Positions 1-31,661 of a stretch of 31,661 bases of DNA are shown here, piece by piece. The notes below the pieces were generated by a model, which saw nothing but the letters and a program-made list of their open reading frames with translations, searched no databases and was not told the origin of the DNA. Positions within the stretch are counted from its first letter, which is position 1, and each line of letters begins with the position of its first letter. Both the position numbers and the translations under genes were made by a program. This DNA comes from a virus. The stretch lies in IMG/VR virus record IMGVR_UViG_3300016484_000355; one strand, 5' to 3'.

Positions 1-22
1 CTTATGATGGTCATTCGTTCAA
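1..22. repeat. Terminal direct repeat, left copy (circular assembly overlap or terminal redundancy)
   Basis: cttatgatggtcattcgttcaa at 1-22 is identical to 31640-31661. An ORF reads through the junction in frame. Confidence 0.9.
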
Positions 23-38
23 ATATATCCAAGAATGA
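1..38 (+). CDS. 3' end of the wrap-around tail protein CDS that starts at 29323
   Basis: The frame carried across the 22-nt overlap reads tat gat ggt cat tcg ttc aaa tat atc caa gaa tga (stop 36-38). This forms an ATGA overlap with the next gene start at 35. Confidence 0.8.
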   Translation, partial: YDGHSFKYIQE

Positions 39-742
39 ACGATGGTAAAGTAGTAAGAGGGTCTAATATGATTGCCTCTATAAAGGTCAATGGCAATTAC
101 TATCCGGTATTTTGTGCCAAGTCATGCTCTTTTGAGCTGACTAATGAGATTATAAATAGGACCTCTGTTAACGATGGCCTCTTTACAAAAAGGAGAATTA
201 GAAGAACAGACTGGTCCGGCTCTGCCTCTGGGGTGTTAGTTACAGACAACAACGGAGACAGATATAGTCCTTTTTACTTAATGCAAGAATCGGTAAGGAG
301 GTCAACCTTAGAGTGGCAGTTTGAGTTTACTAACTTAGATGGGGATATCAGAACGATTGAGGGAGAGGCTTTGATACAGAACTTACCTATCTCTGGGGAT
401 GTCCAATCATTTGTCCAGTGTACGGTTAACATTATCGGTACAGGGGCATTCTTAATGGATGTCAGCCCATCTAGCCCATCGTTTGATGAGGATGTCGATT
501 CTGACTACTGGTCAACAGTTGCAGGGCAAAACGCAATACAAGGCTTGTCATTTTATGGCAAGTCATTACAAGGCAAGACCATCCTAGCCATCGCTAGAGA
601 GGGTACTGTCTATGATCCTATCACTACGGGAAGTCCATCAAATAGGACTGCGCTATTTAATAGTGCATTAGGAAGGATCACATTTGATTCAAATATACCT
701 TTTAACCCAGGCGAGACAGTCTGGGCAATGTGGAAAGACTAA
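35..742 (+). CDS. Tail/baseplate structural protein, 235 aa
   Basis: Translationally coupled (ATGA) to the hub-like protein and lies in the tail module. The N-terminal half loosely resembles tube/Dit-like proteins (weak impression). The C-terminal part is paralogous to the next ORF (motif G-x-I-x-FD-x-NIPF). Confidence 0.6.
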   Translation: MNDGKVVRGSNMIASIKVNGNYYPVFCAKSCSFELTNEIINRTSVNDGLFTKRRIRRTDWSGSASGVLVTDNNGDRYSPFYLMQESVRRSTLEWQFEFTNLDGDIRTIEGEALIQNLPISGDVQSFVQCTVNIIGTGAFLMDVSPSSPSFDEDVDSDYWSTVAGQNAIQGLSFYGKSLQGKTILAIAREGTVYDPITTGSPSNRTALFNSALGRITFDSNIPFNPGETVWAMWKD

Positions 743-993
743 TGACATTAAGAGAAACATATTACCCAATACCGGGAGAGAGCAGTATTTTTGATGGGGC
801 TATCGCCTATGTCAAAATGCTATTTGTAGCTCGTAGTGGTGTGGAGTTTGATGTGTTGACAAGCCCTAATGATATTATTATTAATACAAGGCAAGTCCAT
901 TACAATCCATCTACTGGGGTTATTCAGTTTGATCCTAATATACCTTTTGAAGAACAAGAATCAATAAACATAGTATATGATACGAATATTTAA
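730..993 (+). CDS. Small baseplate-associated protein, 87 aa, paralogue of the C-terminal domain of the preceding protein
   Basis: Overlapping start. GVIQFDPNIPFEEQE matches GRITFDSNIPFNPGE of the upstream protein. Confidence 0.6.
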   Translation: MERLMTLRETYYPIPGESSIFDGAIAYVKMLFVARSGVEFDVLTSPNDIIINTRQVHYNPSTGVIQFDPNIPFEEQESINIVYDTNI

Positions 994-3900
994 GCTCGTT
1001 TTACTTTTAGTAGTTAGTCAGGTAGCTTTTGGGCAAGCTCCATCAAATTATACCAATATCAATGGTCGTTACCGTTGGATTGCTGGTATGTTTGACTCTA
1101 CCTTCCACATCCCTAAAGGAACAAGCCCAAGTTTAAGGACCGGTGGTTCTACTAATGCTGGGGGGTTATTTTATAATACCTCAGATTCAAGTGTTTATAC
1201 TTATACTGGAACACAATGGATTAAAGTCAGAGGATCTATAAATCCATCAGACACAACTAACAAATATGTTACCCAAGTATATAAAAAGAATGGGTCTGAC
1301 TCTGTCTTTTATGTAAAAGGGGGTATTCACACATGGGCTTTTAATGATAGCACTGGTTCTCCCGGTGGTGGAGGAGGAGGTAAGGTTTATTACTTTAATG
1401 GAGGTGTCAGCATGGGCACTTTTGGGGGCTTTACCATGTATGAATTAGGAGATACTGCCAATACTGGGGCTGCTGCCAACTTTACAAGGGCAACCACTGG
1501 GGCAATAGCTAATTTTATAACTGATCCTAATAAGCCAGGATTACTACAAATTCCTGCTGGTTCTTGGACTATTGATGCTTGGATGAGTGAGACTGGAAGT
1601 GGGGCTAACCATGCTCAGGTTTGGGCTGTATTAGAAAAGTGGAATGGCTCTACAATTACAACTATTGCGACTAGCCCAATTGAGGAAATTACTGAAGGTA
1701 ATAGTCCTAATCTTTATACTTGGGCAATATCTGTTCCAACTACTTCTTTATTAGTAACAGATAGGATTATCATTCAATTTTATATCACTAACACTAATGG
1801 TAAGACAGTTACTTTATATACTCAAAATGGGTATGTGGGTGAGGTACATACAACCTTTACCACTGGTATAGGTGCGATTAATGGATTGACTGCTCCAGCT
1901 CAATATTTAGTTACTGGCACATCTGGTACAGACTTTAACATAAACTCTGTTACTGCTACTCATACTTTTAATTTACCTACTGCCTCGGCTACTAATAGGG
2001 GTGCTTTGTCAAGTGCAGATTGGACTACATTTAACAACAAAATTAGCCCAGCAGATACAGCCTCTATGTTATCTCCATATTTAAGAAAAATTGATACAGC
2101 CTCTTTGAGCAATAGAATCAACACTAAGCTAAATATTTCCGATACCGCGACAATGCTAGGCAACTACGTTAATAACGTAGGCTATGGCTTATCTAAAGTT
2201 AGCCAAGTGGTCAGTGCTGACTCTGCTACTTTAGCATCCTACTTTTTAAGGAGAAAGGATAGTTTGACCAGCACAAACCTACTTGGATATGTTACTCGCA
2301 ACGTTTTAGCCGACACAGCTTCCGCTATTAGAAGTGCAGATGCTGGGGGAACTGTTACTTCAGTCGCTACTAACAATGGAACAGGTATAACAGGTGGAAC
2401 TTTTACTACTTCTGGCACAATAGCGGCTGATACTTTGGTATTATCAACAAGAGCTTGGAGACAGAAAGGTATAGATTCAGTACAAGGTAACCTGACTGCT
2501 GGTCTGGCTTTGAAATTAAATATTTCGGACACTGCTAATATGTTAAACCCTTATCTGCGTAAGGTAGATACAGCCTCTTTGAGCAATCGCATAAACACTA
2601 AGCTAAATATCTCTGACACCGCGACAATGCTAGGCAACTATGTTAATAATGTAGGCTATGGTTTAGCAAAATCTGGTCAAGTAGTGAGAGCTGATTCTGC
2701 GACATTAGCATCTTACTTTTTAAGGAGAAAAGATAGTTTGACTGCTACAAACTTACTAGGCTATGTAACTGGCAAGATACTAGCTGATACCGCTGCGGCT
2801 GTAAGGGCTGCTGCTGGGGCTGGTACTATTGGTGGATCGGGAACTGCTAACAGAGTGTCTAAGTTTACTGCATCGGGAACTATTGGAAATAGCTCAATAG
2901 TAGATTCTAGCTCTAGTGTAGCCATGTCTATCTCTAGTGCCGGAAATATAGGGGTAGGTATAACACCTAGTAACTGGGCTACTAACTATAAAGCCTTTCA
3001 GTTCAATAATACCTCTTTAGCTACATTTACAGGCTTAAATGAGCAGGCAAATCTAGCCTTGAACTGGTATGCGGATAGTGGTGGAGATAAGTACTATTAC
3101 AATGGTGCATCTTCACTTTACCAACAAAGTAATGGTAATCACTTTTTCTATACTGCTCCTACTGGTACTGCTAATAATTCAATCACATTTAGTCAGCGTT
3201 TTGGTGTTTACAATGATGGTAAAGTAGCAGTTGGCTTAACCTCATCAGATAGTTTATTTTCTGTTACTCAGGGGGTGCATTTACAAAGAGGGGTAAGGCT
3301 ATCAGGACTTCCCACAGGCGTAGGCACAAAAGCTCTTAGAATAGATGCCAATGGTACTTTATCTATCGCAGACACTACTACTGGTGGTGGCATAGGCGGA
3401 TCAGGTACTATAAATAGACTAGCCAAGTTCACAGCTTCGGGAACGATAGGTAACTCATCTATTGCTGACTCTAGCTCTAGTGTGGCTATGACTATATCTA
3501 GTGGGGGAAATCTTGGGATTGGAACTACAACAGTTAATGCAAAATTGAATATTTATAGTGCTGATGTAGCTAATAATGTTCAGTTAAGAATACAACAAGG
3601 CTCACGTCAATATTGGGACTTCATTACTACACAAAATGAAAGTTTAACATTAAAACCTCAAAATTCAACCTCTACTGAAGTCCCTAATTTTGTAATACAA
3701 AATTCAACTGGAACTACAAGATTTTTAGTTAATACTAATAGTGGAAATGTAGGTATAAATACGACTACCATAGGCTCTCAATTCCAAGTCAATGGCAACG
3801 CAGCCATAGGATATAGTGCAAGTACTGCTGCTCCTACAAATGGATTAGCGGTGTCAGGTAACGTTGGAATCGGACAAAATACTGCTACTAAGAGATTAGA

Positions 3901-5566
3901 GGTAGCTGGTTCCGCTGTCTTTACTGGAACTGGTTTTGATGGTACAAGTGCCGAAATTCAACTAAACAACACCACCGCAACAACAGGTAGAAATTTTGTA
4001 TTAAATTCAATAAATGCGGGTGGATTTCAAATAGCAGATAAAACAGCATCTGGAGCAACAAGATTTATTATAACAAGTGGGGGGAATGTAGGTATTGGAA
4101 CTACGGCTCCTACCACATATACAGGATATACAACTTTAGCAATAAATAATACAACAAATGGTGGTGTAATAGATTTAATGAGTAATGGTGTAGTCACTGG
4201 TCAAATAAATAATAGCGCTTCTATCGTTAATGTTAATTCAGTTACTGCAATTCCTTTAGCATTTAGTACTAATAGTACAGAAAGGATGCGTATTAATTCA
4301 ACTGGCTCAGTATTTATAGGTAACGGAGAAACAAGTGGCACTCCCTCTTTAGGAATAATCTCAGGAACAGGTGGTACAGGTACAAACATAGCAGGAGCAG
4401 AGTTTAGGATTAGAGGTGGTGCTTCTACTGGGTCAGGAGCAGGAGGGCCTATAACATTCTATACGAGTGCAGCGGGAAGTGCTGGTACAGGGGTTAATGC
4501 TGCTACACAAGTAGCAATTATAGATACAAGAGGGAATATGGGTATTGGTGTTACCCCTATTGCTTGGACAAGTATTGATAAAGTTTTGGAAATTGGTAGG
4601 GTTGGTAATTCTATCTTTAGTGGTGGATTAAATGAAACAAGTATTACTGCTAATGCTTATTACACTACCCCAAGTTGGAAATATGGCGCTACTGGTGCTG
4701 CAAATATATTTAGTATTGGATATGGTTCTAATTCTTTTGTTTGGAGAACTGCTGCTAGTGGTACTGGTGGTGCAGCCATTACATTTACTGATGTAATGAC
4801 CTTAAATGCTTCGGGCAACCTCGGTATCGGAACTACAACCATAGGCAGCCGTTTGCAGGTCAACGGAAACGCAGCCATAGGATATTCAGCAAGTACCGCA
4901 GCACCTACGAATGGGTTAGCGGTAAGTGGGGATGTAGCTATTGGAACAAATACAGCTTCAACAATAGCTGGTTATACTGGTTTAACTACAAATGGAACAT
5001 CTGGAGCATATCAGTTTTATCAAGTAAATGGAAGTAATGTAGGTAGATTTTTATCTAATTCTACTGATTTTTATTTGGACAATGTAAGCACTGGAAGTTT
5101 AATCTTTAGAACTAATGGTGCTTCACCTACCGAGCGAATGAGAATAACAAGTGGGGGGCAAGTAACACTTTCAACAGGCTCTAATGTATCTGCCATTGCT
5201 CAAACTGGATATTCCCTCACAGGCTCAAATGCATCTTCTCTTATAGACCTTGCAGGAACTTGGAACACCACAGGAAACCCTGCTGCTATAAAGTTAAACA
5301 TCACAAATACTGCTTCGGGTGCAAGTGCAGACCTTATGGAGCTTCAAGTTGGTGGTACAAACCAATTTAGAGTAACAAAGGGTGGTGCTATTGAAACTGA
5401 CAACCCAAGTGGTGGAACTAAAAGACCTTGGAAACTTGGTTCTGTAGTAGAAGCAGGTACTTGGACTATAAATCAAACTACATATGTAGAAGTTGAAATA
5501 GATGGTGTTGCTTATAAATTAGCATTAGTATTAGCAGCCGAACCCAAACCTAAACCAGAAAACTAA
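977..5566 (+). CDS. Giant tail fibre / receptor-binding protein, 1529 aa, repeat-rich
   Basis: Longest ORF, Gly/Thr/Ser/Asn-rich. The motif G-N-[VIL]-G-I-G-T-T recurs about 8 times. There are three pairs of long internal duplications. It sits at the end of the tail module. Confidence 0.8.
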   Translation: MIRIFKLVLLLVVSQVAFGQAPSNYTNINGRYRWIAGMFDSTFHIPKGTSPSLRTGGSTNAGGLFYNTSDSSVYTYTGTQWIKVRGSINPSDTTNKYVTQVYKKNGSDSVFYVKGGIHTWAFNDSTGSPGGGGGGKVYYFNGGVSMGTFGGFTMYELGDTANTGAAANFTRATTGAIANFITDPNKPGLLQIPAGSWTIDAWMSETGSGANHAQVWAVLEKWNGSTITTIATSPIEEITEGNSPNLYTWAISVPTTSLLVTDRIIIQFYITNTNGKTVTLYTQNGYVGEVHTTFTTGIGAINGLTAPAQYLVTGTSGTDFNINSVTATHTFNLPTASATNRGALSSADWTTFNNKISPADTASMLSPYLRKIDTASLSNRINTKLNISDTATMLGNYVNNVGYGLSKVSQVVSADSATLASYFLRRKDSLTSTNLLGYVTRNVLADTASAIRSADAGGTVTSVATNNGTGITGGTFTTSGTIAADTLVLSTRAWRQKGIDSVQGNLTAGLALKLNISDTANMLNPYLRKVDTASLSNRINTKLNISDTATMLGNYVNNVGYGLAKSGQVVRADSATLASYFLRRKDSLTATNLLGYVTGKILADTAAAVRAAAGAGTIGGSGTANRVSKFTASGTIGNSSIVDSSSSVAMSISSAGNIGVGITPSNWATNYKAFQFNNTSLATFTGLNEQANLALNWYADSGGDKYYYNGASSLYQQSNGNHFFYTAPTGTANNSITFSQRFGVYNDGKVAVGLTSSDSLFSVTQGVHLQRGVRLSGLPTGVGTKALRIDANGTLSIADTTTGGGIGGSGTINRLAKFTASGTIGNSSIADSSSSVAMTISSGGNLGIGTTTVNAKLNIYSADVANNVQLRIQQGSRQYWDFITTQNESLTLKPQNSTSTEVPNFVIQNSTGTTRFLVNTNSGNVGINTTTIGSQFQVNGNAAIGYSASTAAPTNGLAVSGNVGIGQNTATKRLEVAGSAVFTGTGFDGTSAEIQLNNTTATTGRNFVLNSINAGGFQIADKTASGATRFIITSGGNVGIGTTAPTTYTGYTTLAINNTTNGGVIDLMSNGVVTGQINNSASIVNVNSVTAIPLAFSTNSTERMRINSTGSVFIGNGETSGTPSLGIISGTGGTGTNIAGAEFRIRGGASTGSGAGGPITFYTSAAGSAGTGVNAATQVAIIDTRGNMGIGVTPIAWTSIDKVLEIGRVGNSIFSGGLNETSITANAYYTTPSWKYGATGAANIFSIGYGSNSFVWRTAASGTGGAAITFTDVMTLNASGNLGIGTTTIGSRLQVNGNAAIGYSASTAAPTNGLAVSGDVAIGTNTASTIAGYTGLTTNGTSGAYQFYQVNGSNVGRFLSNSTDFYLDNVSTGSLIFRTNGASPTERMRITSGGQVTLSTGSNVSAIAQTGYSLTGSNASSLIDLAGTWNTTGNPAAIKLNITNTASGASADLMELQVGGTNQFRVTKGGAIETDNPSGGTKRPWKLGSVVEAGTWTINQTTYVEVEIDGVAYKLALVLAAEPKPKPEN
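2041..2340 (+). repeat. Fibre internal duplication A, copy 1 (NISDTA-ML-PYLRK-DTASLSNRINTKLNISDTATMLGNYVNNVGYGL...LASYFLRRKDSLT)
   Basis: In-frame repeat of copy 2 at an offset of 474 nt. Differences are mostly synonymous. Boundaries are approximate. Confidence 0.8.
2515..2815 (+). repeat. Fibre internal duplication A, copy 2
   Basis: See copy 1. Boundaries are approximate. Confidence 0.8.
2831..2975 (+). repeat. Fibre internal duplication B, copy 1 (GGSGTANRVSKFTASGTIGNSSIVDSSSSVAMSISSAGNIGVG)
   Basis: Matches 3395-3540 (GGSGTINRLAKFTASGTIGNSSIADSSSSVAMTISSGGNLGIG), offset 564 nt, in frame. Confidence 0.8.
3395..3540 (+). repeat. Fibre internal duplication B, copy 2
   Basis: See copy 1. 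Confidence 0.8.
3761..3885 (+). repeat. Fibre internal duplication C, copy 1 (TTIGSQFQVNGNAAIGYSASTAAPTNGLAVSGNVGIG)
   Basis: Matches 4832-4956 (TTIGSRLQVNGNAAIGYSASTAAPTNGLAVSGDVAIG), offset 1071 nt, in frame. Confidence 0.8.
4832..4956 (+). repeat. Fibre internal duplication C, copy 2
   Basis: See copy 1. Confidence 0.8.
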
Positions 5567-5572
5567 ACAAAT

Positions 5573-5956
5573 ATGAAACACTTACTGACAATCCTTGCTC
5601 TCGCGACTTGCTTAACAAGCAATGCTGAAATCTCTGCTGGTACTGCTAGCTCTACTAATGACACTTTAGTAGTAGTTCCCTATGCAATCTTAATCCAGCC
5701 TATCCTAATAAATGCCTTGACTAAGGACACAGCCTATCAAGTGATGTGGAATGTGCAAAACATTAGCCGAGACACTGCTCAGGGTAGCCCTTGCAATGTA
5801 ACCTTTTACAACCGCCAAGGGGGTGGTATCTACACAGCTTATTGCTTTATCCCAAAGGAAATCATTAAAAATTGGGGTACTAGCGATGAGATTATTGATT
5901 TGTATATCATAAATTACTTTAATTTAGTACCCATAAACTATAATAAGAAAAAATGA
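5573..5956 (+). CDS. Small exported protein, 127 aa (signal peptide, possible lipoprotein)
   Basis: N-terminus MKHLLTILALATCLTSNAE is a typical Sec or lipoprotein signal. It lies directly after the fibre gene. Confidence 0.6.
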   Translation: MKHLLTILALATCLTSNAEISAGTASSTNDTLVVVPYAILIQPILINALTKDTAYQVMWNVQNISRDTAQGSPCNVTFYNRQGGGIYTAYCFIPKEIIKNWGTSDEIIDLYIINYFNLVPINYNKKK

Positions 5957-6156
5957 AAAAACTACTTCTAATCGCAGCCATTGCTCTTTTGTCCTTTACG
6001 ACCCAAGAGCCTAAGACAGTAACATTAACATTAACAGTAGATGAGGTGAATCTTATCTACATGGGATTGGGTGAACTGCCAGCCAAAGCTAGTGAGCAAC
6101 TTAGATACAAGATTGCCACAGAGGCTCAAAAGCAACTAAATCCCGAAAAAAAGTAA
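5953..6156 (+). CDS. Small exported protein, 67 aa
   Basis: N-terminus MKKLLLIAAIALLSF is signal-peptide-like. ATGA overlap with the upstream gene. Confidence 0.55.
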   Translation: MKKLLLIAAIALLSFTTQEPKTVTLTLTVDEVNLIYMGLGELPAKASEQLRYKIATEAQKQLNPEKK

Positions 6157-6159
6157 ACG

Positions 6160-6378
6160 ATGACACAGAGTTGGATAATATTTATAGTCGGGCAAGCAGC
6201 CGCCTTTGCGATAGCCCTAATTAAGATCTGGAATGACACAGAGGTTAAAATGGCTAGAATGGATGAGAAACTAAAGGTTGCTGAGGATAAGGATGATATT
6301 TTATTCAAAAAGCTCGACCATATATCTATCCAACTAACTGAGTTGTCTATTAATTTATCTAAAAAACAAGACAAATGA
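6160..6378 (+). CDS. Single-TMD membrane protein, 72 aa (holin or antiholin candidate)
   Basis: N-terminal TMD WIIFIVGQAAAFAIALIKIW followed by a charged coiled-coil tail. It is the first gene of the lysis cassette. Confidence 0.5.
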   Translation: MTQSWIIFIVGQAAAFAIALIKIWNDTEVKMARMDEKLKVAEDKDDILFKKLDHISIQLTELSINLSKKQDK

Positions 6379-6599
6379 GTAACTTTTTGAACCTTGACTT
6401 GCAAGACCTGACTAAAGGTTTTGTAGTCGCTTTCCTTAGTGCCTCTCTGACTGGCATCGTAGCTATCTTAGAAACTAGCCAACTGCCTCAAATGAGTGAT
6501 TTGAAAGCCGCTGCCATTGTGGGTCTTACTGCTGGTCTGTCGTATTTATTAAAAAATGTCCTGACTAACTCTCAGGGTCAACTCTTAAAGAAAGACTAA
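6375..6599 (+). CDS. Holin candidate, 74 aa, two TMDs
   Basis: TMDs GFVVAFLSASLTGIVAIL and AAAIVGLTAGLSYLL with a charged C-terminus. ATGA overlap upstream, and adjacent to the spanin and endolysin. Confidence 0.6.
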   Translation: MSNFLNLDLQDLTKGFVVAFLSASLTGIVAILETSQLPQMSDLKAAAIVGLTAGLSYLLKNVLTNSQGQLLKKD

Positions 6600-7093
6600 T
6601 GCGTGTTTTTGTGTTGGCTGGTTTATTGCTTATGGGTTGCAATCCGGGTAAGCAACTATCAAAGGCAGAGGCTAGGCTAGCTCAGGCTGGCCGCCTCCCA
6701 GCTATTTGTGCCGAGAGGTTTCCTAAAAAGGACACTACTTTTATCAAAGACACCATTACCCAAATTGATACTTTCTTATCTGGAGAGTATATCTTCGACA
6801 CAGCCCGAATCAATGATACTTTATACCAAGTTAAGTATAAACCCGTAGTCATTTATAAGACTAAATACATAACCAAAGTAGAAAGGGTTGAGGATGTAGC
6901 CAAGATAGAGGCCTTGCGTGCCTCTGTGAGCCAATTAGAGGCCCAAAAATCGACTTTATCGGCTCAGATGGCAGATTGGAGGGACAAGGCTAAAACCCGC
7001 CTAAATTGGCTTATTTTGGCCTTATGTGTTGGATTTGGGTTTGCTATTAGGAAACCAGTCATGGCTTTAATTTCACACTATACAAAATGGTAA
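6599..7093 (+). CDS. Unimolecular spanin (u-spanin) candidate, 164 aa
   Basis: Lipobox LLMGC (Cys14) at the N-terminus plus a C-terminal TMD LNWLILALCVGFGFAI. It sits between the holin and the endolysin. Confidence 0.6.
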   Translation: MRVFVLAGLLLMGCNPGKQLSKAEARLAQAGRLPAICAERFPKKDTTFIKDTITQIDTFLSGEYIFDTARINDTLYQVKYKPVVIYKTKYITKVERVEDVAKIEALRASVSQLEAQKSTLSAQMADWRDKAKTRLNWLILALCVGFGFAIRKPVMALISHYTKW

Positions 7094-7506
7094 CCTCTAG
7101 CCAAGCGTTAAAAAAGTACGGAGAGCCTAGTCAATCAAACCCTAACATGATTCTTTGGGATGTGCCTGCTCATTTAGAGATAGGGGTAATCCCAAAACGT
7201 ATATACTGCAACAAAGACCTAGTTAAACCTCTAGAAGCCGCTTTTAAGGCTCTAATAGATACTGGTCGTGTAACAGAGCTAAAGACCTGGGATGGGTGCT
7301 TTAATATCCGTAAGAAAAGAGGTCTAAGCTCTATGAGCCTCCACTCTTGGGGGATAGCCATAGATGTCAACGCTTTTGAGAACGGACTAGGCAAACAACC
7401 CAAATTAAGTCCTGAGTTTGTCAAATGTTTTACCGATAACGGATTTATCTGGGGTGGTACTTGGAGGCGGCTCGATGGGATGCACTTTGAATTAGCCAAG
7501 ATTTAA
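7087..7506 (+). CDS. Endolysin, peptidase M15 (VanY / D-Ala-D-Ala carboxypeptidase-like zinc peptidase)
   Basis: Zinc-ligand pattern SLHSWGIAIDVN (H-x6-D) and DGMHFE. Size and lysis-cassette context fit. Confidence 0.8.
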   Translation: MVTSSQALKKYGEPSQSNPNMILWDVPAHLEIGVIPKRIYCNKDLVKPLEAAFKALIDTGRVTELKTWDGCFNIRKKRGLSSMSLHSWGIAIDVNAFENGLGKQPKLSPEFVKCFTDNGFIWGGTWRRLDGMHFELAKI

Positions 7507-7530
7507 TTGGCTGTCTCGATATTTTGGTTT

Positions 7531-7538
7531 TAATTTTG
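7531..7538 (+). promoter_or_regulatory. Bacteroidota-type -7 promoter box TAATTTTG
   Basis: Matches TAnnTTTG, 14 nt upstream of the ATG at 7552, in a 45-nt intergenic gap. No clear -33 TTTG. Confidence 0.4.
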
Positions 7539-7551
7539 TAAAACCCTTTAC

Positions 7552-8523
7552 ATGACCAAGATCTCTGTGGTTAGACAATATCGGGATAAATATCCTGACT
7601 TCCCTAACCTCAAACTAGCTCGGATAATCTATGCCGAGAATAAAGAACTATTTACTACAGTAGATACTGTCAGAGGTTACATTAGACAAATCCAAGGACA
7701 AAAAGGTAGCAGTGATAGAACCATCCAAACCCATAAACAAGGACCAAGACCTCTTAATCCTTACAAACTACCTGAGTCTGATGAGTCAACTTTCGAGCCT
7801 TACAATGTCAAAGCCAAGCGAATACTTGGACTATTCGACATCCATGCCCCCTATCATTCCATTCCGGCATTAACAGCCGCCCTAGATTACGCAAAGAAAG
7901 AGAAACCAGATGCAGTCATCCTAGGAGGTGATTTGTTCGACTTTCATGGCCTATCTAGGTTTCTAAGAGACCCTAGAAAGAAAAACTTTGCTACAGAGTT
8001 ATCAATAGGCTGTCAGGTTATAGAGGTTATCCAAAAGACCCTAAACTGTCAAATCTATTTTAAGTTTGGTAACCATGATGAGAGATACCAGCACTACCTT
8101 TGGCAGAAACTAGGGGAGTTGCAAGGGGTAGAGGACTTTGAATTAGAGAACCTGATTAAAAAAAGAGTCTCTGGGGTTAAGTTTATCACAGACAAAAGGA
8201 TTATAAAGGCTAACGACTTAAACATCGTGCATGGCCACGAGTTTGCTAGTTCTATCATTAGTCCGGTTAATATAGCCAGAGGTTTGTATCTTAGAGCCAA
8301 AGCTAATACTATTTGCGGTCATCATCACCGATCATCAGAACACACAGAACAAAATATTGAGGGTAAGATAGTAACAACTTGGTCGGTGGGTTGTCTATCA
8401 GAGTTGCATCCTCAATATATGCCCATAAATAGTTGGAATCATGGCTTTATTCTTATAGATTTACATGGTAACAAAGATTTTGAAGTAAGGAATAAAAGAA
8501 TCTGGAAAGGGCAAGTATTATGA
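7552..8523 (+). CDS. Calcineurin-like metallophosphoesterase, 323 aa, with an N-terminal extension of about 80 aa
   Basis: Motifs FDIHAPYH, GGDLFDFHG, GNHDERY, VHGHE and CGHHHR. Confidence 0.75.
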   Translation: MTKISVVRQYRDKYPDFPNLKLARIIYAENKELFTTVDTVRGYIRQIQGQKGSSDRTIQTHKQGPRPLNPYKLPESDESTFEPYNVKAKRILGLFDIHAPYHSIPALTAALDYAKKEKPDAVILGGDLFDFHGLSRFLRDPRKKNFATELSIGCQVIEVIQKTLNCQIYFKFGNHDERYQHYLWQKLGELQGVEDFELENLIKKRVSGVKFITDKRIIKANDLNIVHGHEFASSIISPVNIARGLYLRAKANTICGHHHRSSEHTEQNIEGKIVTTWSVGCLSELHPQYMPINSWNHGFILIDLHGNKDFEVRNKRIWKGQVL

Positions 8524-8714
8524 CACACAAAAACGCACCTATTATTAAAAAGCAAGTCCAAGAGTTATTAAAGACACTACCTCCGATTGAGAGGTTAAAT
8601 ATACTAGAGCCTTTATGCGATAAGTACAGAGCTGAGAGTCGCAAAGAGGTTGAAAAGGATGTGACAGAATGGAGCCGCAAGAAAGGGATACCTCGCATCA
8701 AGACGGATTACTAA
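8520..8714 (+). CDS. Hypothetical protein, 64 aa
   Basis: ORF with ATGA coupling to the upstream gene. No recognisable motif. Confidence 0.45.
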   Translation: MTHKNAPIIKKQVQELLKTLPPIERLNILEPLCDKYRAESRKEVEKDVTEWSRKKGIPRIKTDY

Positions 8715-8902
8715 CATTTGATCCGACACCTCACGATGACATCCAGGCCTGCACTCAGGCTATGGGGGTTATAGAGGATTTGGACTTGGTCTTGTTATCC
8801 GATGATGAGGCTGCTATGGTTAGGCAGATTCGTAAGATGGCTTTATACATTACCCATCAGGCTCTATTTGAGATATACGAGGGGGGATGTTATGCCACCT
8901 AA
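8669..8902 (+). CDS. Hypothetical acidic protein, 77 aa (start uncertain)
   Basis: ORF overlaps both neighbours. No recognisable motif. Confidence 0.4.
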   Translation: MEPQERDTSHQDGLLTFDPTPHDDIQACTQAMGVIEDLDLVLLSDDEAAMVRQIRKMALYITHQALFEIYEGGCYAT

Positions 8903-9152
8903 AATTACCAATCCCCATAAGGTAGAGCATCGTAAGCTAGGCAGAGAGCAGGCTTGGGGGATTGCTTGGACCACACAAAACAAGATAAGCATCGATCCTA
9001 GTCTTACTGGGTATCGTTATCTGCTTTATCTACTCCATGAGCACTTTCACTTAAAGCATCCAGATTGGTCGGAGACAAAAGTCAGAAAGGAATCATCAAA
9101 GACTGCCCGGTTCCTTTGGCAGATGGGCTTTAGGCTAACCGAGTTAAAATAG
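8892..9152 (+). CDS. Small HExxH-motif protein, 86 aa (putative zinc metallopeptidase)
   Basis: LLHEHFHLKH motif. I prefer the ATG at 8892 (MPPKIT...) over the track start at 8802, which overlaps the previous ORF by 100 nt. Confidence 0.5.
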   Translation: MPPKITNPHKVEHRKLGREQAWGIAWTTQNKISIDPSLTGYRYLLYLLHEHFHLKHPDWSETKVRKESSKTARFLWQMGFRLTELK

Positions 9153-9443
9153 GTTGCCAATAATGTAAATATAAAGGCATTTGTCTTTTAGTTGCTCCCT
9201 AGTAGCCTCTGGCCATTTCTCCTTAGCAAAATTCCATAAATTCCATTTCTCGTTTTTAGGAATTACCTCAATAGGTATCATAGTCTTATAGCAATCCATT
9301 AAGCACTCATTAATAACACTAGAGGTAGTGCCTAAGTTAACTAAAGCTAAGAATGTGGTCTCAGATTCTCTAGCAGCTTTTAAGGCTGGCTGGAGTACCT
9401 CATAACCTATCATCTTCCGTATATCGTATGAATGCGACTGCAT
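9144..9443 (-). CDS. Hypothetical protein, 99 aa (alternative start at 9413)
   Basis: Last gene of the leftward block. Its 3' end overlaps the convergent + strand gene by 9 nt. Confidence 0.5.
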   Translation of the reverse strand: MQSHSYDIRKMIGYEVLQPALKAARESETTFLALVNLGTTSSVINECLMDCYKTMIPIEVIPKNEKWNLWNFAKEKWPEATREQLKDKCLYIYIIGNLF

Positions 9444-9501
9444 AGCCTACAATAAAGCCTGAAATAAAGGTTACAAGTACAAAGATTCCTGATTGTATCA
9501 T
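9400..9501 (-). CDS. Unlisted 33-aa single-TMD micro-ORF (MIQSGIFVLVTFISGFIVGYAVAFIRYTEDDRL)
   Basis: ATGA overlap with the stop of the upstream gene 9498-10016. Hydrophobic helix followed by a charged tail. Below the track size cut-off. Confidence 0.4.
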   Translation of the reverse strand: MIQSGIFVLVTFISGFIVGYAVAFIRYTEDDRL

Positions 9502-10016
9502 AGTTGAGATTTTAGCCATGTAAAGTTTCTACCCTCTCTTATTAACCAATCAAAGGTCCACTGAACACACGCACATCTACACTTTTGGTTGTCATCCCCA
9601 TAAGCAGCTCTTAATATACTGACATCCTCTTTATCAAACCTTTTGAGCATTTTATTTTCTTTTAGGTAATCGTACCATTTGTGCATCTCATTAAAGGGTA
9701 TCTTCTCAAAGTTTAATCTATACATCATAAGCTCATAGTCCAGTTTCTCTAGGTCTGTCTCTGGTACTTTAGCCTCTTGGATAACTCTATACCCAGAGTC
9801 AGTCTTTTGCAAATTATGTCTGTCTTTGTTGTTATTTGCCCATCTAGCTAGTCTCCTACCTATATCCCAAGTCTTTTCTTGTTCAAATCTCATCTTGGTA
9901 TTTGATTTGTTAGGCTCTGACCAATAATCGTAAAACTCTTGTTTCATTGACTCTGTAAAGGCAAAGGGTTGTAGTTCCCTCTTAAAGTCTGCTGCTCTTG
10001 CTTCTATTGATTTCAT
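9498..10016 (-). CDS. Hypothetical early protein, 172 aa
   Basis: Long ORF in the leftward block. No confident motif. Confidence 0.6.
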   Translation of the reverse strand: MKSIEARAADFKRELQPFAFTESMKQEFYDYWSEPNKSNTKMRFEQEKTWDIGRRLARWANNNKDRHNLQKTDSGYRVIQEAKVPETDLEKLDYELMMYRLNFEKIPFNEMHKWYDYLKENKMLKRFDKEDVSILRAAYGDDNQKCRCACVQWTFDWLIREGRNFTWLKSQL

Positions 10017-10326
10017 AGTGTCTAGATATATCCCCTCTATATCCGGTCAAGTACTTGGGAAAGGTTTTGAGACCTTTTTGCAAATAATTGAACAGAGTAA
10101 AGAGAATTATTAAAAAACCGTTTTGTTTAACTTTTGGCATTCTCTTTCACACAGAACCCATACATTCCTCGGCATCCGTAGGCCGGTTATCACGCATTTT
10201 TCACTTGACCGTCAAGAGTTGTCAGGGGTCGACATTGCTCTCACTTGATTGCGTTACGTATTTATATGATCTGTGAGGTTATTATTTGTGCAGCCATTTG
10301 CACTGGGTAAAACCTCGGTAAAAACC

Positions 10327-10377
10327 AAAAAAATAACCTGCAGAGGATTGGCGAACGCGGCCGCACCCCTACAGGTT
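10327..10377 (-). terminator. Intrinsic terminator within the leftward operon
   Basis: The minus-strand RNA forms a 12-bp stem (AACCUGUAGGGG / CCUCUGCAGGUU, including 2 G-U pairs) followed by AUUUUUUU. On the plus strand the same two positions would be C-A mismatches. The loop is large (19 nt, contains GCGGCCGC). Confidence 0.55.
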
Positions 10378-10448
10378 AGTATATCTTTCTTAAACAAAGC
10401 AGCAAATTGCTGGCGTTCCTTTGTCATGGCGAATATACGAAAAAAATA

Positions 10449-10874
10449 TTAAACTGCCAAATTTATTTTACCTAAATGGTCTAAAAATAGTATTTCCTTA
10501 TAAGATTTGACTCTGGTCATCCTCATAGATATATCCAAATCACTAGCTATGTCTATGACTTTCAAATAGTAAGGAAAGAATTTAGGGTCCTCTTGCTCGA
10601 TGTAACTCTCTATTCTACTTCTATAAGTACTCATGGTAGAGTGGTCTTTATACCCTACTAAAGGAGCTATTTCGGTAAGTTTCAAAGGGCAATGGCGATA
10701 GATAAAATAAGATAAGGCCATACGAATCTCTGCGATCCTCACGATGTTACCATCTTTATCCTTACAGACCTTAAAATGATTGCGACCATTTAGACTCTGT
10801 AATTGCTTTAATGTTATACCATAAAAATCACAGGTTGCTTGGACTAGTTGTATTGCTTGTTCTCTGGTGTTCAT
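10449..10874 (-). CDS. DnaA domain-IV-like helix-turn-helix protein, 141 aa (replication initiation or regulator)
   Basis: RIAEIRMALSYFIYRHCPLKLTEIAPLVGYKDHSTMSTY resembles the DnaA C-terminal DNA-binding domain. Confidence 0.6.
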   Translation of the reverse strand: MNTREQAIQLVQATCDFYGITLKQLQSLNGRNHFKVCKDKDGNIVRIAEIRMALSYFIYRHCPLKLTEIAPLVGYKDHSTMSTYRSRIESYIEQEDPKFFPYYLKVIDIASDLDISMRMTRVKSYKEILFLDHLGKINLAV

Positions 10875-11065
10875 TTGCTCAGTTTATACGCTGCGTAAGT
10901 CTTGTTATTTTCTGTTATGTAATTAGTCCAGATAGTATGCCCCTGGCTTCTAAGATCAGAGATTCTAGCAGCTAATCTAAAGCAGCCAAATTTTTTAAGA
11001 GCATCGATAGCAGTTAACTGTTTACCCGATTGTAAATAAATCAGGATGCGCTGTGTTTGTGTCAT
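10871..11065 (-). CDS. Small winged-helix DNA-binding protein, 64 aa (HTH_39-like)
   Basis: LTAIDALKKFGCFRLAARISDLRSQGHTI pattern. Confidence 0.5.
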   Translation of the reverse strand: MTQTQRILIYLQSGKQLTAIDALKKFGCFRLAARISDLRSQGHTIWTNYITENNKTYAAYKLSK

Positions 11066-11283
11066 CTTTCTTTAATTTTAGGGTTATAAATGTGGGTTAG
11101 TTTCTCAAAGGTATAGTCAAAACCATGTCTGGATAGTTTGTCGCATACCCATTGTAACTCATCCTCTGTGTGATGGATTGCGTGCTGTGGGAATAAAGTA
11201 GTTCTAATGATAGGGTCTTTTTTACTTAGTATGCCTATATATTGATTTCCCCACTTAAAACGGTAAGTCGTTACTAGGTGCAT
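11062..11283 (-). CDS. Hypothetical protein, 73 aa
   Basis: ORF with overlapping start and stop in the operon. Confidence 0.5.
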   Translation of the reverse strand: MHLVTTYRFKWGNQYIGILSKKDPIIRTTLFPQHAIHHTEDELQWVCDKLSRHGFDYTFEKLTHIYNPKIKER

Positions 11284-11689
11284 CTTTAGTAGTTTTTAGT
11301 AGTGTGGTGTATAAAGTAATGATGTCCTCTAGGTCAGCTCGATCCCATTTGTGTACTTTGTTTCTATTATTTTCTAGCCATTCTACTCTTTTCTTACCAA
11401 TCTTTAAGAGTAGATGTTTGCGGTAACCTATAAGATGGAACTCATCAAATCCGTTGCAACGTTGACATTCGCCATTGACATTGTCCTCATGGAACCTAAG
11501 AAAGGACCCTCCCTTGACTGGAACATAGTGCCCAGCATTCATAGACTCAATAGGAAAGGTCTTAAAGCAAGAGATACAAGTAAAGTAACCATCTTTAGAG
11601 TCTCTGGACCTAATCCAAGCATTAAAGACCTTTTGGGCTTTCTCGGTCAGTTTGGGTAGGGTTACTGCTTTTTTTGCTTTCTTTCTCAT
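11255..11689 (-). CDS. ninG: NinG/Rap-like recombination endonuclease, 144 aa
   Basis: FNAWIRSRD...CISC...AGHY...LRF.E.NV..EC.RCN...YR..L..KIGKKRVEWLE matches the lambda NinG family pattern. Confidence 0.65.
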   Translation of the reverse strand: MRKKAKKAVTLPKLTEKAQKVFNAWIRSRDSKDGYFTCISCFKTFPIESMNAGHYVPVKGGSFLRFHEDNVNGECQRCNGFDEFHLIGYRKHLLLKIGKKRVEWLENNRNKVHKWDRADLEDIITLYTTLLKTTKDAPSNDLPF

Positions 11690-12051
11690 AAGTTAAGTTC
11701 GGCTTTCTTATAGCTTACAATAGACCTAATAGCATCTAACTGATGGGTAGCAGAGGCATTGATCCTATCAGCCCAGTTGACTAAGTAGTTAATCTCTTTA
11801 GCATTTGAGCTAACGAACTTAGTAATGAGGGATGGGCTGAGCTTTTTATCTAAGCCATCTTCCATAGCTTGTAGGAGTCCGGCATTGATTAAACCATCTT
11901 GCTGGAATTTAGTCTCTGCCAATAGCTGACCAGACTTGGCAACCATTATCATTAAAAACTCTATCCTCTCTAAAAGCTCGGCTGGCTCTTGACCAACCGG
12001 GCTTTCCAGATAGGCTTGCATCTTACCAAGGGAGGTCTTTATCGTTGTCAT
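11686..12051 (-). CDS. Hypothetical protein, 121 aa (start moved to the Met at 12051)
   Basis: The track start at 12081 overlaps the upstream gene more deeply. The internal ATG gives MTTIKTSLGK. Confidence 0.5.
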   Translation of the reverse strand: MTTIKTSLGKMQAYLESPVGQEPAELLERIEFLMIMVAKSGQLLAETKFQQDGLINAGLLQAMEDGLDKKLSPSLITKFVSSNAKEINYLVNWADRINASATHQLDAIRSIVSYKKAELNL

Positions 12052-12280
12052 TCTTAGGTTTGTAAGTGTCAACAGATACATTTAGTCCAGTTCCATCCTT
12101 TCTTTCCATTAAGGTCAGTCTGAGCTGCTTGATGCCTTTGTAATCATTTAGGAGGTCTGGATTAGCCTTTAACCAATCAAATAGCTCGCTGGGACTGATA
12201 ATGATTTGACCTTTAATAAAAGACGGTGCATTTTCTTTGGGTCCGAATACTCGGACACCTTTTGGGTAAATTGTCATCAT
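12023..12280 (-). CDS. Small protein, 85 aa, with an SSB-like acidic C-terminal tip (possible ssDNA-binding protein)
   Basis: The C-terminus DNDKDLPW resembles the acidic aromatic SSB tip (DDDIPF type). It lies in the recombination/replication neighbourhood. Confidence 0.35.
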   Translation of the reverse strand: MMTIYPKGVRVFGPKENAPSFIKGQIIISPSELFDWLKANPDLLNDYKGIKQLRLTLMERKDGTGLNVSVDTYKPKNDNDKDLPW

Positions 12281-12747
12281 TTTAGATTTACGGTTATAGA
12301 TGTTGTGGATGTCTTAACTGGGGGATAAAGGACAATAACCTCATCCTCTATCAAAAGCTCTGTGCCTGGCTGGACTGCTTTTAGAAAGGCTTGCCGATCC
12401 TTAACTTTCTTTTCTAATTCTGCCAGCTCCTCGGCCAGTCTGTTATAAATAGGGTCTCCACAATTAGAGTAGTCATATTTGACTCCCATCTCTTTGACCT
12501 CAAATTTAGCATTGTGCATTTCAAAGGACTTACCATACTTAGCGGCCTCATCTAAGGTCAAGTCTTTGTAGTCTGGATGGCTGGTTATCTGTTTTATCAG
12601 GTCCTCCATACATTTTACCTGAAGATGTACTTTTAAGGGGTCAGAGAGGCCCTCTTTTAGGTTATTTACTACAGATTGGGCAAAGTCCTGTCTTTCGGCT
12701 TTAGTGGTCTCAAATAGGCTTAAATCGGTTGTGGTAGCAAGTTTCAT
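12277..12747 (-). CDS. Hypothetical protein, 156 aa
   Basis: ORF with ATGA-type coupling. No motif recognised. Confidence 0.55.
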   Translation of the reverse strand: MKLATTTDLSLFETTKAERQDFAQSVVNNLKEGLSDPLKVHLQVKCMEDLIKQITSHPDYKDLTLDEAAKYGKSFEMHNAKFEVKEMGVKYDYSNCGDPIYNRLAEELAELEKKVKDRQAFLKAVQPGTELLIEDEVIVLYPPVKTSTTSITVNLK

Positions 12748-13427
12748 TTTACTGACTTTTTAAGGTGTTTATTGATGTCTTTTTGTGATGGGTTTACTAT
12801 CTGATCTATGGGTTTCTTACGGACCTCTAATCGATAAAGGATTTTCTGGTAGGTCTTATAGTCATTGCAGGCATTGATTGCATCGGTAGCCATTTGTGCT
12901 TCTGAATCGGTCATGTCGGTTTGCCCGATAAGAGCAAGGAGTAAAAGTTTCTCGTCATGTGTTGGGGCATCTTCTACTGGCTTACTAAAGTCCATCTCCT
13001 CGGCAGGTGTAGCCTCAAAGCCAGCAGCCTTCATAAGCCAAGAAATTAAATTCCTAAAGGCCTTTCCGGTGGCTCTGGTTTGTGCCATAGAGAGGATGGC
13101 ATACTCATCCCAAGCTCGTTTATTGGCCTCTTTGTTAGAGCAGATAGCCACTCCCTTAGAGATGACCTCATTAGTGCCCCATTTACAAATACTAACCTCT
13201 GCCAAGTATTTAATCTCGGTTTCGGTAGAATGATTAGAGATGTAATTAAGCTGAGGGTAGAGACCTAACTGGGCTCCAGCCCACTGCCAAGATTCAACTA
13301 AGGGATATTCTTTTCCCTTAATGTTGACAGTAAGTTTTTGCTCTTTTACAAATCGTTTTAGTTCGGAGGCTAATTGCAGTGATTGTGCTGGCTTAGCCAA
13401 ATCATAAATAATTAAATCGGTTGACAT
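12744..13427 (-). CDS. Hypothetical protein, 227 aa (possible single-strand annealing protein, by context only)
   Basis: Long ORF upstream of the SSB-like and NinG-like genes. No diagnostic motif recognised. Confidence 0.5.
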   Translation of the reverse strand: MSTDLIIYDLAKPAQSLQLASELKRFVKEQKLTVNIKGKEYPLVESWQWAGAQLGLYPQLNYISNHSTETEIKYLAEVSICKWGTNEVISKGVAICSNKEANKRAWDEYAILSMAQTRATGKAFRNLISWLMKAAGFEATPAEEMDFSKPVEDAPTHDEKLLLLALIGQTDMTDSEAQMATDAINACNDYKTYQKILYRLEVRKKPIDQIVNPSQKDINKHLKKSVK

Positions 13428-13447
13428 GATGTGGGTTTTTATTAAAG

Positions 13448-13729
13448 TTAAACTGTTTCAGCGAACATTGCTCCCATTGAGTTAGGATTCTGGTCGTTTT
13501 TATTAATGAATAAAGGGAGGGGAAACTTGCGTTCAAATTCTTTGGCTGGTATTTTCTCATCATCTACAAGATAATAACCTTGGCCATCTGGGTCAATACG
13601 GAAAGGGGTGTATTGTCTGATGTACTTGTTGCGGACATACTCTGCTGCTGTCATACGGAAATAGTTGTGAATTGCTGTGATCCATTCATTGTAATCACGC
13701 ATGGGGTGTGTGGGGTAAGTGGTTTTCAT
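13448..13729 (-). CDS. Hypothetical protein, 93 aa
   Basis: ORF directly downstream of the terminator at 13747-13778. Confidence 0.55.
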   Translation of the reverse strand: MKTTYPTHPMRDYNEWITAIHNYFRMTAAEYVRNKYIRQYTPFRIDPDGQGYYLVDDEKIPAKEFERKFPLPLFINKNDQNPNSMGAMFAETV

Positions 13730-13746
13730 GTGTTGAATTTAAGGGT

Positions 13747-13778
13747 AAAAAAATGCCCCCAGTATAGAAATACCGGGG
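13747..13778 (-). terminator. Intrinsic terminator after the first leftward gene(s)
   Basis: The minus-strand RNA forms CCCCGGUAU-uucu-AUACUGGGG (9 bp, one G-U pair) followed by GCAUUUUUUU. On the plus strand that position is an A-C mismatch. Confidence 0.65.
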
Positions 13779-13791
13779 TTGTCTGCTTGCT

Positions 13792-14061
13792 TTAATCGAA
13801 TTGCATCTTCATAATATCATCAGCCTTATATTGAGTAGGCTTATAGGCTATGTCTATAATTTTTTCGGTAGTATTCATTCCTAACTGAATACCATAATGA
13901 AACAATTTGAGCATAGTGATACCCAAATCATCGTGATTAAAAGATATTCTGACCTCATATAAGCCAGAAGGGTCGGGGATTAGTTCCACAGTAAATCCAT
14001 CGGCTTTGGATTGTAGGAACATTGCTCTGTCGGCATTAAGAAAAAGTACAATGGTTTTCAT
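13792..14061 (-). CDS. Hypothetical immediate-early protein, 89 aa (ATG start at 14061; the track start at 14085 is TTG)
   Basis: First sizeable ORF after the leftward promoter, isolated from the rest of the operon by a terminator. Confidence 0.55.
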   Translation of the reverse strand: MKTIVLFLNADRAMFLQSKADGFTVELIPDPSGLYEVRISFNHDDLGITMLKLFHYGIQLGMNTTEKIIDIAYKPTQYKADDIMKMQFD

Positions 14062-14075
14062 AAAGGGTGTTTTAA

Positions 14076-14159
14076 TTATTGGCAAATGTTGTCTTGTAAA
14101 AGGCCTATAACATAGGCTACTGCTAATAAGGCAAGTAAAAGTTTGATTGGTGCTTTCAT
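14076..14159 (-). CDS. Unlisted 27-aa hydrophobic micro-ORF (MKAPIKLLLALLAVAYVIGLLQDNICQ)
   Basis: ATG about 45 nt downstream of the predicted leftward transcription start. Signal-peptide or TMD-like. Below the track cut-off. Confidence 0.3.
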   Translation of the reverse strand: MKAPIKLLLALLAVAYVIGLLQDNICQ

Positions 14160-14210
14160 GGTTTAATCATTTGGTTATGGATGCAAGATAACACACTTTT
14201 ACACATTAAC

Positions 14211-14218
14211 CAAAAATA
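14211..14218 (-). promoter_or_regulatory. Leftward early promoter -7 box (TATTTTTG on the minus strand)
   Basis: Matches TAnnTTTG. It lies in the divergent intergenic region and overlaps the palindrome AAAAATATTTTT (14212-14223). Confidence 0.45.
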
Positions 14219-14241
14219 TTTTTAATTTATTTTTATTGCCC

Positions 14242-14249
14242 TATATTTG
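14242..14249 (+). promoter_or_regulatory. Rightward promoter -7 box TATATTTG
   Basis: Matches TAnnTTTG and ends 4 nt before the ATG at 14254. Same CCCT(T)ATATTTGT context as the box at 18195. Confidence 0.5.
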
Positions 14250-14253
14250 TGGA

Positions 14254-14484
14254 ATGGAAAAGCAGAAAAGAGGTAGGAAACCAAAGCCTGCACATCTGAA
14301 AGTGCAAATGGTAACAGCCTACATAACAAAAGAGCAGAAAGACCTGATAAACAAAGAGTTCGGTAATCTTACTAATGCTGTAAAAATTCACATTTTAAGC
14401 AAATTCAATGGACATCGTGATAGCTTTGGGCACTGGCAGCCGGTGGATGGACAACGAGCTGAGGTATGCCCTAAGATCGATTGA
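14254..14484 (+). CDS. Small basic DNA-binding protein, 76 aa (ribbon-helix-helix-like regulator)
   Basis: KRGRKPKP...KVQMVTAYITKEQKDLINKEFG.LTNAVKIHIL pattern. The ATG at 14254 is preferred over the TTG at 14236. The 3' end overlaps the next gene by 77 nt. Confidence 0.45.
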   Translation: MEKQKRGRKPKPAHLKVQMVTAYITKEQKDLINKEFGNLTNAVKIHILSKFNGHRDSFGHWQPVDGQRAEVCPKID

Positions 14485-15097
14485 GTCGTATCTTAAAGGG
14501 CACTCTGGCCGCATTCTACTAATAGGCGAAAAGCCTAAATGGATAAAGAATGTGGACTACTACGACATCCCAGATAAGCCAGGCCGCAAGAACTTTAGCA
14601 TCTTTCAAAAGATTCTGACTGGGTGCGAGATGTGTAATGGGGATGACTTTATCTTCTGGAATGATGACCACTTCTTACTTAAAGACCTAAAAGTTACAGA
14701 CTTTAAGTATTGGTATGATGGCACTACCGTACAATATTTTCAAAGGGCTGTCGGACTCTATAAGAAGGCTGTTGCAAATACAATGATCCTACCTAAAGTC
14801 AATGACCTTTATACCGATATTCATGTGCCCATCGTTTACAATAAGCATGAATTCGCTAAGCTCATAGACCTTGACTGGAGTAGAGAGTATGTAATCAAAA
14901 CAGCTTACACTCGGACACAGGATGGTGGCTTTGAGTACATGGCAGACCTTAAACTAAATCAGCAGTACAGCCTAAATCAATGGTATGGCAAGCTCCATGC
15001 CCGAACATTTTTTAGTATCGGCTCCTATGCGGTCAATGCTGACTTTAAGATACTCATGGAGAAACTATACCCCAGAAAATCACAATACGAAAAATGA
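14408..15097 (+). CDS. Stealth-like (CR2/CR3-type) sugar-1-phosphate transferase, 229 aa
   Basis: NELRYALRSIE...ILLIGEKPKWI...FIFWNDDHFLL...DIHVPIVYNK resembles the Stealth conserved regions. Confidence 0.5.
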   Translation: MDIVIALGTGSRWMDNELRYALRSIESYLKGHSGRILLIGEKPKWIKNVDYYDIPDKPGRKNFSIFQKILTGCEMCNGDDFIFWNDDHFLLKDLKVTDFKYWYDGTTVQYFQRAVGLYKKAVANTMILPKVNDLYTDIHVPIVYNKHEFAKLIDLDWSREYVIKTAYTRTQDGGFEYMADLKLNQQYSLNQWYGKLHARTFFSIGSYAVNADFKILMEKLYPRKSQYEK

Positions 15098-16065
15098 GAA
15101 TCTTTATCCAAAGCCCAAACATCAATAGCCGACATGGAGGCATCAGAGTCATCAATGAGTGGGCTAACAGGTTACAAGGCTTTGGGCATAAGGTTATTCT
15201 TTACAACCAAGCCGGTCCAGTTAGATGCGACTGGATGACTATAACTTGTAAGATTGTAAATACCACTAATTTACTGGCAAACTCTGATCTGTTAATAGTA
15301 ACAAGCCCACATGGGGCAAGTCTATTAAGTAAAGACAAACCTTATAAGAAAGTTGTCTTTTTGCAGATGTTGGAGCATCTCTTTAACATAACCAATAAGG
15401 CATTTTTTGATAGCTGCTTTACTTTATACTCTACCAAATATCCTCTTATCTCTATAAGTCAGTGGAATATCAGGATTCTACAAAATAACTATAAAAGAAC
15501 AGGACCGACATTTTATGTAGGTAATGGAGTTAATCTTAATGATTTCCCGATTAGTAACAAACCTAAAGATGGTAAAGTAGCCCTATTAGAATCTCCAGAG
15601 CCAACTAACATGGCTAAAGACACAGAAAAGATAGCGGTACAAGTAGCCAAGAATCTAAAAGAAAAGGGATGGATAATTAAGGGATTTGGATTACAAAAAG
15701 CAAAAGACAATATCTATACTGAGTATGTAGTCAAGCCAGACATTGACACAATGAATCGGCTCTACGAGGAGGCAACAATAATGATTAAGGCCACAAAGTT
15801 TGATGCGAGGTCAACTGCCCCTTTAGAAGCTGGCACAAAGGGCACTGTAACGATTAGAGGAATTATAAAGGGAGATGATGACCTTAACGAGACTAATAGC
15901 TTTAAGACTGGCTATTCCTATGACAAGATATTTGACTCGACAATGTTTGCTTTACACCATCCCGACCAATTACAAGAAAGAGCTAATAATATTCGCAATC
16001 ACGTACAAACCTACACTTGGGATTATTGGATGACTAAAATCAATGACATCTTATGCAACTTATAG
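15094..16065 (+). CDS. GT-B fold glycosyltransferase (GT4-like), 323 aa
   Basis: N-terminus MRIFIQSPNINSRHGGIRVINEWANRLQGFGHKVILY, and C-terminal ARSTAPLEAGTKGTVTI in the position of the EAM-x-G-x-PV motif. Confidence 0.6.
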   Translation: MRIFIQSPNINSRHGGIRVINEWANRLQGFGHKVILYNQAGPVRCDWMTITCKIVNTTNLLANSDLLIVTSPHGASLLSKDKPYKKVVFLQMLEHLFNITNKAFFDSCFTLYSTKYPLISISQWNIRILQNNYKRTGPTFYVGNGVNLNDFPISNKPKDGKVALLESPEPTNMAKDTEKIAVQVAKNLKEKGWIIKGFGLQKAKDNIYTEYVVKPDIDTMNRLYEEATIMIKATKFDARSTAPLEAGTKGTVTIRGIIKGDDDLNETNSFKTGYSYDKIFDSTMFALHHPDQLQERANNIRNHVQTYTWDYWMTKINDILCNL

Positions 16066-16493
16066 TTGGATGCGGTCCGAACTGGCCTAAAAGAGAGAAT
16101 GACATTTTCTTAGATTGTCGCAAGTTTGACAACGTAGATGTAGTGCATGACCTAAATAAGACACCTTGGCCATTCAAAGATGACCAGATGACTGAGATAG
16201 CAGCTATTCATGTGGTAGAGCATCTAAATAGCTTATTGGACTTTATGAATGAGAGCTGGAGAATACTTAAAAAGGGTGGAGCTTTATACATAGAAACTCC
16301 AGAAGCCGGGGCAAATGTTGACCTCCAGTTTGCCGATCCTACACACATAAGATGTTATCGGAAGCATACCTTTATAAATTACTTTACCTTATCTGAGGCC
16401 CCTAAGTTTGGCTACACAGACAAATACTGGGCTATAATGCACTTAGAAACTAAAGATGGCAATATAATCGCACACCTAACACCATTAAAATGA
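16053..16493 (+). CDS. Class I SAM-dependent methyltransferase, 146 aa
   Basis: Motif I VGCGPN, plus IHVVEHL...ESWRILKKGGALYIETP (Methyltransf_11-like). Confidence 0.7.
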   Translation: MQLIVGCGPNWPKRENDIFLDCRKFDNVDVVHDLNKTPWPFKDDQMTEIAAIHVVEHLNSLLDFMNESWRILKKGGALYIETPEAGANVDLQFADPTHIRCYRKHTFINYFTLSEAPKFGYTDKYWAIMHLETKDGNIIAHLTPLK

Positions 16494-17098
16494 GAATACT
16501 AATAGTAGTTTTAGAGTATTTAGAGCCCGATTGGTTGCAGACCTTAAAGTGTGTGCAAGACACTGGCCTACCTTATGAGCTTGTAAGTAGAGATGGAGTA
16601 GGTAATATGTCAAGGGCTTACAATTCTATCATCAATAAAGAAGCCGATTATTATTGGTTTGTCTCAAATGTTACCTTTAGCCCTCAGATGCCTTATATGC
16701 TGGCAATGGCTTGCGAGGAGAAGGGCTGGGCTGCCATACATCCGGCAATGAGGTCATCAGATCATAAATTTCAATGGCCTAATGGTAACGAACCTAAAGA
16801 GACACCCTTTATAGAATGGACTGCCCCTATGGTCAATGCAGAAATATTTAGGGATAACCTCTTAGATGAGATGCTACCTTACTACTACATGGACTTGGAT
16901 TGGTGTCATAGGGTAAAGCCCAAAAACGTCGGAGTCCATCATGGTCAGGTAGTAGAGCATACATATTTAAGAAATAAGCAAGAGCATCCCATCGGACAAC
17001 TAAGAAAGCAATTAAGGAACTACTGGACCCCAATAAGCCAAAGACACATGGTTCAGAAATGGGGTAAAGATTGGCAACATAAACTTTGGCCTAAATAA
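16490..17098 (+). CDS. GT-A-like glycosyltransferase, 202 aa (tentative)
   Basis: MRILIVVLEY...RDGVGNMSRAYNSII...YYWFVSNVTF...AAIHPA resembles GT2-type enzymes. ATGA coupling to the upstream gene. Confidence 0.4.
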   Translation: MRILIVVLEYLEPDWLQTLKCVQDTGLPYELVSRDGVGNMSRAYNSIINKEADYYWFVSNVTFSPQMPYMLAMACEEKGWAAIHPAMRSSDHKFQWPNGNEPKETPFIEWTAPMVNAEIFRDNLLDEMLPYYYMDLDWCHRVKPKNVGVHHGQVVEHTYLRNKQEHPIGQLRKQLRNYWTPISQRHMVQKWGKDWQHKLWPK

Positions 17099-17103
17099 AA
17101 ACT

Positions 17104-17724
17104 ATGACAACTTTAGAACTACATGGAATTTACCACGAATTAAACTTTTGGCAAGGCTTTGTAAAGACCGACCGATTCTTAAAGGGTTGGGTAGGTAAGG
17201 GCAAGACCCCAGAATTAAACCAAGAGGTAGCAGACTTTATCAAAAGTGTTCCACATGAAACAGTCTTAGATGTCGGGTCCGGTGTCTGCTCAATCCTTAA
17301 TGGGTTGGTCAATGTAACTCCTTGCGACCCTTTAGGAGACCTCTACAAGCTGGTCTTTAACTTTGAGAGACACAAACTAAAAGCCCCACTACCCATCCCA
17401 GCCGAGGAGTTAAACTTTAAGAATGAGTTTGACATAGTACACATCTCAAATGCCTTAGACCACACCCAAGAACCCAGAAAGGCTTTAGATTACCTTTTAC
17501 AAGCGGTCAAGCCAGGAGGGTATCTAATAGTGCAAGGCTTTTTCAATGAGGCCACACATGAGAACTGGCAAGGCTTCCATCAGTGGGATATATCTTTAGA
17601 TGACTATGGCTGCATGGTTATTTTAGGCAAAAACTCCCAAACTATTATAGCTTGGCCTGCTCATAAATTCTCTACGGTCAACCTACTGGGCAGAGATTGG
17701 TATTATTGGATCATAAAAAAGTAA
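17104..17724 (+). CDS. Class I SAM-dependent methyltransferase, 206 aa
   Basis: Motif I VLDVGSGVCS, plus DIVHISNALDHTQEP...LLQAVKPGGYLIV. Confidence 0.7.
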   Translation: MTTLELHGIYHELNFWQGFVKTDRFLKGWVGKGKTPELNQEVADFIKSVPHETVLDVGSGVCSILNGLVNVTPCDPLGDLYKLVFNFERHKLKAPLPIPAEELNFKNEFDIVHISNALDHTQEPRKALDYLLQAVKPGGYLIVQGFFNEATHENWQGFHQWDISLDDYGCMVILGKNSQTIIAWPAHKFSTVNLLGRDWYYWIIKK

Positions 17725-17726
17725 GT

Positions 17727-18164
17727 ATGGTAATTTGCTGCGATATAGATGGATGCTTAACAGATGGCAAGATTTGGGTTGACCACAAAGGAAACATCAT
17801 TAAGTCATTCAATAACAAGGACATTGGAGCCATAAAAGAGCTAATCTCTATGGGCTATCAGGTCCATTTAGTAACTGCCTCCTCTTGGCCGGGTGCAGAA
17901 CAATATCTTAAAAGGTCTGGGGCTGAATTACACATAATACGAAATAAAGAGACCATTCATTTTGACTATCAAATAGCAATAGGAGACTCAGCATGGGATA
18001 TACCTATGCTTTGTAAGGCAAAACACTTATTCTGCCCATCAGATGCCTCGTTAGAGGTTAAGTGTCTGGATGGGGTGCATCCACTACAAACTCCCGGTGG
18101 GCAAGGCATAATGCTGGAACTAATACGCATTTTGTCAAATTGGGAACTGTCAAGTAATCCTTGA
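17727..18164 (+). CDS. HAD-superfamily phosphatase, KdsC-like (8- or 9-carbon sugar-acid phosphate phosphatase family), 145 aa
   Basis: CCDIDGCLTDGKIWVDHKGNIIKSFNNKDIGAIKEL...IAIGDSAWDIPML...FCPSDA matches the KdsC pattern. The ATG at 17727 is preferred over the TTG at 17697. Confidence 0.7.
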   Translation: MVICCDIDGCLTDGKIWVDHKGNIIKSFNNKDIGAIKELISMGYQVHLVTASSWPGAEQYLKRSGAELHIIRNKETIHFDYQIAIGDSAWDIPMLCKAKHLFCPSDASLEVKCLDGVHPLQTPGGQGIMLELIRILSNWELSSNP

Positions 18165-18194
18165 CAACTGAAGATGTGTATAAGTTTTAACCCT

Positions 18195-18202
18195 TATATT
18201 TG
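18195..18202 (+). promoter_or_regulatory. Late-operon promoter -7 box TATATTTG
   Basis: Matches TAnnTTTG in the 133-nt gap after the KdsC-like gene. It is followed by the perfect palindrome CTAAATATTTAG (18211-18222). Confidence 0.45.
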
Positions 18203-18259
18203 TCTAAGTGCTAAATATTTAGTATATTAGGGGGTGAATAAAGGGTAAAAAAATCAACG

Positions 18260-18292
18260 AGCCTTCAGTCCTTCGGGATTGAGGGCTTTTTT
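18260..18292 (+). terminator. Intrinsic terminator with a UUCG tetraloop
   Basis: The stem pairs GCCUUCAGUCC with GGAUUGAGGGC (11 bp, including 2 G-U pairs), followed by T6. A7 on the upstream side makes it potentially bidirectional. Confidence 0.7.
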
Positions 18293-18297
18293 ACATT

Positions 18298-18438
18298 ATG
18301 CCTTACAAATCAAGAGCCCAAGCAGCCTTCTTTAACATTAACAATAAAAAGCTCGAAAAGCAAGGAGTCAACGTAGAGGAGTGGAATAAGGCCTCTAAAG
18401 GCAAAAAACTACCTAAAAGACCCAAGAAGAAGAAGTAA
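18298..18438 (+). CDS. Unlisted 46-aa basic protein (MPYKSRAQAAFF...KKLPKRPKKKK), DUF3008-like
   Basis: ATG at 18298. The stop overlaps the TerS start (TAATG). The N-terminal MP-x-KS-x-AQ motif is seen in small phage proteins. Confidence 0.5.
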   Translation: MPYKSRAQAAFFNINNKKLEKQGVNVEEWNKASKGKKLPKRPKKKK

Positions 18439-18785
18439 TGTCATCACTCACCACTATAGACTGGGATGTTGTAGGCGAATACCTCATGGCAGGATGCTCT
18501 GGGGTAGAAGTAGCCGCACAGCTCGGCATCCACGAAAACACTCTGTATCAACGATGTAAGTCTGATCTCGGAGTCGATTTTGTGGCATTTAAGCAAGAAA
18601 AGCAAGCATCAGGAGAAAGCCTCCTAAGAAAGGTCCAATTCGATGCAGCTATTAAAGATAAAGACAGAGCAATGCTAATCTGGTTAGGTAAGCAAAGACT
18701 CGGTCAGAAAGAAAAAGGCGAGCAAGATATTAAGGTTGATGGCGGCATTAACATAGTATTCAAGCCAGCCAATGAGACAAGTTGA
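18438..18785 (+). CDS. Terminase small subunit, 115 aa
   Basis: HTH segment VEVAAQLGIHENTLYQRCK, directly upstream of and overlapping the large terminase gene. Confidence 0.7.
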   Translation: MSSLTTIDWDVVGEYLMAGCSGVEVAAQLGIHENTLYQRCKSDLGVDFVAFKQEKQASGESLLRKVQFDAAIKDKDRAMLIWLGKQRLGQKEKGEQDIKVDGGINIVFKPANETS

Positions 18786-19935
18786 GATTCGATACACAAG
18801 TGTCTTTGAAAGGAACTTGCAAGCCTATCAGGCCAAACAGTATAGAGTAATTGCCAACCAAGGCTCTACCCGATCTGGCAAGACCTACTCAATAAGTCAA
18901 CTACTCGCTCTTTACATACCGCACAAGGAAAAGGTTACTATCTCAGTGGTAAGCCCATCTCTACCCCATCTTAAACGAGGGGCCAGGAGAGACATCCTAA
19001 AGATATTAGAGGATGCCGGGCTATACTCTGATGACAACTTTAACAAGACCGATAATGTCTATCACTATCCTAATGGCTCATATATAGAGTTCTTTGGGGC
19101 TGAAGATTCTGGTAAGGTTAGAGGACCGGGAAGAGATATACTGTATATCAATGAGGCTAATTTATTGCCACATTCGATTTATCAGCAGTTAGCCCTTAGA
19201 ACTAAGCAAACCATCTTTCTGGACTTTAACCCAGTAGATGAGATGAGCTGGGTCTATGATATCTCGGATAGAGAAAGCAATATCCTAATCCACTCGACCT
19301 ATAAAGACAATCCATTCTTGCCAAGTGAGCAGATAGCAGAGATTGAAAGTCTGAAAGATGCAGACGAGAATCTATGGAAGGTCTTTGGGTTGGGAGAGAG
19401 GGGTAAGTCATCAGAGATTATCTACACCCATTGGAGGCAAGGTCAGTTCCCAGAAAATTGCGAGACCGTTTATGGTCTGGACTTTGGGTACTCAGTGCCA
19501 ACAGCCTTAGTCAAAGTAGGGTTTCACGAAAGCCAGACATTTGTCAAGGAATTGCTCTACGAGACCAAGCTAACTACCACCGATTTGATAGAAAGGCTGA
19601 AGCTCTTAAACATCAGGAGGTCAGATGAGATTTACTGTGATGCTGCTGAGCCTAAGACTATCGAGGAGCTGGTAAGGGTTGGGTACAATGCCAAGCCTGC
19701 TGAGAAGGATGTCTATGCTGGCATCCAGAAGGTCAAAAGCCAGCCATTGATAGTATCACCTGAGTCTATAAACCTGATTAAAGAGATAAGGTCCTACAAG
19801 TGGAAGGTTGACAAAGATGGCAAAGTTCATCCAGATGAGCAGCCAGTCAAGATGTGGGATCACCTTTGCGATGCAATGCGGTATGCTATATATACAAAAC
19901 TAAACAAGCCTAAGTTTGAGGTGATGGCTTGGTAA
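18772..19935 (+). CDS. Terminase large subunit, PBSX/Terminase_3 type, 387 aa
   Basis: Walker A QGSTRSGKTYS, Walker B-like DILYINEAN, and a C-terminal nuclease region with GLDFGY and DHLCDAMRY. Confidence 0.85.
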   Translation: MRQVEIRYTSVFERNLQAYQAKQYRVIANQGSTRSGKTYSISQLLALYIPHKEKVTISVVSPSLPHLKRGARRDILKILEDAGLYSDDNFNKTDNVYHYPNGSYIEFFGAEDSGKVRGPGRDILYINEANLLPHSIYQQLALRTKQTIFLDFNPVDEMSWVYDISDRESNILIHSTYKDNPFLPSEQIAEIESLKDADENLWKVFGLGERGKSSEIIYTHWRQGQFPENCETVYGLDFGYSVPTALVKVGFHESQTFVKELLYETKLTTTDLIERLKLLNIRRSDEIYCDAAEPKTIEELVRVGYNAKPAEKDVYAGIQKVKSQPLIVSPESINLIKEIRSYKWKVDKDGKVHPDEQPVKMWDHLCDAMRYAIYTKLNKPKFEVMAW

Positions 19936-19944
19936 AGAAATACA

Positions 19945-21690
19945 ATGGGCAGAATACAAGATGCGTGGAATGCGTTAACAAAGAAGGCAGTGCCGATGAT
20001 GCCGGTAGGTCAGCCCTTTGCTTCCTATCAGGTAACTGGAGGCACTTTTGTCGGTATTACTGACAACCGTACTAACTACATCCGGGATGGCTACCAAGTT
20101 AATGACATTCTTTATTCTACAATAACTCTAATAACTGATAAGGTAAAGTTGCCTGAATGGTCAACTTACAAGGTGGTCGATGAGGCTGCCTTTAAATCTT
20201 ATCAGGGATTGATGAGAAAAAAAGACATCTCTACTGAGGACTTCCAAAAGGCAATGGGCTATAAGAAAAAAGCCTTAGAGCCTATCTATGTTGACAGACT
20301 TACAGAGCTTTTAAGATACCCTAATGACTATGAGACCTTTCAGGATTTAGTAGCCAACTCAACCGGGTGGAAGCTAATCACTGGAGGTCGCTGTGTTTGG
20401 GCTCAGATGCTCGACATGGGAGCCAATCAGGGTAAACCATACCAACTGCACAACTTACCTTACCAAGAGGTATCTATCATAGCTTCGACCAATCTGTTCC
20501 CTATCGTTGAGGAAGGGTACATGATTCCGGTCCTTTCTAATGCCTTATTCCCTAAGAGTCAGGTCTTACATGATAAATACCAGAACTATGACTGGGATGT
20601 TAATGGAGCCCATCTGTACGGAATGAGCCCACTTAAAGCTGCCCTGAGAAGGTTAAGCAGAAGCAACTCGGCCATCAAAGCCAGTGCCGCTATGTTAGAG
20701 AACCAAGGGGTAAAAGGTGTGCTATATGTCGATGACCCAAGAGTTATCGGTGGAGGGGTAGATGTAGCTGATACAAGAAAACAAGTAGAAGCTATTAAGA
20801 GTAAACTCGTAGGCAAAGGAGAATGGGTAGGATCAGAGAACTGGGGCCGCATTGGTGTCTCTGGTTATAAGATGGGATGGCAGTCTGTTGGGCTTAACCC
20901 AGTAGAGCTATCCATTATAGACTCTGAGAAATGGGATTTGAAGCGGTTTGCATCCGTTTATGGAGTGCCTTCTCAGTTGGTAGGAGATAGCGAGAGTTCG
21001 ACATATAACAATGTTAGAGAGGCTGAGAAGGCCCTTACGACTCGCTGTGCCATGCCAGCTCTGGTTTCATTTAGGAACCACTTTAATCGTAAACTACAAA
21101 CAGACTGGGGATATAAAGGTCAGAATGTCTATATCGACTTTGACCATACGGTATTTACTGAACTCCAAGAGGATGTAGTCGAGAAGTCAAGCTGGATTAA
21201 GGACCTCAAAGCCCTTAGCCCGAACGAGCAAAGAATGCACTTAGGCCTTGAAAGAATAGACAATCCTCTGTTTGATGAGCCTTGGATAACTACACAAGAT
21301 GGAATGCCATTAAGTGAGTACGAGACTCCAAACATGGACATCCCAGATAGTACCGATTTACCAAAGTCTTTTAAGTCAGAAGGCGAGAAAGTATCATTTG
21401 ACTATGATGGTGTCTTATCTACTGCTAAGGGTAAAGAGGAGGCTATGAGTGAGATTGAGGATGGATCAACAGTTTATATCATCTCTGCTCGGTCCGACAA
21501 GGAAGGAATGTTAAAGACTGCTAAAGACTTAGGCATCCCAGCTTCAAGAGTGTATGCCACTGGCTCTAACAAGGCAAAGGTGCAAAAGATAAAGGATTTA
21601 GGAATATACAAGCACTATGACAATAATCAAGATGTCATTGATGCTTTGCAAGATACAGAAACAGAAGGAGAGCTGTTTAATGACGATTGA
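19945..21690 (+). CDS. Portal protein, 581 aa, with a C-terminal HAD-like phosphatase domain (residues about 483-581)
   Basis: Position after TerL and size fit a portal. Portal-like region GVPSQLVGDSESSTYNNVREAEKAL. The C-terminus has HAD motifs FDYDGVL, IISARS, K-rich, and YDNNQD. Confidence 0.8.
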   Translation: MGRIQDAWNALTKKAVPMMPVGQPFASYQVTGGTFVGITDNRTNYIRDGYQVNDILYSTITLITDKVKLPEWSTYKVVDEAAFKSYQGLMRKKDISTEDFQKAMGYKKKALEPIYVDRLTELLRYPNDYETFQDLVANSTGWKLITGGRCVWAQMLDMGANQGKPYQLHNLPYQEVSIIASTNLFPIVEEGYMIPVLSNALFPKSQVLHDKYQNYDWDVNGAHLYGMSPLKAALRRLSRSNSAIKASAAMLENQGVKGVLYVDDPRVIGGGVDVADTRKQVEAIKSKLVGKGEWVGSENWGRIGVSGYKMGWQSVGLNPVELSIIDSEKWDLKRFASVYGVPSQLVGDSESSTYNNVREAEKALTTRCAMPALVSFRNHFNRKLQTDWGYKGQNVYIDFDHTVFTELQEDVVEKSSWIKDLKALSPNEQRMHLGLERIDNPLFDEPWITTQDGMPLSEYETPNMDIPDSTDLPKSFKSEGEKVSFDYDGVLSTAKGKEEAMSEIEDGSTVYIISARSDKEGMLKTAKDLGIPASRVYATGSNKAKVQKIKDLGIYKHYDNNQDVIDALQDTETEGELFNDD

Positions 21691-21877
21691 TGAGATAGTA
21701 CGCACAACCTATCCGGTAACAAAGAGGGAGAGGTGTTGTGCATTATTGAAAGCGAAAATGGATGCCAAGAGATTGGCTCTAAAAAATAGGTTGATGGATG
21801 ACCGACAAAGAGAGAAAAGAGTATGCGGAGAACTTCTCGAGGACCAATCGGAAGTTTGCCAAAACGCACTTTCCTAA
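21680..21877 (+). CDS. Doubtful 65-aa Cys-containing ORF
   Basis: Its ATG overlaps the portal stop by 11 nt, but the ORF overlaps the MuF-like start by 80 nt. Confidence 0.25.
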   Translation: MTIDEIVRTTYPVTKRERCCALLKAKMDAKRLALKNRLMDDRQREKRVCGELLEDQSEVCQNALS

Positions 21878-22616
21878 GGTCAAAAGACAACTAGATAAGG
21901 TTGTCAGCTCTTTGATAGGTACAATAAAAAAAGTTGGAGCCAGACAAGCTCAGACAAGACTAAGGACACAGCTTTGGAATGATGAACTCTATAAACCAAT
22001 AGAGGCCATCTACAAGCAAGTAGGTCTCTACCATGCCAACCAAATGTATAAGCTAATCCGAAGGGAGGCTAACCAGAAAGGGATAGGCAGAGATGAGAGA
22101 TGGATAGCCTTTATTGTTGATGAGCTAGAAAGGACCTTGCTCCAGTTTGCGGTAGTCAAAACCTCAGAGACACTTAGAAACCATTTACTACTCGTTTTAC
22201 AGAATGCTATCATAAAAGAGCAAACCGTAGATGAGATAGTAAAGATTCTACAAGACTCAGGGTTTACAGCCATGCAAGCCGAAAGGATTGTGAGAACGGA
22301 GGTAGGTCGGGCAGCCAACACTGGGATAAAGGCAGCAGCCGAGTCTTTTGACTACGCAATGGTCAAAGAATGGATTGCCTTTAGAGATTCAAGGACCAGA
22401 GGTTTTAAGCCAGAGCAACCTAAAGACCACTTTAACATGGATGGTCAGGTGGTTGACTTTTACGACAATTTTGTCGATCCTAGGAGTGGAGAGAATATAG
22501 AATATCCTTTAGCTCCCAGTGGCTCGGCAGCGATGGTCATAAATTGCAGATGCTCTTATATTGTTGTACCTAAAAGAGATAGTAGAGGAAGACTAATAAA
22601 CAGGGGAGGTGCTTGA
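21798..22616 (+). CDS. Minor head protein, SPP1 gp7 / Mu F-like, 272 aa
   Basis: RIVRTEVGRAANTG...DSRTR...HFNMDGQVV...INCRCSY pattern, located after the portal. Confidence 0.8.
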   Translation: MTDKERKEYAENFSRTNRKFAKTHFPKVKRQLDKVVSSLIGTIKKVGARQAQTRLRTQLWNDELYKPIEAIYKQVGLYHANQMYKLIRREANQKGIGRDERWIAFIVDELERTLLQFAVVKTSETLRNHLLLVLQNAIIKEQTVDEIVKILQDSGFTAMQAERIVRTEVGRAANTGIKAAAESFDYAMVKEWIAFRDSRTRGFKPEQPKDHFNMDGQVVDFYDNFVDPRSGENIEYPLAPSGSAAMVINCRCSYIVVPKRDSRGRLINRGGA

Positions 22617-22683
22617 TCGACTACGGTCAATACTGCGGAATAATGAAACAATAACCAGGGTCAACCCTCCCAAAATATTGAAT

Positions 22684-23451
22684 ATGAAAAGATACTTTGA
22701 ACAAAAGACAGTAAGCAACTCGGTGCAGGATGTTAGCACTACCACTAGAAAGGTAAAGGTAGCTATCAGCCAGATGGGCAGTAAGGACTTTGATAACGAT
22801 GTCATTGACCACAATGCCTACACTAAGACACTAACAGAAAGAGGTCCTAAAGGTGCTAACCTTATTTGGCACTTAACAGACCACAATCCGAGTCTTAAAT
22901 CAGCCATTGGCAAGTTCTCTGAGCTGTATGTAGAAAAGGACTATCTGGTAGGAATTACCGATGTGCCTAACACTACATGGGGCAACGATGTCCTAGAGTT
23001 CTACAAGTCTGGTCATATTAACCAACACTCAGTAGGCTTTAGAACTATCAAGCAAGAAAACCAGAAAAGTGTAGAGGGTGAGTATAACCTCATCAAAGAG
23101 ATTCTGCTTTTTGAAGGTTCGGCTGTACTCTGGGGTGCTAATATCAACACACCTACAATCGAAGTAGGTAAGTCAACCGAGGAGGTTATCAGTCAGCATG
23201 AGAAACTGTCTAAAGAGCTTAGTATGCTCTTAAAGTCATTGAAAGATGGCCGCTTCTCTGATGAGGCTTTTGAGTTTATCGAAATCAGAGTAGCACAAAT
23301 AAACGAGGCAATTAAATCCCTTATATCTATTGAATCCACTCCTAAAGTAGAGCAACCCGCAGAAGCAGTTGTAGAAACCAAGGAGCCGGAGATTGACCTA
23401 AGTGGATTAAAGCATAATTTGAATAATCTATTAACAAAATTAAATTCCTAA
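22684..23451 (+). CDS. Prohead protease (HK97 family) with a C-terminal coiled-coil, scaffold-like region
   Basis: KVKVAISQMGSKDFDNDVI...WHLTDHN...HSVGF...LFEGSAVLWGAN pattern, upstream of the capsid gene. The ATG at 22684 is preferred over the TTG at 22609. Confidence 0.7.
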   Translation: MKRYFEQKTVSNSVQDVSTTTRKVKVAISQMGSKDFDNDVIDHNAYTKTLTERGPKGANLIWHLTDHNPSLKSAIGKFSELYVEKDYLVGITDVPNTTWGNDVLEFYKSGHINQHSVGFRTIKQENQKSVEGEYNLIKEILLFEGSAVLWGANINTPTIEVGKSTEEVISQHEKLSKELSMLLKSLKDGRFSDEAFEFIEIRVAQINEAIKSLISIESTPKVEQPAEAVVETKEPEIDLSGLKHNLNNLLTKLNS

Positions 23452-23453
23452 CA

Positions 23454-24602
23454 ATGGATGAATTGAAAAGCATCGAGACTGCGGTAAAATCAGCTACCGA
23501 GTCAGTAGAAAAGATGAAGGCTGCCAATGAGGCTGCCATTGCTGATGTAAAAAGCCAAGTAGCTGAAGTAAAGGCTGCTGTGGTAATTATGGATGAGGCT
23601 TCTAAGAAGAACCAAGCTGCTCTTGATCAACTAATCGCTGAGAAGTCAGCTAAAAAGGTTGACAACAAGAACAAGTCATTTGGTGAGGCTTACAACGAGG
23701 CTATTGCTGAGGCTTTCGAGGCTAAGCAAGCTGAGTTAAAAGAGTTCCAAAAGAACAAGAATGCTAAGTTGACTATTGACCTGAAAAGTGTCGGTACAAT
23801 GACTATTGGTAACAACCTTACCGGAGATGGTCAGGCTACTTACAACCAACGTCAAGGTTTGGTTCCTGCTCAGAAGATCAACTTCCGCGACCTGATCCCT
23901 ACTGCTGTATCTCCAACTGGACTTTATGTTACTTATCGTGAGACTGGTACAGAAGGTTCAATCGGAATCCAGACTGAGGGTAACCCTAAGAGCCAGATTG
24001 ACTACGACCTGACTGAGGTTAAAGTAGTATCTGACTACATTGCTGGTTTTGCTCGTTTCTCTAAGCAGATGATGTTCCAACTGCCTTTCTTGCAGAACAC
24101 TTTGCAGCGTATGTTGCTCCGTGATTTCTACAAAAAAGAGAACAGCACATTCTTTTCTACTGTAGCCAATGCTGCTACTGGTTCAACTACTACCTCTGCA
24201 ACTGTTGATGCCGAGCAACTGGTTGACTGGATTGCTAACCAACTGGCTGCTGATTTCGATGCCTCATTTGCTCTGGTATCTTACCAGCAGTGGGCTCGTT
24301 TGCTCAAAACTAAGCCTATGGATTACTCTGTACCTGGTGGTGTTGTTATCGACCCTGCTGGTAATGTCCGTATCGCTGGTGTACCTGTAATCGGTGCATC
24401 TTGGGTAACTGATGACAAAGCCCTTATCATCGACTCTAATTATGTAGAGCGTGTTGAGACTGAAGGTTTGCGTGTTGAGTTCTCTTATGAGGATAGCGAC
24501 AACTTCCAAAGAAACTTGGTAACTGCTCGTGTTGAGTGCTTCGAGGACATTAACCTCCTGCGCACTGATGCTGTTATCTATGCTGACTTTGGTAATGTCT
24601 AA
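23454..24602 (+). CDS. Major capsid protein, HK97 fold, 382 aa
   Basis: N-terminal coiled-coil delta-like domain. Follows the protease and is followed by a strong terminator. Codon usage looks highly expressed. Confidence 0.85.
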   Translation: MDELKSIETAVKSATESVEKMKAANEAAIADVKSQVAEVKAAVVIMDEASKKNQAALDQLIAEKSAKKVDNKNKSFGEAYNEAIAEAFEAKQAELKEFQKNKNAKLTIDLKSVGTMTIGNNLTGDGQATYNQRQGLVPAQKINFRDLIPTAVSPTGLYVTYRETGTEGSIGIQTEGNPKSQIDYDLTEVKVVSDYIAGFARFSKQMMFQLPFLQNTLQRMLLRDFYKKENSTFFSTVANAATGSTTTSATVDAEQLVDWIANQLAADFDASFALVSYQQWARLLKTKPMDYSVPGGVVIDPAGNVRIAGVPVIGASWVTDDKALIIDSNYVERVETEGLRVEFSYEDSDNFQRNLVTARVECFEDINLLRTDAVIYADFGNV

Positions 24603-24626
24603 ATAGGTGCTGTGGTTTGATGTGGT

Positions 24627-24655
24627 GGGGCCGGTTTCGGCTGGCCCCTTTTTTT
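24627..24655 (+). terminator. Intrinsic terminator after the capsid gene
   Basis: GGGGCCGG-tttcgg-CTGGCCCC stem followed by T7. Confidence 0.8.
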
Positions 24656-24666
24656 AATAAATCTCT

Positions 24667-25233
24667 ATGCTGTACAACTTACTTATCGACTGGGATGACC
24701 AAACCAATGAATCGGGCATCAATGAGCCTTTAACTGTCGAGGAGGTTAAAAACTACCTCAGACTAGAAGGGTTTATCGATCAGTCAGATAGCATACCATC
24801 AGACTTTAACGATGATGATGCTATTATAGAAATATTGATTCGGTCTGCTAGAGAAAGGATTGAGGAGTTTACTGGCCTGAGCTTAATCCCTAAGACATGG
24901 GAGATTGAGTTCACTAACTTGGCTGGTGGCTTTGAGATTCCGTTTGGTCCAGTTACTACCATCATTAACGTAAAAGATGATGAGGGGGATAGTATTAGTA
25001 CAGATGACTTTGAGGTGTCCTTAAATGGCAGAATCCTAAAATGGCCAAAGTACGAGAATATGACCATGCTTTACGAGGCTGGTTATGTTACCTTACCTAA
25101 AGGCTTAAAGGATGCCATGTACAAAGAGGTCGCTTATAGGTATATCAATAGAGGGGATGAAAATGTCGATGGCATGAGCCGCGAGGCCATGAATCTGGCA
25201 AGTAGATATAAAACTACAAACTGGTTAGGATGA
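24667..25233 (+). CDS. Head-tail connector (gp6-like), 188 aa
   Basis: EEVKNYLRLE...DDDAIIEILIRSARERIEEFTG pattern and position. Confidence 0.7.
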   Translation: MLYNLLIDWDDQTNESGINEPLTVEEVKNYLRLEGFIDQSDSIPSDFNDDDAIIEILIRSARERIEEFTGLSLIPKTWEIEFTNLAGGFEIPFGPVTTIINVKDDEGDSISTDDFEVSLNGRILKWPKYENMTMLYEAGYVTLPKGLKDAMYKEVAYRYINRGDENVDGMSREAMNLASRYKTTNWLG

Positions 25234-25553
25234 TAGGTAACCTAAAGCCCATAAAACTGTTGAAATATACACAGACCATTGATGCTAATGGGGATGCTAC
25301 TGAAACGGTAGCAACGACATATAAGATGTGGGCTGAGGTAGAGGATGGCGGTGGGTCTAGAAGTCAAGGGGATGGTAGGACAGAGATGTCAGATACCAAG
25401 ACCTTTAGGATTCCCTTTAGAGGTTACAATATCACACCTGACTACCGAATAGAGTACTTTGGACAGACCTACTCGATAGGTAGTGTCCGTAGGATTGATG
25501 AGAAACGATTTAACTGGGAGATAACTGGATTAGCAATATTTGAGCTTGATTAA
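25230..25553 (+). CDS. Head closure / head-tail adaptor protein, 107 aa
   Basis: Size, position and the pattern W-A-E-V...FRIPFRG...YRIEYFGQTYSI. Confidence 0.65.
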   Translation: MIGNLKPIKLLKYTQTIDANGDATETVATTYKMWAEVEDGGGSRSQGDGRTEMSDTKTFRIPFRGYNITPDYRIEYFGQTYSIGSVRRIDEKRFNWEITGLAIFELD

Positions 25554-26121
25554 AGTAGCAACCATAGGATTTGACAAATTATCTGGCCGATTAGAATCGG
25601 TAGGTAAAGCCATGAAAGATGAGGTGCAAGCCGAAGTCGAGGCTAGTGCTATGGAGTTTGTTGCTTTAGCCAAAAGAGACTTAGCTGGTCAAGGTGGAGA
25701 CAGAGGTACATTGCTTAGGTCTATATCTTACAAAAGAGAAACACCGTACAGCTACATCGTATCTGCTAATGCCTCTTATGCTCCTTATATTGAGTTTGGT
25801 ACAAAGAAAAAATTTAAGCCTTATCCTGGTACTGAGGAGTATGCTGCTCAGTTCAAAGGAGGTCAAAAGAAAGGCGATTGGATTGAGATGCTTATGTCTA
25901 TTTACTCTTGGGTTAAACGCAAGGGAATAGGGGTAACATACAATGTAAAGACTAGAAGAAAGACCAGACAAACCAAAGACCAACGATTAAGCATTGCTTT
26001 TGCGATTACAATGAGTATCCTAAAGAATGGTATTAGTCCAAAACCATTTTTTTACAAGCAGATACCTATTGTGCAAAAATCACTAACAGAACGTATAAAC
26101 CGAGTACTAAGTGGCATTTAA
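25540..26121 (+). CDS. HK97 gp10-like neck/tail-attachment protein, 193 aa (TTG start, uncertain)
   Basis: ASYAPYIEFGTKK motif and position. Confidence 0.6.
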   Translation: MSLIKVATIGFDKLSGRLESVGKAMKDEVQAEVEASAMEFVALAKRDLAGQGGDRGTLLRSISYKRETPYSYIVSANASYAPYIEFGTKKKFKPYPGTEEYAAQFKGGQKKGDWIEMLMSIYSWVKRKGIGVTYNVKTRRKTRQTKDQRLSIAFAITMSILKNGISPKPFFYKQIPIVQKSLTERINRVLSGI

Positions 26122-26536
26122 GACTGCACTATACGACCTAAAGACAGAATGGTACAAAGCCCTTGATGGGGTTATCTCTGTGCCAGTCTATAAGGATGCT
26201 GTGCCTCTTAATCAGAATGGCAACTATGTACTTATCAGGTCAGAGGGTAGTACCCAGACAGACCTCAATAACTCTGCATTTTTTCAATCTGCTGTTATTG
26301 TAGTAGATATATTAACAAAATTTGCTACTTTAGGAAACAGTAAGATTGCTTACGATATAGCCCAAGAGATTTACGATGAGATAATCCTCAGTCCTAACTC
26401 TTTTGGCATAACCATACCAGACCACCAGATTACACAGATAACGATTCAATCAGAGACCGAGCTTTACGAAGATGATGGCTCTGAGAAACTATTTAGGCTT
26501 TTACTTAGATACGAGCATATTCTTAATCAAAATTAA
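26111..26536 (+). CDS. Tail completion/terminator protein, 141 aa (GTG start)
   Basis: Lies between the neck proteins and the tube gene. The VPVYKDAVP...NYVLIRSEG pattern is typical of DUF3168-like proteins. Confidence 0.55.
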   Translation: MAFKTALYDLKTEWYKALDGVISVPVYKDAVPLNQNGNYVLIRSEGSTQTDLNNSAFFQSAVIVVDILTKFATLGNSKIAYDIAQEIYDEIILSPNSFGITIPDHQITQITIQSETELYEDDGSEKLFRLLLRYEHILNQN

Positions 26537-26546
26537 ATAAAAACAA

Positions 26547-26972
26547 ATGGCAGATGCTACAACAATCTCCGGCAGTGTAATGTTTATCGAATATTCAGAC
26601 ACGCCGAGTAGTGCAAGAAAGTCGGCTGTTTGCCAGAGTGAGGGATCATTCGATGGCAGCCGCAACGTAGTTAGCGATGAGACTAACTGCGGAACTTTGA
26701 AAGTATTAGGACCTCAGAACAACCGTTTCACTCTGAATGCGGTAGTTGACACTGTACCTGATGCTGATGAGGCTTCGTTCAATGATTTCCAAACTCTGTA
26801 TGCCAACAACACTAAAAAGTACTGGCATCTGACAGATTCAGCCGAGACTATCTATCATGGTGGTTATGGTTGGATTTCAGCTCTCGGTCAGCAGAATGTT
26901 AGCGGTCAGACTGCTAAGTTCACAATGACTATCGAGATCGAGGGAGACATTGATACAACACCAGCAAGCTAA
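26547..26972 (+). CDS. Major tail (tube) protein, 141 aa
   Basis: Lies immediately upstream of the chaperone pair and the tape measure. No sheath gene is present. Confidence 0.65.
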   Translation: MADATTISGSVMFIEYSDTPSSARKSAVCQSEGSFDGSRNVVSDETNCGTLKVLGPQNNRFTLNAVVDTVPDADEASFNDFQTLYANNTKKYWHLTDSAETIYHGGYGWISALGQQNVSGQTAKFTMTIEIEGDIDTTPAS

Positions 26973-26978
26973 TAACAC

Positions 26979-27326
26979 ATGAAACAAATCACACACACAA
27001 TCGGAGGTAAGGATGTAACACTGGATGTCGGCAAGATGTGGTTCTCAAAGTTTTACGGAGAGGCTACATCTTCCGACCCTTTGTTGATGTCTGAGCTTCT
27101 AAGCAAGCCAGACAAGCAATTTGATTTTATCTGTGGCCTCGTTTATGGTGGGTTAAACTGCTATAACAAGGTCAATGGCATTAAAGAGTTTATTTCTATC
27201 GAGCAGGTCCAAGACTGGGTAGGTGCGATGGATGAGTCCGATGCCGCTAGTTTAATCAATAAGTTTGTCGAGGCTAATAAACCTAAAGACCAGGGGGAAG
27301 CCCCAGCCCAAGTGGCAAATCCTTAA
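26979..27326 (+). CDS. Tail assembly chaperone (G-like), 115 aa
   Basis: Canonical position before the tape measure. The downstream ORF lies in the -1 frame. Confidence 0.65.
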   Translation: MKQITHTIGGKDVTLDVGKMWFSKFYGEATSSDPLLMSELLSKPDKQFDFICGLVYGGLNCYNKVNGIKEFISIEQVQDWVGAMDESDAASLINKFVEANKPKDQGEAPAQVANP

Positions 27327-27337
27327 CTTGGGATGAG

Positions 27338-27640
27338 ATGAGGTCGGAAGCCTTTGGCCAGATTGGTCTGCTTCCGGTGGAGTTTTATGGTTTGGAGGTT
27401 GAGGAGTACCTACTTTTACGAAAGGGGTATATCGAAAAGGTAAAGAATGAGTCTGTCTTGTTAAGGTTTCAGACAGCCTTAATATGTGAGGCTCTGATAG
27501 GCAAGGGTAATGGGGCGAGGTTTGTCATGGATAGCTGGCAGCTCGAATCTAAGGCCGAACTAGACCGGGATCAAGTACGGAACCTACTAAAGCTAAAGAG
27601 AGAGAAAGAGGCACTAAAAAGGATAAAGCAGAATGGCTGA
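27338..27640 (+). CDS. Tail assembly chaperone T-like ORF, 100 aa (possibly made as a G-T frameshift fusion)
   Basis: The -1 frame relative to 26979-27326 is open from 27287. The ORF overlaps the tape-measure start. Confidence 0.5.
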   Translation: MRSEAFGQIGLLPVEFYGLEVEEYLLLRKGYIEKVKNESVLLRFQTALICEALIGKGNGARFVMDSWQLESKAELDRDQVRNLLKLKREKEALKRIKQNG

Positions 27641-29330
27641 TTTACAAGTAAGGGTGGCGGCTGATGTAGCATCTGCGATATCAGCCTTACAAAAGCTAGA
27701 AAAGGAACTTGATAGGGCCAAACTTGGTGCTGAGGAAACTGCTAGAAGTACAGACAATGCCTCTAAAGCCCTTGGTAAATTACCTAATGTTACTGGTCAA
27801 GCTACTGCAACCTTAACGAACTTTAGCCGAGTGGTGCAAGACGCACCTTTTGGTCTTATTGGTATTGCCAATAACATTGATCCTTTAATTACATCATTTA
27901 ATCAACTTAAAGCTACTACTGGTACAACAGGTGGAGCATTTAAGGCACTTTTAGGTCAGTTAGCTGGGCCTGCTGGTTTTGCACTAGCAGTATCCACAGT
28001 TACATCCTTAATGATTAAATATGGGGATAGCCTATTTGGTGCTAGCCAATCCTCACGACAATTAGCGGAAGCTACTAAAAAAGTAGCTGATGAGCAACAA
28101 GGCATTCTAGAGAATATAGCTAGAGAACGAGTAGAGATAGATAAGTTAATTATTGGTCTTAATTCAGAGAATACAACTAGAGGCCAAAAGGAAGCTATCT
28201 TAAAAAAACTACAAACTATCAATCCTCAGTACTTTGGGGATTTGAAAAATGAGGAAGGCCTTGTTAATGCTTTAAGTATAGCTTATCAAAAATATACTGC
28301 GAGTCTGGTTGCAAAATCAGAGGTAGCAATATTGACTAAAGAACTTGAAGCTATCAGCACTGAGATTCTTAAATTAGAGAGAGCAGGTGCAACTACACAA
28401 ATAATAGACTTAGGTCTCAAAAGAGGCTTAGATGGTAGAATACAAGCTGCCAGATTACTTACTAAAGAGGAAAGAACTCAGCTTGATTTAAATACGCAGT
28501 TATCTCAACAATTAAGAGAAAGAGATAGATTATTAGGTCAGATAGTTCAAAAACAAACTGGCTTGGAATTGCCGGTACCTCCCGGTGGAGATGGCGGTAA
28601 CATCAAATTTGATTTCAATTTAATACCTGGTATAAGGAATCTAACTGAGTTTGAAGCTAAGTTAGCTGGTCCTTTACCTAGTCTATTGCCTGATTTACAA
28701 AAGGCGATAAAGAATATACAAACAGACCCAAAGGATGTAACAATCCCAGTTAGGCCTAGAATCAAAGCCGAGGGTGCTGATAAGGCGGTCTTAGAGTTTT
28801 CCAATACTTTAACACAAGCCTTACAAAATGCCTTACAGCAAGGATTAGAAGGTATTGGAGAAAGCCTAGGCAACTTGCTATCTGGCGAGAACTTTGGAGA
28901 GGGTATCTTAAATGTGATTAGCTCATTACTTACTGCCATAGGTAAGGCATTGATTGCTTATGGTATTGCCAAAGAGGGTATAGATAGAATCCTCGGACCC
29001 GGTGGTATTGCCATTCCGGGTGCTGCTGCTATTGGATTAGGTATAGCCTCAATAGCTGCTGCCTCTTTACTAAAGAATTTTGGCGGTGCTAGGGCTGAGG
29101 GTGGACCAGTAAGCGGAAATAAGACTTACTTAGTAGGAGAAAGAGGTCCAGAGTTATTTGTGCCGAATGTTGCTGGTACTATCGTGCCAAATGATGAGCT
29201 GCCTAGCTTTGGTCAGGGATTGGCCTCTGTATTAGGTGGTCGTGGAGGTGGTGGTACAACACTTAGAGGTCAAGATATTATTTTAGCATACGCTAGAACA
29301 CAAAGGAGTCAACTCAGAGTAAATGGCTAA
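27633..29330 (+). CDS. Tape measure protein, 565 aa
   Basis: Alpha-helical and coiled-coil-rich with internal hydrophobic segments. C-terminal YLVGERGPELFVP motif. Position fits. Confidence 0.85.
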   Translation: MADLQVRVAADVASAISALQKLEKELDRAKLGAEETARSTDNASKALGKLPNVTGQATATLTNFSRVVQDAPFGLIGIANNIDPLITSFNQLKATTGTTGGAFKALLGQLAGPAGFALAVSTVTSLMIKYGDSLFGASQSSRQLAEATKKVADEQQGILENIARERVEIDKLIIGLNSENTTRGQKEAILKKLQTINPQYFGDLKNEEGLVNALSIAYQKYTASLVAKSEVAILTKELEAISTEILKLERAGATTQIIDLGLKRGLDGRIQAARLLTKEERTQLDLNTQLSQQLRERDRLLGQIVQKQTGLELPVPPGGDGGNIKFDFNLIPGIRNLTEFEAKLAGPLPSLLPDLQKAIKNIQTDPKDVTIPVRPRIKAEGADKAVLEFSNTLTQALQNALQQGLEGIGESLGNLLSGENFGEGILNVISSLLTAIGKALIAYGIAKEGIDRILGPGGIAIPGAAAIGLGIASIAAASLLKNFGGARAEGGPVSGNKTYLVGERGPELFVPNVAGTIVPNDELPSFGQGLASVLGGRGGGGTTLRGQDIILAYARTQRSQLRVNG

Positions 29331-31661
29331 TTTTTACAAAGGTAGTTTTGTTAATACGCAAGTTGACTATTCGGACAATAGCCCGAATGAACAGACTATC
29401 TATGTAACCATAACAAACACAGCCGAGAATGACTTATCTGAGGTTGAACTAGAGACAGCAGATGCTCCGGTCGTATTTCAGACCGTTGACAATTCAGAGG
29501 ACAAGTTTACAATCATAAAGAGTAAGAGCTGCCGACTAAGAGTATTTACTAATGATGAGGTAAATGCTATGACTTTTGCTGGTGGTGGCGATCAACAATA
29601 TAAAGTAGAGATTGCAGTAGGTAATGAGAATGAGATAGTCTTTACTGGTTGGTTATCAATATCAGACCTAGGACAGACTTTCCAGCCCGATCCCAATGTC
29701 TTAGAGCTTATAGCCACAGATGGCATTGCGTTTCTTAGGGATTTACCCCTAACAGATAATGAGGGTAGGAACTTAACAGGTCCGCATCCGCTTATTAAAT
29801 ATATTAGCTGGTGCTTACAAAAGACAGGTTTAGAGTTGCCTATCTGGATAGAAATGAATCTTTTAGAGGTTTCTGCTACTTACGATATAGCAAATGACCA
29901 CTTTTACAATATGCTCTACCTAAATGCACAGACTTTTGAGACTAGCATAGGGGAGTTAGAAAATTGCTTTAGTGTATTAGAAAAGCTGCTAAAGGAGTTC
30001 TGCGATATTAGCCAACAAAACAATGTTTGGTTTATTCGATCAACTGATGAGGCCCACTATGCGATAAAAAAGGTTTGTAAGTTTACTTATGATGGAGATG
30101 TTATAGGCTTTTATTATCCGTATCTAGTTAAAGATATTGGAGCTGACTATGACATGGCATTTATGAACGATGATGCCAGATTGAGCCTCCAAAGGCCTTA
30201 TAAAGCGGTTAAACATACGTTTGATTACATATACCCATCTGAGATAGTACAAAATGTCGGTTTTGAACGTGGTTTTGTTGTTTCAGCTCCCGATCCGACT
30301 GCACCTACCTCTACTGGGGTTTATAGACCCGAAGGTTGGACTTTAGCTAGGGCAGGCGATGGCACTGGAGGTGTATGGTTAGACCTATATCAACAAGCCG
30401 GAGCAAGAGGCGAACTTGTTAAGCAATTTAGTTATGGCTTTGAAACAAGTAAGTACTTTGTTGTCGAGCATGAAGATGTTGCTGGAACAGATTTTCTACA
30501 TTATCTAAAATCTACCCCTTTTTATGTGCAGAAAGGTGATAGATTACAAATTTCAGTAGATGTAGGGCAAGATACCAATCTCAATATAGTTAATCCTTTG
30601 CACGTTTGGTTAGAGGCTGATACCAATTACTATACTTGGCAGTACGATAATACGAACCCATCTGCAATAGTAAATCAGTGGGTTAGTAAACCAAAACCAT
30701 TAACTGCTGCCATAGCTGACAATCCGTTTACTCAAATGTGGCGCACTACTTTGGATAATTCCTTAGATGCCCAAGATGAGTTACCTAAATATACAAATGT
30801 CAGTTCTGAACTAGAAGTACCTGCCGATGGTCGCATCTGGATTCGATTATCTGTGAATTCCAATATATTTGCACCTTTTTATTTTAATAATTTAAGTATT
30901 CGCCTTACCCCTAGAGTAAATGGTTCTTATGCGGTTCTTAAAGGTCAACAGCATATATCTGAGCAGCAAGTAGATAACATGGCTGTCAGAGAGGAAACTG
31001 TTTATATGTCCGATGCTCCTAGAATTGAAATGAAAGGGGCCTTGCTATTAACAGAACTAGGCGAGACTTTATACAATGGAAATGCAGTTTTTGCGGCTGG
31101 CAATGGGGTAAACCTAGATGGCTTTTATACCCCTTACTTTAACATTAACGATTATGTAGATGTCAGCTATACTAGCCTTAACAATGGCAAGTATAGGATT
31201 GTAGCGGTAGAATATGCCTTAATTCCTAATAAAACAGTATTAACCTTTGCCGAGCCTACACAAAGCGAAACGGTAGGGGCTGCACAGATAAAGGCCTACG
31301 ACTATACCTTGTCTGGTAACTTTTACGATTCAATAGAGTTTCAAGGTAACCCTCCGCAAGAGGACCAGTTGCCTTATGGGCAGCATCAAAATCAAGCTGT
31401 CTGGAATCAGTACAATAGAGTATTTACTGCTTTCGAGGCTACAGTCGATGGATTAGACACCGACAAGATTTATGACAATATGCCTGACCTGCCAGATTTA
31501 TGGCATGTATATAGGCAAAAAGATACACATCCTGCCACTACCAATAAGGTGTTTAAGCTACTGCATTACGAACAAGATACCGATAACTGCGAATGGGGTC
31601 TTTATATGATTGAGGTATTTGATATAACTATACTAAAATCTTATGATGGTCATTCGTTCAA
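29323..31661 (+). CDS. Large tail/baseplate protein just downstream of the tape measure (Dit/Tal-position hub protein). It runs off the window end and finishes at base 38 after circularisation (784 aa in total).
   Basis: ATG at 29323 overlaps the tape-measure stop (ATGGCTAA). I read every 60-nt line from 29341 to 31661 in frame and found no stop. It is absent from the ORF track because there is no stop inside the window. Confidence 0.85.
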   Translation, partial: MANFYKGSFVNTQVDYSDNSPNEQTIYVTITNTAENDLSEVELETADAPVVFQTVDNSEDKFTIIKSKSCRLRVFTNDEVNAMTFAGGGDQQYKVEIAVGNENEIVFTGWLSISDLGQTFQPDPNVLELIATDGIAFLRDLPLTDNEGRNLTGPHPLIKYISWCLQKTGLELPIWIEMNLLEVSATYDIANDHFYNMLYLNAQTFETSIGELENCFSVLEKLLKEFCDISQQNNVWFIRSTDEAHYAIKKVCKFTYDGDVIGFYYPYLVKDIGADYDMAFMNDDARLSLQRPYKAVKHTFDYIYPSEIVQNVGFERGFVVSAPDPTAPTSTGVYRPEGWTLARAGDGTGGVWLDLYQQAGARGELVKQFSYGFETSKYFVVEHEDVAGTDFLHYLKSTPFYVQKGDRLQISVDVGQDTNLNIVNPLHVWLEADTNYYTWQYDNTNPSAIVNQWVSKPKPLTAAIADNPFTQMWRTTLDNSLDAQDELPKYTNVSSELEVPADGRIWIRLSVNSNIFAPFYFNNLSIRLTPRVNGSYAVLKGQQHISEQQVDNMAVREETVYMSDAPRIEMKGALLLTELGETLYNGNAVFAAGNGVNLDGFYTPYFNINDYVDVSYTSLNNGKYRIVAVEYALIPNKTVLTFAEPTQSETVGAAQIKAYDYTLSGNFYDSIEFQGNPPQEDQLPYGQHQNQAVWNQYNRVFTAFEATVDGLDTDKIYDNMPDLPDLWHVYRQKDTHPATTNKVFKLLHYEQDTDNCEWGLYMIEVFDITILKSYDGHSF
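31640..31661. repeat. Terminal direct repeat, right copy
   Basis: Exact 22-nt match to bases 1-22. Confidence 0.9.

Follow-up and report, generated by a model that had tools for sequence, protein, structure and literature searches.

The block at positions 14254-18164 of the window (the whole 31,661-nt stretch that was analysed) is best explained as a self-contained, phage-specific operon for cytoplasmic glycan assembly, whose six soluble enzymes would work on one common substrate. That the operon glycosylates virion proteins, possibly through a phosphodiester linkage, we regard as an evenly balanced proposition. The source is a small uncultured Bacteroidota phage with a circularly closed genome of 31.64 kb (22-nt overlap of the ends). 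The block of 3.9 kb (3911 nt in the first-pass annotation) makes up about 12% of it and holds a small RHH-like ORF and six translationally coupled enzyme genes, p2 to p7, all on the + strand (Table 1). The ORF coordinates, ATGA overlaps at the p2/p3 and p4/p5 junctions, and a conserved flanking promoter box and hairpin support the tight unit originally described. The RHH-like ORF does precede p2 as claimed, but it does not end before it: it runs to 14484, so that its C-terminal tail and p2 share 77 nt. The most likely start of p7 is ATG 17727, 2 nt past the p6 stop; TTG 17697 is less likely. All seven proteins have a maximum Kyte-Doolittle hydrophobicity (19 residues) of at most 1.34 and are predicted from their sequences to be soluble.

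Table 1. Features of the operon and its surroundings, and the tail tube gene.
Feature	Position	Strand	Size	Basis
Bacteroidota-type -7 promoter box TATATTTG	14242..14249	+		Pattern match; position and sequence conserved in relatives
RHH-like small basic ORF	14254..14484	+	76 aa	Pfam RHH_7 E=0.0033, below cutoff
p2, Stealth-domain protein	14408..15097	+	229 aa	Pfam Stealth_CR2, phrog_7999, family-profile PDB matches
p3, GT-B fold, GT4-like glycosyltransferase	15094..16065	+	323 aa	AF2 model, Foldseek PDB, Pfam domains of homologues
p4, short class-I SAM methyltransferase	16053..16493	+	146 aa	Pfam Methyltransf_11, Methyltransf_23
p5, GT-A fold glycosyltransferase	16490..17098	+	202 aa	AF2 model, Foldseek PDB, BFVD
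p6, class-I SAM methyltransferase	17104..17724	+	206 aa	Pfam Methyltransf_23, Methyltransf_11
p7, small capless HAD phosphatase, KdsC/YrbI (HAD-IIIA) type	17727..18164	+	145 aa	TIGR01670, PDB matches, motifs
Second conserved TAnnTTTG box, between p7 stop and hairpin	18195..18202	+		Pattern match; conserved in relatives
Intrinsic terminator	18259..18294	+		13-bp stem, UUCG loop, T-run
Tail tube protein	26547..26972	+		phrog_1407 E=2e-5

The promoter box ends 5 nt ahead of the first ATG of the operon, a near-leaderless arrangement. The TAnnTTTG pattern is not enriched genome-wide (43 matches vs 32 ± 7 expected); in 15 distinct relatives the operon box (TAT[ACG]TTTG) nevertheless keeps its place, ~5 nt ahead of the ATG, while the surrounding intergenic sequence drifts. 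The hairpin at 18259-18288, the best terminator-like site within 9-24 kb, ends the operon in front of the late genes, and its stem is kept in relatives with compensatory substitutions. Both signals of the first-pass annotation are thus upheld. Conservation of the RHH-like ORF, a candidate ribbon-helix-helix regulator, extends over its first ~50 residues only and holds in every relative, L138 included; tail length ranges from 67 to 76 aa.

The six enzyme classes proposed at first reading (Stealth, two glycosyltransferases, two methyltransferases and a KdsC-like HAD phosphatase) are all correct by profile searches, AF2/Foldseek and PDB comparison, and the motifs quoted for them are present in the translations. 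Alone, p2 scores 22.1 bits against Pfam Stealth_CR2 (E=1.8e-4; curated cutoff 39.4), matches phrog_7999 with E=1e-21, and has no reported match to the Pfam CR1, CR3 or CR4 models. Its family profile retrieves the GNPTAB catalytic domain (7s6n, E=1.3e-11; 7dxi, 1.4e-9) and CpsY (8j2n, E=1e-5), and two family members pass the gathering score of Stealth_CR2 (P0385, 44.0 bits; P0441, 42.8 bits). Residues E17, R23, D86, D87, D137, H139 and P141 are invariant in the family. For p7, the match to TIGR01670 (E=3.8e-15) reaches 56 bits where the cutoff is 107; its best PDB sequence matches are H. influenzae KdsC (1j8d, E=6e-10) and a Bacteroides KDN-9-P phosphatase (3e81), and it carries the motifs DIDGCLTDG and GDSAWD. 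Because both window proteins alone score below the curated cutoffs, only family profiles and PDB matches make the Stealth and KdsC assignments secure, and the two labels hold as superfamily-level resemblance but not as equivalog membership. We predict that p2 is a sugar-1-phosphate transferase. It belongs to a large, previously undescribed phage family of about 1,400 clusters at 50% identity (E≤1e-30), with a phage-like context in every case examined; some mycobacteriophages with the annotation Fionnbharthvirus have a distant homologue immediately upstream of their terminase. We found no link between Stealth proteins and phages in the literature, in line with the earlier statement that the combination was not known as a described phage module.

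The AF2 model of p3 (pLDDT 96.7) gave as best Foldseek PDB matches SPS (6kih), MshA (3c4q), BshA (6d9t/3mbo), ManT (7qsg), PimA and PglA (TMq about 0.8, E about 1e-12), and PF13439, PF13524 or PF13692 is found in some p3 homologues. That of p5 (pLDDT 94.6) is closest to ppGalNAc-T (8ujf), AvpGT (9jn3), TarP (6h4m) and RmlT (E about 1e-7, TMq 0.6-0.65), and many phage and giant-virus GT-A proteins were matched in BFVD. p5 is without a canonical DxD, having N60-V-T at the usual site. Both methyltransferases score at or above the Pfam cutoffs, p6 with 34.4 bits for each of Methyltransf_23 and Methyltransf_11, and p4 with 28.6 bits for Methyltransf_11 (cutoff 21.2) and 27.0 for Methyltransf_23 (cutoff 27). 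p4 is present in L132, L133, L135, L137 and others but missing from the sister clade (L031-L046), and is therefore accessory or dispensable.

The module adjoins terS/terL in every close relative (MCP identity of 86% or more) whose upstream DNA extends far enough. The same six families also occur together, with the gene order rearranged, in divergent Bacteroidota phages and prophages (contigs L132, L133, L135, L136, L137, L168-L172, L176, L186, L196 and L198), and several are fused to one another or to further transferases: p3+p5 (P0191, P0211), p5+p6 (L132) and p2+GT2/GT11 (P0449, P0385, P0409, L142). This recurrence and the fusions point to one pathway and not to host cargo. The HAD phosphatase is a conserved partner, and in L136 a sulfotransferase takes the p7 position. 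A scan of GTDB representatives gave only 10 matches; six have packaging or capsid genes that could be detected and a phage-like context, and the others are too short or uninformative. Neither there nor in the other contexts examined was a homologue found in a bona fide cellular polysaccharide locus. A host locus simply carried as cargo is ruled out, since every homologue context examined is phage or prophage.

We then surveyed the neighbourhoods of 39 p2 sequence clusters in fetched flanks. Where packaging or capsid genes are detectable, most loci have p2 or the module immediately beside terS/terL or behind the capsid gene: the spacing is 30 nt to terS in L217, 61 nt past terL in L212, and 37 nt (L147) or 418 nt (L207-L210) past the MCP gene, and in L137 the module lies between the MuF gene and the remaining head genes. 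For 12 of the 39 clusters no packaging gene was detected within the flanks. The adjacency is only suggestive, as accessory genes are known to accumulate near terS. The capsid proteins of p2-bearing phages frequently end in Ser (13 of 17 distinct sequences, from lineages that are not fully independent), compared with a base rate of 12% for other ORFs of the same loci; at the 50% level, eight of 11 capsid clusters have at least one Ser-ending member and seven are uniformly Ser-ending. The control set is tiny: a detectably related capsid was found in just two isolates, and these capsids end differently (Flavobacterium phage 11b, ...FTAV; Cellulophaga phi10:1, ...FTAA); neither isolate gave a tblastn match to p2. 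The pattern fails for the capsid of the present lineage, which ends in ...DFGNV in the window and in ...YGSF in most close relatives. The tail tube protein of the window ends in ...DIDTTPAS, and all 54 relatives share the ending ...DT[TEQ]P[ATQ]S; we infer only that this protein is a candidate glycan acceptor.

Our favoured reading, virion glycosylation, takes the enzyme classes of p2, p3, p5, p4 and p6 from the assignments above, and from them we infer the chemistry, order, donors and acceptor. p2 would transfer sugar-1-phosphate from a host UDP-sugar to an acceptor hydroxyl, leaving the first sugar phosphodiester-linked. The chain would be lengthened by p3, probably a retaining enzyme, and p5 using host nucleotide sugars, and its sugars O-methylated with SAM by p6 and, in this clade, p4. 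p7 may hydrolyse a phosphomonoester on a precursor or on the glycan under construction; this step is the least clear, and the model accounts poorly for what the HAD phosphatase does. The RHH-like protein may regulate the operon. The acceptor would most likely be a virion structural protein from the same cytoplasm, the tail tube and/or the capsid, with attachment probably at an exposed C-terminal Ser/Thr. Progeny particles would then bear a methylated glycan coat. The packaging and capsid adjacency in many lineages, the universality of the module in a lineage in which no integrase was detected, and the soluble enzymes favour this reading over rewriting of the host surface.

The latter nevertheless stays alive as a possible, if rather unlikely, alternative because the module has its own host-type promoter and terminator. 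A strong terminator separates the operon from the late genes, and this promoter-to-terminator layout is also that of a moron or host-directed cassette. Here the enzymes would act at the inner membrane face on Und-P-linked precursors of LPS, O-antigen or capsule, or on other surface glycans, and a sugar-phosphate branch, more sugars and methyl groups would mask the receptor. The result would be superinfection exclusion and fewer progeny lost on debris, and serotype conversion in temperate relatives. Such relatives exist: an integrase is encoded in L133, and L049/L140 represents a Paraflavitalea prophage. Envelope glycans are the classical substrates of cellular Stealth proteins (capsule polymerases, CpsY) and of the GT4/GT2 fold matches WaaG, PglA, TarP and TarS, and KdsC-like phosphatases serve the LPS/Kdo and nonulosonic-acid pathways. 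However, surface conversion pays mainly in lysogens, and neither an integrase nor a repressor was detected in this phage, where the module is universal in the lineage. In agreement with the first-pass annotation, genome profile scans gave no match to a nucleotide-sugar synthase, flippase, polymerase, integrase or base-hydroxymethylase, and the module contains no membrane-anchored component, flippase or Gtr-type protein. The failure to find a homologue in a cellular polysaccharide locus among the contexts examined and the repeated insertion in head-gene blocks (L137, L145-L147, L207-L210), unusual for host-directed cargo, also speak against it.

A GT4 and HAD pair is the classic synthase/phosphatase route to soluble glycosides, as in sucrose-P synthase/phosphatase, MshA and glucosylglycerate, and mycobacterial polymethylated polysaccharides are a model for extension and O-methylation. 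It is conceivable, though improbable, that the operon likewise produces a small, methylated glycoside or oligosaccharide, or a sugar phosphate, with a metabolic, protective or anti-defence role in the infected cell: the substrate of a GT4 synthase would be a phosphorylated acceptor, the HAD phosphatase would come next, and the product would then be extended and O-methylated. The conserved phosphatase would thereby gain a natural role, the glycosyltransferases are accompanied by two methyltransferases, and the structures nearest to p3 are those of small-molecule GT4 enzymes with phospho-acceptors or small acids (SPS, MshA, BshA), with the methylmannose-polysaccharide mannosyltransferase 7qsg also among the matches. 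The fold ranking is not discriminating, however, as PimA, PglA and WaaG score similarly. The Stealth enzyme with its GT2/GT11 fusions and the positional coupling to capsid and packaging genes are left unexplained, and the product has no known phage benefit, with no PADLOC or anti-defence signal found.

DNA hypermodification, by which the phage bases would be glycosylated and methylated against restriction, is very improbable and, as first judged, the weakest of the three original options: glycans on 5-hydroxymethylated bases are known products of phage GT-B and GT-A enzymes (Pyle 2024, as summarized in PMC12619734), T4 alpha-glucosyltransferase (1y6f) stands at rank 37 of the p3 fold matches and terS-adjacent genes are often DNA-modification genes, but Pfam and PHROGs scans of the genome, where a few ORFs remain without annotation, gave no dNMP hydroxymethylase, dNTP-pool enzyme, DNA polymerase or base-exchange enzyme, so that DNA offers no hydroxyl acceptor, and p4 and p6 are Methyltransf_11/23-type small-molecule or O-methyltransferases, not DNA methyltransferases.

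Compared with the Stealth family (GNPTAB, bacterial capsule hexose-1-phosphate polymerases and M. tuberculosis CpsY), p2 aligns to the solved catalytic domains in CR1 (ELRYaLRS), CR2 (NDDhF) and CR3 (D-x-H-x-P), but it is a bare core of ~229 aa without spacer, Notch, DMAP or polymerase-associated domains, from a family that is phage-associated wherever examined. p7 shares HAD motifs I-IV and the small capless size with the Kdo-8-P (KdsC/YrbI) and KDN-9-P phosphatases, yet occurs in a phage without a KdsA/NeuB-type synthase or cytidylyltransferase partner; this, the sub-cutoff score and the sulfotransferase in L136 suggest that its substrate is probably other than that of KdsC. As in GtrABC and prophage TarP serotype conversion, phage-borne glycosyltransferases of the module would alter a glycan, and TarP is among the p5 fold matches, whereas the Gtr proteins reside in the membrane and use Und-P sugars in lysogens and the module proteins are predicted to be soluble, with no lysogeny genes detected. 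Chlorovirus PBCV-1 has an A064R-type multidomain GT-GT-methyltransferase enzyme and methylated glycans on its capsid protein; it is a eukaryotic giant virus with N-linked glycans and is not known to have a Stealth or HAD component. The likeness, at the level of fold class only (3oy2 among the p3 matches), lies in virus-encoded cytoplasmic glycosyl- and methyltransferases that are physically coupled, as in the p5+p6 and p3+p5 fusions. A precedent for the favoured reading exists in mycobacteriophages, where operons of glycosyltransferases and an O-methyltransferase glycosylate the C-termini of capsid and tail-tube proteins (Freeman 2023, as cited in PMC11600133, PMC12363180 and PMC12619734); examples in these accounts are Che8 gp108-110, and Corndog and cluster O with an O-methyltransferase and three tandem glycosyltransferases (Freeman et al. 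2023). They resemble the module in combining phage-encoded soluble glycosyltransferases and an O-methyltransferase in one operon that uses host precursors. The module, which is in Bacteroidota phages and has a putative role in virion modification, adds a Stealth-type enzyme and a HAD phosphatase, for which the mycobacteriophage operons have no reported counterpart. p3 and p5 found nothing by tblastn in 50,697 phage records and have no detectable homology to Che8 gp108-110 (hhalign probability ≤1.4%). We propose that the module is analogous to, rather than homologous with, the virion glycosylation systems of mycobacteriophages and chloroviruses.

The operon at 14254-18164 is best read as a phage-encoded glycan-modification module. 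It belongs to what is a complete small siphophage genome: an identical 22 nt (CTTATGATGGTCATTCGTTCAA) at both ends of the window shows that the genome closes into a circle of about 31.64 kb, and the ORF for a 781-aa tail protein ends at the circular junction. The + strand encodes packaging and head functions (terS-like, terL, portal, MuF-like, prohead protease, HK97-type capsid protein and connector proteins) as well as tail and lysis functions (a 141-aa tail tube, tape measure, large distal tail proteins, M15 endolysin and metallophosphoesterase). No integrase, DNA polymerase, hydroxymethylase or nucleotide-sugar enzyme was found in the phage genome, which bears out the lack of integrase, base-hydroxymethylase and nucleotide-sugar synthase recorded in the first-pass annotation. 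In phages of Bacteroides, Parabacteroides and Phocaeicola, terL shares ∼40% identity with that of the window. When the GTDB species representatives were scanned with the profile of p2, the Stealth-like protein of the module, 10 matches were obtained, all in Bacteroidota; they fall chiefly in Chitinophagaceae (Sediminibacterium, Paraflavitalea and Ginsengibacter), and Sphingobacterium is also among them. The phage probably infects this group, a likely host being a Chitinophagaceae genus such as Sediminibacterium. Nucleotide searches with the module and with terL-portal against 50,697 phage records gave zero matches, and isolated relatives are absent from that collection. The portal protein has a C-terminal extension of ∼130 aa ('FDYDGVLS ... 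IISARS ... YDNNQD') that recalls a small HAD phosphatase; a HAD-like domain at this DYDG motif was unsupported by Pfam or PDB sequence search.

Coordinates of the module genes, their control elements and other features of the window
Feature	Coordinates	Strand	Assignment
Matching ends	1-22 and 31640-31661		22-nt repeat
Leftward block	9144-14085	leftward	NinG and DnaA-C-like HTH protein
Divergent control region	14086-14253		palindrome and leftward box
27-aa hydrophobic ORF	start near 14160	-	possible ORF
TAnnTTTG box	14242		candidate promoter
First ORF	14254-14484	+	RHH-like, weakly assigned
p2	14408-15097	+	minimal Stealth core (predicted)
p3	15094-16065	+	GT-B glycosyltransferase
p4	16053-16493	+	methyltransferase
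p5	16490-17098	+	GT-A glycosyltransferase
p6	17104-17724	+	methyltransferase
p7	17727-18164	+	small HAD phosphatase; ATG 17727 the most likely start
Second TAnnTTTG box	18195		conserved
Box, conserved element and hairpin	18195-18295		resembles a short transcript unit or small RNA
Hairpin	18259-18288		terminator
46-aa basic ORF	18298-18438		conserved
Portal	19945-21690	+	portal protein
Portal extension	21280-21690	+	C-terminal ∼130 aa
Capsid	23454-24602	+	HK97-type capsid protein
Tail tube	26547-26972	+	tail tube protein
781-aa ORF	from 29323	+	tail protein

All seven ORFs were located as the first-pass annotation had called them, but the end of the first and the start of p7 needed correcting. 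The genes are tightly packed, with ATGA overlaps. The first ORF overlaps p2 by 77 nt, its conservation is confined to the first ∼50 residues and it is only weakly assigned to the RHH proteins (Pfam RHH_7, E=0.003). Hydrophobic segments are absent from all seven proteins (maximum KD19 1.34 or less). The TAnnTTTG box proposed as the promoter (TATATTTG) keeps its place ∼5 nt ahead of the ATG in 15 distinct relatives, although the intergenic sequence around it has diverged. Genome-wide, however, the motif occurs 43 times against 32 +/- 7 expected, an enrichment that is not significant. The promoter call is therefore one of conserved position, to which the count adds nothing, and the short distance to the ATG would imply a near-leaderless operon transcript. 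The proposed terminator proved to be the strongest terminator-like site in 9-24 kb, and its hairpin is kept in relatives with compensatory stem substitutions.

The surroundings of the operon hold further conserved elements. The second TAnnTTTG box lies just past the p7 stop, with the conserved hairpin and a T-run ∼55 nt downstream and a conserved 'GTATATTAGGGGGTGAAT' element between box and hairpin. This layout resembles a short constitutive transcript and terminator before the late genes, or a small RNA, and in its position ahead of late genes it is laid out like the lambda pR'/tR' antitermination control. Rfam gave no match better than E=0.69, and a known structured RNA within or beside the module was rejected. 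The 46-aa basic ORF (MPYKSRAQAAFFNINNKKLEKQGVNVEEWNKASKGKKLPKRPKKKK), directly upstream of terS, survives even in relatives that have a different small gene in place of the hairpin region. On the other side of the operon, the divergent control region contains a conserved AAAAATATTTTT palindrome and a leftward box, and a possible 27-aa hydrophobic ORF (MKAPIKLLLALLAVAYVIGLLQDNICQ) was noted on the minus strand.

By homology, p2 is a minimal Stealth catalytic core and a predicted sugar-1-phosphate transferase, because its family profile matches solved catalytic domains with CR1-CR3 aligned. When tested by itself against the Stealth families of Pfam (PF17101, PF11380, PF17102 and PF17103), the window protein fails the gathering score (Stealth_CR2, 22.1 bits vs 39.4, E=1.8e-4) and no Pfam CR4 match was reported. 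The CR2 cutoff is passed by two relatives (P0385, 44.0 bits; P0441, 42.8 bits), and many homologues carry a precomputed PF11380 match. A 48-member p2 profile matches human GlcNAc-1-phosphotransferase (GNPTAB; 7s6n, E=1.3e-11, query 9-154), 9bgg (E=2e-10), Drosophila GNPT (7dxi, E=1.4e-9) and M. tuberculosis CpsY (8j2n, E=1e-5). The alignment to the solved enzymes covers CR1 (ELRYaLRS/ELRYsLRS), CR2 (NDD) and CR3 (H-x-P), and the C-terminal 'P-x-K-S-x-Y-E' of p2 faces 'P-L-P-S-Q-F-E' of GNPTAB in a sub-threshold stretch (score -1.8). The original Stealth-like call is thus upheld by the family profile, though the single-protein Pfam score stays below the cutoff.

The p2 family is large. An exhaustive profile search returned 1,375 50%-identity clusters at E<=1e-30 and 4,201 at E<=1e-10; nearly all of the 150 best matches are 220-255 aa long, and every inspected context was viral or prophage. 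In larger phages p2 ends bigger glycan clusters located immediately before structural genes, which hold GT11, GT2, GT25, FkbM methyltransferases and an NDP-sugar epimerase/dehydratase-family enzyme and, at the related loci L050/L051, also DegT and FdtA. A distant homologue is found in mycobacteriophages annotated as Fionnbharthvirus, as an unannotated gene just upstream of terminase. This is gene 6 (1279-1965) of Mycobacterium phage Juliette (L001), labelled 'hypothetical protein', with counterparts in 18 other Mycobacterium phages and in Microbacterium phage Cece (tblastn E down to 4e-11; E=3e-29 against the p2 family HMM). Given this similarity, Juliette gene 6 could be annotated as a Stealth-domain protein. 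The first-pass annotation knew of no phage module that joins a Stealth enzyme with two methyltransferases, and the limited library searched yielded no literature linking Stealth proteins to phages.

PDB searches with the single sequences of p2, p3, p4, p5 and p6 were uninformative, and family profiles or predicted structures were required. Both glycosyltransferases called from the sequence were confirmed as confident predicted folds without a sequence-family match. The AF2 model of p3 (pLDDT 96.7, pTM 0.92) has a two-Rossmann-domain GT-B fold, for which Foldseek gave 349 PDB matches at E<=1e-3. The top matches are GT4 enzymes (TMq 0.73-0.81), the nearest folds being sucrose-phosphate synthase, MshA, BshA, PimA and PglA. 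Pfam gave no GT match on window p3, PF13439, PF13524 and PF13692 being found on some homologues only, and the p3 profile matched 7ec7, a group-1 family glycosyltransferase, weakly in the PDB (E=7.5e-4). Instead of the EX7E motif, p3 has a single invariant Glu (E245) at the expected site. The AF2 model of p5 (pLDDT 94.6) adopts a GT-A fold; its top Foldseek matches in the PDB are ppGalNAc-T, AvpGT, TarP, RmlT and TarS (E about 1e-7), those in BFVD are phage and giant-virus GT-A proteins (E down to 2e-9), and window p5 has no Pfam match. After beta-4, where DxD would stand, p5 reads W-F-V-S-N60-V-T-F, with no acidic pair and with N60 invariant in 57 family members. This invariant Asn-x-Thr in place of DxD suggests unusual metal or donor binding. 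Elsewhere in the protein H84, H92 and H157 are invariant in the family.

The two methyltransferases were assigned correctly: p4 and p6 pass Pfam thresholds and are of the class-I SAM type. p6 reaches 34.4 bits with Methyltransf_23 and Methyltransf_11 alike, above the gathering scores, while the values for p4 are 28.6 bits with Methyltransf_11 (cutoff 21.2) and 27.0 with Methyltransf_23 (cutoff 27); the GxGxG-type motif I is present as LDVGSGV and VGCGPN. We infer that they O-methylate sugars. p7 is a small HAD protein closest to KdsC and KDN-9-P phosphatase. The KdsC-like label fits its HAD motifs (DIDGCLTDG, motif I; GDSAWD, motif IV) and closest solved relatives (1j8d, E=6.3e-10; 4nav, 3n1u, 2p9j and 3e81), but not the NCBIfam subfamily cutoff (TIGR01670, 56.2 bits vs 106.95) or the expected pathway, as Pfam, PHROGs and NCBIfam revealed no Kdo-pathway partner (KdsA/NeuB-type synthase or CMP-transferase) in the window.

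Gene content in relatives is strong evidence that the module proteins serve a single pathway with a common substrate, because their co-occurrence survives rearrangement and some are fused. The order RHH-p2-p3-(p4)-p5-p6-p7-terS-terL is kept in ∼45 IMG/VR contigs fetched with p2 plus those fetched with the capsid, and none of the close relatives (capsid identity of 86% or more) with sufficient upstream DNA lacks the module; p4 is missing from a sister clade at about 65% identity. In far more divergent phage and prophage contigs the six families recur together in shuffled order: p2, a p5-p6 fusion, p7, p3 and p4, divergent from terS (L132 and L186); p3-p4-p5-p7-p2 in an integrase-bearing element (L133); p5-p6-p7-p2-p3 with p4 further off (L135); p3-p5-p6-sulfotransferase-p2 (L136); p3-p4-p5-p6-p7-GT2 between the MuF gene and other head genes (L137); and p3-p4-p5-p6-p7-p2 (L196 and L198). 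Fusions join p3 to p5 (proteins P0191 and P0211), p5 to p6 (L132) and p2 to GT2, GT7C-like or GT11 domains (P0449, P0385, P0409 and L142). The gene-order search suggested in the first-pass annotation thus finds the module across Bacteroidota phages and prophages. The idea of a host locus carried as cargo was rejected: among the 10 GTDB matches, those with packaging or capsid genes detectable nearby lie in phage-like surroundings, and the others are in contexts too short or uninformative.

Relatives also carry 0.2-2.1 kb of extra DNA at p5/p6, p6/p7 and p7/terS with the flanking module genes intact; examples of these insertion hot-spots are L015/L016, L035, L043, L005-L007 and L033. In L136, a Chitinophagales MAG contig, a Sulfotransfer_2 protein (10301-10879) lies between the p6 and p2 homologues in the usual place of the HAD phosphatase, which hints that some module variants may sulfate their glycan.

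In 66 loci, which form 39 p2 clusters, most of those with detectable terS/terL or capsid genes have p2 or the module either adjoining terS/terL or placed after the capsid gene, at distances as low as 30-60 nt; with detection from a handful of seeds, 12 of the 39 clusters had no packaging gene detected in the fetched flanks. Capsid proteins of p2-bearing phages tend to end in Ser (13 of 17 distinct proteins, vs 12% of other long ORFs at the same loci), and after clustering at 50% a Ser-ending member occurs at least once in 8 of 11 clusters and uniformly in 7. These tails are often short and Ser/Thr/Glu-rich (...GNSSQS, ...DQDTTES, ...LEPAES, ...FANS), and were noted at L049, L050, L138, L139, L146, L147, L175, L178, L185, L186, L189, L192 and L214. 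The control is a weak one, consisting of only two isolates with a detectably related capsid and no p2 by tblastn, whose capsids end ...FTAV and ...FTAA. The capsid of the window phage itself ends ...DFGNV, without a C-terminal Ser, and such a Ser was rejected as the acceptor in this phage, the pattern belonging to the wider p2-bearing set. The only structural protein of the window phage with a conserved Ser/Thr-rich C-terminus is the tail tube (...DIDTTPAS).

We propose that sugar-1-phosphate transfer would prime a short glycan, that the GT-B and GT-A enzymes would extend it and that O-methylation would follow; the phosphatase p7 would act somewhere in the pathway. Virion proteins are the favoured acceptor, because the module keeps, in many independent lineages, a position coupled to head and packaging genes, is universal in a lineage without detected lysogeny genes and encodes soluble enzymes, because the capsid C-terminal Ser pattern is suggestive, and because there is precedent in mycobacteriophage operons of glycosyltransferase and O-methyltransferase genes, which are reported to glycosylate capsid and tail-tube C-termini (as cited in PMC11600133, PMC12363180 and PMC12619734). 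More tentatively, the ∼235-aa mini-Stealth family may phosphoglycosylate virion proteins, placing sugar-1-phosphate on Ser/Thr, for example at capsid or tail-tube C-termini; the GT-B, GT-A and methyltransferase partners would then extend and cap the phosphodiester-anchored glycan. To our knowledge, protein phosphoglycosylation has so far been essentially a Dictyostelium and Leishmania phenomenon.

Remodelling of the host envelope is a serious, though less likely, alternative to virion glycosylation. A host-type promoter of its own and a strong terminator set the operon apart from the late genes, a promoter-to-terminator layout that is equally that of a host-directed cassette, and some relatives are temperate. 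A soluble glycoside as the product is improbable: the module does contain a GT4 and HAD pair, the textbook synthase/phosphatase route to such compounds, but this would leave the Stealth enzyme and the gene neighbourhood unexplained. DNA glycosylation is unlikely, as initially ranked, because the searches turned up no enzyme that would produce hydroxylated bases. PADLOC gave only two sub-significant methyltransferase matches, and the reading as a known anti-phage defence system was rejected.

Glycosylation of phage particles by the virus's own enzymes is so far known from experiment in no more than a few mycobacteriophages; there the modification blunts antibody recognition. If the module glycosylates virions, glycosylated particles would be a common feature of abundant Bacteroidota phages in freshwater and soil; the trait would have arisen independently, through different enzymes, and may rely on a phosphodiester (Stealth-type) chemistry not known on any phage. 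It would also give a function to a large 'hypothetical' phage protein family (phrog_7999, mycobacteriophage gene 6) and offer structural studies and glyco-engineering a minimal Stealth catalytic core that is compact and soluble. Phosphoglycosylation, if true, would be a new kind of bacteriophage virion modification, widespread in environmental Bacteroidota phages. Were the target the host envelope, 12% of the genome would be spent on rewriting host glycans, which would be unusual for a phage without detected lysogeny genes; the result would matter in that case too.

Set against known systems, p7 resembles KdsC yet misses the subfamily threshold and lacks the KdsC pathway, and p2 belongs to the Stealth superfamily on profile homology, although its own score lies below the curated Pfam threshold. 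Gtr-type cassettes, composed of the GtrA flippase, GtrB and a type-specific Gtr, are membrane-embedded, whereas the module has no Gtr matches and its seven proteins no hydrophobic segment. Comparison with the Che8 mycobacteriophage enzymes gp108-110 revealed no kinship: tblastn of p3 and p5 against INPHARED gave no match, and hhalign of A2 with gp110 and gp109 and of A1 with gp108 returned a probability of 1.4% or less. Judged from its genes, the module would nevertheless work like mycobacteriophage virion glycosylation without homology to it, and in its way of working it would also be like the chlorovirus virion-glycosylation system.

Follow-up and report, generated by a model that had tools for sequence, protein, structure and literature searches.

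Some enzymes that act ahead of any phage gene expression are known or predicted to travel preloaded in phage capsids; few such cargos have been listed so far. For effector enzymes joined to a portal, a MuF protein or a prohead peptidase, packaging and injection have been proposed (PMC5512222, PMC9503650), and the head-fused cargos include the PBECR RNase, a 2H phosphoesterase, a type I inorganic pyrophosphatase, Nudix and ADP-ribosyltransferases (Iyer et al. 2017, PMC5512222; PMC9503650). Neither 'HAD' nor 'haloacid' occurs as a domain name in PMC5512222 or PMC9503650. The T4 internal proteins (Alt, IPI-III) and the MuF polymorphic toxins likewise enter the head as it is assembled, undergo processing by the prohead protease and are delivered alongside the DNA (PMC5576092).

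The window analysed in the present study, the 31,661 nucleotides of IMG/VR virus record IMGVR_UViG_3300016484_000355, contains a gene in which an HK97-family portal body is followed in frame by a HAD-like domain (Table 1). As in the published head-fused effectors, the portal bears a predicted enzymatic domain at its end, and this domain is also found on a capsid-processing peptidase and on its own in separate phage genes; portal-HAD likewise lies in a terminase-portal head module, and the domain appears accessory and mobile. Unlike in the listed effectors, the cargo has a HAD fold, and its main partner is an XkdF-type protease in which the domain is inserted. Packaging and injection are inferred for the published effectors and for portal-HAD alike. 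The initial annotation was aware of no portal-HAD fusion, and a HAD cargo is indeed unreported, but fusions of this architecture have been published before (PMC5512222, PMC9503650); what is new is thus the HAD cargo and not the fusion of an effector to a head protein. With the T4 internal proteins and MuF toxins, portal-HAD shares the concept of head loading, processing and delivery with DNA; those proteins are brought in by a capsid-targeting peptide or anchored by MuF, whereas the anchor here would be the portal itself, and, unlike for the MuF polymorphic toxins, a toxin/immunity pair is not evident.

Architecture of the portal-HAD gene

The open reading frame list gave a single continuous frame from the portal body to the tail domain, with no intervening stops, and the large terminase gene is the immediate upstream neighbour. 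Pfam Phage_portal (PF04860) matched aa 117-432 (E 6.5e-32, above cut-off), and the full-length model matched the solved portals of RcGTA (6toa, 1.4e-13), HK97 (8cez/8fql) and T5. The portal body also contains DFDHT, a look-alike of the HAD-type motif, and the solo domains were left out of the full-length alignment. The linker (aa 462-482, PNMDIPDSTDLPKSFKSEGEK; length about 19 residues) lies where pLDDT fell below 50 (aa 461-478) in the full-length model, compared with 93-96 in the HAD domain, suggesting that the domain is tethered to the portal via a disordered linker. The peptides quoted in the initial annotation for the linker and the four motifs were all found in the frame, and its span for the domain, 21391-21690, was right to within one codon; we place the domain one codon upstream, followed by the stop.

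Table 1. Coordinates in the window of the portal-HAD gene, its parts and neighbouring genes
Feature	Position	Strand	Evidence
Portal-HAD fusion gene, 581 aa plus stop	19945..21690	+	ORF list; Pfam and model matches
Portal body, HK97 family, aa 1-462	19945..21330	+	Pfam, homologs, model
Flexible linker (predicted), aa 463-481	21331..21387	+	Low pLDDT, fast evolution, variable length
In-frame cassette, 336 nt	21343..21678	+	DNA alignment with L008
K477-S-E-G480, candidate prohead-protease cleavage motif	21373..21384	+	Linker conservation
Minimal HAD-like domain, aa 482-581	21388..21687	+	AF2, Foldseek, profile, hhalign
HAD motif I, D486-Y-D488 (nucleophile, Asp+2), in FDYDGVL	21400..21408	+	Conservation; T4 Pnkp D165/D167 alignment
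HAD motif II, S514-A-R516, in IISARS	21484..21492	+	Conservation; T4 Pnkp S211-G-R213 alignment
HAD motif III, K545, in NKAKVQKIK	21577..21579	+	Conservation; T4 Pnkp K258 alignment
HAD motif IV, D559-N-N, in YDNNQD	21619..21627 (D559 21619-21621)	+	Conservation; T4 Pnkp D277-D278 alignment
65-aa ORF, start inside last portal codons	21680..21877	+	In frame in 17 related loci
MuF-like minor head protein	21798..22616	+	Pfam Phage_Mu_F, E 1.6e-10
Prohead serine protease S78, candidate processing enzyme	22609..23451	+	Pfam Peptidase_S78, E 2.7e-11
HK97-fold major capsid protein, N-terminal delta domain	23454..24602	+	Pfam Phage_capsid, E 1.2e-12

Motifs and predicted fold of the HAD-like domain

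Conservation was counted over 150 representatives of the family, clustered at 50% identity. The nucleophile Asp of motif I (D5 in domain numbering) was present in 146 and the Asp+2 (D7) in 141, and the motif lined up with its counterparts in 3kd3 and T4 Pnkp. Motif II had Ser or Thr in all 150 (136 Ser, 14 Thr) and Arg in 140, and the Lys of motif III was invariant (150/150). In motif IV, Asp (D559) was kept in 148 and followed by Asn in 126 and by Asp in 16, the latter restoring the canonical DD; D563 was variable. Judged from the alignment, this conservation is far beyond chance, and the near-invariant residues are the HAD catalytic set in the order and on the structural elements expected for a HAD. 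Furthermore, substitution of D7 by His was coupled every time to the loss of R35 in the 150 representatives, a pattern that argues for a functional active site.

The AF2 model of the domain (pLDDT 97.4) showed five beta-alpha units in a three-layer alpha/beta Rossmannoid core, with a squiggle-like one-turn helix after strand 1 (domain aa 6-10) and no beta-hairpin flap; a cap is missing as well. The best Foldseek matches in the PDB were 4nav, AphA, KdsC/YrbI, the CopA P-domain and MDP-1 (probability 1.00, TM (query) 0.55-0.68, with E-values of only about 1e-3), and close BFVD homologs carry the name 'HAD-like domain containing protein'. The family profile searched against the PDB matched 3kd3, a solved HAD, at E 5.1e-5, followed mostly by other HADs, and hhalign against T4 Pnkp aligned all four motifs (E 4.8e-4, probability 32%), leaving an 18-residue gap at the position of the post-motif-I loop or flap. 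None of the curated HAD models in Pfam and NCBIfam scored above its cut-off for the domain, and single-sequence searches gave no significant match in Pfam, PHROGs or the PDB and weak, mixed matches in NCBIfam; portal-HAD would thus add to the known cargos a predicted phosphatase-type one that curated models miss.

T4 Pnkp is a capless HAD that acts on nucleic-acid ends. Like the capless (C0) HADs, namely the 3'-phosphatase domain of T4 Pnkp, KdsC/YrbI and MDP-1, and like the class B enzyme AphA, the portal-HAD domain has a Rossmannoid core with DxD, S/T(-x-R), K and D(D/N) in order, and like the capless HADs it has no cap, so that its active site would be open. In known families, the lack of a cap reportedly accompanies substrates that are macromolecules, or a cap supplied by adjacent subunits. 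Unlike them, the domain is shorter, has the 18-residue deletion relative to T4 Pnkp and reads D-N-N in motif IV; because the similarity is marginal (E 5e-5 at best), we place it outside these families. A kinase partner of the T4 Pnkp type was not fused to it, and no kinase or ligase Pfam match was obtained among the window proteins scanned. The domain has about 95-100 residues compared with 128-210 in the listed solved matches; in size it comes to about 60% of the smallest solved HAD matches. It is best described, from its sequence and model, as a minimal HAD-fold unit with the apparently full motif set of an Asp-nucleophile phosphohydrolase. Catalytic competence is a prediction, weakened by the small size, the missing flap and the single invariant acid in motif IV. 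A HAD core of about 95 residues would rank among the smallest and be useful for defining minimal fold requirements.

Occurrence, selection and exchange of the domain

The HAD family comprised 747 clusters at 50% identity and occurred on 301 IMG/VR contigs. It was absent from 50,697 GenBank phage records, so that no sequenced phage isolate or cultured phage among them carries the domain, and almost absent from bacterial genomes; the family, not described before, is known so far from metagenomes only. The head-module DNA of the window also gave no match to GenBank phages. Among 91 multidomain representatives, Peptidase_S78_2 was present in 44, Peptidase_S78 in 3 and Phage_portal in 3, and when partners were classified with the HAD domain masked, 61 of the best 80 IMG/VR ORFs were protease or portal fusions. 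Fusions to prohead proteases (XkdF or S78) are thus much commoner than those to portals, and in the dominant partner, the XkdF-type protease, the domain is inserted inside and not appended. Giant proteins with the domain carry SLT domains, and the domain also stands free in non-structural positions. A MuF-like partner was suspected from motif resemblance of the C-terminal module in L024, L041 and L043; it had no Pfam support and was set aside as evidence. The distribution indicates that the HAD domain is an accessory, mobile phage module.

Other phage portals were searched for the same extension, and the fusion was found in frame in more than 20 independent metagenomic sequences from different projects (P0121-P0124, P0128, P0132-P0135, L001, L010-L018, L022 and L092). 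The domain occurred in only 9 of the best 120 portal homologs (924 at E<=1e-20), the rest of which end in a short acidic tail; this rules out a common element of the portal crown, which the initial annotation had named as a possible refutation. Unfused relatives were up to 96% identical to the portal body of this gene (P0125). In L008, the closest unfused relative, 57 nt coding for an acidic tail stand in place of the 336-nt cassette, and the DNA alignment showed both flanks to be about 93% identical with zero identity between them, a clean in-frame swap. The 65-aa ORF, kept in 17 related loci, fused and unfused alike, overlaps the portal end and thus sets the 3' limit of the cassette. A HAD-like gene upstream in L008 is a different, KdsC-like enzyme and not the portal-HAD domain, and P0003, the only apparent 'standalone' close homolog, was dismissed as evidence for a split gene since its contig starts with Illumina adapter sequence.

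The dN/dS of the HAD domain was 0.03-0.085 compared with 0.017-0.064 for the portal body, and the domain is under strong purifying selection. Change in the linker is rapid, with a dN of 0.2-0.65 in five of the seven comparisons and an identical linker in L010, and linker length differs among homologs. In the portal tree, portals with the fusion and portals with the tail only form alternating sister pairs; the HAD tree is congruent with it, and a second portal type carries an independent fusion. One old fusion in the portal lineage may have been retained under purifying selection and lost repeatedly. Presence or absence of the domain on near-identical portals provides a natural genetic contrast for its function. 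The claim of an in-frame HAD-like C-terminal domain on a normal portal body is borne out by the independent fusions, the purifying selection, the predicted fold and the profile matches.

Proposed role and alternatives

Portal C-termini, which form the crown, point into the capsid. Since the crown faces the capsid interior, up to twelve HAD copies would be present inside each virion head, and portal topology thus suggests that the domain sits in the head interior. Portal-HAD is a genuine two-part protein, in which a flexible linker and a 100-residue HAD domain stand in place of the usual acidic C-terminal tail of an HK97-family portal. We propose that this mobile accessory module probably, if by no means certainly, serves as a virion-packaged effector of the phosphatase type. 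The initial annotation had suggested packaged DNA ends, nucleotides or signalling molecules as possible targets. In our scenario, the domain may be a Mg-dependent phosphomonoesterase with an open active site that would suit a phospho-substrate of large size or a macromolecule. Being fused to a protein of the head interior would load it into the procapsid, the prohead protease may free it at K-S-x-G in the linker, and it would act during, or shortly after, DNA ejection. In other phages the same module is inserted in prohead proteases, is carried by a second portal type or stands alone.

We hypothesise that K477-S-E-G480 is the site cut by the prohead protease. The sequence [FMYT]-K-[SA]-x-G-E-K was kept in ten of the ten fused portals compared, and the rest of the linker was variable; the linker of L092 reads FKAENEK and has lost the G of the candidate motif. 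The delta/mature boundary of the capsid protein reads IDLK[SAT]VGT, with K-S-V-G at aa 111-114, and the HK97 protease cuts at K103/S104 (PMC10275583). The candidate motif is short, and its count in head proteins was near chance.

In KdsC tetramers, neighbouring subunits cap each other. By extension, twelve crown-attached HADs could form a mutually capping ring that targets the end of the genome or a factor in packaging or ejection, or the released domain could, seconds after injection, remove phosphate from an immune signal of the host or from a phosphoprotein; we regard this extension as improbable. If true, either activity would define anti-defence enzymes of a new class, borne by a hitherto unrecognised, very widespread domain family of freshwater phages.

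The domain might instead stay on the portal crown and work in the producing cell or capsid and not in the next host, acting on the packaged DNA end, on the terminase or on packaging, or sensing phosphate or DNA and so gating the termination of packaging or ejection. The fusion does put the domain beside the DNA channel, as expected from portal topology, and its motifs align with those of T4 Pnkp; however, portals 96% identical lack the domain, which is thus dispensable for packaging and ejection, and the commoner prohead-protease partners and the free-standing forms fit poorly with a mechanical role specific to portals, so that we consider such a function unlikely, if still worth weighing. Doubt about catalysis itself comes from the very small size of the domain, its missing flap and sub-threshold matches to Rossmann-like families other than HAD, namely ADH_zinc_N (28 of 35 members, best E 9e-5) and the C-terminal domain of carbamoyl-phosphate synthase, which would make it a module resembling a HAD that serves as a structural or ligand-binding (nucleotide-binding, MGS-like or dehydrogenase-like) crown extension. 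Both identities were rejected, as the matches lie below cut-off, the glycine-rich dinucleotide-binding loop is absent and the fold and profile matches in the PDB are mostly HADs; the near-invariant residues, which match the HAD catalytic set exactly in identity, order and structural placement, and the coupled D7 and R35 substitutions also argue against a non-catalytic module, which we hold to be rather implausible.

The initial annotation considered separate synthesis of the domain from the internal Met codon at 21334, and with this or another internal start the fusion would be a minor product. The codon (Met464) is real, and in several fused homologs a Met directly precedes K-S-x-G-E-K, like the relic start of a once separate gene; however, this gene has Phe at the relic position, Met464 also occurs in the unfused P0125 and is missing from most fused homologs, no promoter-like site was found upstream (the overall promoter-like count being at chance) and all homologs retain an unbroken frame, making expression from Met464 very unlikely. 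That an assembly or sequencing indel joined two genes is hardly credible, because over 20 contigs, independent of each other and drawn from different projects, share the same frame, none with the frameshift or stop between portal body and domain that the initial annotation had named as a refutation, and because the domain is under strong purifying selection. Linker indels among the fused homologs were multiples of three, and the frame was kept despite many substitutions.

The portal protein and its C-terminal domain

The head module is of the standard phage type by ORF list and Pfam, and residues 117-432 of the 581-aa portal ORF match Pfam Phage_portal (E 6.5e-32). The initial annotation held that this portal carries an in-frame C-terminal HAD-phosphatase-like domain; all its quoted peptides were found in the ORF, with no stop codon from body to tail, and both the observation and its main interpretation were upheld.

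Features of the window discussed in the text
Feature	Position (strand)	Remarks
Unassigned ORF	977-5566 (+)	1529 aa; no Pfam match; probably a tail or tape-measure-type protein
Calcineurin-like metallophosphoesterase	7552-8523 (+)	323 aa; Pfam Metallophos, E 2.9e-8; second phosphoesterase of the phage
Large terminase	18772-19935
Portal-HAD ORF	19945-21690	581 aa
D-x-D-x-T look-alike	21130-21159	portal aa 396-405, YIDFDHTVFTEL; outside the HAD domain
HAD domain	21388-21687	portal aa 482-581
65-aa ORF	21680-21877 (+)	MTIDEIVRTTYPVTKRERCCALLKAKMDAKRLALKNRL...; start lies within the final portal codons; shares sequence with the MuF start in a different frame
MuF-like minor head protein	21798-22616
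S78 prohead protease	22609-23451
HK97-fold capsid protein	23454-24602
Unassigned ORF	27633-29330 (+)	565 aa; no Pfam match; probably a tail or tape-measure-type protein

Two protein searches together with a scan of IMG/VR recovered the extension on other portals from many independent assemblies, namely in proteins P0121-P0124, P0128 and P0132-P0135 (64-89% identity, 560-600 aa), loci L010-L018 and L022 of the IMG/VR scan, L092 in a MAG labelled Sediminibacterium, and L001, where the ORF stays open up to the contig end. Linker lengths vary, and the frame is always kept. Pairwise dN/dS of the domain (0.03-0.085) is similar to that of the portal body (0.017-0.064), and the linker changes several times faster than either flank in most comparisons. 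The full-length model has a portal fold matching the RcGTA, HK97 and T5 portals; its linker (aa 461-478) is modelled with low confidence, and the domain folds independently (pLDDT 93-96). The C-terminal crown of solved portals points to the capsid interior; since the orientation comes from those structures, we infer that up to twelve copies of the domain would lie inside the capsid.

Separate translation from the internal Met codon at 21334 (Met464), also suggested by the initial annotation, is unlikely, because this Met also occurs in unfused portals, is not conserved among fused ones and has no promoter-like signal upstream. P0003, considered as a free-standing close homolog, was rejected because adapter sequence truncates its contig. 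Translated Illumina adapter (..LFRS..) opens two public metagenome contigs (L090:1-60 and the N-terminus of P0004), so that the protein database contains spurious gene starts. The nearly invariant D-x-D-x-T look-alike of the portal body (D398 invariant, D400 and T405 >90%) drew solo HAD proteins into a wrong MAFFT alignment.

Fold, motifs and distribution of the domain family

The single domain sequence has no significant match in Pfam, PHROGs, PDB or NCBIfam; curated HAD models stay below their cut-offs, and weak matches extend to ADH_zinc_N and the carbamoyl-phosphate synthase C-terminal domain. The AlphaFold model from a 35-sequence alignment (pLDDT 97.4) is a five-unit beta-alpha fold, and its Foldseek matches in PDB are nearly all HAD enzymes (4nav, AphA, KdsC/YrbI, the CopA P-domain and MDP-1; best E 5.7e-4, prob 1.00, TMq 0.55-0.68). 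Close homologs in BFVD (54-62% identity, TM >0.9) are annotated as 'HAD-like domain containing protein' or lie within 'XkdF' proteins. Profile comparison agreed with the HAD assignment: a profile built from 64 diverse sequences of the domain matched the solved HAD 3kd3 (E 5.1e-5), followed by YidA, 4eze and phosphoserine phosphatases, and hhalign to T4 polynucleotide kinase/phosphatase (E 4.8e-4, probability 32%) lined up all four motifs, pairing D486/D488 with D165/D167, S514-A-R516 with S211-G-R213, K545 with K258 and D559-N with D277-D278, though with an 18-residue gap past motif I.

The motif residues hardly vary among 150 cluster representatives (numbering from portal aa 482: D5, 146; D7, 141; S/T33, 150; K64, 150; D78, 148). 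Motif IV holds a single invariant acid, the flap is absent, and the domain is far smaller than solved HADs. We conclude that the domain has a HAD fold of minimal size and without a cap, in which the predicted catalytic set appears intact. In six representatives D7 is replaced by His, and all six lack R35 (Fisher's exact 1e-7, uncorrected for phylogeny); with His for the Asp+2 general acid and no motif II Arg, these may form a sub-family with altered chemistry.

The domain family is uncharacterised, and the domain is unusually small. A profile search of 1.84 billion representatives gave 747 clusters at E<=1e-3, of which 285 reach E<=1e-10; the proteins are 87-1769 aa long. Among 91 multidomain representatives, the partners called by Pfam were Peptidase_S78_2 (XkdF prohead protease; 44), DUF3721 (5), KTSC (4), and Peptidase_S78, Phage_portal and SET (3 each); two giant family proteins contain SLT transglycosylase domains. 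Of 301 IMG/VR ORFs, the best 80 included 47 XkdF-protease fusions, 14 portal fusions and 17 short proteins (<=170 aa), and solo genes lie variably behind capsid genes or just upstream of terminase. A scan of 185,579 species genomes gave only eight loci, all in MAGs and mostly freshwater Bacteroidota-type, and the domain was found in none of 50,697 GenBank phage records. The nearest cultured portals, from Cellulophaga and Flavobacterium phages, show ~28% identity.

History of the fusion in the portal lineage

The closest portal, P0125 of locus L008 (96% identity, 488 aa), has an acidic tail at its C-terminus and no such domain. The DNA of the window and L008 is ~93% identical as far as 21342 and from 21679 onward; between these points, 336 nt in the window stand opposite 57 nt in L008. 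Both phages share the final three portal codons (N-D-D) and the stop, which overlap the start of the 65-aa ORF. This ORF is conserved in 17 related loci, whether or not they carry the HAD cassette, and the overlap explains where the 3' breakpoint of the cassette falls. The base composition of the cassette is that of its flanks. L008 also encodes a different, KdsC-like HAD protein (L008:1-369; GDSAWDIPML motif) ~3.6 kb upstream of its portal.

Only nine among the best 120 of 924 portal homologs (E<=1e-20) carry the domain. All fused forms belong to one clade of the portal-body neighbour-joining tree, within which fused portals are interspersed with tail-only ones as sister pairs. In the domain tree, the portal-fused copies are monophyletic and keep the internal order of the portal tree, and a second, unrelated portal type (L023, L024, L049, L058) holds copies from a different branch. 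The simplest reading of these trees would be a single old fusion in the lineage that was repeatedly lost or replaced by another allele, with a portal fusion arising independently at least once elsewhere, suggesting that the domain is selected but dispensable.

Proposed role and accessory modules

Head-packaged effectors, such as PBECR, 2H, inorganic pyrophosphatase and Nudix domains, have been described as typically fused to the portal, the prohead protease and large virion proteins, and their injection along with DNA has been proposed (PMC5512222, PMC9503650). The present HAD family shares this partner pattern, which favours a role as a predicted accessory phosphohydrolase that would be loaded into the virion through fusion to head proteins. 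HAD is absent from the effector domains named in those two papers, and our literature search found no published description of HAD as such a cargo; the effector-on-portal architecture itself is part of a known theme.

Within a linker that varies elsewhere, [FMYT]-K-[SA]-x-G-E-K is retained, and the capsid delta/mature boundary reads IDLK[SAT]VGT; HK97 protease cleaves at K103/S104 (PMC10275583). The prohead protease might hypothetically release the domain from the portal at the short motif common to both, a suggestion kept tentative because the motif is short and L092 lacks its Gly.

Several family members carry further modules. The second, distant portal type (L024:2687-4891, L058:1081-3156) continues past the HAD domain for ~200 residues, closing in KGGVNCHHRW, which recalls MuF/gp7-family proteins without Pfam confirmation. 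A module of ~40 residues (P-x-K-G-E-x-x-D-F-x-x-R-C-...-Q-A-x-A-I-C-x-S-x-W), with no Pfam match, is found N-terminal to the HAD domain in 56 of the best 80 IMG/VR ORFs and 54/150 representatives (L004:4816-4947, L020, L024, L029, L041 and others), whether solo, protease-fused or portal-fused, and may serve in targeting or metal binding. Another, YP..A..NAK.AL.W.E.NGWG.CGT.VG..RA.QLA......T..RM..F.RH, lies alongside the HAD domain in XkdF-type fusions at 21 of the best 80 loci (including L037:1277-1561, L027, L032, L043, L095 and L096); one searched copy had no Pfam match. In the XkdF fusions L020, L037, L046, L027 and L032, the accessory modules, including HAD, are flanked on one side by a conserved N-terminal segment (ME/NLPIYEL...AEVSFVALVD.PAI) and on the other by the C-terminal protease region that Pfam matches, and therefore look inserted rather than appended.
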